47,256 nucleotides of DNA from a virus. Taxonomy: Duplodnaviria > Heunggongvirae > Uroviricota > Caudoviricetes. A program made the translations under genes and the position numbers. Location of the stretch: the IMG/VR virus record IMGVR_UViG_3300042563_001894; one strand, written 5' to 3'. Each line of letters opens with the position of its first letter. The stretch's first letter is position 1. Shown piece after piece: positions 1 through 47,256 of this stretch. The notes under the pieces were generated by a model. It ran no database searches and was not told the origin of the DNA. It worked only from the letters and a program-made list of their open reading frames with translations.

Positions 1-2
1 GA

Positions 3-122
3 AGTTTTTTAAGAGAAAATGAACCGTCATTGGACTTAAAAAGAAGTGTAATCGCCCCTTCAGGAGAATTGGTATCTTTCGAGATAACCTTTGGGGTGGA
101 CTTTTTTCGACCTTTCTTCTAA
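3..122 (+). CDS. 3' end of tail assembly chaperone (gpG-like / T4 gp26-like), truncated by window edge
   Basis: Hand translation SFLRENEPSLDLKRSVIAPSGELVSFEITFGVDFFRPFF*. It lies directly upstream of the tape measure gene, and the C-terminal ..FF.P ending resembles myovirus tail/hub assembly chaperones. Confidence 0.6.
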   Translation, partial: SFLRENEPSLDLKRSVIAPSGELVSFEITFGVDFFRPFF

Positions 123-261
123 TCATAGACAATTATTAATTGAGGAATATTTGTACTTAGCTCAAACAATATACGTATCATATTCGGATTTCCACACAAT
201 GCCGACATATGTTAGAAAATATTTAATAAATCGAGTAATCGAGAATAACACACCAAACTAG
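88..261 (+). CDS. Probable frameshift extension (gpT-like part of a gpGT fusion), or a small TTG-start ORF
   Basis: The +1 frame is open from 88 (after TAA 85-87) to TAG 259-261, reading ...FDLSSNHRQLLIEEYLYLAQTIYVSYSDFHTMPTYVRKYLINRVIENNTPN*. It overlaps the chaperone end, has no ATG near its start, and sits in the canonical G/GT position. Confidence 0.6.
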   Translation, partial: PLGWTFFDLSSNHRQLLIEEYLYLAQTIYVSYSDFHTMPTYVRKYLINRVIENNTPN

Positions 262-284
262 TGATTTAAAAACTATGTTTGGTG

Positions 285-291
285 TATTTAT
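285..291 (+). promoter_or_regulatory. TATTTAT motif (putative phage late promoter)
   Basis: Same heptamer recurs in the short intergenic gaps upstream of several structural genes; here 18 nt before ATG 310. Confidence 0.5.
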
Positions 292-309
292 TTAGAAACA
301 CATTTAATT

Positions 310-2055
310 ATGGTAGATAAAGCACCGGAGGGTACTTCAACAGGAGGGATAAAAGGACTAGGGGACGCCCTTGGGTCTAATTTTGACCCAATCGCAATAG
401 CAAAAGTAGTGTTGACACTTGATAATGCGGCAAGTGAAATGCTTAAGAAATTTGGTCAAGGTCAGGCTATGTCGGATTTATTACGTGGTAGTATGGCGGA
501 GGCTGTTACTTCAGTAAGAAAATTAGGTGGTGATATTGCAGATGTTCTTGCGACACAAAAAGATGCGTCCGAAACTTTAGGTAGAAACGTTGTTTTATCA
601 GAAAAAACAACTAAAGATTTATACGCAACAATGAAAGTTACCGGACAATCTGTTAAAGATATTGTTGCAGGTATGGCGGACGCGGGTATTGGTGCGGGAA
701 GGGCAACAAGTGAAATGTTAAAAGTTGTTAATGTTGCTCGAGAATCAGGGGTTAATGCTCAGGCGGTGTCAGGTGCAGTTATTAAAAATATGGAGGCTCT
801 TAATAAATTTAATTTTGCTGGTGGTGTTGAAGGTTTGGCAAAAATGGCAGCACAATCAACAGCGTTAAGAGTTGATATGGGTAAAACATTAGAGTTGGCT
901 GACAGATTATTTGACCCTGAAAAAGCGATTGATTTAGCCGCATCAATGCAACGATTAGGTGTTTCACAAAGTTCATTATTAGACCCATTAAAATTAATGG
1001 ATTTAGCTCAAAATGACCCTGCTGAATTACAAAATCAAATTGCACAAATGAGTAAACAATTTGTTCAATTGGGTAAAGATGGACATTTTGAAATTATGCC
1101 GGGAGCGAAACGACAATTGAGAGAGATTTCAAGTGCTATGGGGATATCATATAATGACATTACTAAAATGGCGTTAGGTAGTGCCGACTTAGATAAGAAA
1201 ATGAAGGAAATATCCTTTCCAAGCGCGACTGAGGACCAAAAGAAAATGATTGCCAATATGGCAGAAATGGGTGCCGGTGGAACTTATGAAATTAAAACAG
1301 CCGCGGGAGAAACTAAAGATGTTAGTAAATTAACAGGTCCTGAAATAGAAGCTCTTGAAAAAATGGCAAATACCGCTCCTCCAACAATGGAAGAGTTAGC
1401 CAAACAACAATTAACCGCAACACAATCTATTACGGCAGCGATAAATAGTTTGGCGGATAGAACGGGTTTAGGTGCTGCTCGTAGTGAAACTGCAGGTGGG
1501 ATATTAAAAGGGACGAGAGCGGTTGCCACCGCGGCGTCAGAAATTCCAGGTGAAGGGTTATCAGCAAAAAACATTGCTCAAGGTATTGATAATACTGTGG
1601 ACTCACTAAAAACTGCGATTGCAAAATATGCGGCGACAGGGGAAAAAACAGATGTTTTAGGAAATATTATGTCTAGTTTTGGAGGGTTTGTAAAAAAAGA
1701 ATTAATGGATTCATTTTCAAATGTACAAGTTCAGGCGGATAAGCTAAGTGCGGAATTTCCTATGGCAACAGGTACAATAAAGGCATTCAACCAAATGATG
1801 GCAGGGACCTTACCTCCATCCTCAACAAATTCATCAATACCTCGAGGAACAGTTGGGACTAGTAGTTCACAAGTGTCAAATCAAAAATCAACAATGGACG
1901 TTAATTTAAATGTTAAAGTGGATTCTAATTCTCCAAATATTGATGCAAAACAAATGGAACAAATTTTTACAAATCCCGCATTAATGGAAAAATTAACAGT
2001 TAGTGTTAGAGATGGTATTAATAAAATGAATCCTGTTAAAAATGAACGACCTTAA
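310..2055 (+). CDS. Tail tape measure protein (581 aa)
   Basis: Ala/Met/Lys/Gln-rich, apparently helical sequence. Positioned between the tail chaperone and the tube-initiator/LysM/hub genes, as in contractile tail operons. Confidence 0.65.
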   Translation: MVDKAPEGTSTGGIKGLGDALGSNFDPIAIAKVVLTLDNAASEMLKKFGQGQAMSDLLRGSMAEAVTSVRKLGGDIADVLATQKDASETLGRNVVLSEKTTKDLYATMKVTGQSVKDIVAGMADAGIGAGRATSEMLKVVNVARESGVNAQAVSGAVIKNMEALNKFNFAGGVEGLAKMAAQSTALRVDMGKTLELADRLFDPEKAIDLAASMQRLGVSQSSLLDPLKLMDLAQNDPAELQNQIAQMSKQFVQLGKDGHFEIMPGAKRQLREISSAMGISYNDITKMALGSADLDKKMKEISFPSATEDQKKMIANMAEMGAGGTYEIKTAAGETKDVSKLTGPEIEALEKMANTAPPTMEELAKQQLTATQSITAAINSLADRTGLGAARSETAGGILKGTRAVATAASEIPGEGLSAKNIAQGIDNTVDSLKTAIAKYAATGEKTDVLGNIMSSFGGFVKKELMDSFSNVQVQADKLSAEFPMATGTIKAFNQMMAGTLPPSSTNSSIPRGTVGTSSSQVSNQKSTMDVNLNVKVDSNSPNIDAKQMEQIFTNPALMEKLTVSVRDGINKMNPVKNERP

Positions 2056-2070
2056 AATAGATTATTAATC

Positions 2071-2077
2071 TATTTAT
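2071..2077 (+). promoter_or_regulatory. TATTTAT motif (putative late promoter)
   Basis: Intergenic, 17 nt before ATG 2095, followed by an A-rich leader. Confidence 0.5.
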
Positions 2078-2094
2078 TATAAAAGAAAAAAAAT

Positions 2095-5000
2095 ATGTCA
2101 AATAGTACATTATCATTTGCTTCATCATCTTCATTTAGAGATATTTTATTGGCTAAAAATTTAGCCCCATATAATGTTGTCGGAGTATATTCACCACAAG
2201 TTGGTAATTTAACTTATGAAACAGTTTTAAATGTTAGTAATGTTATTGATTCACCAAATGACTTAATTGCTAATGACCCATTTGCTGCACAATTATATCC
2301 ATTAAATGAATATGGTCCTAATGGAGGTTATAACACAATAATAGATTATAATGGAGCTCCTCTTCCGGTAAATTCAAATCAGGGTGAGTATAGTCCGGAT
2401 GATACTGTGTTAGATTTAGTTAATGAATTTTTTATTGATACAGCGTATATTGTAAACTATTATGGACCTGTTGGTGGATTTAGCAATTTGTTTGGGGTTA
2501 CCACACAAATGTTAGCAGCACCAATACATCAACCATATGGGTCTACGTTTATACCTTCAACCTATTCTCCTTATTCAATATTATTATCAACAAATCCTAC
2601 GGGTAGTGATGGTTCATTATCTCAGGATTCGTATTTAGCGAGATTAGGTGCTCTACAATTAAACGAGGCGTTTCAAGATAGGATAGCTAGACAAATTTTT
2701 ATAAACACAGTTGGTCAAGTAAATTTAGAATCACTATCGGACCCATTTGAGGCTAGTTTAATTATTTCAGGACAAGAACCTTTAATTTATAGAAATTGGA
2801 AGATTACGTCACCTGAGGACCCTATTACGGCAGCCGCTGACTTAATTACAAGATTAGGTGGTGCGTATTGGCCTGTTTCACCAATTCCGGGAGATTATTT
2901 TACAGATAACACAAGAAATGGTCAAACACAACAAACATCAAACGCGTTAAACGTAGTTAATCAATTAACAGGTGGGTTTTTGGGTCCAATTTTAAATGCT
3001 AAAAGAAACCCTTCTGAAATATTTTTGGCGAACACCGGAAATGGACAAAGGTCTGTTTTATTTAGAAATCTAAATTATAATCGTTATCAACCAAGTTATA
3101 ATAAAACTTTTGGTGGGTTATTAGGTGTTGGGCAAGCTATTGTTAGTTTAATAAACCCTGATAATGGAACCTTAGTTGGTGGTTATTATGTTGGTAGTAG
3201 AAATGCTGAACCATCTACAATAACTTCACCACCAAATCAAGTTCCTGTTAACGCTTTTGGACAACAAGAAGATGTTCCGGTATATGGACCATCTGAATTA
3301 GGTATTTTATTTGAGGGTAATCAAGACACTCTTAACTTTGGACTTGCGGCTAAATCATTAAGTGATGGTGGTGGTATTGATGGACAATTTGTTTGGACAT
3401 CACCAAAATATAAACCAAATGCGGGATTCAAAGCGACACCCGGAGGTGGGTCAGGTTCAGCGGATTCTGAATTTAATTTAATTAGTAGCAATTACCTTAA
3501 AGACGAATCAACTAATTTTGTGTTTAAAGCAACATCAATTTTAGATGAAACTCAAAGATTAGTAAATTCTGCTGATAATGTTCAAGGAATTTCAAGACTA
3601 AAACACGTCGGTAATGCTATTAATCAAGTTAGTAAAGTGTTTCACGATGGATATAAAGAAATGACAAAAGGTTCTCAGGTTGTGTCGTATACTGACCAAA
3701 CAACCGGTGGTGAGGCAGGTATTGAATATTGTAGAGTTTTTACTAAAGACACACCATATTACACATATAATGATTTACAAAAAGTAGATGGTATTACAAC
3801 ATCAGGAAGAAAATTTGCTAGTTCAGTATTTGACAACACATTTAATTTAAATATTTCACCAACAAGAAATCCGGGGTCGACAAATATTATTGCCGATGGA
3901 CCAAATGGTATTGGTGGGTATGCTAAAAAATATATGTTCTCAATTGAGAATTTGGCTTGGAGAACATCAAGTAAACAAGGTTTTACTTATGATGAACTAC
4001 CTGTTTGTGAAAAAGGACCAAACGGGGGTAGAGTTATGTGGTTTCCACCATATGATATTAAATTTAACGATACAAGTAACGCTAATTGGACGGAAACTTC
4101 TTTCTTAGGTAGACCCGAACCAATCTATACATATAAAGACACTAGAAGAAGTGGAACATTAAGTTGGAAAATAATTGTTGACCACCCTTCGGTTATGAAT
4201 GTTATTGTTGAGAAACAATTAAAAGGACAGAATAAAGAAAGAATTAATTCTATTATTGATTCATTTTTTGCGGGTTGTGTTAAATATGATATTTACGAAT
4301 TGGCTAAAAAATTCAATACTGTCCCAACTAAAGATTTATATACTTATCAACAGATATTAAACGACCCTAATTTAGATAAAAATACCGCAAAAGAGGTTAT
4401 TAGTAGTAATGAAGGAAATGCGTCGGTTGGAACGGTAACAACGCCTCGTAATAGTTCGACAAAATCAAACCCTGAGTTATCAATTGCCGATTTAAGTAAG
4501 TATAATAATTTAGGGTTCTATTTTGATAATGATGTTCCGGGACCAAATAATAAAACTGCGGAAAAACCAAACTCATCATATAAGGCGGATTATGATAATT
4601 ACACTAGTACTATGAATCAAGACCAATATGTTGCGATATCAACAAATACTTTTAGTCCACCAAGTATTAATTTAAATGTTCAACCATTTTTTACTAATGT
4701 TGTTATTGACAATTTTAATCAGATTAACTCTGGTTTTGTTGAAGATGCTTTTAAAATATTAAGTGAAAAAACAGGGACTATTCAAATATTATTAACTAGT
4801 TCAGCTTCCGCTCCTGCGAGTAAAGATTACAATGTAAAATTATCCATAAGACGAAAAAATTCTGTTGTTGAATATTTACAAACAACTAAATTAAAACCAT
4901 TTATTGATGTGGATAAGACACTAACGTTTCTTGATGTTAATAAAGGTGAGGGAGAAGTTGTTTCATTCCCACAATCATCGACAGGTGTTTTTGGTGCGTC

Positions 5001-7008
5001 AGTTAACTGTACTGACGATATTTTATCAAAAACAAATAAAGTTACTAAAGATTCTCAAAAGTATTCTGTTAGTGCAATGGCTTGTCGAAGAGTTACATTA
5101 AAAGATATAAAAGTAACGGCAACACCTGTTGATAAACCGGTAGAACCTATTATTGAGGATGTTATAATACCTCCGGTAGTGGCACCAAAACCAAAACCAA
5201 AACCAACATATCGAACAGAAAAAACAATAAAGGATGGGATTAGTAAACTAATTGTAAGAAGATTACTTTCTGAATGTGATTATTTTGATGTTGTTAAAAA
5301 AGAGGTTCCTATGTTATATGATTCTATTCAGGAAAAAATCAAATATTTTAATCCTGCGTTCCACTCTATGACACCGGAAGGATTAAACTCTCGTTTAACC
5401 TTCTTGAATCAATGTGTTCGTCCTGGTGAAACAATTCCGGTTATTGGGGATAATGGACAGATAGTTGCAAATGATGCCTTAAATACCTCCTTTGGTGCTC
5501 CACCGGTATTAGTTTTAAGGATTGGGGATTTTTATAATTGTAAAATAATACCAAAAAGTGTTGCGTTCTCATACGAACCATTAGTGTTTGATTTAAACCC
5601 TGAAGGAATTGGTATTCAACCTATGATTGCTAATGTTTCAATGAATTTTGATATTATTGGTGGTATGGGTCTTGAAAAACCTGTTGAAGAATTACAAAAC
5701 GCATTATCATTCAATTACTACGCTAATACTGAAATTTATGACGAAAGAGCTAAAGCGACCGATGATAGTTGGAAAAAATTAGACAAACAATATTTCCAAG
5801 ATTTAATTGATGAACAACCTACGCAAACTCAAGTTGATAATCAACAAACAAATTCTGCGGGAGAAACTATTGGACAAATTCAAACAACTGTTAATGGTGC
5901 TAGTGGTCAAACAGGTGATATCACTTATATGAAAATTATGGATAGTTTATTGGATGTTAGTAAAGAATATATTGTAAATCTAGTGAATCAATCAGAATCG
6001 ACAATTAAATCATATAATGGTGGTGTTTGGCAATTAATGACTCAAGAAAGACAATATACAGGTGGTGAATTTAATATGGGAACATCAAGTCAATTAGTTA
6101 CAATCTATGGTAAGTCAGTTTATGAACAAAGAGTGATTGATTTATTTTCGGCATTATTAAATGATATATCAAGTGGCACTAATTTTATTATTGTTGGTTT
6201 AAATAGTGTGTTTACTGACACAACAGCGGTTAGGAGTGTTACAACTAATTTAACAAATTACATTAAAGCAATGCAGACGGATTTCAGTAACGGGATTGAG
6301 GAAATTAGTAATAAGATTGTTGAACAAGAACAGGGTATGGTACAAGTTTTTAGAAAAATTAATTATGTGACAACATTATCTGATGGTGTGTTGATAGATA
6401 GTAAAGCAAAAATTTATACAATTACCGCAACTGAAGAAGTTGACAGAGGTGATACTCAAGAGAGTGTGGACACATTCCAAGAAATGATATTTGATTATGA
6501 TTTGGTTGCGACTAGAATGAATAAATATAATGAAACTTTAAGTAGTGTAGATTTTAATATAATTAGTAATGGATATACTGAACCGGGAGGATTTACTTCG
6601 GCGGTGTTTGATGATTTAACTGATAAAAGATTTTTTATGGTTATGGCTCAAGTATTCAATAATAGAAGTAATTTCAACACATTTAAATCTGCAATTATTA
6701 CAAATGAGTTGGATAATACTTATGATGACTTATCTAAAAATTTTAACAAAATTGTTGATAAATTTAGAGATAGTGTAATTGAAGAATTAGATTTTGAAGA
6801 AAAAAATATTAAATCTCTTAAAAAATCGCCTGACTATATTGGGTGGACTAAAGATAACATTTATAATAAGGGAAAAGTACGTAAGTTTACGTATACTACA
6901 GAACCTTCACCAACAAATGATGAACAAACTAATAATTTAATATTATTGTATAAAGGTGATAATACAGGTGATAAAACAATTTGGACGGATAAAACTCAAT
7001 TTAATTAA
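2095..7008 (+). CDS. Tail tube initiator / baseplate protein (T4 gp48/gp54-, P2 gpU-like) with inserted OmpA-like domain (1637 aa)
   Basis: Tube-initiator-like motifs NW...FLGRPEPIYTYKDTRRSGTLSW and LNSRLTFLNQC...PPVLVLRIGDF...ANVSMNFDII. Between them is an OmpA-C-like pattern YNVKLSIRRKNSVVEYL...GEGE...CRRVTL. Synteny after TMP and before LysM. Confidence 0.6.
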   Translation: MSNSTLSFASSSSFRDILLAKNLAPYNVVGVYSPQVGNLTYETVLNVSNVIDSPNDLIANDPFAAQLYPLNEYGPNGGYNTIIDYNGAPLPVNSNQGEYSPDDTVLDLVNEFFIDTAYIVNYYGPVGGFSNLFGVTTQMLAAPIHQPYGSTFIPSTYSPYSILLSTNPTGSDGSLSQDSYLARLGALQLNEAFQDRIARQIFINTVGQVNLESLSDPFEASLIISGQEPLIYRNWKITSPEDPITAAADLITRLGGAYWPVSPIPGDYFTDNTRNGQTQQTSNALNVVNQLTGGFLGPILNAKRNPSEIFLANTGNGQRSVLFRNLNYNRYQPSYNKTFGGLLGVGQAIVSLINPDNGTLVGGYYVGSRNAEPSTITSPPNQVPVNAFGQQEDVPVYGPSELGILFEGNQDTLNFGLAAKSLSDGGGIDGQFVWTSPKYKPNAGFKATPGGGSGSADSEFNLISSNYLKDESTNFVFKATSILDETQRLVNSADNVQGISRLKHVGNAINQVSKVFHDGYKEMTKGSQVVSYTDQTTGGEAGIEYCRVFTKDTPYYTYNDLQKVDGITTSGRKFASSVFDNTFNLNISPTRNPGSTNIIADGPNGIGGYAKKYMFSIENLAWRTSSKQGFTYDELPVCEKGPNGGRVMWFPPYDIKFNDTSNANWTETSFLGRPEPIYTYKDTRRSGTLSWKIIVDHPSVMNVIVEKQLKGQNKERINSIIDSFFAGCVKYDIYELAKKFNTVPTKDLYTYQQILNDPNLDKNTAKEVISSNEGNASVGTVTTPRNSSTKSNPELSIADLSKYNNLGFYFDNDVPGPNNKTAEKPNSSYKADYDNYTSTMNQDQYVAISTNTFSPPSINLNVQPFFTNVVIDNFNQINSGFVEDAFKILSEKTGTIQILLTSSASAPASKDYNVKLSIRRKNSVVEYLQTTKLKPFIDVDKTLTFLDVNKGEGEVVSFPQSSTGVFGASVNCTDDILSKTNKVTKDSQKYSVSAMACRRVTLKDIKVTATPVDKPVEPIIEDVIIPPVVAPKPKPKPTYRTEKTIKDGISKLIVRRLLSECDYFDVVKKEVPMLYDSIQEKIKYFNPAFHSMTPEGLNSRLTFLNQCVRPGETIPVIGDNGQIVANDALNTSFGAPPVLVLRIGDFYNCKIIPKSVAFSYEPLVFDLNPEGIGIQPMIANVSMNFDIIGGMGLEKPVEELQNALSFNYYANTEIYDERAKATDDSWKKLDKQYFQDLIDEQPTQTQVDNQQTNSAGETIGQIQTTVNGASGQTGDITYMKIMDSLLDVSKEYIVNLVNQSESTIKSYNGGVWQLMTQERQYTGGEFNMGTSSQLVTIYGKSVYEQRVIDLFSALLNDISSGTNFIIVGLNSVFTDTTAVRSVTTNLTNYIKAMQTDFSNGIEEISNKIVEQEQGMVQVFRKINYVTTLSDGVLIDSKAKIYTITATEEVDRGDTQESVDTFQEMIFDYDLVATRMNKYNETLSSVDFNIISNGYTEPGGFTSAVFDDLTDKRFFMVMAQVFNNRSNFNTFKSAIITNELDNTYDDLSKNFNKIVDKFRDSVIEELDFEEKNIKSLKKSPDYIGWTKDNIYNKGKVRKFTYTTEPSPTNDEQTNNLILLYKGDNTGDKTIWTDKTQFN

Positions 7009-7010
7009 AA

Positions 7011-7337
7011 ATGACTAATAGACAAAATTATAATAGGTATAATGAATTTTTAATAAATGGTGAACAGAGTGTTGTCCCATACATCTCCATTTCAAGTAAA
7101 TCATCAGATAAAAGAGTAATTTATAAGATAGGTCAATCTAGATTGGATAAAATATCTCAACAATATTATGGTACACCAACATTTGGGTGGTTAATTTTAG
7201 CCGCAAACCCAATTTTTGGGGGAAATGAGTGGGCTATCCCGGATGCTGCTATATTGACAATTCCATTTCCTTTAGTATCATCTTTACAAGAATATAAATC
7301 TCAATTAGACAATCATTTCTATTATTATGGTAGGTAA
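7011..7337 (+). CDS. LysM-domain baseplate wedge protein (T4 gp53 / P2 gpX-like)
   Basis: LysM-like SRLDKISQQYYGTPTFGWLILAANP...IPDAAILTIP; position between tube initiator and hub. Confidence 0.8.
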   Translation: MTNRQNYNRYNEFLINGEQSVVPYISISSKSSDKRVIYKIGQSRLDKISQQYYGTPTFGWLILAANPIFGGNEWAIPDAAILTIPFPLVSSLQEYKSQLDNHFYYYGR

Positions 7338-10300
7338 ACCCGAAAATATATTAGTCGAATTCGACTATAACAATATTACAATTATTGACCCAAACAAGGT
7401 TGTTGATAGTGATAATAAAGTAAAAGATAGATTTGTAAAGCAAGAAGATTTAGTAATGTATGCCAATCTTGAGTGTAGTGTTTTACCGAGAACTAAATTA
7501 GCTCTTGGTACCGCAAATAATGATTCTATTAGAACAGTATCAATCGCTAAAATTAATTTTTTAAAACCGGGTGATAAACCATATTTAGATAATTCATATA
7601 CTGATGAAATAACAGGTAAAGGTGCGATAAGAGGAGAAGGTGTTAACCAACCAACTTTCCAAAGTATTACAAACCCAAATAACAGTGATGATTTTTATCT
7701 TAAACAAACAATTAGTTCAGGGGGTAAACCCGGAGCGGTAGATAATGGTTTGTTAGGAATCACTTCGATTAATATTAGACAAGGGTTAGATTTCTTACCA
7801 ACAATTGATATTACTTTAGTTGATGTGAAAGGACGTGCTTTGTTTGAAGCTGGTGATAACTCACCATATGCGGCATTTTTTAATTTACCATATCCATTAT
7901 TTCATTTAACAATTAAAGGGTATTTTGGTAAAGCGGTTAGATTAGGGTTAATGTTACAAAATTTCACAACAACATATGATTCTAATACGGCTAATTTTAC
8001 AATTGCTTTGAAGTTTTACACATACAAATATACTGTTTTAAGTGATGTTACTATGGGTGCTCTTTTAGCAACACCACATATGTATCAATCAAGATTTAAT
8101 ATTACTAGAACTAGTGGTGGTCCATCTACAACAACTAAAACAGATAATGTTGTTGTTGAACGAGGTTATCAGAAAATAGTTGAAATGTATAGTGAGTATA
8201 AGTCAAAAGGGTTAATACCTAATGATTTTCCTGAAATCACATTAATGCAGATGAAGGATAGAATAGAAAACTTCATTAAGAATGTTCTTGATTCATTTAC
8301 AAAACAAAACTTAGACCCATTAACTAATTTAGACACTTATGGAACCCAATTGAGGGACTATCAAAAAGAAGTGTTTTATACGGTAAAAACTTCGTGGTTT
8401 AATGAATTTATGGATACTGAGAATTACTATATTTTAAATAAATTAGACACAAAGGTTTACACCTTCAAGAAAAATTTAGACCCTCAAAAGAAAAGTGACG
8501 CGATTTCAAAACTAAAAGGGTTAATTGGGAAGTATAATACATTACTTAATGAAAATGTTACTTGTGGTAATGTCAATGGTAAAGGTAGTTATACAATCAA
8601 CGGGAAAGTTACGAAATGTTCTATTCCAAATAGTGTTAAATACGAAACAAAGGGTGTTTTTACAATAGATATTAACCCTAATGATATTAATTTAACTGAA
8701 ACATATAAATTACAGAAAAAAAATAGTCAACCAACACCAGAAGATTTAACAAAATTCCAAGCAGAGTTGGCGACCACAAATCTTTTTAATAATACTGAAA
8801 TAACCCTTAAAAATGGTGCAAAAGAAGTTGTTCAAAACTATTTTGTGTTTGAAGGAAAGGGTTCGTTTATCGATTTAACAGATAAAATGAATACTCTTTT
8901 AACAACTAACAGAGGATTAGTTGAAGACGAGTTAACAAAAGCTCTTGCTGAGTTATTGGAGAATAAAGACAATGGTATCGGGTTTGTACCAACAATTAGA
9001 AATGTGTTAGCGGTTGTTTTTGCTAATGGAGAGGCGTTTTTACGTTTAATGGATGATGTTCACACAAAAGCTTGGGAGCAAAGAGATTCTAAAATTAGAA
9101 AAGGTGTTATTTTTGACAAACAAATTGCAAACGCTAGTGCGGATAATAAAAGTTCGGGGGACGATAAAAATCAACCGGTATATCCTTGGCCTCAAGTTAT
9201 TAAAGAAACGACAGGGGAAAATGGTCAGGAAAAGTATGAGTTAAGATATCCGGGGGATAGTGATATTGTTGGTGAAACTAAAGGTTACCTATATGATGTT
9301 TGGCCGGAAATAGAATTTGTTGAAGAATTCATTAAGGGTTTGACTCAAAAAACACCACCACCACAACCACCAGCTAAAACTTCTAATGACACAAAAGACA
9401 CGAATAGAGTTTCATTAGGTGCGATTGAATTTCCTATCAGTAATGAGGTGTATCAAAATAAAGTTATTAGTAAATTTATTTATGAAATATATGAAAGAGT
9501 ATTGTTGACCTCACATTATTCCAAATTAGATAGAACTAATGTTTCAACATCTGAGGCGGATAAAATTGCTAACGTTATTGGTGAAGGAGAAAATATAAAT
9601 ATATCAAAGAGTGTTTCAGATAATAGTGATGTTGAATTAATTAAAACTTTAAAAGAGTATAATCTTAACTCATCTAATTTTCAAAGTGTGTTAAAACATA
9701 TATCAAATGAGGGTGTTTCGGTTAGTTGGCAAAACTACATACGAGGTATTTTCAACACGGGGTATATAAAAAATACTGTTGAAAACGCGTCTTTTGAGTT
9801 TAAAACATCTGATGAAATAAATGATTCAAAATCACAACCATTAGTTTCGTTAAGTAATGAAAAAGATATTGTTGATTATGTTGCGACTTCTACAACATCA
9901 AATAAGTATGACTTTACTGACACTTATCCGTTTACAGATAAGACTTGGGTAAAAGGTAATTTGGCGAATGGTGTTTCTACAGATGAAACGTTAGCGTTTA
10001 ATACAACAAAAACGTTAATTTATAACCCCAATAAAAAAGTTATTTCAAATTTCAGTGATATCCAATCTGAAGATGTTAAAAAACCAATAACAAATTTTGT
10101 TTATAAAAATGTTGTAATGCCAACAATTGTTGACGATGATTTGAGGAATTTTTATAGTACTAGAACATATACTAATCAATTACCAACTGAAGGGGATGTC
10201 AAATATTTAAATTATAGTGGACTTGTTAGTAGTTATCAAACTACATCAATTTTTAATACACCATATTTTATAAACTCAATTCAAGAGGGTGTGGTGAATT

Positions 10301-13300
10301 CTATTAATCAAGATGCAAACCCATATATTAGTTCCGCCTATTTGTTTATTAATAGCTTACCTTTATCGACACTAAGGGAAAAATATAAAACATACACAGG
10401 TAATGATACAAATTATTCTGATGAGAATTTAGACTATATATTCGCGTCTATGAAAAAATATGCGGCTCTTCATAAAGTCCCATATGCTTGGATATTAAAA
10501 ATAGGTTCAATTTGGCATCGTTATAAAAAATATGTTAATACTAATGTTGATATTTTAGATAATTGTTGGAAAAAGTTTGACGCGGTTAAAAATTATGACC
10601 CGGTTAATAATAGTGCCTCAACAGTTTATAATTTTACTATTCCGGGACAAGTTTCTGCGACGACAATGGTGTTGGAAACAACAAACATAATTCCAACATT
10701 CTCAATTCCAATGGGGGCAACTAACGTTCAAACAATAATTAACACAGGATTTTATCCTAAATTAATTAACGATTTTAATGTTTTTTATCAAGGATATAAT
10801 GTTTATACAGGTTATACTAGTTCTGATATTCAAAATGGGTTTAGTGAAGGTATATTGTTAAATTATGTTCCTGAGGCGGTTATAAATAATGTAACAGGGA
10901 CTACAACAGGTAATAGTCAAACTATTTCGGTAATCCCTTGGTCTGTATCTATTGTTGCTGATTATGGACAATATATCTATATTCTACCATCTCATGGGGG
11001 ATTAATTAACCAAACTAAAAATGAGTGTTTTGACACATCAGATAATTTAGTTTATCAAGTTACCGGTAATACTGCGATGTACAATGGTTCTGCTAGATTA
11101 TTTTGGGGTTCACCTAATTATGGATATTTTGATAATACTAAAGTAATAAAACCGGAACCTATTCACTACCTAAAACAAATCTTTTCAGGTCAAGAAGCTC
11201 AAGAAAATTTCTCCATAAATGGGTTAAGTCAGGACTATACAAAAATTAGTGAAATTTTTTCAGTTTTTGATAGAGACGCTTTAGATAACTTTGAAACAGA
11301 GTTTTTAAATTTCTCAATATCTATCTACGATTATGAGACAGATATAAACTCAACAGATACTGAAACACAAAAATCTTTTAAAAATTTCCAATCATTAATG
11401 AGGAATATGATGAAAATTCCAAATACGGCAACAAATAATGTGGAATGGGTGGAAAATATTCAAAATAAACAGTTATCAAATATTTCAAATATAATTAATC
11501 AATTTTTAAACTACGATGTTTATTTTAAATTAGGTAACCCATCTTCGTTTAACAAACAATTGTTTTATACGTTCTCAAGTAACCATAGAATTGAAACTCC
11601 GGTTACGTGGGATTATTATAACTATATGACACCAAATTCGTTACCTACGGGAAGAACATTAAATAATTCAATTACGACTTATCCGTTAGAATGGGCGGCT
11701 TTGGAGACATACGTTGGTTTTTCTGAAATACCTCAATTAACGTATAAAGATGGTGGTTCATATATTACTGATTTCTTTATAGATTGTAATGTCGCCTTTG
11801 ATGTGTATAACATTGAAAAATTGGCACCTATTATTAAAATATATGCTACTCAGAAATTAAAAGATAATACTTTAAATTACGAAAAGTTTGTTAAATTAAT
11901 GAATGATTATTTAGATAATTTAGATTTGTTTAACAATAGAATTATCAATAATCTTATGATTAAATTACAAAAATCATTACCAAACGTTAATTTTACACCA
12001 CAAACTAAACCTGAAACGGTGTTAGAAAGTAAACAAACTAAACTTGAATTATGGGAATCATTTAAAGCAACAAACGATAAATGGATTTCCGGGACTGACT
12101 TTAAAGAAAAAACATTATTTGAAGATGTCTTACTATTAGATAGAGCGAGTAGAGATGTTGGTAATTTAGTTTTAGTGGATGTTCAAAAATTAAAAGATGA
12201 TTTAAAAGAAATTAATGTTGCTTCAACAATGTTAACGTATATTCAAACTATTTTAGTTAGAAATAATTTTGTAGTTATGAATATACCGTCATATGTTAAT
12301 TTTTATAATGTCCAAGATGCGGTTAAGAATCCAAAACCAAAACCTGAAGGGACTTTAGAGTTTGCAAACACTTTATTTGGGACATTTATGAATGTTGATT
12401 ATCGAAATTCATCTGCTAAGATGGTTTGTTTTTACGCCGGAAAACCAAGTGAACAATTAGACTTAAAAGAGAATGTTGATTACCGTTATAGAAATGATGC
12501 GTTTGATTTGAGACGTGTTGATAATCCATTGGTTGAAAATCAAATAGGTAAAAATGATTGGGATAAATCAAATAAGGTTGTTGGGTTTAATGTAGATTTT
12601 GGACCACAAAATCAATCAATATTTCACGGGTTTAATATTAGTCAAAATCCGGGGTTAGCGACTGCGGAATCATTAGAGGTATTAAATCAAATGGCGAATC
12701 AATCAAATAATAGAGGAGGGGCAACTCAGAATACTTCATTATATAATTTATATAAAAATAGAAGTTATTCTTGTACTGTTAGTATGATGGGTAATGCTAT
12801 GATACAACCAACGATGTATTTTAATTTAAGACACGTCCCAATGTTTAGTGGTCCATATATGATACAAAAAGTTAATCACTCAATAACACCGGGACATTTT
12901 GATACAACATTTGAAGGTATTAGACAACCAACAGCATCTTTACCCAAGTTAGATAATTATATTCAATCTCTTAAAACAACATTATTACAATCAATAATTG
13001 ATGAAAATAAAAAAAATAAACAGGAAAAAGAAAAGGCGGCACTCTCGGCAACAACCACTAACAGTATTACTCAGAACGCTGCTGTAGTTAGTGATAGTGT
13101 TGACCAAGATGGTACAACTCAAAGTAATAGTCAAAAATGTCCACCAAGTAAGGTTAAAAATGATAAGTATGTTAAGTTTATCGCGACAGACACTAAAAAT
13201 GCGACTAGTGCAACATATAAAGAAGTGGTTGATATAATATCAACAAAAACAACAGACCAAAAAATACGATATGCTGTTTTTGCTAAAATGTATTTAAGCT

Positions 13301-14250
13301 CGTCTCAAAGTGGGTTGTTGCAATCTCAATCATTCAATTATAGTAATACTGATTTGAAACAAGATTGGGGACCATCCGTGGAGACATTCTTTACAACAAA
13401 AAAATATTATTGTAGTGATTCAAATATTCCTTATATTACATTTAAAAGTTTGAGTCAAAATATTGATTTTTTAATTTCAAGATATAAAGATAGAGTTGGT
13501 AAAATTAATAGTATTAGTGCTAAAGATATTACTAAATTTTTAATATTATATGGTGAAAGCGGTATTTCACCGGAGACAGAATATACAACTCTAAACCCGA
13601 CTGACGTGACAACAATTGAAAATAATGTTCAAAACGCTATTAATGTTTATAATCCAACAAGTGGGAATAATACTAATCAAACACCTCCGGCGACAACACC
13701 GGCACCAACAGCAATACCACCAACAACTAGTGGGGATAAAGGTATTCTTGAAGAGTCGTTAGTTTTAAACACTTATTTTTTTAAAAATTTAAAAATAAAT
13801 AGTAATGGGTCTTTAAGTGGTGATTTTGTTATTCTTAGTAATGGTAATATTTTAAGTCAATCATATCCTGCTAAATTATATCTTCCGGGTCAAATGGATT
13901 TAGTTGAAATTGCTACTTTTACTATGAACACTAATAAAAATAATACAGGTTCATTCATAACTAATGCTAACGTTATTGAGGCGATAGAACTAGTTCGTAA
14001 TGATAATACTTATCAAAATGCTTTTATTGTTAAAATTAATGCGTTTTCAGATTTAAGATTTGTACGTAATAAGGTCATTATGCCGTTGGATTGTCCTGGT
14101 GAAGGATTTACGTATCGTCAAATAATTGATGTTGGTGATTGGGATGCAATTAAAGATGACATATGTTGTAATTGTTACCCTAATCCGTATACCGGTATGG
14201 AAATTATTTGGGATGGAAAACCTTGTTCTAAGAATGGAACAAAATGTTAA
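7327..14250 (+). CDS. Giant baseplate hub protein (T4 gp27 / P2 gpD / VgrG-N-like) with large insertion and C-terminal extension (2307 aa)
   Basis: N-terminal hub-like GITSINIRQ...TIDITLVDVKG. Late hub motif YSCTVSMMGNAMIQP...FSGPYMIQKVNHSITPGHFDTTFEGIR. Follows the LysM gene with an 11-nt overlap. Confidence 0.7.
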   Translation: MVGKPENILVEFDYNNITIIDPNKVVDSDNKVKDRFVKQEDLVMYANLECSVLPRTKLALGTANNDSIRTVSIAKINFLKPGDKPYLDNSYTDEITGKGAIRGEGVNQPTFQSITNPNNSDDFYLKQTISSGGKPGAVDNGLLGITSINIRQGLDFLPTIDITLVDVKGRALFEAGDNSPYAAFFNLPYPLFHLTIKGYFGKAVRLGLMLQNFTTTYDSNTANFTIALKFYTYKYTVLSDVTMGALLATPHMYQSRFNITRTSGGPSTTTKTDNVVVERGYQKIVEMYSEYKSKGLIPNDFPEITLMQMKDRIENFIKNVLDSFTKQNLDPLTNLDTYGTQLRDYQKEVFYTVKTSWFNEFMDTENYYILNKLDTKVYTFKKNLDPQKKSDAISKLKGLIGKYNTLLNENVTCGNVNGKGSYTINGKVTKCSIPNSVKYETKGVFTIDINPNDINLTETYKLQKKNSQPTPEDLTKFQAELATTNLFNNTEITLKNGAKEVVQNYFVFEGKGSFIDLTDKMNTLLTTNRGLVEDELTKALAELLENKDNGIGFVPTIRNVLAVVFANGEAFLRLMDDVHTKAWEQRDSKIRKGVIFDKQIANASADNKSSGDDKNQPVYPWPQVIKETTGENGQEKYELRYPGDSDIVGETKGYLYDVWPEIEFVEEFIKGLTQKTPPPQPPAKTSNDTKDTNRVSLGAIEFPISNEVYQNKVISKFIYEIYERVLLTSHYSKLDRTNVSTSEADKIANVIGEGENINISKSVSDNSDVELIKTLKEYNLNSSNFQSVLKHISNEGVSVSWQNYIRGIFNTGYIKNTVENASFEFKTSDEINDSKSQPLVSLSNEKDIVDYVATSTTSNKYDFTDTYPFTDKTWVKGNLANGVSTDETLAFNTTKTLIYNPNKKVISNFSDIQSEDVKKPITNFVYKNVVMPTIVDDDLRNFYSTRTYTNQLPTEGDVKYLNYSGLVSSYQTTSIFNTPYFINSIQEGVVNSINQDANPYISSAYLFINSLPLSTLREKYKTYTGNDTNYSDENLDYIFASMKKYAALHKVPYAWILKIGSIWHRYKKYVNTNVDILDNCWKKFDAVKNYDPVNNSASTVYNFTIPGQVSATTMVLETTNIIPTFSIPMGATNVQTIINTGFYPKLINDFNVFYQGYNVYTGYTSSDIQNGFSEGILLNYVPEAVINNVTGTTTGNSQTISVIPWSVSIVADYGQYIYILPSHGGLINQTKNECFDTSDNLVYQVTGNTAMYNGSARLFWGSPNYGYFDNTKVIKPEPIHYLKQIFSGQEAQENFSINGLSQDYTKISEIFSVFDRDALDNFETEFLNFSISIYDYETDINSTDTETQKSFKNFQSLMRNMMKIPNTATNNVEWVENIQNKQLSNISNIINQFLNYDVYFKLGNPSSFNKQLFYTFSSNHRIETPVTWDYYNYMTPNSLPTGRTLNNSITTYPLEWAALETYVGFSEIPQLTYKDGGSYITDFFIDCNVAFDVYNIEKLAPIIKIYATQKLKDNTLNYEKFVKLMNDYLDNLDLFNNRIINNLMIKLQKSLPNVNFTPQTKPETVLESKQTKLELWESFKATNDKWISGTDFKEKTLFEDVLLLDRASRDVGNLVLVDVQKLKDDLKEINVASTMLTYIQTILVRNNFVVMNIPSYVNFYNVQDAVKNPKPKPEGTLEFANTLFGTFMNVDYRNSSAKMVCFYAGKPSEQLDLKENVDYRYRNDAFDLRRVDNPLVENQIGKNDWDKSNKVVGFNVDFGPQNQSIFHGFNISQNPGLATAESLEVLNQMANQSNNRGGATQNTSLYNLYKNRSYSCTVSMMGNAMIQPTMYFNLRHVPMFSGPYMIQKVNHSITPGHFDTTFEGIRQPTASLPKLDNYIQSLKTTLLQSIIDENKKNKQEKEKAALSATTTNSITQNAAVVSDSVDQDGTTQSNSQKCPPSKVKNDKYVKFIATDTKNATSATYKEVVDIISTKTTDQKIRYAVFAKMYLSSSQSGLLQSQSFNYSNTDLKQDWGPSVETFFTTKKYYCSDSNIPYITFKSLSQNIDFLISRYKDRVGKINSISAKDITKFLILYGESGISPETEYTTLNPTDVTTIENNVQNAINVYNPTSGNNTNQTPPATTPAPTAIPPTTSGDKGILEESLVLNTYFFKNLKINSNGSLSGDFVILSNGNILSQSYPAKLYLPGQMDLVEIATFTMNTNKNNTGSFITNANVIEAIELVRNDNTYQNAFIVKINAFSDLRFVRNKVIMPLDCPGEGFTYRQIIDVGDWDAIKDDICCNCYPNPYTGMEIIWDGKPCSKNGTKC

Positions 14251-14274
14251 ATTAAATTTTTCTTAACTAACAGA

Positions 14275-14281
14275 TATTTAT
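14275..14281 (+). promoter_or_regulatory. TATTTAT motif (putative late promoter)
   Basis: Intergenic, 14 nt before ATG 14296. Confidence 0.5.
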
Positions 14282-14295
14282 ATATAAAAAAGATT

Positions 14296-14520
14296 ATGGA
14301 TACAAAATCATTATTAGAGAATTACTTAGGTAAAAAAACTCGTACTACTGAAAAAGATATGGGTAACGGTTCAAAACAAATTTGTGATTTAGAGTCAGGA
14401 GATTGTTATACAATTAGAATGAAAGATGGTCTAATAGAAAGAGTTGACAATACAATGAGTCAAAATAGAAAAATTCAAGTTGAAACAACAACTGGTGTAA
14501 AACAATTATTAAACGGATAA
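14296..14520 (+). CDS. Hypothetical protein (74 aa)
   Basis: Fills the gap after a TATTTAT motif and is tightly coupled (1-nt gap) to the next gene. Confidence 0.75.
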   Translation: MDTKSLLENYLGKKTRTTEKDMGNGSKQICDLESGDCYTIRMKDGLIERVDNTMSQNRKIQVETTTGVKQLLNG

Positions 14521-14521
14521 A

Positions 14522-15178
14522 ATGAAAAAAATAGACAATAGGATTTTAGAAGAGATTGCTAGATATAATTCAATTAATAATTATATTGTAGAGCAAGACG
14601 CTACATTACCTCCACCACCGGGTGAAGACCCAAACGCTTTACCACCGGCAGGAGGTGCTCCGGCACCTGTTGACCCAAGTATGGCGGCACCGGCAGCACC
14701 TACAGGACCTCAACCTGTGGATTTATCCAATGACCCTGATGTTGAAAAAGTTGAGGGTGATGGAGAAACAGGTAAAACTGAAGAAATGGATATTACTGAT
14801 TTAGTAAAATCTCAGAAAAAAGTTGAACAAAAACAAGAGGAATATTTTGATAACCTATTCCAACATTTAGATAATTTAGAATCTAAGTTAGGTGAAATGG
14901 ACGGTATTATGACTAAGTTAAATGACTTAGAAATGAAAATTGAAAAATATAGAGAAAAAACTCCTCAAGAAAGATTAGAATTAAGAACATTAGATTCAGG
15001 ACCATTCAATCAAAAATTAAGTCAATTCTTTGATGATAAGGAAGAGGATATGGAAAAATCAGGAAAAAATGAGTATGTTTTAACTCAAGATGAGGTTCAA
15101 GATTATTCACCAATCGAAATTAAAAAAACATTTAGAAATTTTGATGATTCTTCATCAGGGTTCCAACAAGTAAGATAA
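14522..15178 (+). CDS. Hypothetical acidic protein with Pro-rich segment and coiled coil (218 aa)
   Basis: PPPPGEDPNALPPAGGAPAP segment, then heptad-like LDNLESKLGEMDGIMTKLNDLEMKIEKY; ends at a terminator. Confidence 0.8.
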   Translation: MKKIDNRILEEIARYNSINNYIVEQDATLPPPPGEDPNALPPAGGAPAPVDPSMAAPAAPTGPQPVDLSNDPDVEKVEGDGETGKTEEMDITDLVKSQKKVEQKQEEYFDNLFQHLDNLESKLGEMDGIMTKLNDLEMKIEKYREKTPQERLELRTLDSGPFNQKLSQFFDDKEEDMEKSGKNEYVLTQDEVQDYSPIEIKKTFRNFDDSSSGFQQVR

Positions 15179-15180
15179 TT

Positions 15181-15208
15181 AAAAGGGTCTTAGTACCCTT
15201 TTTTTTTT
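15181..15208 (+). terminator. Intrinsic terminator
   Basis: AAAAGGGT-CTTAGT-ACCCTTTT perfect inverted repeat followed by a T-run, immediately after stop 15178. Confidence 0.85.
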
Positions 15209-15218
15209 ACAAAACAAT

Positions 15219-15247
15219 TTGACAAACACACGGCTGACACTTATACT
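15219..15247 (+). promoter_or_regulatory. Sigma70-consensus early/middle promoter
   Basis: TTGACA (15219-15224), 17-nt spacer, TATACT (15242-15247), 29 nt upstream of the SSB ATG. Confidence 0.8.
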
Positions 15248-15276
15248 TTTATAAACCTTTAAATATTTTAAACACT

Positions 15277-16131
15277 ATGGCGACAAATTCATTAGACGCA
15301 GTTTTGGCTCAATACGAGAAAGCAAAACAAGGTAGTACTTCTTCTACCTCAAAATTTACACAAGAAGAAAGAATGAAAAAATACTTCGCGGCTATCCTTT
15401 CAGATAAGGAAACTCAAGGTCAACGAAGATTAAGAATCTTACCAACTACAGATGGTTCTTCACCATTTAAAGAAGTTTGGTACCACGAGATTCAAGTTGA
15501 TGGAAAATTCCAAAAATTTTATGACCCGGGAAAAAATGACAATGAACGTTCACCTTTAACTGAGGTTTACGAAGAACTTCGTTCGACAGGTAATGAAAAT
15601 GACAAAAAATTGTCATCTACTTATTTATCACGTAAATTCTACATTGTTAAAGTTATCGATAGAGATAACGAAGAAGATGGAGTTAAATTTTGGAGATTTA
15701 AATCTAACTACAAAAATGAGGGTATCTATGACAAAATCATCCCTATCTACAGAAACAAAGGAGATATTGCTGACCCTGAAAAAGGGAGAGACCTTATCCT
15801 TGAATTAACAAAAGCTAAAACTCCAAAAGGGGCGGTTTACACGGTAATTCAGACAGTTATGTATGATGACGCGGCTCCAATTCACGAAGACACAAAACTT
15901 TCTGAAAGTTGGGTTAACGATGAATTAACTTGGGAAGATGTTTACTCTAAAAAACCGGTTGAATACTTAGAAGCTATTGCAAGAGGCGAATCTCCAAAAT
16001 GGAATACTGACAAAGGTGGTTACGATTATGGTAACTCTGATGAAAGTGAAACTTCATTTGGTGGTTCTAAACCATCGGCTCCAATTGACCCACAAGCGGG
16101 CGCTGAAGAGGATGATGATATGCCATTCTAA
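15277..16131 (+). CDS. Single-stranded DNA-binding protein, T4 gp32-like
   Basis: RLRILP...PFKEVWYH...RKFYIVKVIDRDNEEDGVKFWRF...DPEKGRDL pattern of the gp32 family; acidic tail EEDDDMPF; adjacent to recA. Confidence 0.8.
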   Translation: MATNSLDAVLAQYEKAKQGSTSSTSKFTQEERMKKYFAAILSDKETQGQRRLRILPTTDGSSPFKEVWYHEIQVDGKFQKFYDPGKNDNERSPLTEVYEELRSTGNENDKKLSSTYLSRKFYIVKVIDRDNEEDGVKFWRFKSNYKNEGIYDKIIPIYRNKGDIADPEKGRDLILELTKAKTPKGAVYTVIQTVMYDDAAPIHEDTKLSESWVNDELTWEDVYSKKPVEYLEAIARGESPKWNTDKGGYDYGNSDESETSFGGSKPSAPIDPQAGAEEDDDMPF

Positions 16132-16140
16132 TCAAAAAAA

Positions 16141-16225
16141 AACTTGGACAAATAACTTGGACACTAAGACATAATTAGTGTCCAACTTGTCTAAAAAAAC
16201 TCAAAAAATTAATTTAACTTAGACA
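16141..16225 (+). promoter_or_regulatory. Structured repeat element in ssb-recA intergenic region
   Basis: 11-bp perfect inverted repeat TTGGACACTAA (16157-16167) / TTAGTGTCCAA (16175-16185). Direct repeats AACTTGGACA at 16141 and 16154, and AACTTAGACA at 16216. Confidence 0.65.
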
Positions 16226-16226
16226 T

Positions 16227-17246
16227 ATGGCGATTAAAAAACACGATTTTAAGTCCATTAAGGACAAATTCTCGACATCTGCAAAATACAAACCACAAAG
16301 GTTTTTCGACTTAGGTCCTGACTTTTTGGATGCTGTTGGTATTCCGGGACCGGCTATAGGACACTTAAATATGTTCTTGGGTCACTCAGATACAGGTAAA
16401 ACAACTGCGTTGGTGAAATGTGCTGTTGATGCTCAGAAAAAACAAATATTACCGGTATTCATTATTACCGAACAAAAGTGGTCATTTGAACACGCAAAAC
16501 TTATGGGTTTTGATTGTGAAGAAATGGTTGATGAAGAAACGGGTGAATTAGAATGGGACGGGTTCTACATCTTCAATAATAACTTTAGTTATATAGAACA
16601 AATTACAGATTACATTAATAGTTTACTTGACGCTCAAGAGAAAGGTGAATTAGATTATAGTTTATTGTTCTTATGGGATTCTGTTGGTTCAGTTCCTTGT
16701 AAAATGACTTTTGAAGGTAAAGGTGGTAAACAACATAACGCGGCGGCGTTGGCTGACAAAATTGGTATGGGTATCAATCAAAGAATATCGGGAAGTCGTA
16801 AAGCGGATTCTAAATATGAGAATACTTTGGTTATTGTTAACCAACCTTGGGTTGAACTTCCGGATAATCCATTTGGACAACCTAAAATTAAGGCTAAAGG
16901 TGGTGAGGCGATTTGGTTGAACTCCTCATTAGTTTTCCGTTTCGGGAATGAAAAAGGTGCGGGAACAACAAAGATTACCGCGACTAAAGATAAAAGAACT
17001 ATCAAATTTGCTGTGAGAACTAAAATCTCAGTAATGAAAAACCACATCAACGGATTGGGTTATGAAGATGGTAAGATTATTGTAACACCTCACGGATTCT
17101 TGGCAGGTAAAGAAACTACCGAAGAAAAAGCGTCTATTGAGAAATACAAAAAAGAATACTCTGAATATTGGAAGAATATCATCGGAACAGATGGTGATTA
17201 CGATTTGAAAGAGGTAGAAGAAAAAGAGGTAGAAGAAAAAGAGTAG
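16227..17246 (+). CDS. recA: RecA/UvsX-like recombinase
   Basis: Walker A GHSDTGKTT, Walker B-like LFLWDSVGS, VIVNQ, KAKGG, and RTKISVMKN motifs. Confidence 0.9.
   Translation: MAIKKHDFKSIKDKFSTSAKYKPQRFFDLGPDFLDAVGIPGPAIGHLNMFLGHSDTGKTTALVKCAVDAQKKQILPVFIITEQKWSFEHAKLMGFDCEEMVDEETGELEWDGFYIFNNNFSYIEQITDYINSLLDAQEKGELDYSLLFLWDSVGSVPCKMTFEGKGGKQHNAAALADKIGMGINQRISGSRKADSKYENTLVIVNQPWVELPDNPFGQPKIKAKGGEAIWLNSSLVFRFGNEKGAGTTKITATKDKRTIKFAVRTKISVMKNHINGLGYEDGKIIVTPHGFLAGKETTEEKASIEKYKKEYSEYWKNIIGTDGDYDLKEVEEKEVEEKE
17208..17243 (+). repeat. 15-bp perfect tandem repeat (2.4 copies) at recA 3' end
   Basis: AAAGAGGTAGAAGAA x2 + AAAGAG, encoding KEVEEKEVEEKE. Confidence 0.9.
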
Positions 17247-17268
17247 TAACGAATACAAACAAAAACAA

Positions 17269-18273
17269 GTGACTAAAACACTTTTGGTTGACGGAAACAA
17301 TTTAGTAAAGATTGGATTCCACGGGGTTAAAGATTATTATCACAATGGAAAACACATAGGTGCCTTATGGCACTTTGTGAATACCATTAGACGTTTCATA
17401 GACGAACAAGACTTTGATAAGGTTGTTGTTATGTGGGACGGTGATGATAACTCTTCGACTCGAAAACTTATTTATCCCCAATATAAAGAACAACGTAGAG
17501 ACAGAGACAACGAGTATAAGTTAGATTCTTTCACTGAGCAGAAAGAAAGAATCAAACAATACTTGGAGGACTGTTATATAAGACAAATCAACGTAGATAA
17601 TAACGAAGCAGATGATTTGATTGCTTACTACTGCCAAATCTCGGAGAACGAACAAAAGACCATCTATTCGGGGGATAAAGACCTTACCCAATTAATCTCG
17701 GATAAGGTATCGGTGTTTTATCCGAGAACCAAACAAACTTATCACGTTGGAAGTAAAATCAAATGTGATTTTTACGAATTTCCGCATCAAAACATTAGAA
17801 CTTATAAAATTTTATCGGGAGATAAATCGGATAATATTGATGGTATTTCAGGGTTGGGGGAGAAAACACTTATAAAGTTTTTTCCTGAGCTACTTGAAAA
17901 ACCGGTTTCAATCACCGATATTTTAGAAAAGGCAGAAACTCTACTAAAGGAGAATAAAGATAATAAGACATTACAAAATCTTTTATCCGGTAAAACTAAA
18001 AGTGGTGTTTATGGTGATGAATTTTTTGTGATAAATGAAAAAATCATAAACTTATCAAACCCATTAATTACTGATGATGCTAAAGAACTTGTTGAATTGT
18101 ATTATAAAGAAACTTTAGACCCTGATGGTAGGGGTCATAGAGGACTTATTAAGATGATGATGGAAGACGGGTTTTTTAAGTATCTACCAAAGGGGGATGA
18201 TGCTTGGGTGAATTTTGTTAGACCCTTTATGAAATTAACAAGAAAAGAAAAAAGAAATTATAAAAACAATTAA
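17269..18273 (+). CDS. 5'-3' exonuclease / flap endonuclease (PolI N-terminal domain, T4 RNase H-like)
   Basis: LLVDGNNL, WDG, EADDLIA, SGDKDL, GDKSDNIDGISGLGEKT (helix-3-turn-helix) motifs; GTG start. Confidence 0.92.
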   Translation: MTKTLLVDGNNLVKIGFHGVKDYYHNGKHIGALWHFVNTIRRFIDEQDFDKVVVMWDGDDNSSTRKLIYPQYKEQRRDRDNEYKLDSFTEQKERIKQYLEDCYIRQINVDNNEADDLIAYYCQISENEQKTIYSGDKDLTQLISDKVSVFYPRTKQTYHVGSKIKCDFYEFPHQNIRTYKILSGDKSDNIDGISGLGEKTLIKFFPELLEKPVSITDILEKAETLLKENKDNKTLQNLLSGKTKSGVYGDEFFVINEKIINLSNPLITDDAKELVELYYKETLDPDGRGHRGLIKMMMEDGFFKYLPKGDDAWVNFVRPFMKLTRKEKRNYKNN

Positions 18274-18281
18274 CTAAAGCT

Positions 18282-18734
18282 ATGAAAGACCAAGAATCGG
18301 TAAAATTAGAATTCTTAATGATGGTAAATGATAACATCATTGTGCAAAGATTTTTTAACGTGAGAGAGTTCAATAATGAGGGTAAAAACTCTTTGGAACT
18401 TTACGAATTACTTCGTGAATTTAAAGACGACATTCAAAAACAATTGTCGTTGAAAACCGTAACGTATATGACGGATAATCTGTACGAAATTATTAACAAT
18501 CCGGCTATTTTGGAAACGTCTAATACGGACGGTCCGGAGTACTTTAACATCTTCATCAAACAAAATGATGTGACAATTTGTCATAGACAGGTGGACGCAA
18601 AAGTATACCCTCCAAAGATAAGATATACTGTGGATGTACGCCCACACCTAAAAAACCTATTGATGAACTTGACTGACATCTTTTCATCTAAAAATTTAAC
18701 AAAAAAATATCTAGATGTTACCCTAAGTGTGTAG
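18282..18734 (+). CDS. Hypothetical protein in replication cassette (150 aa)
   Basis: Fills the gap between exonuclease and helicase; no motif recognised. Confidence 0.8.
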   Translation: MKDQESVKLEFLMMVNDNIIVQRFFNVREFNNEGKNSLELYELLREFKDDIQKQLSLKTVTYMTDNLYEIINNPAILETSNTDGPEYFNIFIKQNDVTICHRQVDAKVYPPKIRYTVDVRPHLKNLLMNLTDIFSSKNLTKKYLDVTLSV

Positions 18735-18741
18735 TATTTAT
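18735..18741 (+). promoter_or_regulatory. TATTTAT motif upstream of helicase
   Basis: Directly after TAG 18734, 23 nt before ATG 18765. Confidence 0.4.
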
Positions 18742-18764
18742 TATTACACTAAAAGAAAAAATAT

Positions 18765-20147
18765 ATGGCGTCAAACAAAAATTTCGAGTATCTAGGTAGC
18801 ACCTTTCAGATACAATTACTAAACCAAATCATTATCGACAAAGACTTTTCACGGTCAATTATAGATGTGATTGAAACAAGTTATTTTGAGAATAAATATT
18901 TCAAATTAATCATCCAAATGATTAAGGAGTATTATACAAAATACGAACACACACCAACCTTTGACACATTAGAACAAATTACAAAATCTGAGATACAACA
19001 ACCTCTAGCAGCAAAAATAATTATTGATACCCTTACAAAAGTTAAGGAGTCTACGCTTGAAGGGGCTGAGTTTGTGCAAGAAAAATCGATGAAGTTCTGT
19101 AAACAACAGGAGTTACAGAAAGTAATGGTTAAAGCTCAAAAAATCATCGACACTGGTGAATTTGAGAGTTACGACACATTAGAAGAGATGGTGAGTAAAG
19201 CTCTTCAGGTTGGGGAACACGATAAGGGAACGGAAAGTGTTTTCAGCAATTTAGATGATGTTCTAAACGAGGATTATCGTCATCCGATACCAATGGGTAT
19301 TCCGGGGATAGATAGACTCTTAAAAGGAGGGTTGGCTAAAGGTGAAATCGGTGTTATTTTAGCACCAACAGGTGTAGGTAAATCTACTTTACTTACAAAA
19401 ATCTCAAATCACGCATTTAATTTGGGATATAATGTGTTACAAATATTCTTTGAGGATAACCCAAAGATTATTCAACGTAAACACATTACATTATGGACAA
19501 AAATCCATCCGGATGAATTGTCTATTAGAAAAGATGAAGTAATAACTAAAGTTCAAGAAATTAAGGAAAAAATGCCTAATGAATTGATACTTAAAAAACT
19601 TCCATCCGATACTGTAACAATGATGCAGATTAAGAATCAAATCAGAAAAATGATTTCAGAAGGAATCAAAATTGATATGGTATTATTGGACTACATTGAC
19701 TGTGTGGTACCGGATAAAAACTTGGGGGATGAATGGAAATCTGAAGGGTCTGTGATGAGAGGTTTTGAATCTATGTGTCACGAACTTGATTTGGTAGGAT
19801 GGACAGCGACTCAGGGTAATAGAAGTTCAATATCGTCTGATGTTGTTACAACCGACCAAATGGGTGGGTCTATTAAAAAAGCACAGGTTGGACACGTAAT
19901 CATTTCCGTGGCTAAATCTTTACAACAAAAAGAAATGAAATTAGCAACAATCGCAATTACTAAATCACGGATTGGTGATGATGGTGTTGTCTTTGAGAAT
20001 TGTAAATTTGACAATGGTATGTTGGAGATTGATACTGAAAGTTCAGTAACATTCTTAGGATTAGAAGAACAAACCGAAGAAAGAAATAGACAAAGAATCA
20101 AAGACTTGTTAGACAAGAGAAAAGAAAAAAACCAACAACAAAATTAA
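18765..20147 (+). CDS. dnaB: DnaB/T4 gp41-like replicative helicase
   Basis: Walker A APTGVGKST, FFED, Walker B LLDYID, WTATQGNR, KSR.G arginine finger. Confidence 0.9.
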   Translation: MASNKNFEYLGSTFQIQLLNQIIIDKDFSRSIIDVIETSYFENKYFKLIIQMIKEYYTKYEHTPTFDTLEQITKSEIQQPLAAKIIIDTLTKVKESTLEGAEFVQEKSMKFCKQQELQKVMVKAQKIIDTGEFESYDTLEEMVSKALQVGEHDKGTESVFSNLDDVLNEDYRHPIPMGIPGIDRLLKGGLAKGEIGVILAPTGVGKSTLLTKISNHAFNLGYNVLQIFFEDNPKIIQRKHITLWTKIHPDELSIRKDEVITKVQEIKEKMPNELILKKLPSDTVTMMQIKNQIRKMISEGIKIDMVLLDYIDCVVPDKNLGDEWKSEGSVMRGFESMCHELDLVGWTATQGNRSSISSDVVTTDQMGGSIKKAQVGHVIISVAKSLQQKEMKLATIAITKSRIGDDGVVFENCKFDNGMLEIDTESSVTFLGLEEQTEERNRQRIKDLLDKRKEKNQQQN

Positions 20148-20153
20148 TTTAAA

Positions 20154-21104
20154 ATGAAAGAAAAAATATTAGAACCGAATAATGACCGATTCGTTATCTT
20201 CCCTATAGAACATAACGATATATGGGAATTTTATAAACAACACCAAGCCGCGTTTTGGACGGCAGAAGAAGTGGATTTATCTAACGATATTAGAGATTGG
20301 GAAAATCTATCTGATAATGAGAGGTTCTTCCTTAAAAATGTATTAGCGTTCTTTGCGGCGTCTGATGGTATTGTTAATGAAAACTTGGCTGAGAATTTCT
20401 TAAAAGAAGTTCAATATGCTGAAGCAAAGTTCTTCTACGGATTCCAAATTATGATGGAGAACATTCACTCATTAATGTATTCATTATTGATTGATACTTA
20501 CGTATCTGACGAGAAAGAAAAGGATGAATGTTTTCACGCAATTGACAGATTACCTGCCGTTCAAAAGAAAGCTAAATGGGCTCTTGATTGGATTGAAAAC
20601 TCTTCATTTCAAGAAAGATTAGTGGCGTTTGCGGCGGTTGAAGGTATATTCTTCTCCGGTTCATTCTGTTCTATCTTTTGGATGAAATCAAGAGGAATTA
20701 TGCAAGGATTGTGTAACGCTAATAGTCTTATTTTTAAAGATGAAAACTTACACTGTGATTTTGCTATCCATTTGATTAACAATCACGTTGAGAACAAACC
20801 AACAGAGAAAAGAATTAAAGAAATTTTATTATCTGCGTTAGAGATTGAAAAAGAGTTTATTACTGAGTCATTACCTGTATCTTTAATAGGTATGAATTCA
20901 AATTTGATGAAACAATATCTTGAATTTGTAACTGACGGACTATTAGTTAAGTTTGGATGTAAGAAACATTTTAATGTGGAACAACCATTCAAATTTATGG
21001 AACAAATAGCTGTCGAGACAAAGGGTAATTTCTTTGAGTCAAGAACTATGGAATACCAAAAGGCGAAATTAGGTGAGTCATTAACATTTACAGAAGATTT
21101 TTAA
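20154..21104 (+). CDS. nrdB: Class Ia ribonucleotide reductase small subunit
   Basis: [53 protein letters not shown] motifs. Confidence 0.97.
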
Positions 21105-21107
21105 AAT

Positions 21108-23522
21108 ATGATGTCATTAAAGATAAAAAAAAGAGGGGGTGACGAGGTGTCGTTTAACCCCCAAAAAATATACAGTCGAGTAAAAAGAGCTGCTAAAGGG
21201 TTAAACGTTAATGCTGATGAGGTATTCATTAAGGTGATTACTTCTGTTCCGACTGAAGGTGTGATTACCACAAAAGAGTTAGATAAATTGGTTTACGAGA
21301 TTGCTGCGGCTTATACCGGTAGTCATCACGATTATTCAAGATTGGCTTCTTCGGTGGCTATTTCTGCGTATCATAAAGAAACTGACGAAAGTTTCTGTAA
21401 TACTATGAAACGTTTACACGAGGATGGAGTTATTAATGACATATTAATTGATACTATTAACGAATATGGTTGGGGGGATATTGATTCTGTAATAAATCAC
21501 GAGAATGATTACAATTTTGATTATTTTGCGTGGAAATCATTACAGGAAATGTATTTGTTGAAGACTCCACAAGGTGTTGTTGTTGAAAGACCGCAACATA
21601 TGTATATGAGAGTTGCTTTATGGGTTACTAAATCATTTGAAGAGGCGGTTGAATACTACAATTCGTTATCAAATCAACTTATCTCTCCGGCAACCCCAAT
21701 TATGATTAATGCGGGAACTAAAACACCTCAATTAGCGTCCTGTGTGTTGAAATACAATAACGGGGATTCAAGACAAGGTTTATTAGACACCTTTAATGAT
21801 ATTTCAACGTATTCATCAGATGCTGCAGGTATTGGATTATGTATGTCTAACATTCGTAGTAAAGAGAGTCGTATTAACTCATCAGGTGGATTTGCCGGTG
21901 GTTTATTGAAATACCTAAAGATTGTTAACGAAGGACTGAGATTCTTTAATCAACAAGGTAGAAGACCGGGTAGCGCCGCCATCTACATAGAACCTTGGCA
22001 TAAAGACATTATGGACTTACTTGAAATCAAAAAGAATACAGGTGCTGAGGAGTTGAGAGCAAAAGATTTGTTTACGTCAATTTGGTTACCGGACAACTTT
22101 ATGAACGCGGTTAAGAACAATGATGATTGGTACTTATTCTGCCCTAACGACATTGTTAAAGCGGGTATTAAACCATTACAAGAGGCTTACGGTGATGAGT
22201 ATGAATCAAACTACAACAAAGCGGTTGAACTTGGTTTAGGTAAGAAAGTGAAAGCTCAGACAATTTGGAATAAAATTATTGAATCTCAGGTTGAAACCGG
22301 AGTTCCTTACTTATGTTCTAAAGATAGTGCAAACAGAAAAACAAACCATCAAAACATTGGGGTGATTAAACAATCTAACCTATGTAATGAGATTTACCAA
22401 TATACTGATGAAAACACCACAGCAATCTGTACATTATCATCTATGGTATTGAAAAACTTTATTATTAAAGGTGAGTTTGATTTCAAGTTACTTTACAGTG
22501 AGGTTAGAAAGGTTGTTAGAGCACTTAACAAAGTTGTTGACATTAATAGTTACTCAACTGAACAAGGTAGAAAAGGTGGTTTAGAACAAAGAGCGATTGC
22601 GATTGGAACTCAAGGTCTTGCTGACGTATTCTTCTTAATGGATTATATCTTCACGACTGAAGAGGCAAAACAATTAAACAAAGAAATTTTTGAAACAATC
22701 TATTTTGCTGCAATCACCGAAAGTATGAACTTATGTAAAACAGGTGAATACAAACCATATAAATTCTTTAAAGGGTCACCAATGTCAAAAGGGATATTTC
22801 AATTTGATATGTGGGGATTAGATTACGAAGGATTAGGTAGAATGTGGGATTGGGACTCACTTAAATTAGAGGTGTCCAACCACGGGGTTTGTAACTCATT
22901 ATTTACGGCTCAGATGCCGGTAGCATCTTCGGCTAAAATCACAGGTTCATTTGAAATGACAGAACCGGCTCACTCGGCATTATTTAATCGTCGTGTGGTT
23001 GGGGGAGAAATTTTAATTGTTAATAAATACTTAATTAACGATTTTGAAAAGTTAGGTGTTTGGTGTGAGGATTTAAAAAATGAAATCATAATGAATGAAG
23101 GTTCTGTTCAAAACATTAACTTTAATCATTATTTGGACACGGAAGATAAGAATTACAATAAAAAGGTAAAAAGAATTGAACATTTAATTCCTAAATATAG
23201 AACAATTTGGGAAATATCTCAAAGAGAACTTATTGATATGGCGGCTGACAGAGCACCATTTATTGACCAATCACAGTCGATGAATATCTATATGTCTGAA
23301 CCAACATTATCAAAGATTTCATCATCTCACTTCCATTCTTGGGGTAAAGGATTAAAAACTCTTTGTTACTATGTTAGAACAAAAGCAATATCAACCGGGG
23401 CAAAACATTTGGCAGTTGATATTACAAAAGTACAACAACCAAAGACTATTGAAAAACCAACGGTAGATTTAACACAAAAACCTACTGACACAGAATTTGA
23501 GTGTTTTGGGTGTGGTTCTTAA
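21108..23522 (+). CDS. nrdA: Class Ia ribonucleotide reductase large subunit with N-terminal ATP cone
   Basis: IKKRGG ATP cone, ATPIMINAGT, QLASC, SNLCNEI active site, KTLCYYVR, C-terminal CFGC redox pair. Confidence 0.97.
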   Translation: MMSLKIKKRGGDEVSFNPQKIYSRVKRAAKGLNVNADEVFIKVITSVPTEGVITTKELDKLVYEIAAAYTGSHHDYSRLASSVAISAYHKETDESFCNTMKRLHEDGVINDILIDTINEYGWGDIDSVINHENDYNFDYFAWKSLQEMYLLKTPQGVVVERPQHMYMRVALWVTKSFEEAVEYYNSLSNQLISPATPIMINAGTKTPQLASCVLKYNNGDSRQGLLDTFNDISTYSSDAAGIGLCMSNIRSKESRINSSGGFAGGLLKYLKIVNEGLRFFNQQGRRPGSAAIYIEPWHKDIMDLLEIKKNTGAEELRAKDLFTSIWLPDNFMNAVKNNDDWYLFCPNDIVKAGIKPLQEAYGDEYESNYNKAVELGLGKKVKAQTIWNKIIESQVETGVPYLCSKDSANRKTNHQNIGVIKQSNLCNEIYQYTDENTTAICTLSSMVLKNFIIKGEFDFKLLYSEVRKVVRALNKVVDINSYSTEQGRKGGLEQRAIAIGTQGLADVFFLMDYIFTTEEAKQLNKEIFETIYFAAITESMNLCKTGEYKPYKFFKGSPMSKGIFQFDMWGLDYEGLGRMWDWDSLKLEVSNHGVCNSLFTAQMPVASSAKITGSFEMTEPAHSALFNRRVVGGEILIVNKYLINDFEKLGVWCEDLKNEIIMNEGSVQNINFNHYLDTEDKNYNKKVKRIEHLIPKYRTIWEISQRELIDMAADRAPFIDQSQSMNIYMSEPTLSKISSSHFHSWGKGLKTLCYYVRTKAISTGAKHLAVDITKVQQPKTIEKPTVDLTQKPTDTEFECFGCGS

Positions 23523-23546
23523 TTAAATTAAAATAATTATAACAAT

Positions 23547-23572
23547 AATCACGACTTCGGTCGTGATTTTTT
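23547..23572 (+). terminator. Intrinsic terminator with C(UUCG)G tetraloop
   Basis: AATCACGAC-TTCG-GTCGTGATT perfect 9-bp stem followed by T-rich run, after nrdA. Confidence 0.9.
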
Positions 23573-23581
23573 ATTTTACTC

Positions 23582-23615
23582 TATTTATAAGAAATAATTA
23601 CGACACTATATTTAT
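23582..23615 (+). promoter_or_regulatory. Two TATTTAT motifs (23582-23588, 23609-23615)
   Basis: Between the nrdA terminator and the gp25-like ATG 23620. Confidence 0.5.
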
Positions 23616-23619
23616 AGTT

Positions 23620-24078
23620 ATGGCAGATGGAACAACATATGGTTTAACTTTTCCTTTCAGAGAATCTTTTGATGGGAAATACTTAGATTTATCAGATTAT
23701 AATGACCAAGAGATTAGGTCTAACTTAATACACCTTTTATTAACAAGAAAAGGTAGTAGATATTATTTACCGGATTTTGGGACAAGATTATATGAGTTTA
23801 TTTTTGAACCATTAGATGGTCCAACATTTTCAGAAATAGAATCTGAAATACGAGAATCCGCGGGAAACTATTTACCGGGGATAACAATAACTAACATTAG
23901 TGTCCAAGCCGCCTCAGAGGGTAGTGAAGATAAAGGTAGTTATATAAATGATAACGATGAGAGAATATTTCGGGTACCAAATATGTCGAATAAAGAACAT
24001 ACAGCGAAAGTTAAGATTGATTACACCATCAACAATGATGTGTTTAATAGTAGTGACTTTGTAATTATTAATATATAA
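23620..24078 (+). CDS. Baseplate wedge / sheath initiator, T4 gp25 / P2 gpW-like
   Basis: GLTFPF...IRSNLIHLLLTRKGSRYYLPDFGTRLYEFIFEP. Start moved to ATG 23620 because the 23563 ATG lies inside the terminator. Confidence 0.9.
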   Translation: MADGTTYGLTFPFRESFDGKYLDLSDYNDQEIRSNLIHLLLTRKGSRYYLPDFGTRLYEFIFEPLDGPTFSEIESEIRESAGNYLPGITITNISVQAASEGSEDKGSYINDNDERIFRVPNMSNKEHTAKVKIDYTINNDVFNSSDFVIINI

Positions 24079-24082
24079 AATT

Positions 24083-25921
24083 ATGGCAAACAAGAAAATT
24101 TCCTACACAACAAGGGATTTCCAATCAATCAGAACTGAGTTAATTAACTTCACTAAAACGTATTATCCGGACACGATTCAAAACTTCAATGACGCGTCTG
24201 TTTTTTCTGTATTATTAGATTTGAACGCTGCGGTAACGGATAACTTACAATTTAACATTGATAGAAGTATTCAAGAGACAGTTCTTCAATATGCTCAACA
24301 AAGGTCGTCAGTTTTTAATATAGCAAAAACTTATGGATTAAAAGTTCCGGGTATGAGACCATCGGTTGCTTTAGTTGATTTTTCAATTACAGTTCCTGCT
24401 TTTGGGGATAAAGAAGATTTACGATATTGTGGTATTCTAAGAAGAGGGTCACAAGTTAATGGTGCCGGACAAGTCTTTGAAACTGTATATGATATTGATT
24501 TCTCATCACCTATTAATGGTGAAGGTTTTCCAAATAGACTAAAAATACCTAATTTTGATTCAAATAATAAATTATTAAACTATACAATTACTAAACGAGA
24601 AACTGTTGTTAATGGAACAACAAAAGTGTTTAAAAAAGTAATAACACCTAATGATGTTAGACCTTTTTATGAATTATTTTTACCGGACAAGAATGTATTG
24701 GGTATAACTAGTGTTTTGTTGAAAGATAGTACACAGTATACTAATATACCGTCAGTTCAGGAGTTCTTAGGGTTAGATAATAGATGGTATGAAGTGGATG
24801 CTTTGGCGGAAGATAGAGTATTTGTAGAAGACCCAACAAAAGTATCGGATTCTCCGGGGATTAAAGTGGGGAAATACATTCAAACAAGTACTAAGTTTAT
24901 TAGTGAATTTACACCTGAAGGATTTTTAAAAATTACTTTTGGGGGTGGTTCACAATCTGCGGACGAACAGTTAAGAGAGTTTGCAAGAGATGGTTATCAA
25001 TTAAATCTATATAAGTATTCCAACAACTTAGCGTTAGGTAGTACTTTAAAACCAAATACAACACTATTCATACAATATAGAGTTGGTGGTGGTGTAGGTA
25101 GTAATATTGGTGTAAATTCAATTACTCAAATAGGTACAGTATCATTCTTTGTGAACGGACCATCAGATAGTATTAACACAACTGTAGTAAATTCATTAAG
25201 ATGTACAAACGTAACCGCAGCGATTGGGGGAGCTAATTACCCAACAACTGAAGAAGTTAGAAATTTAGTTTCATATAATTTCTCATCACAAAAAAGAGCG
25301 GTAACCGTAAATGATTACGATTCAATAATCCGAACAATGCCTTCACAATTTGGAGCTCCGGCAAAAGTATCAATAACGGAAAACAATAATAAAATTATTG
25401 TCCAAATGTTGTCGTATGATGAAACAGGTAGACTAACAGAGGTAATTTCAAACACTTTAAAGAATAATGTTGCAAATTATTTATCAAACTATCGTATGAT
25501 AAATGATTATGTGTCAATACAAAGTGCTAACGTTATTGATTTAGGATTTAATATTGATGTTGTTTTAGATAATACACAAAACCAAGGAACAGTTATTTCT
25601 CAAATCATTACGATTGTTTCGGAATATTTTAATCCGGAAAATAGACAAATGGGTGAAAATGTTAATATTTCTGAATTAAGAAGATTAATACAAAGTGAAA
25701 ACGGGGTAATTTCATTATCCGATATTCAAGTCTTTAATAAAGTTGGTGGACAGTATTCATCATCTCAAACATCTCAACGATATATTGACAGTACAACTTA
25801 TCAGATAGGGTTAATTGATGATACAATCTTTGCGGAACCAAACCAAACTTACCAAATAAAATATGCAAACAAAGATATAAACATTAGAGTTAAAAATTTA
25901 AAAACGGTTAATTTCTCTTGA
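24083..25921 (+). CDS. Baseplate wedge protein, T4 gp6 / P2 gpJ-like
   Basis: RDFQSIRTELINF, QYAQQRSSV..IAK..G, FGGG, YRVGGG..SNI, AAIGG...EEVR...QKRAVTVNDY motifs; follows gp25. Confidence 0.9.
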   Translation: MANKKISYTTRDFQSIRTELINFTKTYYPDTIQNFNDASVFSVLLDLNAAVTDNLQFNIDRSIQETVLQYAQQRSSVFNIAKTYGLKVPGMRPSVALVDFSITVPAFGDKEDLRYCGILRRGSQVNGAGQVFETVYDIDFSSPINGEGFPNRLKIPNFDSNNKLLNYTITKRETVVNGTTKVFKKVITPNDVRPFYELFLPDKNVLGITSVLLKDSTQYTNIPSVQEFLGLDNRWYEVDALAEDRVFVEDPTKVSDSPGIKVGKYIQTSTKFISEFTPEGFLKITFGGGSQSADEQLREFARDGYQLNLYKYSNNLALGSTLKPNTTLFIQYRVGGGVGSNIGVNSITQIGTVSFFVNGPSDSINTTVVNSLRCTNVTAAIGGANYPTTEEVRNLVSYNFSSQKRAVTVNDYDSIIRTMPSQFGAPAKVSITENNNKIIVQMLSYDETGRLTEVISNTLKNNVANYLSNYRMINDYVSIQSANVIDLGFNIDVVLDNTQNQGTVISQIITIVSEYFNPENRQMGENVNISELRRLIQSENGVISLSDIQVFNKVGGQYSSSQTSQRYIDSTTYQIGLIDDTIFAEPNQTYQIKYANKDINIRVKNLKTVNFS

Positions 25922-25952
25922 TAATTTAATCGGTATTCTCTATTTTTAATAA

Positions 25953-26879
25953 ATGGATTATATTACAGATATTTTAACTTTTATTAAAGGGTATAATGGG
26001 ACTTGGTCTCAATGTTTTGTTGCGGGATTATATCTTAACTTCAGATTGATTTGTTCTTTTATTATTTTTTTGATTTTTTTTAATCAAATTAGGGTAACTA
26101 AAAAAGTAACAAAATTTCAAATTTTTTTATTAATAATTGTTAGTTCTTTTATTACTTCAGATATTACCGATTTTAATGAAAGAAGAAAATTAGAAACAAT
26201 CCAACACCCCCAAGATTATTTTAATAAAAATACCAAAAATTTAGTTATAGTTGTTGAAGGTTCGTTAGGACCATTCAAGGATGTGTCAGGGGCTAATGAG
26301 GTTCAAATTGACATTTCTAAGTCGAGGGACTTAGATGGTTTGGGTTTGGTTGAAAGTAAGGTCGAAACTAAAGAGACAAGTGTAATTACATATATTGGAA
26401 CAAACAACTATAATTTAACGTCCGAAGAGGTTTTTAAAACAGTAAAGTATTTTAGGCTATTTAACCCAACAGGTAAGGTTGTTCTTATTGGACATAGTAT
26501 TGGTGGGTATAATGTTGCTCAGGTGTTGGATAATTTAAATAAAGAAAAAATTGGTGTTGATTTAGTTGTTTTCTTAGATAGTGCTAACCAATTGTATAAT
26601 AACTATGATTATCAAATTAAAGATAATGTTGGTTATGTGATAAACTTTATGTCTGTTAAATGGTCGGACAATATGATTTTCTTCACCAATTCAGGGGGAC
26701 GAGTGTCCTTATTTAAGGATAATCGAATAACTAAAGTCCTTAATGTTGATATTCCTAATACAACTCACACATCTATTGATAACACTGTTCACAAATATGT
26801 TATTAGTATTGTTAATAATTTTTTAGAAAAAAAATCAAACCCTATTGATTTTGTTAAACAATATAAGTTTAAACCATAA
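25953..26879 (+). CDS. Membrane-anchored alpha/beta-hydrolase (esterase/lipase-like)
   Basis: Hydrophobic N-terminal segments (LICSFIIFLIFF; FQIFLLIIVSSFI). Nucleophile elbow VVLIGHSIGG, downstream VFLDSA and TTHTSID as candidate acid and His. Confidence 0.7.
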   Translation: MDYITDILTFIKGYNGTWSQCFVAGLYLNFRLICSFIIFLIFFNQIRVTKKVTKFQIFLLIIVSSFITSDITDFNERRKLETIQHPQDYFNKNTKNLVIVVEGSLGPFKDVSGANEVQIDISKSRDLDGLGLVESKVETKETSVITYIGTNNYNLTSEEVFKTVKYFRLFNPTGKVVLIGHSIGGYNVAQVLDNLNKEKIGVDLVVFLDSANQLYNNYDYQIKDNVGYVINFMSVKWSDNMIFFTNSGGRVSLFKDNRITKVLNVDIPNTTHTSIDNTVHKYVISIVNNFLEKKSNPIDFVKQYKFKP

Positions 26880-26926
26880 TTTATTTTCAAAAAAAATGTT
26901 TTATCTTTTAAAAATGGTATATAAAC

Positions 26927-26933
26927 TATTTAT
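26927..26933 (+). promoter_or_regulatory. TATTTAT motif (putative late promoter)
   Basis: Intergenic, 14 nt before ATG 26948. Confidence 0.5.
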
Positions 26934-26947
26934 TAAAAAAGATAAAA

Positions 26948-29900
26948 ATGTCAAAATCTTATAGAATAAGAACAAAGGTCGGTGTTGACACTTCAGTTAA
27001 AGTATTAATTGACCAAGAGTTCGAACATTTAGAAATATTATCCTTAAAAATATTACAAACAGACATCTATACTAGACAATGTGCTGATTATGGTGTTATT
27101 GTTGGACGTGTTAGTGTTAATAATGGATTTGGTGTTCCAAATGCCAAAGTATCTATCTTCATACCTTTAGATAGTAAAGACCAAGCTGACCCAATTATTT
27201 CTGAGTTATATCCGTATAAATCATTGTTAGATAATAATGATGATGGTTATAGATATAATTTACTACCCTATAAACCATCATATAGTGCTCACGTTCCTAC
27301 CGGGACATTTTTCACTAGAACGGATGTTTTAACTAACCCAACTTTAATTGAAGTTTACGACAAGTATTATAAATATAATGCGGTTACAAACGATAGTGGT
27401 GATTATATGATTTTTGGGGTTCCTGTTGGTGCTCATCTAATTGTTTTAGATGTTGATTTGTCTGACATTGGAGAATTTTCATTATCACCTCAAGATTTGA
27501 TTAGAATGGGTCTTGCAACAGAAGCTCAAGTATCCGGAACAAATTTTAAATCATCAAATAATTTAAGAGAATTACCACAAATTGTATCGGTAAATAGAAG
27601 TATTGAGGTTGAACCATTATGGGGACAACCTGAAATTTGTAATTTAGGTATAACAAGAACAGATTTTGATTTAAGTAGTGAGGCGAATGTTGATATTCGA
27701 CCAACATCTATTTTTATGGGTTCTATAATTTCTGACTCAGATACTAACGCATTAAAGTCTAATTGTAAACCAACTAACAGGTCGGGGTATCAATGTAGTT
27801 TAACTACGGGTCCCGGTGAAATATTGGCGATTAGACAAACAATACAACAAGATTCTAACGGGTTACCTATTCTTGAAAATTTTAGTTTAGAGGGGGGTGG
27901 TAAAGTTATTGATGAAAACGGAACTTGGTTGGTAGATGTCCCAATGAATATGGATTACTATGTAACCAATGAGTTTGGAGAACAAGTTCTTTCAAATGAC
28001 CCTGAGGTTGGTATCCCAACTAAAGCAAAATATAGATTTAAAGTAAAATGGTCTCAATCACCATCATTATCAGACCTTACTAAAAGAGCTTATTTTTTAG
28101 TACCAAATATTAGAGAATATAGTTCCAATCAATTTGAATCGTATGCTTTTAGCGTTGATTGGAATGATTATGGAAATACTCAAATGATTCAAGACGCTAT
28201 AAATTGTGATGATAAGTTTTACATAATGCAGTATAATAAAGTTTATACTGTATCAGAATTTATATATAATCATAGAGGGGGTAGCGGAAGTGAAAGGTAT
28301 GTCGGTATTAAAAATATCTTAGAGGAATCTTGTGAAACTGAAAATAATAAATTTCCAACAAATGATGGTAATTTTAGGTTTGACATACTATACATAATTT
28401 TTATGTTTTTCAGTATAATACTTACACCGGTATTCTTTGCGTTAATATTGGTGATGCACATTTTATATTTTGTTGTGTGGTTATTAAGGCTTATAGTTAT
28501 ACCTGGATTAATTGTTTGGTGTGCTATTAGTATTATTAACTACGGGATATTGATTCTTGGTTGTGTTCCATATGCTTTAGGGATGATTGCGGGGTATTTG
28601 GCTATGATAGTTATATATATAATATTAGGACTTCTTTTGGCGTATATTTTAAGGCTGTTATGGAAACTTGACTTAAAAGGGATAAAAGTTCCTATATTAA
28701 CATATCCGGATTGTGACCTTTGTTCTTGTGAACAAGGACAAAGTGTTAATGAAAACCCTGACCCGGATGGTAATGATGAGGATGAAGAAAATGAATTAGT
28801 ACCGTGTCCAACAATATCGTCAGACCCTAAACCAATATCACCATTAAATGCTGGTTTAATAAGTGTTCCATTATCTACCTTTGCAACGTTTAAATTACCA
28901 TCCTTTAATGCTGAGACAAATCCAAATGGGTTTCCGGGTCAAAGAAAAGTTATTTTTGCTAATGATTTTGCGGGGTATCAATTTGATAATCAATATGGGT
29001 CATCCACTATTGGAGCACCTTACTTACAAAGTGAGGTTATTGCTGTGGGTGAAGGGGGTGATAGTACATCTTTTGCGTATGATTGGTTTACTAACGCATT
29101 ACCAATGGCGGATAGAATTAACTTATTTAATGTTAAAGCGAAATATTTTAATAGTGGTACAACTAATCCGGGAGGTGGTGTTAATAGAATTAATGTTACT
29201 TTTGACGAAGCACGTAATCCGGGTAAATTTCATAAAGATAATACTATTGTAATATTATGTGATAAATCAACTGCTAGAAGATTAGTTGCGGGAGAAATGT
29301 TGGCTTTTCAAAATCCGACTTTTAGTAAAGACCCAAATTTAACGGGAGGTATTAAAAATATATTTAATAACAACGCAATTACAGGAACAACATATACAGG
29401 TGATACAACGGTGACAGTTAATTACGCACATCCTAACGGTATTAGTAGTATGTTATCAACTACTTATGATGTTAGAGTATTTGATGATGCTGGTCCATAT
29501 AGTGCAAAAACAACTACAAATACCCATAAATTCCCTATTGATATAGAATATTTCCAAGTTATTACTGCTATGACATACAGTAATTTTAGTGGTCAATGTG
29601 TAAATACTTTACCTAATTCATTAAATAAAAAATACTTCAGAAATGAGTCGACTTTGTTTCAATTGTTCTCAACTATTAATGGAGGAAGACGGGATTGGAC
29701 GGGTACTATTTTTAACCCAAATTGTTATTATCGACCTAATGGTAACACACATCCAGACCCAATACCTTTTGGAGTTCAAAAGTATGATTCGATGAATTAT
29801 GTTAGAAACCGTAATGAAAACGTTGTTGTGATATTAAATAGAGGTGTTGACCCATATACCAGTAAAATACCAATTAAATATGGTATTGGTAAACTTTTTG

Positions 29901-32602
29901 GACATCAAAATGAAAGTGATGTTGAGATTAGTGGTTACTATAGAATGAATATTCCGATTCAGGGTAAATTTTTAAATATTAGTCACGATGGTAATGAAAG
30001 GGCGGTTACAACACCATTACCTGCTTGGACACCATTACCAACTGGTAGCACACCAAATTATGTGACAGGGGCTACTTGGGTAGGTGGAATCCAACCAACG
30101 GTAGGTGGAAATATTAATACTGAAACAGGGTACGCTATTGGACAAAATTTATATTTTAACTCATTTTCTTATTGTCCTAATCAAAAAGAAACTTGGCAAT
30201 TTGTTACAGGTTATACTCAGGGAGTGACAGCGTCTACTTGGACGCAAATGACATCTAGATTCTCAGGGTTTAATTCAAACTTAATTAGTTATTATTCTAA
30301 CTTAGATAATCGTTCACTATTTTACGCACCAAGTTGTAAAAACGCACAACCTTTACGTGGGACAACTCAAACAAGTGATGATTCACTATCAAATGGAGCT
30401 TATCCGAATACACCTACCGTAAGTAATGGTGCAAGTTCTTCACCATTTGGTTTACGAATAAGTTTAAATAATGATTTTACTAAAGCGTATACATACACTC
30501 CTTATGGGATGATAAGGGATTTTAATGGTTACTGTTATATGCAGGTACCTACTCCAGATAATCCAAGTGTCTATAATGTGACAGGTAGGACTGAAGGATA
30601 TATTCCTAATGAGATTGTTGAGGGAGCATCAATGATGCTCATGGACATTCAATATTTAAGAATTTCCCTTAATTTCGACCCATCCGATACTCCATATTGG
30701 TATCAGTACGGTGATTATCGATTTCCTCCAACTCGAGTTTTAACGTATTATTATTCACCAATCTATAGTACGGGAAATACTATGAATTTTACATTAGGTA
30801 GGGTTGGTTCTTATTCTGGTGCTAGTAATAATCAAATTGTTATGAGAGGCGATAGATTACCGACAGGGACTGTTGTTGAGGAATACTGTTGTAATGGACG
30901 TGTTTTACAAAAAAACAGTAAATTAACGTTGTATTTAATACCTTCGACAGGTGTAATCGGGATAAATTCAATAGCGGGGTCAACAGGGTCTTTTGGTAAC
31001 GGGTCTTTAGATGATGTTAGGGAAGATTTAGTTGGTTCTCCAAAAATAAATCGAGTTATAAACACTTTTACCTGTGCTGGTTCCGTTAATTTGGACTGTT
31101 ATGGTTGTACTCCAAGTCCTGTAAATAGTACTATATTCGTAAGACCGAGAGGTGGTGATTGTCTCCAATATGAGGGTGAAACGATTTTTGTGGGTGGATG
31201 TTATGTCTTTATTACAACAATATTTATTTCTTTATTTAGAGATTGGGAATTAATGTTTGAATGGATTGCTCGAAATATGGTGATGCTTGGTGCGTGTAGA
31301 AATGTGTTTTCTCACAGATTTAATAATAATTGGGTGAATGGAGTATTATATGCTTTTCCATTTAAAAATGAGATTAGTGGGTTTAGTTCTCCAACATCAA
31401 ATCCACCAAACTTTCCGCAAGGAAAGAAATGTAATAGTGTTATTATGTATCATAATCCATCTAGAAGTTTTTATTATAGATGTTCACCTTATGACTCCAA
31501 TTCAGGTGAATTTAGTGCTGACCTAAAGTATCCAACAACAATTATGGATTTGGGTCCTAGAGCGGACTTTTTACAAGAATTGGTGATGTCTGACGAGTAT
31601 GACGGATACTTGGTTAATAAGTTAACAAGTTCAACGTATTCTCACGTTGATGAAATCCTTAATTTATTTATTATAAGTAGATTTATGGATAATAACTTTT
31701 TAAATAATTTGTTAGGGGCGTTTAACATATTTGCGTATTTTCAAAATAGTAGAAAAGGGAAATATTTAATTGATGCTGATTACTCTCAATTAATTTCAAT
31801 TAATTCTGAATTAGGTGTTGCAGCATTCCAATCGTCGAATTATCCTGATGCACCAACAACGGTAGGTGCGGGTGGTTTTGTAACAGGTATTCGATATAAA
31901 ATTTTGTCGGGTGGAACGGCTTCTAACCCAACAGATTTTACGTCGATTGGAGCACCTCCGGGATACGTTGCGGGAACAACAACATTTATCGCAACAGGTC
32001 CCGGAACAGGTACAGGAACAGCATTGGTTGACCCTGGTATTCAAAACCCTATTTTCTTTGATTGTAAGAATTCTTTGGGAATATTCTTTTCATCGGATAC
32101 TCAAATTAGAGATTATGTTTCACCAAAAAGAACAATAATAAATCCAACAGGGACAACATCAAGTATTTGTACATTTAATAATTTTACAGTTTATTCTCAA
32201 GAAGTTCCATTATCACAATGGAGAATTGATGGTGGTGGTGAGCATGCGGGAAGTATTTTTGGTGGTGAATCAAATGATTGGGATTTTCAAACAATTTTTT
32301 CTTCAAAATATCAATCTTTGGATAGGTTATTACCGGTATCTAGATATTTTAGAACTACTAATCAGTCACAAAATGACTTTTTTAAAGGTTACATATACGC
32401 AGTCACTAATGGGAATAGTTTACCAACTTACCAAAATAACTCAATAACTGCAAAACCACAATATTGGAGTCAAAATACTCCTGAAACAGATTTGATTACT
32501 GTCGGAGCGCCATTTCACTTTTATTTTGGACTTAGAAGAGGAGCGTCGGCATTTGATAGATTTAGAACAAAATGGATAAACACTAGTAACGTTATAAATT
32601 AA
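26948..32602 (+). CDS. Large putative baseplate/structural protein with prealbumin-like (carboxypeptidase-regulatory-like) N-domain and hydrophobic multi-helix block (1884 aa)
   Basis: GRVSVNNGFGVPNAKVSIF...TNDSGDYMIFGVPVG pattern; about 95-aa hydrophobic stretch at ~28375-28670; located in the baseplate cluster. Confidence 0.6.
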   Translation: MSKSYRIRTKVGVDTSVKVLIDQEFEHLEILSLKILQTDIYTRQCADYGVIVGRVSVNNGFGVPNAKVSIFIPLDSKDQADPIISELYPYKSLLDNNDDGYRYNLLPYKPSYSAHVPTGTFFTRTDVLTNPTLIEVYDKYYKYNAVTNDSGDYMIFGVPVGAHLIVLDVDLSDIGEFSLSPQDLIRMGLATEAQVSGTNFKSSNNLRELPQIVSVNRSIEVEPLWGQPEICNLGITRTDFDLSSEANVDIRPTSIFMGSIISDSDTNALKSNCKPTNRSGYQCSLTTGPGEILAIRQTIQQDSNGLPILENFSLEGGGKVIDENGTWLVDVPMNMDYYVTNEFGEQVLSNDPEVGIPTKAKYRFKVKWSQSPSLSDLTKRAYFLVPNIREYSSNQFESYAFSVDWNDYGNTQMIQDAINCDDKFYIMQYNKVYTVSEFIYNHRGGSGSERYVGIKNILEESCETENNKFPTNDGNFRFDILYIIFMFFSIILTPVFFALILVMHILYFVVWLLRLIVIPGLIVWCAISIINYGILILGCVPYALGMIAGYLAMIVIYIILGLLLAYILRLLWKLDLKGIKVPILTYPDCDLCSCEQGQSVNENPDPDGNDEDEENELVPCPTISSDPKPISPLNAGLISVPLSTFATFKLPSFNAETNPNGFPGQRKVIFANDFAGYQFDNQYGSSTIGAPYLQSEVIAVGEGGDSTSFAYDWFTNALPMADRINLFNVKAKYFNSGTTNPGGGVNRINVTFDEARNPGKFHKDNTIVILCDKSTARRLVAGEMLAFQNPTFSKDPNLTGGIKNIFNNNAITGTTYTGDTTVTVNYAHPNGISSMLSTTYDVRVFDDAGPYSAKTTTNTHKFPIDIEYFQVITAMTYSNFSGQCVNTLPNSLNKKYFRNESTLFQLFSTINGGRRDWTGTIFNPNCYYRPNGNTHPDPIPFGVQKYDSMNYVRNRNENVVVILNRGVDPYTSKIPIKYGIGKLFGHQNESDVEISGYYRMNIPIQGKFLNISHDGNERAVTTPLPAWTPLPTGSTPNYVTGATWVGGIQPTVGGNINTETGYAIGQNLYFNSFSYCPNQKETWQFVTGYTQGVTASTWTQMTSRFSGFNSNLISYYSNLDNRSLFYAPSCKNAQPLRGTTQTSDDSLSNGAYPNTPTVSNGASSSPFGLRISLNNDFTKAYTYTPYGMIRDFNGYCYMQVPTPDNPSVYNVTGRTEGYIPNEIVEGASMMLMDIQYLRISLNFDPSDTPYWYQYGDYRFPPTRVLTYYYSPIYSTGNTMNFTLGRVGSYSGASNNQIVMRGDRLPTGTVVEEYCCNGRVLQKNSKLTLYLIPSTGVIGINSIAGSTGSFGNGSLDDVREDLVGSPKINRVINTFTCAGSVNLDCYGCTPSPVNSTIFVRPRGGDCLQYEGETIFVGGCYVFITTIFISLFRDWELMFEWIARNMVMLGACRNVFSHRFNNNWVNGVLYAFPFKNEISGFSSPTSNPPNFPQGKKCNSVIMYHNPSRSFYYRCSPYDSNSGEFSADLKYPTTIMDLGPRADFLQELVMSDEYDGYLVNKLTSSTYSHVDEILNLFIISRFMDNNFLNNLLGAFNIFAYFQNSRKGKYLIDADYSQLISINSELGVAAFQSSNYPDAPTTVGAGGFVTGIRYKILSGGTASNPTDFTSIGAPPGYVAGTTTFIATGPGTGTGTALVDPGIQNPIFFDCKNSLGIFFSSDTQIRDYVSPKRTIINPTGTTSSICTFNNFTVYSQEVPLSQWRIDGGGEHAGSIFGGESNDWDFQTIFSSKYQSLDRLLPVSRYFRTTNQSQNDFFKGYIYAVTNGNSLPTYQNNSITAKPQYWSQNTPETDLITVGAPFHFYFGLRRGASAFDRFRTKWINTSNVIN

Positions 32603-32603
32603 G

Positions 32604-34481
32604 ATGGATGATATAAGAATAGTATTAGGGTCGTTAAGGTATAAAACGTCGACGGACACTAATTTATCGATACCAACACCATTGGTTCAAAACACAAAAA
32701 ATCTTGAAGAATTTGATAGGAGTATTGATGTTAATTTAGTTCAAATATTTAACGATGAAAGGCAAAAATCGACAACATTTAGACCGGTTTGTAAGTTTCA
32801 AGTGTTATTTAATAACTCATATACGGGTTCAACAAATTATGAACCATTAGAAAATAATTTATATTACATTAATGAAACTGCGTTAACTTTAAGACAATGT
32901 GGGGCGTTGTCTACCTCAGTAAGTTGGGAAGGATTTCCCCAATATGATGAGTTTGATTTTATTAGAAGTGATTACAATGTTTCGGGATACACGGTTCCAA
33001 TACCATCAACAATTCCAAATGGACAACCACAGGTTCACGTTGATTTTGTCGCTAGAAGTGCTTCAACCTATAATTGGAATCATTTTGTTAGTTATCCATA
33101 TAAGAACATAGATAAGGTTATGAATTTTTATGATGGTACCGGGTCTAATGTTCCTACTTTTGTTTGGAATGCTGTTGATGGGATTCCTTTTATAATTAAT
33201 AGTAAGGATAATGACGGTAATGATATTATGGAGGGAGGGAACCCTATAATTCAATTTAGATGTCCCGTTAAACACGGATTATCGGAATCTGAATTTGTAA
33301 AAATAAAATTAAATAATGGGTATGTTAATACATATCAAGTATTTTCTTTTGGAGACGGTTTGCCGGGAACTAATGAGTATATCTTTAACATATTTAATAT
33401 CGGATACGGGTCTTCAATTTTTGTGGATGACCAAACTACAGGAACATTTAAAAGAGTTATAAATTATGAAAACCCTAATGATACTACATCCAAATATTAT
33501 GTGATTCAACATAAAATAATTACAGATGTTAATGACGCTGTTTTAGTTAATGCCGGGTTTGAAAAAAATATATTTGGGACTAAAAAGAAATTTGAAAGTC
33601 CTGTTTATACACCAAATAATGTAAAGAGAGTTTCAATTAAAGAAAATGCTCAATCATATACTTTATCGTTTAATAAAGATATTGATGTTAGTGAGTTGCG
33701 TGACAATCAAAAACGACCAATTAGTGAGTTATATATTACAACAATTTGGAAAGGGTATTTTGGATTAACTTTTGGGGGTGTTGATAGTAATGGTAATGAT
33801 GTGGGATTAAAACAGGGGTTTGATTTTAATTTACCACCGGATACTCAGTTTAATAACCCACAAACTTGGTGGGATGTGGATACGGTAGAATCAAATTTTG
33901 TGGATTCAAATAATAACGCATATCCAACGGGGTATTATAACACACCTTATGGTGGTAATGTGAATGGAATAAATATTGATTTCACATATCTTAAATCACT
34001 TAAAAGTGGTGACACAATAAATGGTAATTACTGTGAGTGGAATGATTATGAACAAAAAGAAAGAGTTATTTCTGAAATGTATCATAAGTTTACATTTAAT
34101 ACTGATGTGTTTGATATGAGTTTGGTAGATATGAATAATAATCAATTTGGTTATTACTACAAACCAAATAGACGAATGAAAATAAGAGGGTTTTCTGATT
34201 ATATAGAAACAGGTAGCATTAACAATATGGTGGGTGTTCCGGATTACTCATATTTTTCAACAACATACAATTCATTTATTTGGAGAGATTTATATACCTA
34301 TGGTTTTAATGATGGTCTCGGTAATGGTGTTGATTATCCATTTTTAAATGGAAAACATTATCCATATGAAAATTTTATTTTTAGAATAATACCGGAAGGA
34401 ACTAATTATATAGAAAGTACTTTAAATAATTACGCAACTCTTTATGGAGCTGCTCAACCAACAAAAGACGATTGTGAATAA
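32604..34481 (+). CDS. Putative structural protein (625 aa)
   Basis: Long ORF, 1-nt gap after the previous gene, Asn/Tyr/Phe-rich beta-like composition; no family recognised. Confidence 0.7.
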   Translation: MDDIRIVLGSLRYKTSTDTNLSIPTPLVQNTKNLEEFDRSIDVNLVQIFNDERQKSTTFRPVCKFQVLFNNSYTGSTNYEPLENNLYYINETALTLRQCGALSTSVSWEGFPQYDEFDFIRSDYNVSGYTVPIPSTIPNGQPQVHVDFVARSASTYNWNHFVSYPYKNIDKVMNFYDGTGSNVPTFVWNAVDGIPFIINSKDNDGNDIMEGGNPIIQFRCPVKHGLSESEFVKIKLNNGYVNTYQVFSFGDGLPGTNEYIFNIFNIGYGSSIFVDDQTTGTFKRVINYENPNDTTSKYYVIQHKIITDVNDAVLVNAGFEKNIFGTKKKFESPVYTPNNVKRVSIKENAQSYTLSFNKDIDVSELRDNQKRPISELYITTIWKGYFGLTFGGVDSNGNDVGLKQGFDFNLPPDTQFNNPQTWWDVDTVESNFVDSNNNAYPTGYYNTPYGGNVNGINIDFTYLKSLKSGDTINGNYCEWNDYEQKERVISEMYHKFTFNTDVFDMSLVDMNNNQFGYYYKPNRRMKIRGFSDYIETGSINNMVGVPDYSYFSTTYNSFIWRDLYTYGFNDGLGNGVDYPFLNGKHYPYENFIFRIIPEGTNYIESTLNNYATLYGAAQPTKDDCE

Positions 34482-35322
34482 TAACAGTTATAAATTTACC
34501 TTACCAAAAGGTGACGACAAATATATCAATATACCGATTGAAATTAAATGGGATTTTCTTGGGCAAGGTGATGCCGTTGAAGAATATCAACAAAATGTTG
34601 TTGAGGATATTGTTGGATTTCCGGGGGATTTTGAAGTATTAAGATTTGCTCACGCACCGTATAGTAGTGATACAAAAACGGATATTAAATACGATTTTCA
34701 TTTTTTTAGTGACTTACAGTTGGATTCAAATGGTAATTTAGTTCCAACGGTTCCTGTTAATCCATCTTCGTTAGTAACAACTGCTCCGTCAAGTTATTGG
34801 GTGACTAGTTATGTTCCGGAAGGATTTACCATAAGTGAAATATATTATTATGTAAAACCATTTACTAAATCTTTCTTTAAATTGGATTTTTATGATAGTA
34901 AAGATACTATCACTCAAACTAATTATTTTACAGTGATATTACCTGTGCAACAAGGGTTTACGGTAACAGAAGTTGTGAGTTCGTATAAACCTTCAGTTCA
35001 AATTAAAATACCATCATTTAAGTTAGATTATGTGGGTGACAAAGAAGGGTTCTTTCTATATTGGTTAAGAAATAAAAAATTCTTAGACATTAGTAAATTT
35101 TATATGACAGCAAAATTTTTTGATGCTAGATTGGGTGTTTTTGTTAAAATGACAAATACACCACAAAGTAATATTACATCAAAATTTATGTTTGACCCTG
35201 AGATTTATTTTTATTATGAGGTAAGGTTAAATTATAATGAAAAAACATATGAAGTTTGGGATAATAGTGTAAGAAGAGGAACATCAGTTCCAATAAAATG
35301 GTATGAATATATAAATCCATAA
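34474..35322 (+). CDS. Putative structural protein (~282 aa)
   Basis: ORF track start is 34444. In-frame GTG 34474 gives a short overlap with the upstream stop (GTGAATAA) and is preferred. Confidence 0.7.
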   Translation: MNNNSYKFTLPKGDDKYINIPIEIKWDFLGQGDAVEEYQQNVVEDIVGFPGDFEVLRFAHAPYSSDTKTDIKYDFHFFSDLQLDSNGNLVPTVPVNPSSLVTTAPSSYWVTSYVPEGFTISEIYYYVKPFTKSFFKLDFYDSKDTITQTNYFTVILPVQQGFTVTEVVSSYKPSVQIKIPSFKLDYVGDKEGFFLYWLRNKKFLDISKFYMTAKFFDARLGVFVKMTNTPQSNITSKFMFDPEIYFYYEVRLNYNEKTYEVWDNSVRRGTSVPIKWYEYINP

Positions 35323-35323
35323 T

Positions 35324-36520
35324 ATGACAGAAAGAGATTATCATATTAAAATATCACCGGAATTTATTAGTGGAGACATTTTTAAAGTTAATTATAATGC
35401 TGGAACTATAACGGGGTCAGGTATTGTTAATAAGTGTTGTATTATTCCTGCAGAAACCTTTAAAATTGATTTAGTGGGGGCATCTTACATTTATTCGTCA
35501 ATGACAGAAGTCTTGTCAGGAGGTACAAACACTACTAATATTTCGTCGGCGACAACCAAATCAGGTACTTCTTTATTAACCGGATTAACTATCCCAATTT
35601 TATTAACAGAAACTGTGACAGACATAGGATATTATTCTGTATTTGATGGTATGGTGTTACAACAAGAAACTATGACGAATTTTATCTTTTCGGGCAATAG
35701 TTCAAACTCAAAAAGGTGTTATGTTTATAATACATCGGATATTGAGTTTAAAAAGTATTTGGAGTTTTCTACATACAAGATTGATTGGGGTGATGGGCAA
35801 GTTAGTGCGGTAACATCAACATCAATGTACCATGATTATGCTAATAATACGGCATATACAATCACTATGTCAGGTATGAGCCCTTGGGGGACAAATGTAA
35901 TAACAAAAACGGTTAACACACCATTCACGGGTGTAACAATAACAAATCCTAAAGGGGTTGCTTATTTTAAACCTGCGGGTGGTAATTGGTCAAATACGTT
36001 ATTATCGTATGATTATATATTCAGTGGAGATTCAAGTTGTGGTGCAACATTAAATGATATTAATTTATTTAACCCAATAACATCAATTCCATTTTTAATA
36101 ACGGGATATACAATGTCATCGTTAAGTGATTTAAAACAATATGGAACGACTCAATATATACCTAATCAATGGGTGACGGGTAATACTGGTACGATTGGTA
36201 AATATTCAGGAGTAAGTTCAAATGGTTTATATACCGCCTATACAATTAATGATATTGATTACTATGATTATTCAAATGGGACAACAATTTTTGTTGTAAA
36301 ATCTTCGGGTTTAACTTCTGATATGTTAGTTTGTGAAAAAATAGTAAAAAATGATTTATTAATGAATATAATTGATGAAGCAGAAGTACAATCCAACATA
36401 TTTATAGAACGAGGGAAGAACTCAGCACTTGAGAGAGTTGAAAGATTGGGTGAGGTTGACAACGTAGGTGATTTAGTCAAATACGGATATAAATTTTTTA
36501 ATGTAAATAATAGTATATAA
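35324..36520 (+). CDS. Putative structural protein with PKD-like domain (398 aa)
   Basis: YKIDWGDGQVSAV...YHDYANNTAYTITMSG resembles the PKD W..GDG signature; 1-nt gaps on both sides. Confidence 0.6.
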   Translation: MTERDYHIKISPEFISGDIFKVNYNAGTITGSGIVNKCCIIPAETFKIDLVGASYIYSSMTEVLSGGTNTTNISSATTKSGTSLLTGLTIPILLTETVTDIGYYSVFDGMVLQQETMTNFIFSGNSSNSKRCYVYNTSDIEFKKYLEFSTYKIDWGDGQVSAVTSTSMYHDYANNTAYTITMSGMSPWGTNVITKTVNTPFTGVTITNPKGVAYFKPAGGNWSNTLLSYDYIFSGDSSCGATLNDINLFNPITSIPFLITGYTMSSLSDLKQYGTTQYIPNQWVTGNTGTIGKYSGVSSNGLYTAYTINDIDYYDYSNGTTIFVVKSSGLTSDMLVCEKIVKNDLLMNIIDEAEVQSNIFIERGKNSALERVERLGEVDNVGDLVKYGYKFFNVNNSI

Positions 36521-36521
36521 T

Positions 36522-37430
36522 ATGGCTACAGGAACATATGGGACAATAAGACCGGCTGACGTAAGTCCGGAAGATGTTGAGATAATTTTAAATTATACTC
36601 CATCAAGAGATGAAACAGATAATTTTGTTTTAACAAAATTGGATGCGAAGTCTATTTTAAGACCTTATTATAATAATGATACTACAGGTGTGAATAATGG
36701 TATTGAGATATTAGGTGGTTTATATAATTTAAAATTACCTGCTGAACAATTTAATCAAATTGGGATTTATACGATTTTTATTAGACCTGCTCAAATAAGA
36801 ACAACAATATTAGATTGTGGTGTTTTATCGGCACTTCCTAATGTTAAAGGATTAATTTTTGATTTAAATTCTGTTCCATCTACTTATAGAAACAAATTTG
36901 TTAGTCAAGGGTTAGTTGGTTTTAGAATTGAATATCTAAATGCTGATGGGACAAAGATACCTAATTTCTTTAGAATTATTACCTCATCATTCTTTTGTGA
37001 ACCGGTTGTTCAAAACTTAACAAATTCATCTCAAAAGGCTATTAGATATCGATATACAGATAATAACACTAATTTATTGTTTTGTACATTAACACCATCT
37101 TCGGCACCAACAAATAAGCCAAACGCCACACCATATATTGGTCAACCAAATCAAAATGTTATTATAACAAATACTTTCTTTAATCCAATAACTTTGGATA
37201 TTGAAATTGGAGAACACGATTTCTCAACATTGGCTATTGCTTTATATGGTAATCAAACTAAATCTATTGATGATGGTGTGTATACACTATACGATAATGC
37301 TAATAACATATACAAACAATACAACTTATATGAGATTAGAGACCAATTTAACGAGTTATTATATGAAGTTAGACAAGACAGAGGGAATAACATAGATTTT
37401 AGTAAAAACTTTACAAATATAACCCAATAA
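36522..37430 (+). CDS. Putative structural protein (302 aa)
   Basis: Coupled ORF (TAATG overlap with next gene); no family recognised. Confidence 0.7.
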   Translation: MATGTYGTIRPADVSPEDVEIILNYTPSRDETDNFVLTKLDAKSILRPYYNNDTTGVNNGIEILGGLYNLKLPAEQFNQIGIYTIFIRPAQIRTTILDCGVLSALPNVKGLIFDLNSVPSTYRNKFVSQGLVGFRIEYLNADGTKIPNFFRIITSSFFCEPVVQNLTNSSQKAIRYRYTDNNTNLLFCTLTPSSAPTNKPNATPYIGQPNQNVIITNTFFNPITLDIEIGEHDFSTLAIALYGNQTKSIDDGVYTLYDNANNIYKQYNLYEIRDQFNELLYEVRQDRGNNIDFSKNFTNITQ

Positions 37431-40400
37431 TGGCAATAGAAAAATTTACGTGTCCACCACAGACAGCATCCGGTGCAGGTACATTCTCCGATAATTTAGT
37501 TGGATTCCAACTTGTTGCGGGGGGTGGATTGACGCAAGGAAATTTTGAGTTCACTAGAGGAGTTAAGGAAAAATCAAATAGAACTTTTACAACAGGAGCA
37601 TTCTCAAACCCTATTAACTTAGATAGTATGGGGGTTAATAGTGTTGTTCAATCAAAGGTGATATTTGAAAACAATTTTAAAGTTTATCCTAATTTTGATT
37701 TAACTGAAGTAACTAATTTTACATCATACGGTTCAATGGTTAAAAGAATTTCAACATCGGTTGAAATGATTATTAGTAAATTTCCGGCAGCGTTGGAGGT
37801 TACTTTTATGGATGAAAACTATTTAACCGGAGCTACTGCGACAAACATTTCATATAATCCAATAGTTAATGAAACAAGTATTGATTTAGATATTTCAAGA
37901 ATTAGAAACCCTTTTGATATTGATTTTACTGTTAACGCAACTAGAAATTTAGAACTAAGAGAGATTCAAGTTTCTCCTTTAAGAAATATGACAAATCAAT
38001 TTGCCAAATACTCCTTATATTATGGTGGTGTTGGATTTGATGTTACTCATATTGAGCCAACAACGTCATCAACTACAGGAACCCTTAGAATATACCTTAA
38101 AGGTGATGTTTTTCCGGGTCAAACTCAGACACAAGATGATTTAGTTATTAGACCAAATGATTATCAGGTTAATAGAGTTCTTAATGAGGATTTGGATGAA
38201 GTTCAACGATTTTTATTAAATAGAAATGTTGTTCCTATTTATACAGCAACTTTCCAAGTTCCAAATGAAAACGATGATGGAACTTTTTATATTCAAAATA
38301 AGTTAGTGACTTGGCCGTTATATGGTAATTGGAATTTGGATATATTAACCAATTCCTTTACAATATATTTAACAACATTAAATGAGATTAGTTTGTCTTT
38401 TGATGGATATCAAACAAATCTTGTTTCAAGATTTTTAACAACTGATTCACTTAAAGAATTTGACACCTCTGACCAAAAAATTGAAAAAATATTACAAATT
38501 TACGGTAGAAGTTTTGATGAAACTAAGAAATTCATTAATGGTTTAGCTTATATGAATTCGGTGAATTATAACACCGGAAACGATATTCCGTCTCAATTAC
38601 TAAAAAATTTATCACAAACATTAGGTTGGGCGACAAATATGTCCCCAATTACTAACGAGGACTTTTTAGGTTCGGTATTTGGTCAAAAGAATGTTGATAA
38701 ATCCGCTTTTAGTGGTGTAGGACAGTCTCAAACGCCTGACGAGTTAAACTACCAATATTATAAGAATTTAGTTCTTAATTCCGCCTATTTGTTTAAATCA
38801 AAAGGGACTAGAAAATCCATAGAAACTTTAATGAGGTTAATTGGTGCTCCGGACGCTTTAATTGATTTTAATGAGTATGTTTGTTTAGCTGACCAAAGAA
38901 TTAATATGTCAGAGTTCGACTCTCAATATGCTAAAATATCGGGTGGAACATATTCTAAAACATTACCGACATTAGAGAGTGGATATACATTCAATATACA
39001 AGGGGTTCAATATTCTGGTTTTACAACAACATCAGTTCTTCAAGAAGTTGATTTAAGTAAAGGAGATTATCCAATTAGTGATAGTGGATATCCTATGTCA
39101 CCGGGTAATTCTGAAACATATTTTTATCAGATGGGTGCTGGTTGGTTTGAATCAACACCAAAACATAGGTCATTAGAACAACCGGATTTAACTAATAGTG
39201 TGTTCACAGGTTCAAATCCTAATTATCAAACAAAATTAGCTCCATTTACTTATGGGCAAGAATATTTGAATGTATATAAATCATTCCCATTTACTGATTT
39301 AGGTTATAACATAAGAACAGCCGTAGATAACAATAAAACGTGGGTTGATAGTGAAATTGGGGATAGAAATAATTTAGATGGTGGGTATAACGCATTATAT
39401 AATGTTGGGGCAGAAGGTTTAGTTATTAATGTTAAAAATATTGATTTATACTTAAACCCCTCTCAAGGATTATCTTACGATGTTTGGTATATGTCAAGAC
39501 AATACAACTTCCCAATTAATAATCAAGGTTTGGGTTATGTTGCACCAACAAGATGTAACCCTAATCCGGTATCGTCTTATCCACATAACGGTGGTGTTGA
39601 CTCAACCCTTATTAATCCCCAACCAAGGAAAGAAACCTTTTTTGAGTTTGCTCAAACATTTTGGAAAAACACAATTAATGTTAGAAATAGACAATTTGCA
39701 ACAGATGGTGGAACAAGTGGATATCCAACGTTATCATCAATATATTGGAATTATTTACAATCAGAATCTTTAGCTGGAATTCCAAATGATAACTTCACAT
39801 ACAAAACAATGATTGAGTATGTTGAAGGTATGGGTGATTATTGGATTAGATTAGTTGAACAAATGATTCCGGCAACTACAATTTGGAATACGGGTGTTAA
39901 ATTAGAGAATTCTATTTTTCATAGACAAAAATTTGTTTGGAGAAGACAAAGAGGGTGTGCGTTGGTACCAATTATTTGTAAACCTTGTAAATTCACGGGT
40001 AGTGTTTATCAACTTAATTGTGATGTTTGGTATACCTTATGTAATCGATATCCGGAAAATGTAATGGAATTTGATAGTTTTAGTGGTGTTTTTAGTGATG
40101 TTATTAATCAGTGGGAAACCGATAATGGAATAGATGTTGGGTCGTGTTATAGAGACGGAACAATTGTTAGTGAATGGTTTGTTGACATAAGTATAAATGG
40201 AACTAATATTATTCAAGATGTGTTCTTTGATGGGGTAGGATACTCAAACCCGGTTGGTTACCTTTGTAGTGATGCGATGCCTTGTGTATCTGCATGGGAA
40301 ACAGCGTTAAATAATAGTCTTTCTACTTTAATATTAATGGGGTATGATTATCGTTATGAACGTTCAGTTAATGATGAAATAGGTTCACCACCAACAAAAG

Positions 40401-40495
40401 TTAAGATATGGAACATAAATTGTTCTGTTTCTCCACTAAATACAACTATAAGTATAAATGTAGGAATAAACTTTAATATAACTTGTCCACAATAA
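37430..40495 (+). CDS. Baseplate wedge protein, T4 gp7 / P2 gpI-like, with extensions (1021 aa)
   Basis: ILQIYGRSFDE...IPSQLLKNLSQTLGW...LFKSKGTRKSIETLMRLIG matches the gpI/gp7 KGT..(S/A)I..L motif and its context. Confidence 0.65.
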   Translation: MAIEKFTCPPQTASGAGTFSDNLVGFQLVAGGGLTQGNFEFTRGVKEKSNRTFTTGAFSNPINLDSMGVNSVVQSKVIFENNFKVYPNFDLTEVTNFTSYGSMVKRISTSVEMIISKFPAALEVTFMDENYLTGATATNISYNPIVNETSIDLDISRIRNPFDIDFTVNATRNLELREIQVSPLRNMTNQFAKYSLYYGGVGFDVTHIEPTTSSTTGTLRIYLKGDVFPGQTQTQDDLVIRPNDYQVNRVLNEDLDEVQRFLLNRNVVPIYTATFQVPNENDDGTFYIQNKLVTWPLYGNWNLDILTNSFTIYLTTLNEISLSFDGYQTNLVSRFLTTDSLKEFDTSDQKIEKILQIYGRSFDETKKFINGLAYMNSVNYNTGNDIPSQLLKNLSQTLGWATNMSPITNEDFLGSVFGQKNVDKSAFSGVGQSQTPDELNYQYYKNLVLNSAYLFKSKGTRKSIETLMRLIGAPDALIDFNEYVCLADQRINMSEFDSQYAKISGGTYSKTLPTLESGYTFNIQGVQYSGFTTTSVLQEVDLSKGDYPISDSGYPMSPGNSETYFYQMGAGWFESTPKHRSLEQPDLTNSVFTGSNPNYQTKLAPFTYGQEYLNVYKSFPFTDLGYNIRTAVDNNKTWVDSEIGDRNNLDGGYNALYNVGAEGLVINVKNIDLYLNPSQGLSYDVWYMSRQYNFPINNQGLGYVAPTRCNPNPVSSYPHNGGVDSTLINPQPRKETFFEFAQTFWKNTINVRNRQFATDGGTSGYPTLSSIYWNYLQSESLAGIPNDNFTYKTMIEYVEGMGDYWIRLVEQMIPATTIWNTGVKLENSIFHRQKFVWRRQRGCALVPIICKPCKFTGSVYQLNCDVWYTLCNRYPENVMEFDSFSGVFSDVINQWETDNGIDVGSCYRDGTIVSEWFVDISINGTNIIQDVFFDGVGYSNPVGYLCSDAMPCVSAWETALNNSLSTLILMGYDYRYERSVNDEIGSPPTKVKIWNINCSVSPLNTTISINVGINFNITCPQ

Positions 40496-40498
40496 AAA

Positions 40499-43400
40499 AT
40501 GCCTTGTAATTTAACATATAACGCTAGTATAACAGGAGATTGTGCTAATACTAATTCAGGTTCGTTCACCATTGATATTATTGGTGAAGCTCCTGATTAT
40601 ACCATCCAATGGTTATCACCATCGGCAACAACTATTTCATTAGGTCCAAGCGCGACAACATATAACGCAACAAGTTTATCCGCAGGAACGTATTCATTCA
40701 ACATTATTGATAGTTGTGCTCCAACCAATACAATATTACCGGTAAATATTATTATATCTAGTGGAACCTGTGTTACAATAACATCAGCAACCAACACATT
40801 ATGTGGGTTCAATAATGGTTCTCTAATTGCGTCAACAATTAATGCGTATGATATATCAACTTTTAGTTTATATAATAATACAACAGGGTTTGTATCCTCA
40901 GGGGCATCATATTCAAACACATTTGAATTCACAACAATACCTTATGGAACTTATTATGTGATTGCTGATGACGGAGGTGGTTGTACCGGGAAGTCTGAGA
41001 CTTGTATTATTAAAAATTCAACAACAATTGATTATGGTTTCTACATTGTAAACGATGCGGGATGTGCAGTTAATTCCGGAAAAATGTTTATTTCAGGATT
41101 AACAGGTAACCCACCATATACGTATTTATGGTCTGACGGTAGTGTTGGGGATTCTATTTCTAATTTATCGACAGGGACATACTCTGTGACAGTTACAGAT
41201 AATACAGGATGTAGTATAAGTAAAAGTGGGTTTGTTGGTAAAATAGAACCCGTTGGTTTTGGTGTTGCTTATTTAACACAACCGACTTGTTTTAGTAGTG
41301 ATGGTGAAGTTAGTATAACTATAACCGGCGGTACACCACCATTTTATTACTTAGGGTCAAATGGTGTAACAAATATTACTTTTGACAGAACTGTTGTCTT
41401 TAGTGGATTGGGTGCTGGAGGATTTACAATTCAAGTTACTGATGCCGGGTTATGTACGTTTACAGCAACAGTTACTCTACAAGTTCCTATGGGGATATCT
41501 ACAGTTTCTGTTAATACAAGAAACTCAAAGTGTAATGATTCATCAGGAGCAATAGGTCCTATTCAAGTTTTTGGTGGGGTTGCTCCTTATACATTTACTT
41601 TAACAGATTCTGACGGTAATTCAGACAGTCAAACACCATCAGATAGTGGTACTTGGATTTTTGATTTTTTATCGTCAGGAACATATTCATTAACAGTATC
41701 TGATTCAGGTTCTGCTTTATGTGTATTTATGGGGACTTACGTCATTAATAATGATGTTGTGTATGATTTAACAGTTACCACAACCGGAACAACTTGTAAC
41801 GGAAAAGATGGGTCGGTTAAATTGGAAATAACTTCAGGTGGAACTCCACCTTATTTGTATACAATTAATGGTAAATCTATATCAACTTCATTTACGTCAT
41901 ACACTTTTACTAATTTATTTTCAGGTAATTATATTGCAAATGTGACAGACGCATTGTTATGTAATCAATCATCTCCGTTTACCATTGATGGTTCAAATAC
42001 TATTGATTTTCATTTATTAAGTACTGACTCTATTAATAGTAATGGTTCGTTAACATCTTATATAACAAACGGGACACCACCGTTTACATTATATTTTGAT
42101 GGAGATACTGTTGGAACTACTGTTATGGAAATAACTGATTTACCTCCGGGTGATTATGAGGTTAGAATTGTAGATAGTTCAGGGTGTTCAAAAGCGAAAA
42201 GAATGGGTATTAGGGGAGATAAAGTCTACGAAAACCAAGTAGGTTATTCTAATGTTTGTTTAGGTGAATTAAACAAACCTATGAAAATTTACTCAGGTCC
42301 TAGACAATATTTAAATGAGGGATATGCCGAATTAATTATAGGGAATGAAAATTGTCTTTTAACTCAAACAATATTCTCAGCGTCAACAGTCATTGGTGAC
42401 TGTGTTAATTCCGCAACATTCTATACAGGGTCTACATTGCAGGATTACCCTTCAGATAATTTATGGTACTCAACAATCGCATCATTGATTGAATCGTGCC
42501 CTCAAATTGGTCCGGGAAATGTTGATATTAATCCATTAACAAATGAAATAACAATCTCAACAAATTGTGAACCGGAATCGTTACATAATTCTAATGTTTT
42601 AATTAAAATGAGAATTGATTACGATATTGAATGTGAATTTGGTTGTCTTACACCAACACCTACTCCTACAAATACTACGACAGTTACGCCTACCCAAACT
42701 CAAACACCAACTAAAACTCCGACAAATACGCCAACTCAAACACAAACACCAACTCATACTCCAAGTCAAACACCAACAATTGGGTCTATACCTCCAACTC
42801 CAACACCAACACCAACAAATACGGCTACAGTTACGCCTACAAATACTCAAACCCCTACTCAAACTAAAACTCCTACTCAGACTCCAACTAAAACTCCGAC
42901 AAATACTCCAACTCAAACTCAAACCCCAACTCAAACAATGACAATGACTCCAACACCGTCTTCTAAGAAAACGTATTACGCTTATTTAATATGCGGAGAA
43001 AGACCGAATAAAACTACTGTAGTTATTCAACCGGTTCCTGCGGTTCCGGGTAACGTTGTTGGTGGTGTTATTTTGGACTTTACAAATAAACTTTGTTGGG
43101 AATTGAAAGAGATTTCTAGTGATTTAGCTCAATTAGAGAACAATTGGGGTGGAACAACTTATGATTATAATTGGTTTGACGATGTGTCGCCAACAATATA
43201 TACAGGTAGTGATGGGGTTAAACCTTGTGAAGAATGTGTTAAACTGTTAGATACTGTTATTGTTCCTGTTAAATCAAACTGTCCTACTAAATTAAGAAAT
43301 TGGAGTGATTGTGCTAGGTCTAACGCAAGTGGTAATATATATATTAATGATATTTTAATCTATTCATTTGATTCAACCTTTGACGCTAATGTATTTATTA

Positions 43401-44071
43401 GTACTTTAGGTACAAATGAGGGTGACGTTGTAAAAATTGTATTAACACCAAATGTAACTAATAGTGTGGTTACTTTAAATGTTACGTATAATGGAGCATC
43501 AGTATTTTCTCAAACAAGTAGTAATAGTGAAATTGGTTTTGTGTATACGGTTAGGTGTGATAAAAAATCAACCACTCAATACAACATTGATATCTTTTCA
43601 ACTTGTAAAAAGGGAGAACCATCAATAACATTATACAGTAACACATATACTGAAGGAAATGTTATTCCAACAGCGTATTATTCATCGTTTTGTTACCAAT
43701 TTAATGACTCTCCTGAGATGAATTGGATTTTAAATTCGTTCGATGTTTCAAATGTTGTGAGTTATGAAATACTTTGTGAAGATATAGATGCTTCAGGTAG
43801 TAGTCCTGATGGATATTTCATCCATTGGTGGGTGACGGATATTGACCCGACCCAATTAAACATACCTATAAATGGTAATTGGAATAGTGGTAATGTTCAA
43901 CCAACAGATTATGGTTCAGGTGATAATTTTAATGGATGGAATGGACCTTGTCCACCTTCAAATCCGGTTCATAATTATAGAATAAGAATATCGGCAACAT
44001 TATTAAATGGTAATGTTATTGATAGTAACTACTCAACATTTACTGCAGGTTGTATATACCCATTCTGTTAA
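40499..44071 (+). CDS. Putative tail appendage/adhesin: ~7 SprB-like repeats, Cys-module, Pro-Thr linker, C-terminal PEBP (YbhB/YbcL) domain (1190 aa)
   Basis: Repeats of C...DG.I...GG.PPY.Y...F..L..G.Y...VTD..GC. C-terminus has IHWWVTDI...[18 protein letters not shown]-family motifs. Confidence 0.75.
42650..42962 (+). repeat. Pro-Thr/Thr-Gln low-complexity linker with internal duplication
   Basis: ACAGTTACGCCTAC at 42680 and 42827; CCAACTAAAACTCCGACAAATAC at 42707 and 42884. Confidence 0.9.
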
Positions 44072-44073
44072 TA

Positions 44074-44109
44074 AATAAAAAAACCCCCTTAATTGGGGGT
44101 TTTTTTATT
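44074..44109. terminator. Bidirectional intrinsic terminator between convergent operons
   Basis: AATAAAAAAACCCCC-TTAATT-GGGGGTTTTTTTATT perfect inverted repeat, giving U-tracts on both strands. Confidence 0.9.
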
Positions 44110-44707
44110 ACCATAAATTTTCTTGATTCATATGACCTAAGACACAACAATAAGCGTCTGTTTGGTCGAAGTTCTCTTTTTTAAGAGTGTTGTTTCTTGT
44201 GTATTGCCAAGTGATTTGGGGTTCTTTTTTGGCTATTAATTCCCATATGATTTGTTTTTTATCAATGTCTTTTGGTAGACCACCAAATAAAACAAACTTA
44301 CCTTTATCATTTTCTTTAACTAATTCGGGGAAGGCGAACTTACGAGAGTTATATGTTGATATGAAGTCAGGAACTACCCCTAAAACGTCGTAAATTTCTT
44401 TTGTGACTAATGTGTTAAACCTTAATAAAGTTTGGACTGTATAGACGTTATTTGAGTTTAATAGAGGTTCCTCAATAATAACTTTAGTGATACCCATATC
44501 TTTGTACTCTAAAAGTTTGGTTCTAAAGATTTCACCTTTAAGAAGTAGTTCTTTTATTTTATTATCTTCCTTTGGTTTTGGTGTTGGTGATACGTGGGTT
44601 AGTTCTAATAATTCTCTACTTTGTATGTCAAATAATGCCCAACCAATAGTTTTGGTTGATACATCAAGCCCTAAAACTTTAGGGCTTTCTTTTAATGTTT
44701 TTTTCAT
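44108..44707 (-). CDS. ruvC: RuvC-like Holliday junction resolvase
   Basis: VLGLDVS (D), VIIEEP (E), KKQ, FDQTDA (D..D) catalytic pattern of the RuvC/RNase H fold. Confidence 0.82.
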   Translation of the reverse strand: MKKTLKESPKVLGLDVSTKTIGWALFDIQSRELLELTHVSPTPKPKEDNKIKELLLKGEIFRTKLLEYKDMGITKVIIEEPLLNSNNVYTVQTLLRFNTLVTKEIYDVLGVVPDFISTYNSRKFAFPELVKENDKGKFVLFGGLPKDIDKKQIIWELIAKKEPQITWQYTRNNTLKKENFDQTDAYCCVLGHMNQENLW

Positions 44708-44710
44708 ATG

Positions 44711-47134
44711 TTAAAAATCAAATTTTACTAAAAACTGTTGAATCCCCTGTCTAAGAATAGGTGATTGTAGCTTTGATACAATCATAAGATTCATTTTGTC
44801 ATCGTAAAGCCCAATTTCTGAAATATATGGTGAGACACCTTGTGACCAAGTTGGGTTTGATGAACGTTGAAATTCTGCTTGACCAAGGTTTATCTTATAT
44901 CTCATTTCATAGATAGTTGCTTGGATGTCGGTTTCTAATGAACCATAGAAATAATATTCGTCACCAAAATTAAGAGTAGGTGTTGTAAGATTTATTGGTG
45001 TTTTAGGTGGTAATGAAATGTAATTATTTAAGTTGTATTTTGTTGCGACAGTAGAGTTAAGCATATCGCTAGTTATAACAAATGTGTTCCCTGTTAATCC
45101 GCTTTGAGTTATATAACCATTTACTGTTGACGCACTTAATTGGTTTGTAAAGTTAATTATTGTCCAAGCGTTTGACAAAGGTCTACTACCGTCCTCAACT
45201 ATTTGACAAATAATTTGAAATTTATTTGCAATATAACCACCAAAAAGTGAATTATTTGTTATTTGATTTAAACAATTAAATTCTCCACCAAATCTAACAG
45301 CAACGTTTTGACTACCCGGAGTTCCACAGTCAACGTTTGGTCCGGATATGGTTGAGTAGTAATTACAATGTAATGAATTAGTTGCTCCTGAGGTTGTATT
45401 TGTTAATAAATAACTAACATACATAGTTTGATTAGCACTTGTTAATACACCATTAAATGACCCTTCTTTTGAACTACAACTATTTGGAACGATTAGTGAT
45501 GTTGTTGCTGCCGGTAAAGTCCAGTTACGGTTTGATTTATATGATAACGCCGCAATCAATTCTTCATCATCTATAATTATTATTTTTTGGTCAGGGAATA
45601 CTTTACCAACTCTATTTGGTAATCCACTACTACTATTTTGGTGAGTGTCCCATAAAAAATAATATCGAATACCCGGATTATTCATATCACTACTTTTTGT
45701 TGATTTAATATAGTGAGGTTCAAAAACGTTAATTAATACCTTGTCTTCAGGTGGACTAACATAAAATGTTTCACCAAAACAACATTCAGGGTTTTTATGC
45801 CACATTAACCAAGGTAAATGTAGTTTAAAGTTTCTAGCGTCTCCTGTAATATCTTCAGGGATTGTTCCACTAATAGGTTGTTCTAATGCAAATTTTTCAC
45901 CATAAAAGAAATCAATAGATTGGTTTGTGTAATGAATAATTGCGATAGCTTTTTGTTCTTTAGGTGCGACTGTTATTTTATTGTAAAATGAGTCGTAGTA
46001 ATAAACTGAATCTTCAACATCGCCCGCCATATTAACAAAAGTTTGTCCACTATCGGACATATATCCTAAATATTCTTTAGTTCCAATGTATGATTTAGAG
46101 TTAAATGTTTTATAATCTTGAGAAATAGTGTCAATTAATCCCGCAGGATTCTCCGACCAAGGAATATTCATATTCCAAACTTTAACGTCAAATTCGTCTG
46201 TATTACAAACAGATTCATAATTAATTACATCAGTGTTCCAATGTGGTGACGGTGTAATACTGTCATATAAATCAGTCATATTTGGCGGATACACTAATGT
46301 TCTAACATAAGAACATCCGGAGGCAATATATGAATAGTTTGGTGTTACTCTATCTAATGTTACAACATTTAAACAAATATCGACAATTCTGTATGTTAAT
46401 ATATTGTAACAACTATTAACATTTACAAAACTATTAATAATTGGTGTTGGAGTACAACCTGTTGGTGTTGTAACGCAACAAGATGATGACGGTGTTGGTG
46501 TTGGATATATGATACAAGCGTCGTATGATGGTGTTGGTGTCGGTGTTGGTGTCGGTGTTGGGGTAACAGAAATTGGTTCAGTGGTACAAGAACTTGAATT
46601 ACCGTCAAAATAAATTGTTATTAAATCACCTTTAGCTGGTAATCTAACAATGGTTGAATCACCGCAAGCTGAGTATATTATTTTAATGTTTGTTCCTCCG
46701 GTAAATGTTGAAATATCAACAACGTAGTTAGAATCAATCACATAGTTAGTATCGGTTAATGCACTCCAATTAGATGTGGATGAATCTCCACTAAAAAAAC
46801 CTCTCATTGTTGCTCTATTATATATTGGAGAAACCGCTGGGTCTGAAAATGGAATACCAAACGTATTACTGTCATCAGGGTCAACGTAAATTGGATATTT
46901 TACATTTTGTTTATTACTTTGTCCCGGAGCGGAATTTTGTGAATTAAAATTAGGTTCTAATATATTGTTACTAGATTGATTGTAAGATGTTCCGGTTAGT
47001 GTATTATAAGACACTTCACTATCTCCAACTTGGAAATACGAAATGTTAAAATTACCTTCAGATAGTTTTTGTCTAGCTGTGTCGGTTAATCTTGTACTAA
47101 TTAACGCTGATGTGTTTTTAATTATATATGCCAT
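44711..47134 (-). CDS. Baseplate/tail-fibre attachment protein (P2 gpH N-terminal-like) with large insertion (807 aa)
   Basis: N-terminal RLTDTARQKL...ISYFQVGDSE and C-terminal YISEIGLYDDKMNLMIVSKL resemble the two ends of gpH-like tail-collar domains. Confidence 0.55.
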   Translation of the reverse strand: MAYIIKNTSALISTRLTDTARQKLSEGNFNISYFQVGDSEVSYNTLTGTSYNQSSNNILEPNFNSQNSAPGQSNKQNVKYPIYVDPDDSNTFGIPFSDPAVSPIYNRATMRGFFSGDSSTSNWSALTDTNYVIDSNYVVDISTFTGGTNIKIIYSACGDSTIVRLPAKGDLITIYFDGNSSSCTTEPISVTPTPTPTPTPTPSYDACIIYPTPTPSSSCCVTTPTGCTPTPIINSFVNVNSCYNILTYRIVDICLNVVTLDRVTPNYSYIASGCSYVRTLVYPPNMTDLYDSITPSPHWNTDVINYESVCNTDEFDVKVWNMNIPWSENPAGLIDTISQDYKTFNSKSYIGTKEYLGYMSDSGQTFVNMAGDVEDSVYYYDSFYNKITVAPKEQKAIAIIHYTNQSIDFFYGEKFALEQPISGTIPEDITGDARNFKLHLPWLMWHKNPECCFGETFYVSPPEDKVLINVFEPHYIKSTKSSDMNNPGIRYYFLWDTHQNSSSGLPNRVGKVFPDQKIIIIDDEELIAALSYKSNRNWTLPAATTSLIVPNSCSSKEGSFNGVLTSANQTMYVSYLLTNTTSGATNSLHCNYYSTISGPNVDCGTPGSQNVAVRFGGEFNCLNQITNNSLFGGYIANKFQIICQIVEDGSRPLSNAWTIINFTNQLSASTVNGYITQSGLTGNTFVITSDMLNSTVATKYNLNNYISLPPKTPINLTTPTLNFGDEYYFYGSLETDIQATIYEMRYKINLGQAEFQRSSNPTWSQGVSPYISEIGLYDDKMNLMIVSKLQSPILRQGIQQFLVKFDF
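46430..46600 (-). repeat. Pro-Thr linker with interspersed Cys
   Basis: [52 protein letters not shown]; GGTGTTGGTGTC tandem units on the + strand. Confidence 0.85.
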
Positions 47135-47139
47135 ACTGT

Positions 47140-47146
47140 ATAAATA
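47140..47146 (-). promoter_or_regulatory. TATTTAT motif on minus strand
   Basis: ATAAATA on + strand, 5 nt upstream of the minus-strand ATG at 47134. Confidence 0.45.
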
Positions 47147-47161
47147 TTCTGTGTTTTATTA

Positions 47162-47254
47162 TTAGTTAATAATTATTGAACAACAATCGCATCCACTAAT
47201 AACCGGATTACTAATTGAGTAGTTATCGTTACTATATCCAACAACACATTTTCC
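47162..47254 (-). CDS. 3' end of a minus-strand gene truncated by the window edge
   Basis: Open frame GKCVVGYSNDNYSISNPVISGCDCCSIIIN*, Cys-rich like other structural C-termini here. Frame choice is by composition only. Confidence 0.5.
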   Translation of the reverse strand, partial: GKCVVGYSNDNYSISNPVISGCDCCSIIIN

Positions 47255-47256
47255 TG

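Follow-up and report, generated by a model that had tools for sequence, protein, structure and literature searches.

Phage host range is decided by receptor-binding tips, and few tip folds are known. Fibers of the T7 gp17 type combine a conserved virion-proximal part with a swappable distal C-terminal domain. Bacterial PEBPs, among them YbhB and YbcL (1fjj and 1fux), CT736 (3n08), and Rv2140c (4beg), are free-standing proteins of 150-185 aa with a DPDAP motif, an H-R/H-Y motif, and 40-53 residues past HxY. Phages also carry a PEBP of their own in the form of the ybcL moron (lambdoid phages and the DLP12 prophage; phrog_5139), a separate secreted gene of about 180 aa whose locus in the nin region is flanked by ybcK and ybcM and lies close to rusA. 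Such free-standing ybcL genes, mentioned in the first-pass annotation of this DNA, do exist in lambdoid phages, and we saw the true ybcL context in phage PhiR34_1. In Actinobacteria, YbhB fusions place the PEBP domain at the C-terminus of extracellular multidomain proteins with CBM and FN3 partners, and they are linked to glucose/sorbosone dehydrogenase (PMC8793217). Bacterial members of the family have further been linked to sugar and nucleoside substrates and to C-terminal carbohydrate-module fusions, and Tfs1 is cited for PEBP-type inhibition (PMC8793217). It is still unsettled what prokaryotic PEBPs do biochemically and which ligand their conserved cavity takes, and it has been questioned whether phosphate and lipids are ligands of PEBP cavities in the first place (PMC8793217). 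The word phage does not occur in that review, and our literature searches on PEBPs in phage tail or receptor-binding proteins found no description of PEBP tips.

The protein described here ends in a PEBP domain fused to a 1040-aa adhesin. It follows the same logic as T7 gp17, but instead of a T7 N-terminal domain and coiled-coil shaft it has SprB repeats and a Pro/Thr tether. Similar to the actinobacterial fusions, it carries the PEBP domain as the C-terminal module of a multidomain protein, although those proteins are cellular and this one belongs to a phage. Unlike the ybcL moron, it is a fusion within a structural gene and does not qualify as a free-standing moron.

Genomic context of the fiber-like gene

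The window, by which we mean the whole stretch of 47,256 nucleotides that was analyzed, is part of a 91% complete virus record for a 272-kb phage. The phage is a jumbo myophage. The fiber-like gene is a single open frame at 40499-44071 on the plus strand, stop codon included, which translates to 1190 aa, and it is the final gene of a rightward baseplate/tail block. Genes upstream on the same strand include gp25, gp6/J, RNR, UvsX-like, and DnaB-like genes. The gp25-like and gp6/Baseplate_J-like genes (23563-25921, plus strand; PF04965 at 38.8 bits, PF04865 at 31.9 bits, phrog_219 at E 8e-24) show that the block is the baseplate module of a contractile tail. Downstream, a terminator-like hairpin (44085-44109; CCCCC-loop-GGGGG between A and T runs) separates the fiber gene from a convergent minus-strand gene of 199 aa. 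Orthologs occupy the equivalent position in two syntenic contigs (L006 and L008). The upstream baseplate genes, the terminator, and the conserved synteny all place the fiber gene in a tail/baseplate structural module.

Directly upstream of the fiber gene lies an ORF of 1021 aa (37430-40495, plus strand), which had been called a gp7-like wedge. That identity was not supported: no similarity to gp7 was retrieved from Pfam, PHROGs, or a phmmer search of the PDB. The ORF is possibly baseplate wedge-like, as a language-model search (Atlas features) gave a lead to Baseplate_wedge PF23786 with a score of 0.88, below the threshold of 0.9. An ORF of 1884 aa had no sequence match in the PDB. The vocabulary of SprB, Fib_succ_major, and T9SS-type domains, together with a GC content of 32%, suggests a host in the Bacteroidota, and the suggestion draws on these features only.

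Architecture of the 1190-aa protein

The N-terminal part of the protein (aa 1-570; 40499-42208, plus strand) consists of about seven SprB-type repeats (PF13573, 70.4 bits; cut-off 28), which begin at about aa 15, 102, 189, 264, 345, 433, and 510. In a Pfam search with the full-length protein, which returned only SprB and weak Ig-type matches, no N-terminal virion-attachment domain could be recognized. The repeat type is shared with the SprB gliding-motility adhesin and Bacteroidota T9SS surface proteins, but the phage protein differs from these in lying in a baseplate block and ending in a PEBP domain, and no match to the T9SS C-terminal sorting domain PF18962 was found in it at E<=1.

The repeats are followed by a Cys-rich globular region with no assigned fold (aa 571-716; 42209-42646, plus strand), which is kept in all SprB-type orthologs and can be aligned with them to about aa 712. 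It had no Pfam or PHROG match. Next comes a flexible linker rich in Pro and Thr (aa 717-822, about 106 aa; 42647-42964, plus strand), 67% of which is T or P and which contains zero acidic residues. The low-complexity DNA of this linker contains two spurious ORFs, at 42599-42934 on the minus strand and 42615-42941 on the plus strand.

The linker leads into a pre-tip stalk (aa 823-1040; 42965-43618, plus strand), for which AlphaFold2 predicted two parts with a pLDDT of 84.8: aa 823-924 form a small alpha/beta subdomain, and aa 925-1040 fold into an Ig beta-sandwich that resembles a pilin. Residues 100-217 of this model aligned with middling VIA-align Z scores of 8.2-8.8 to the Gram-positive pilins PitB and Spy0128. 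Foldseek returned no match to the stalk model at E<=1e-3. A BFVD fold search gave multi-domain matches with an rmsd >15, which could not be interpreted. We also considered a lambda J C-terminal domain for aa 830-1040, which was rejected as its Pfam match (E 0.026) is below the cut-off and the structure resembles a Gram-positive pilin instead. The stalk terminates, with the sequence IDIFSTCKK, at the junction where tips are swapped. We would like to note, as a point against a fiber role, that Ig repeats arranged as beads on a string, together with a Pro/Thr tether, do not resemble the classical trimeric fibers.

The C-terminus is a PEBP domain

The remaining residues form the tip module (aa 1041-1190; 43619-44068, plus strand). 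The first-pass annotation had proposed that the last ~150 aa of the protein are a PEBP domain of the YbhB/YbcL type, and both sequence comparison and the predicted structure confirm this, at a level of resemblance that chance would not produce. Searched on its own, the region aa 1030-1190 matches Pfam PF01161 at 46.8 bits (E 5e-12; cut-off 24), and a six-frame scan of the entire virus record gives 46.4 bits. A Pfam scan of the full-length protein does not report PF01161, which comes up only with the domain by itself or in six frames, and the precomputed annotation of an identical database entry likewise does not contain it. A phmmer search of the PDB retrieved E. coli YbcL (1fux, E 2e-7), and the ybcL-based PHROG profile phrog_5139 matches the domain at E 5e-10.

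The AlphaFold2 model of the tip has a pLDDT of 83.8, and its eleven best Foldseek matches in the PDB are all PEBPs with a probability of 1.0. VIA-align gave Z scores of 15.6 for CT736, 14.8 for YbcL, and 14.6 for YbhB over 128-135 residues (rmsd 2.5-2.9); with Rv2140c included, the range is 14.3-15.6 over 128-137 residues at about 23% identity. This two-sheet PEBP fold excludes an intramolecular chaperone or autocleaving C-terminal domain, as it is not peptidase S74-like.

The C-terminal motifs quoted in support of the proposal are all present in the translation, VHNYRI among them, and the domain is indeed C-terminal on a SprB-repeat protein, after a long Pro/Thr linker and within a baseplate gene block. 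The span originally given for the domain, 43615-44071, corresponds to codons ~1040-1190 and the stop, while homology puts the start of the module at aa 1041, or position 43619.

Conserved and altered features of the cavity

The alignment to YbcL locates the cavity residues D1095 (43781-43783), H1109 (43823-43825), H1158 (43970-43972), and Y1160 (43976-43978), all on the plus strand, and the Gly-Pro loop G1149-P1150-C1151 (GPCPP). The cavity-rim triad of the family is Asp71/His87/His118 in FT numbering, and a "shoulder" salt bridge is formed by Asp73 and Arg119 (D73-R119) (PMC8793217). The tip thus retains the whole triad, the Tyr of HxY, and the Gly-Pro loop, features also found in YbhB/YbcL, CT736, and Rv2140c. 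D1095, H1109, W1110, G1149, P1150, H1158, and Y1160 are each at least 85% conserved in sequences of the same lineage, in other fused domains, and in free-standing sequences, and the His pair was found in 166 of 188 domains. The cysteines C1065 and C1151 vary together.

Other features have changed. The shoulder pair is not present in the tip, where D1097 occupies the Asp position and N1159 that of the Arg, and DPDxP reads D-I-D-A-S, with both prolines gone. An altered pocket had been suggested from the DIDAS and HNY motifs. The motifs were read correctly, and both prolines and the shoulder Arg are lost, but the cavity Asp, the two His, the Tyr, and the Gly-Pro loop are kept. The second position of DPDxP is I, L, V, or T in fused domains and Pro in 62% of the free-standing ones, and the full center quintet occurs in only 10 of 121 fused domains, the Asp being relaxed where the Arg or His is absent. 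DIDAS together with HNY is the signature of a subfamily mostly fused to larger proteins rather than a peculiarity of this gene.

The subfamily also has extra loops of its own at 1099-1102 and 1140-1143 that the bacterial PEBPs do not have, and it is 15-20 aa shorter past HxY, which is followed by 24-30 residues. In the sequence alignment these residues seem to be missing from the C-terminus. However, the structural alignment reaches the last residues of both YbcL and YbhB, so that the missing residues may represent an internal deletion, and we have softened a plain reading as a C-terminal truncation.

Exchange of the tip among syntenic relatives

Gene order in the contigs L006 and L008 matches that of the window. 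Their flanking genes are 84-95% identical at the amino acid level (84-85% for the 1021-aa ORF by tblastx), whereas the fiber is only about 62% identical and is the most diverged gene of its neighborhood. In the tblastx comparison to L006, similarity ends at about 43438 and resumes at 44078, just past the stop codon, and it is lost in that interval only; the protein alignment stops at aa 1038. Four further relatives (P0028, P0031, P0032, and P0033) have unrelated C-termini after the same junction, at aa ~1038-1041. The distal C-terminal module is therefore exchanged between orthologs while the remainder of the protein is conserved, and a survey of homologs for such C-terminal domain swapping had been proposed as a check. 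A divergence hotspot with tip swapping is what host-range determinants usually show.

The same module on other scaffolds

Relatives of the tip domain, as distinct from the one in this protein, occur on scaffolds with an established tail-fiber anchor. The proteins P0049-51 start with a Phage_T7_tail domain and also contain a fibritin-like coil and two PEBP domains; their gene comes after core-protein-sized genes, as is the case for T7 gene 17. In these metagenomic T7-type fibers, the PEBP module in tandem replaces the gp17 tip. Elsewhere, the short PEBP ends ~880-aa proteins in another myophage and begins proteins in the structural module of a crAss-like phage. P0053 lies in such a crAss-like module, and P0039 is encoded by the final member of a series of large genes in a phage that also has gp13 and sheath genes. 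All four sampled contexts of the short PEBP subfamily are phage. T7 tail-fiber N-termini are present on 7 of 63 other fused PEBPs, several more match tail fiber, collar, and minor-tail PHROGs, and the rest have extracellular adhesion domains as partners.

In a maximum-likelihood tree, the 40 nearest domains are almost all within large proteins. The fused form is not one clean clade, as about 20 switches between fused and free-standing are required on the tree, a figure to be read with the free-standing class inflated by fragments. Searches of 50,697 GenBank phage records by tblastn, using the whole protein and the domain, found no match to the fused PEBP tip even at E<=1; the single match, at 26%, was to SprB repeats in an uncultured phage of 642 kb. 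A T7-type relative used as the query retrieved only free-standing ybcL genes and T7-type N-termini. In metagenomes the PEBP tip turns up on at least four unrelated phage scaffolds, yet it is absent from cultured-phage records. The module could be used as a marker to annotate the tail fibers of uncultured phages and as a probe to capture hosts.

Proposed function of the PEBP tip

A receptor-binding-tip role is well supported by context, and the domain is probably an undescribed kind of host-recognition tip. We favor, with moderate confidence, the reading that it is an exchangeable distal host-recognition module on a modular adhesin and that its cavity holds a small polar group. The adhesin would run from seven SprB-type Ig-like repeats through the Cys-rich domain, the Pro/Thr tether of ~106 aa, and the pilin-like stalk to the PEBP tip, which would be displayed by the virion at the distal end of the fiber and touch the host envelope. 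The Asp/His/His/Tyr cavity may accommodate a small polar group contributed by a surface polymer or a lipid head-group, the most plausible putative ligand being a phosphorylated or sugar-phosphate moiety, and the remodeled rim loops (1099-1102, 1140-1143, and 1154-1157) may tune specificity. The flexible tether, like the tandem copies in the T7-type relatives, could extend reach and raise avidity during an initial, reversible attachment. The recognition of phosphoethanolamine-LPS or lipid that had been suggested for the tip is pure conjecture. The tip domain is strongly acidic, with a net charge of -12 (lineage average -9.8), which argues against simple binding to anionic membranes, LPS, or phospholipid.

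The acidity is also compatible with a different, rather improbable reading, in which the PEBP fold is only a scaffold whose variable loops recognize a protein or glycan receptor, with no anionic or phospho ligand. Variation and indels within the lineage cluster in loops (1054-1068, 1123-1135, 1139-1144, and 1154-1157), and the dismantled D73-R119 shoulder and the rarity of the full quintet among fused domains would fit as well. A sister lineage of the same architecture (P0026/27) retains the domain despite having lost both cavity His and the paired Cys, and the second His is absent from many N-terminal crAss-type PEBP copies, which indicates that the cavity is not always needed. Nevertheless, the conservation of D1095, H1109, H1158, Y1160, and the Gly-Pro loop across unrelated phages would be unexpected for a pure scaffold.

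We consider it unlikely that the protein is an accessory tentacle that, as Hoc-type Ig decorations do, sticks the virion to polysaccharide, mucus, or particles, or a non-virion protein, rather than the infection-determining receptor-binding protein. The Ig-like repeats and Pro/Thr tether without a recognizable N-terminal anchor would suit such a role, as would the occurrence of dockerin, cohesin, Calx-beta, PKD, and fn3, typical of cell-surface scaffolds, among the partners of related domains. However, every syntenic relative keeps the gene at the end of its baseplate block, divergence in the region concentrates in this gene, its tip is swapped, and T7-type tail fibers end in the same domain.

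It is very unlikely that the tip is an enzyme whose Asp/His/His center modifies or cleaves a sugar- or phosphate-containing receptor, as tailspike esterases do. The conserved triad would agree with this, and Tsoy and Mushegian argued that the conserved charged set of PEBP/YbhB proteins is more like an active center than a binding site, although no member has demonstrated catalysis there (PMC8793217). Two of the five proposed center residues are relaxed in the subfamily, with the Arg lost and the second Asp variable. We know of no PEBP with demonstrated catalytic activity. Least credible of all is a serine-protease inhibitor or protease-binding module that protects the fiber or uses a host surface protease as receptor: eukaryotic and archaeal PEBPs do inhibit serine proteases or carboxypeptidase Y, and two relatives are fused to Peptidase_S8 subtilases, but these are the only proteases among the 63 fusions, the phage contexts give no pointer to a protease, and the surfaces through which other PEBPs inhibit are not conserved across the family.

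Returning to the host-recognition reading, a virion-displayed PEBP with a cell-surface ligand would be a tractable system for ligand identification. A broader version of it, which we advance tentatively, is that short PEBPs are a widespread and unrecognized class of receptor-binding modules traded among jumbo myophages, other myophages, T7-type podophages, and crAss-like phages, with the cavity docking to or acting on a phospho- or sugar-phosphate group of the envelope. If true, this would for the first time set a ligand of the enigmatic prokaryotic PEBPs in a clear physiological context. A scan with one peptide pattern (alignment A4) matched 24 IMG/VR contigs against a single distant match in bacterial and archaeal species-representative genomes, which came from a Chloroflexia MAG.

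Genomic setting and architecture of the fibre gene

The window corresponds to bases 98399-145654 of a 272,437-bp IMG/VR virus record with a completeness of 91% per CheckV. Upstream of the fibre gene and on the same strand lie SSB-like, UvsX-like and DnaB-like genes, an exonuclease gene and the genes for both RNR subunits. Next come gp25-like and gp6/Baseplate_J-like genes, and after them seven ORFs (308-1884 aa). Six of these seven have no family match; the other, a 308-aa ORF that sits among the baseplate genes (25953-26879), retrieved only weak alpha/beta-hydrolase matches (LIDHydrolase, DUF1749, DUF900 and PGAP1; E ~1e-3), all below the curated cut-offs. The first-pass annotation had called the 1021-aa ORF upstream of the fibre gene a gp7-like wedge, for which Pfam, PHROGs and PDB searches gave no sequence support; a language model pointed to Baseplate_wedge clusters, but at a sub-threshold score of 0.88. 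The fibre gene closes this rightward run, and a GC hairpin with A and T runs on its flanks (44085-44109) separates it from a convergent 199-aa gene. In L008, a metagenomic contig syntenic with the window, the convergent block 3' of the fibre locus (20101-23495, minus strand) encodes further SprB and Fib_succ_major proteins, which may be additional fibre or adhesin genes; the window stops short of the equivalent region.

A single ORF occupies the fibre region (40499-44071, plus strand; 1190 aa). Two small ORFs overlapping it, 42599-42934 (minus strand) and 42615-42941 (plus strand), were rejected as artefacts of low-complexity, Pro/Thr-coding DNA. The protein begins with about seven SprB-type repeats (aa 1-570, the first at residue ~15; PF13573, 70.4 bits), followed by a conserved Cys-rich region without a family match in Pfam or PHROGs (aa 571-716) and a linker that is 67% Thr plus Pro by composition count (aa 717-822). 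The stalk comprises a small alpha/beta subdomain (aa 823-924; pLDDT 84.8 in the predicted model) and a beta-sandwich resembling Gram-positive pilin domains at a middling score (aa 925-1040; Z 8.2-8.8), and the PEBP domain forms the tip (aa 1041-1190). No T9SS sorting domain was found in the protein by Pfam scan. The sole match among GenBank phage records, at 26.5% identity, is to an SprB-repeat stretch of a 642-kb uncultured megaphage (LR756502.1, 516595-518271).

The fibre tip is a divergent PEBP

The motifs quoted in the first-pass annotation in support of a PEBP domain all lie within the final ~150 residues of the 1190-aa translation, and the proposed PF01161 assignment was confirmed by both profile and structure. 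When aa 1030-1190 were scanned alone, PF01161 was retrieved at E 5e-12 (46.8 bits against a curated Pfam cut-off of 24), and scanning the entire virus record in six frames gave one PF01161 site only, at the same locus (46.4 bits). A phmmer search against PDB sequences matched E. coli YbcL (1fux) at E 2e-7, pairing D-I-D-A-S of the fibre tip with D-P-D-A-P, I-H-W with W-H-W, GPCPP with GACPP, and H-N-Y with H-H-Y. An AlphaFold2 model of aa 826-1190, made from an alignment of 38 relatives (mean pLDDT 83.8), had PEBPs as its best 11 Foldseek matches in the PDB (CT736, YbhB, YbcL, Rv2140c and HP0218; probability 1.0 each). VIA-align placed it on CT736, YbcL and YbhB with Z of 15.6, 14.8 and 14.6 over 128-135 residues (rmsd 2.5-2.9, ~23% identity), well over the next unrelated structures at Z 8-9. 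The fibre tip is a divergent member of the PEBP superfamily that departs from two classical motif criteria. PF01161 is not reported when the full-length protein is passed through Pfam, and the database entry identical to the fibre protein carries an SprB annotation only; several orthologues bear the automatic IMG label "PEBP family uncharacterized protein".

The end of the fibre is a replaceable cassette

Searching aa 830-1190 against 5.8 billion proteins yielded 44 matches in three groups: about 25 proteins with SprB repeats, linker, stalk and PEBP arranged as in the fibre (51-83% identity), 6 with a common stalk and another tip, and 12 with the PEBP domain alone in common, on bodies of ~880, 1874 or 2051 aa. 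By BLAST, stalk homology ends at aa 1038 (P0033, a database relative) and PEBP-only homology begins at aa 1041 (P0034 and P0043), both directly past the conserved ...IDIFSTC motif. The C-terminal domain swapping for which a homologue survey had been proposed therefore occurs, with its junction at aa 1038-1041.

Full synteny with the window was found in two metagenomic contigs, L008 with a PEBP tip and L006 with a different one. In six-frame comparison with these contigs, the 302-aa and 1021-aa genes upstream are 84-95% identical and the 199-aa gene downstream ~90% identical, whereas the fibre gene falls to ~62-64% over its SprB part and ~50% over the stalk, making it by a wide margin the most diverged gene of a conserved neighbourhood (36000-47256 of the window). 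Against L006, similarity is absent from 43438 to 44078 and returns directly after the stop codon, so that the fibre end behaves as a replaceable cassette. L006 also has an additional 215-aa gene between its 400-aa and 302-aa genes. In P0043, a coiled-coil-rich protein of 1874 aa ending in the same PEBP module, the ~100 preceding residues are common to the ~880-aa family P0034-P0045, which suggests that the module travels together with a short adaptor segment.

PEBP modules on other scaffolds

An exhaustive phmmer search with the PEBP domain alone against 1.84 billion representatives gave 426 matches at E<=1e-3. Domain position was classified in 184 proteins, drawn from the best 150 of these matches and the relatives from the aa 830-1190 search: the domain is at the C-terminal end of a larger protein in 80, at the N-terminal end in 22 and internal in 12, and 70 are short proteins, fragments among them. 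All four sampled contexts are phage. P0049-51 join a Phage_T7_tail N-terminal domain and a fibritin-like coil to two tandem PEBP domains with Gly-rich linkers between, and the P0049 gene comes after three core-protein-sized genes, much as gene 17 of T7 also follows core-protein genes. P0039 (895 aa) is encoded by the terminal gene of a large-gene run on a phage contig that also bears genes for gp13, sheath and PolB. In a crAss-like phage, the gene for P0053 (874 aa, PEBP N-terminal) lies between those for capsid and ring/muzzle. P0053 is the sampled context of a class of Cys-rich proteins with an N-terminal PEBP, 870-960 aa long (P0053, P0056, P0057 and ~20 more). Of 63 fused proteins outside the window lineage, 7 have T7 tail-fibre N-termini, and others match PHROGs annotated as tail fibre, collar or minor tail. 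Apart from two subtilases, the other Pfam partners are all extracellular modules (SprB, Calx-beta, fn3, PKD, Big_9, dockerin and cohesin).

The window lineage forms a single clade (SH-aLRT 99) in a maximum-likelihood tree built from 188 domains, and its 40 nearest neighbours there are almost all within large proteins. On this tree ~20 changes are required between fused and free-standing labels, which is not the pattern of one clean fusion event. Scanning with a peptide pattern gave 24 IMG/VR contigs versus one distant match in bacterial and archaeal species-representative genomes, a contrast that is only indicative given the narrow pattern.

No fused PEBP tip was matched in cultured-phage records (GenBank phages, 50,697 records), where ybcL, a free-standing moron that lambdoid phages carry in their nin region, is the only phage PEBP, and our literature search found no paper linking PEBP to tail fibres. 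A broad review of prokaryotic PEBP contexts leaves phages unmentioned and calls fusions infrequent (PMC8793217). What is new is a modular tail-fibre tip on a fold without an earlier report in that role.

Cavity, shoulder and proposed function of the tip

The PEBP family is defined by five residues (Tsoy and Mushegian, PMC8793217), of which D71, H87 and H118 (FT numbering) rim the cavity and D73 and R119 form a salt bridge, the "shoulder". The cavity residues of the fibre tip, D1095, H1109 and H1158 plus Y1160 and G1149-P1150, are at least 85% conserved in fused and free-standing domains alike, while the shoulder Arg position is N1159. The full quintet occurs in 10/121 fused versus 28/67 free-standing domains, another 15 free-standing ones having His at the Arg position. 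The second Asp is less strictly kept precisely in those domains that lack Arg or His at the Arg position (Asp in 61/64 domains with either residue, 70/124 otherwise). In the fibre tip and fused domains the DPDxP motif reads D-[ILVT]-[DNS]-A-x, with neither proline kept, versus a typical DPDAP in free-standing relatives (Pro at position 2 in 62%). Fused domains also share extra loops (1099-1102 and 1140-1143 in the fibre tip) absent from free-standing relatives, and 24-30 residues after HxY versus 40-53. This shortening may be an internal deletion and not a truncation, since the structural alignment of the model still extends to the final residues of YbcL and YbhB. The "altered pocket" initially proposed from DIDAS and HNY is thus better described as a kept cavity with a remodelled shoulder and rim, the remodelling being a subfamily trait.

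On the best-supported interpretation, the PEBP domain serves for recognition at the virion-distal end of a tethered adhesin fibre and can be exchanged as a module. Its position, its cassette behaviour and its reuse on T7-type fibres are observed; the tip would be exposed on the virion and bind the host, and residue conservation suggests a cavity that would hold a small polar, possibly phosphorylated, group. Phosphoethanolamine, the ligand put forward in the first-pass annotation, is a purely speculative candidate for that group. Caution on this cavity reading comes from the net charge (-12 for the fibre tip, lineage mean -9.8), from the P0026/27 sister lineage, in which both cavity histidines and both paired cysteines are lost, and from many N-terminal crAss-type copies that miss the second cavity His. 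The closest rival retains the PEBP fold as a scaffold and assigns recognition to the loops. Divergence concentrated in a fibre with a swappable end is the usual signature of host-range determinants, which speaks against a less likely alternative, an accessory adhesin that is not the receptor-binding protein. An enzymatic tip is a further, improbable rival. Some PEBPs inhibit serine proteases, making the Peptidase_S8-PEBP fusions (2/63 fused proteins) notable, and a protease-binding role is the last and least probable rival to the recognition module.

P0026 and P0027, a sister lineage with the architecture of the fibre (18 contigs), retain a PEBP tip with displaced histidines (VLWH, VNHY) and GPSV in place of GPCPP, and PF01161 is no longer detected by Pfam in these tips; precomputed annotation gives a T9SS sorting-domain match (PF18962) for P0026 only, not P0027. 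The paired cysteines of the fibre tip are C1065 (43691-43693), ahead of an N-x-S-P motif, and C1151 (43949-43951), inside GPCPP. The pair co-occurs in 156/188 PEBP domains and both are lost in 9, P0026/27 included, a pattern suggestive of a conserved disulfide bond or pairwise contact close to the cavity.
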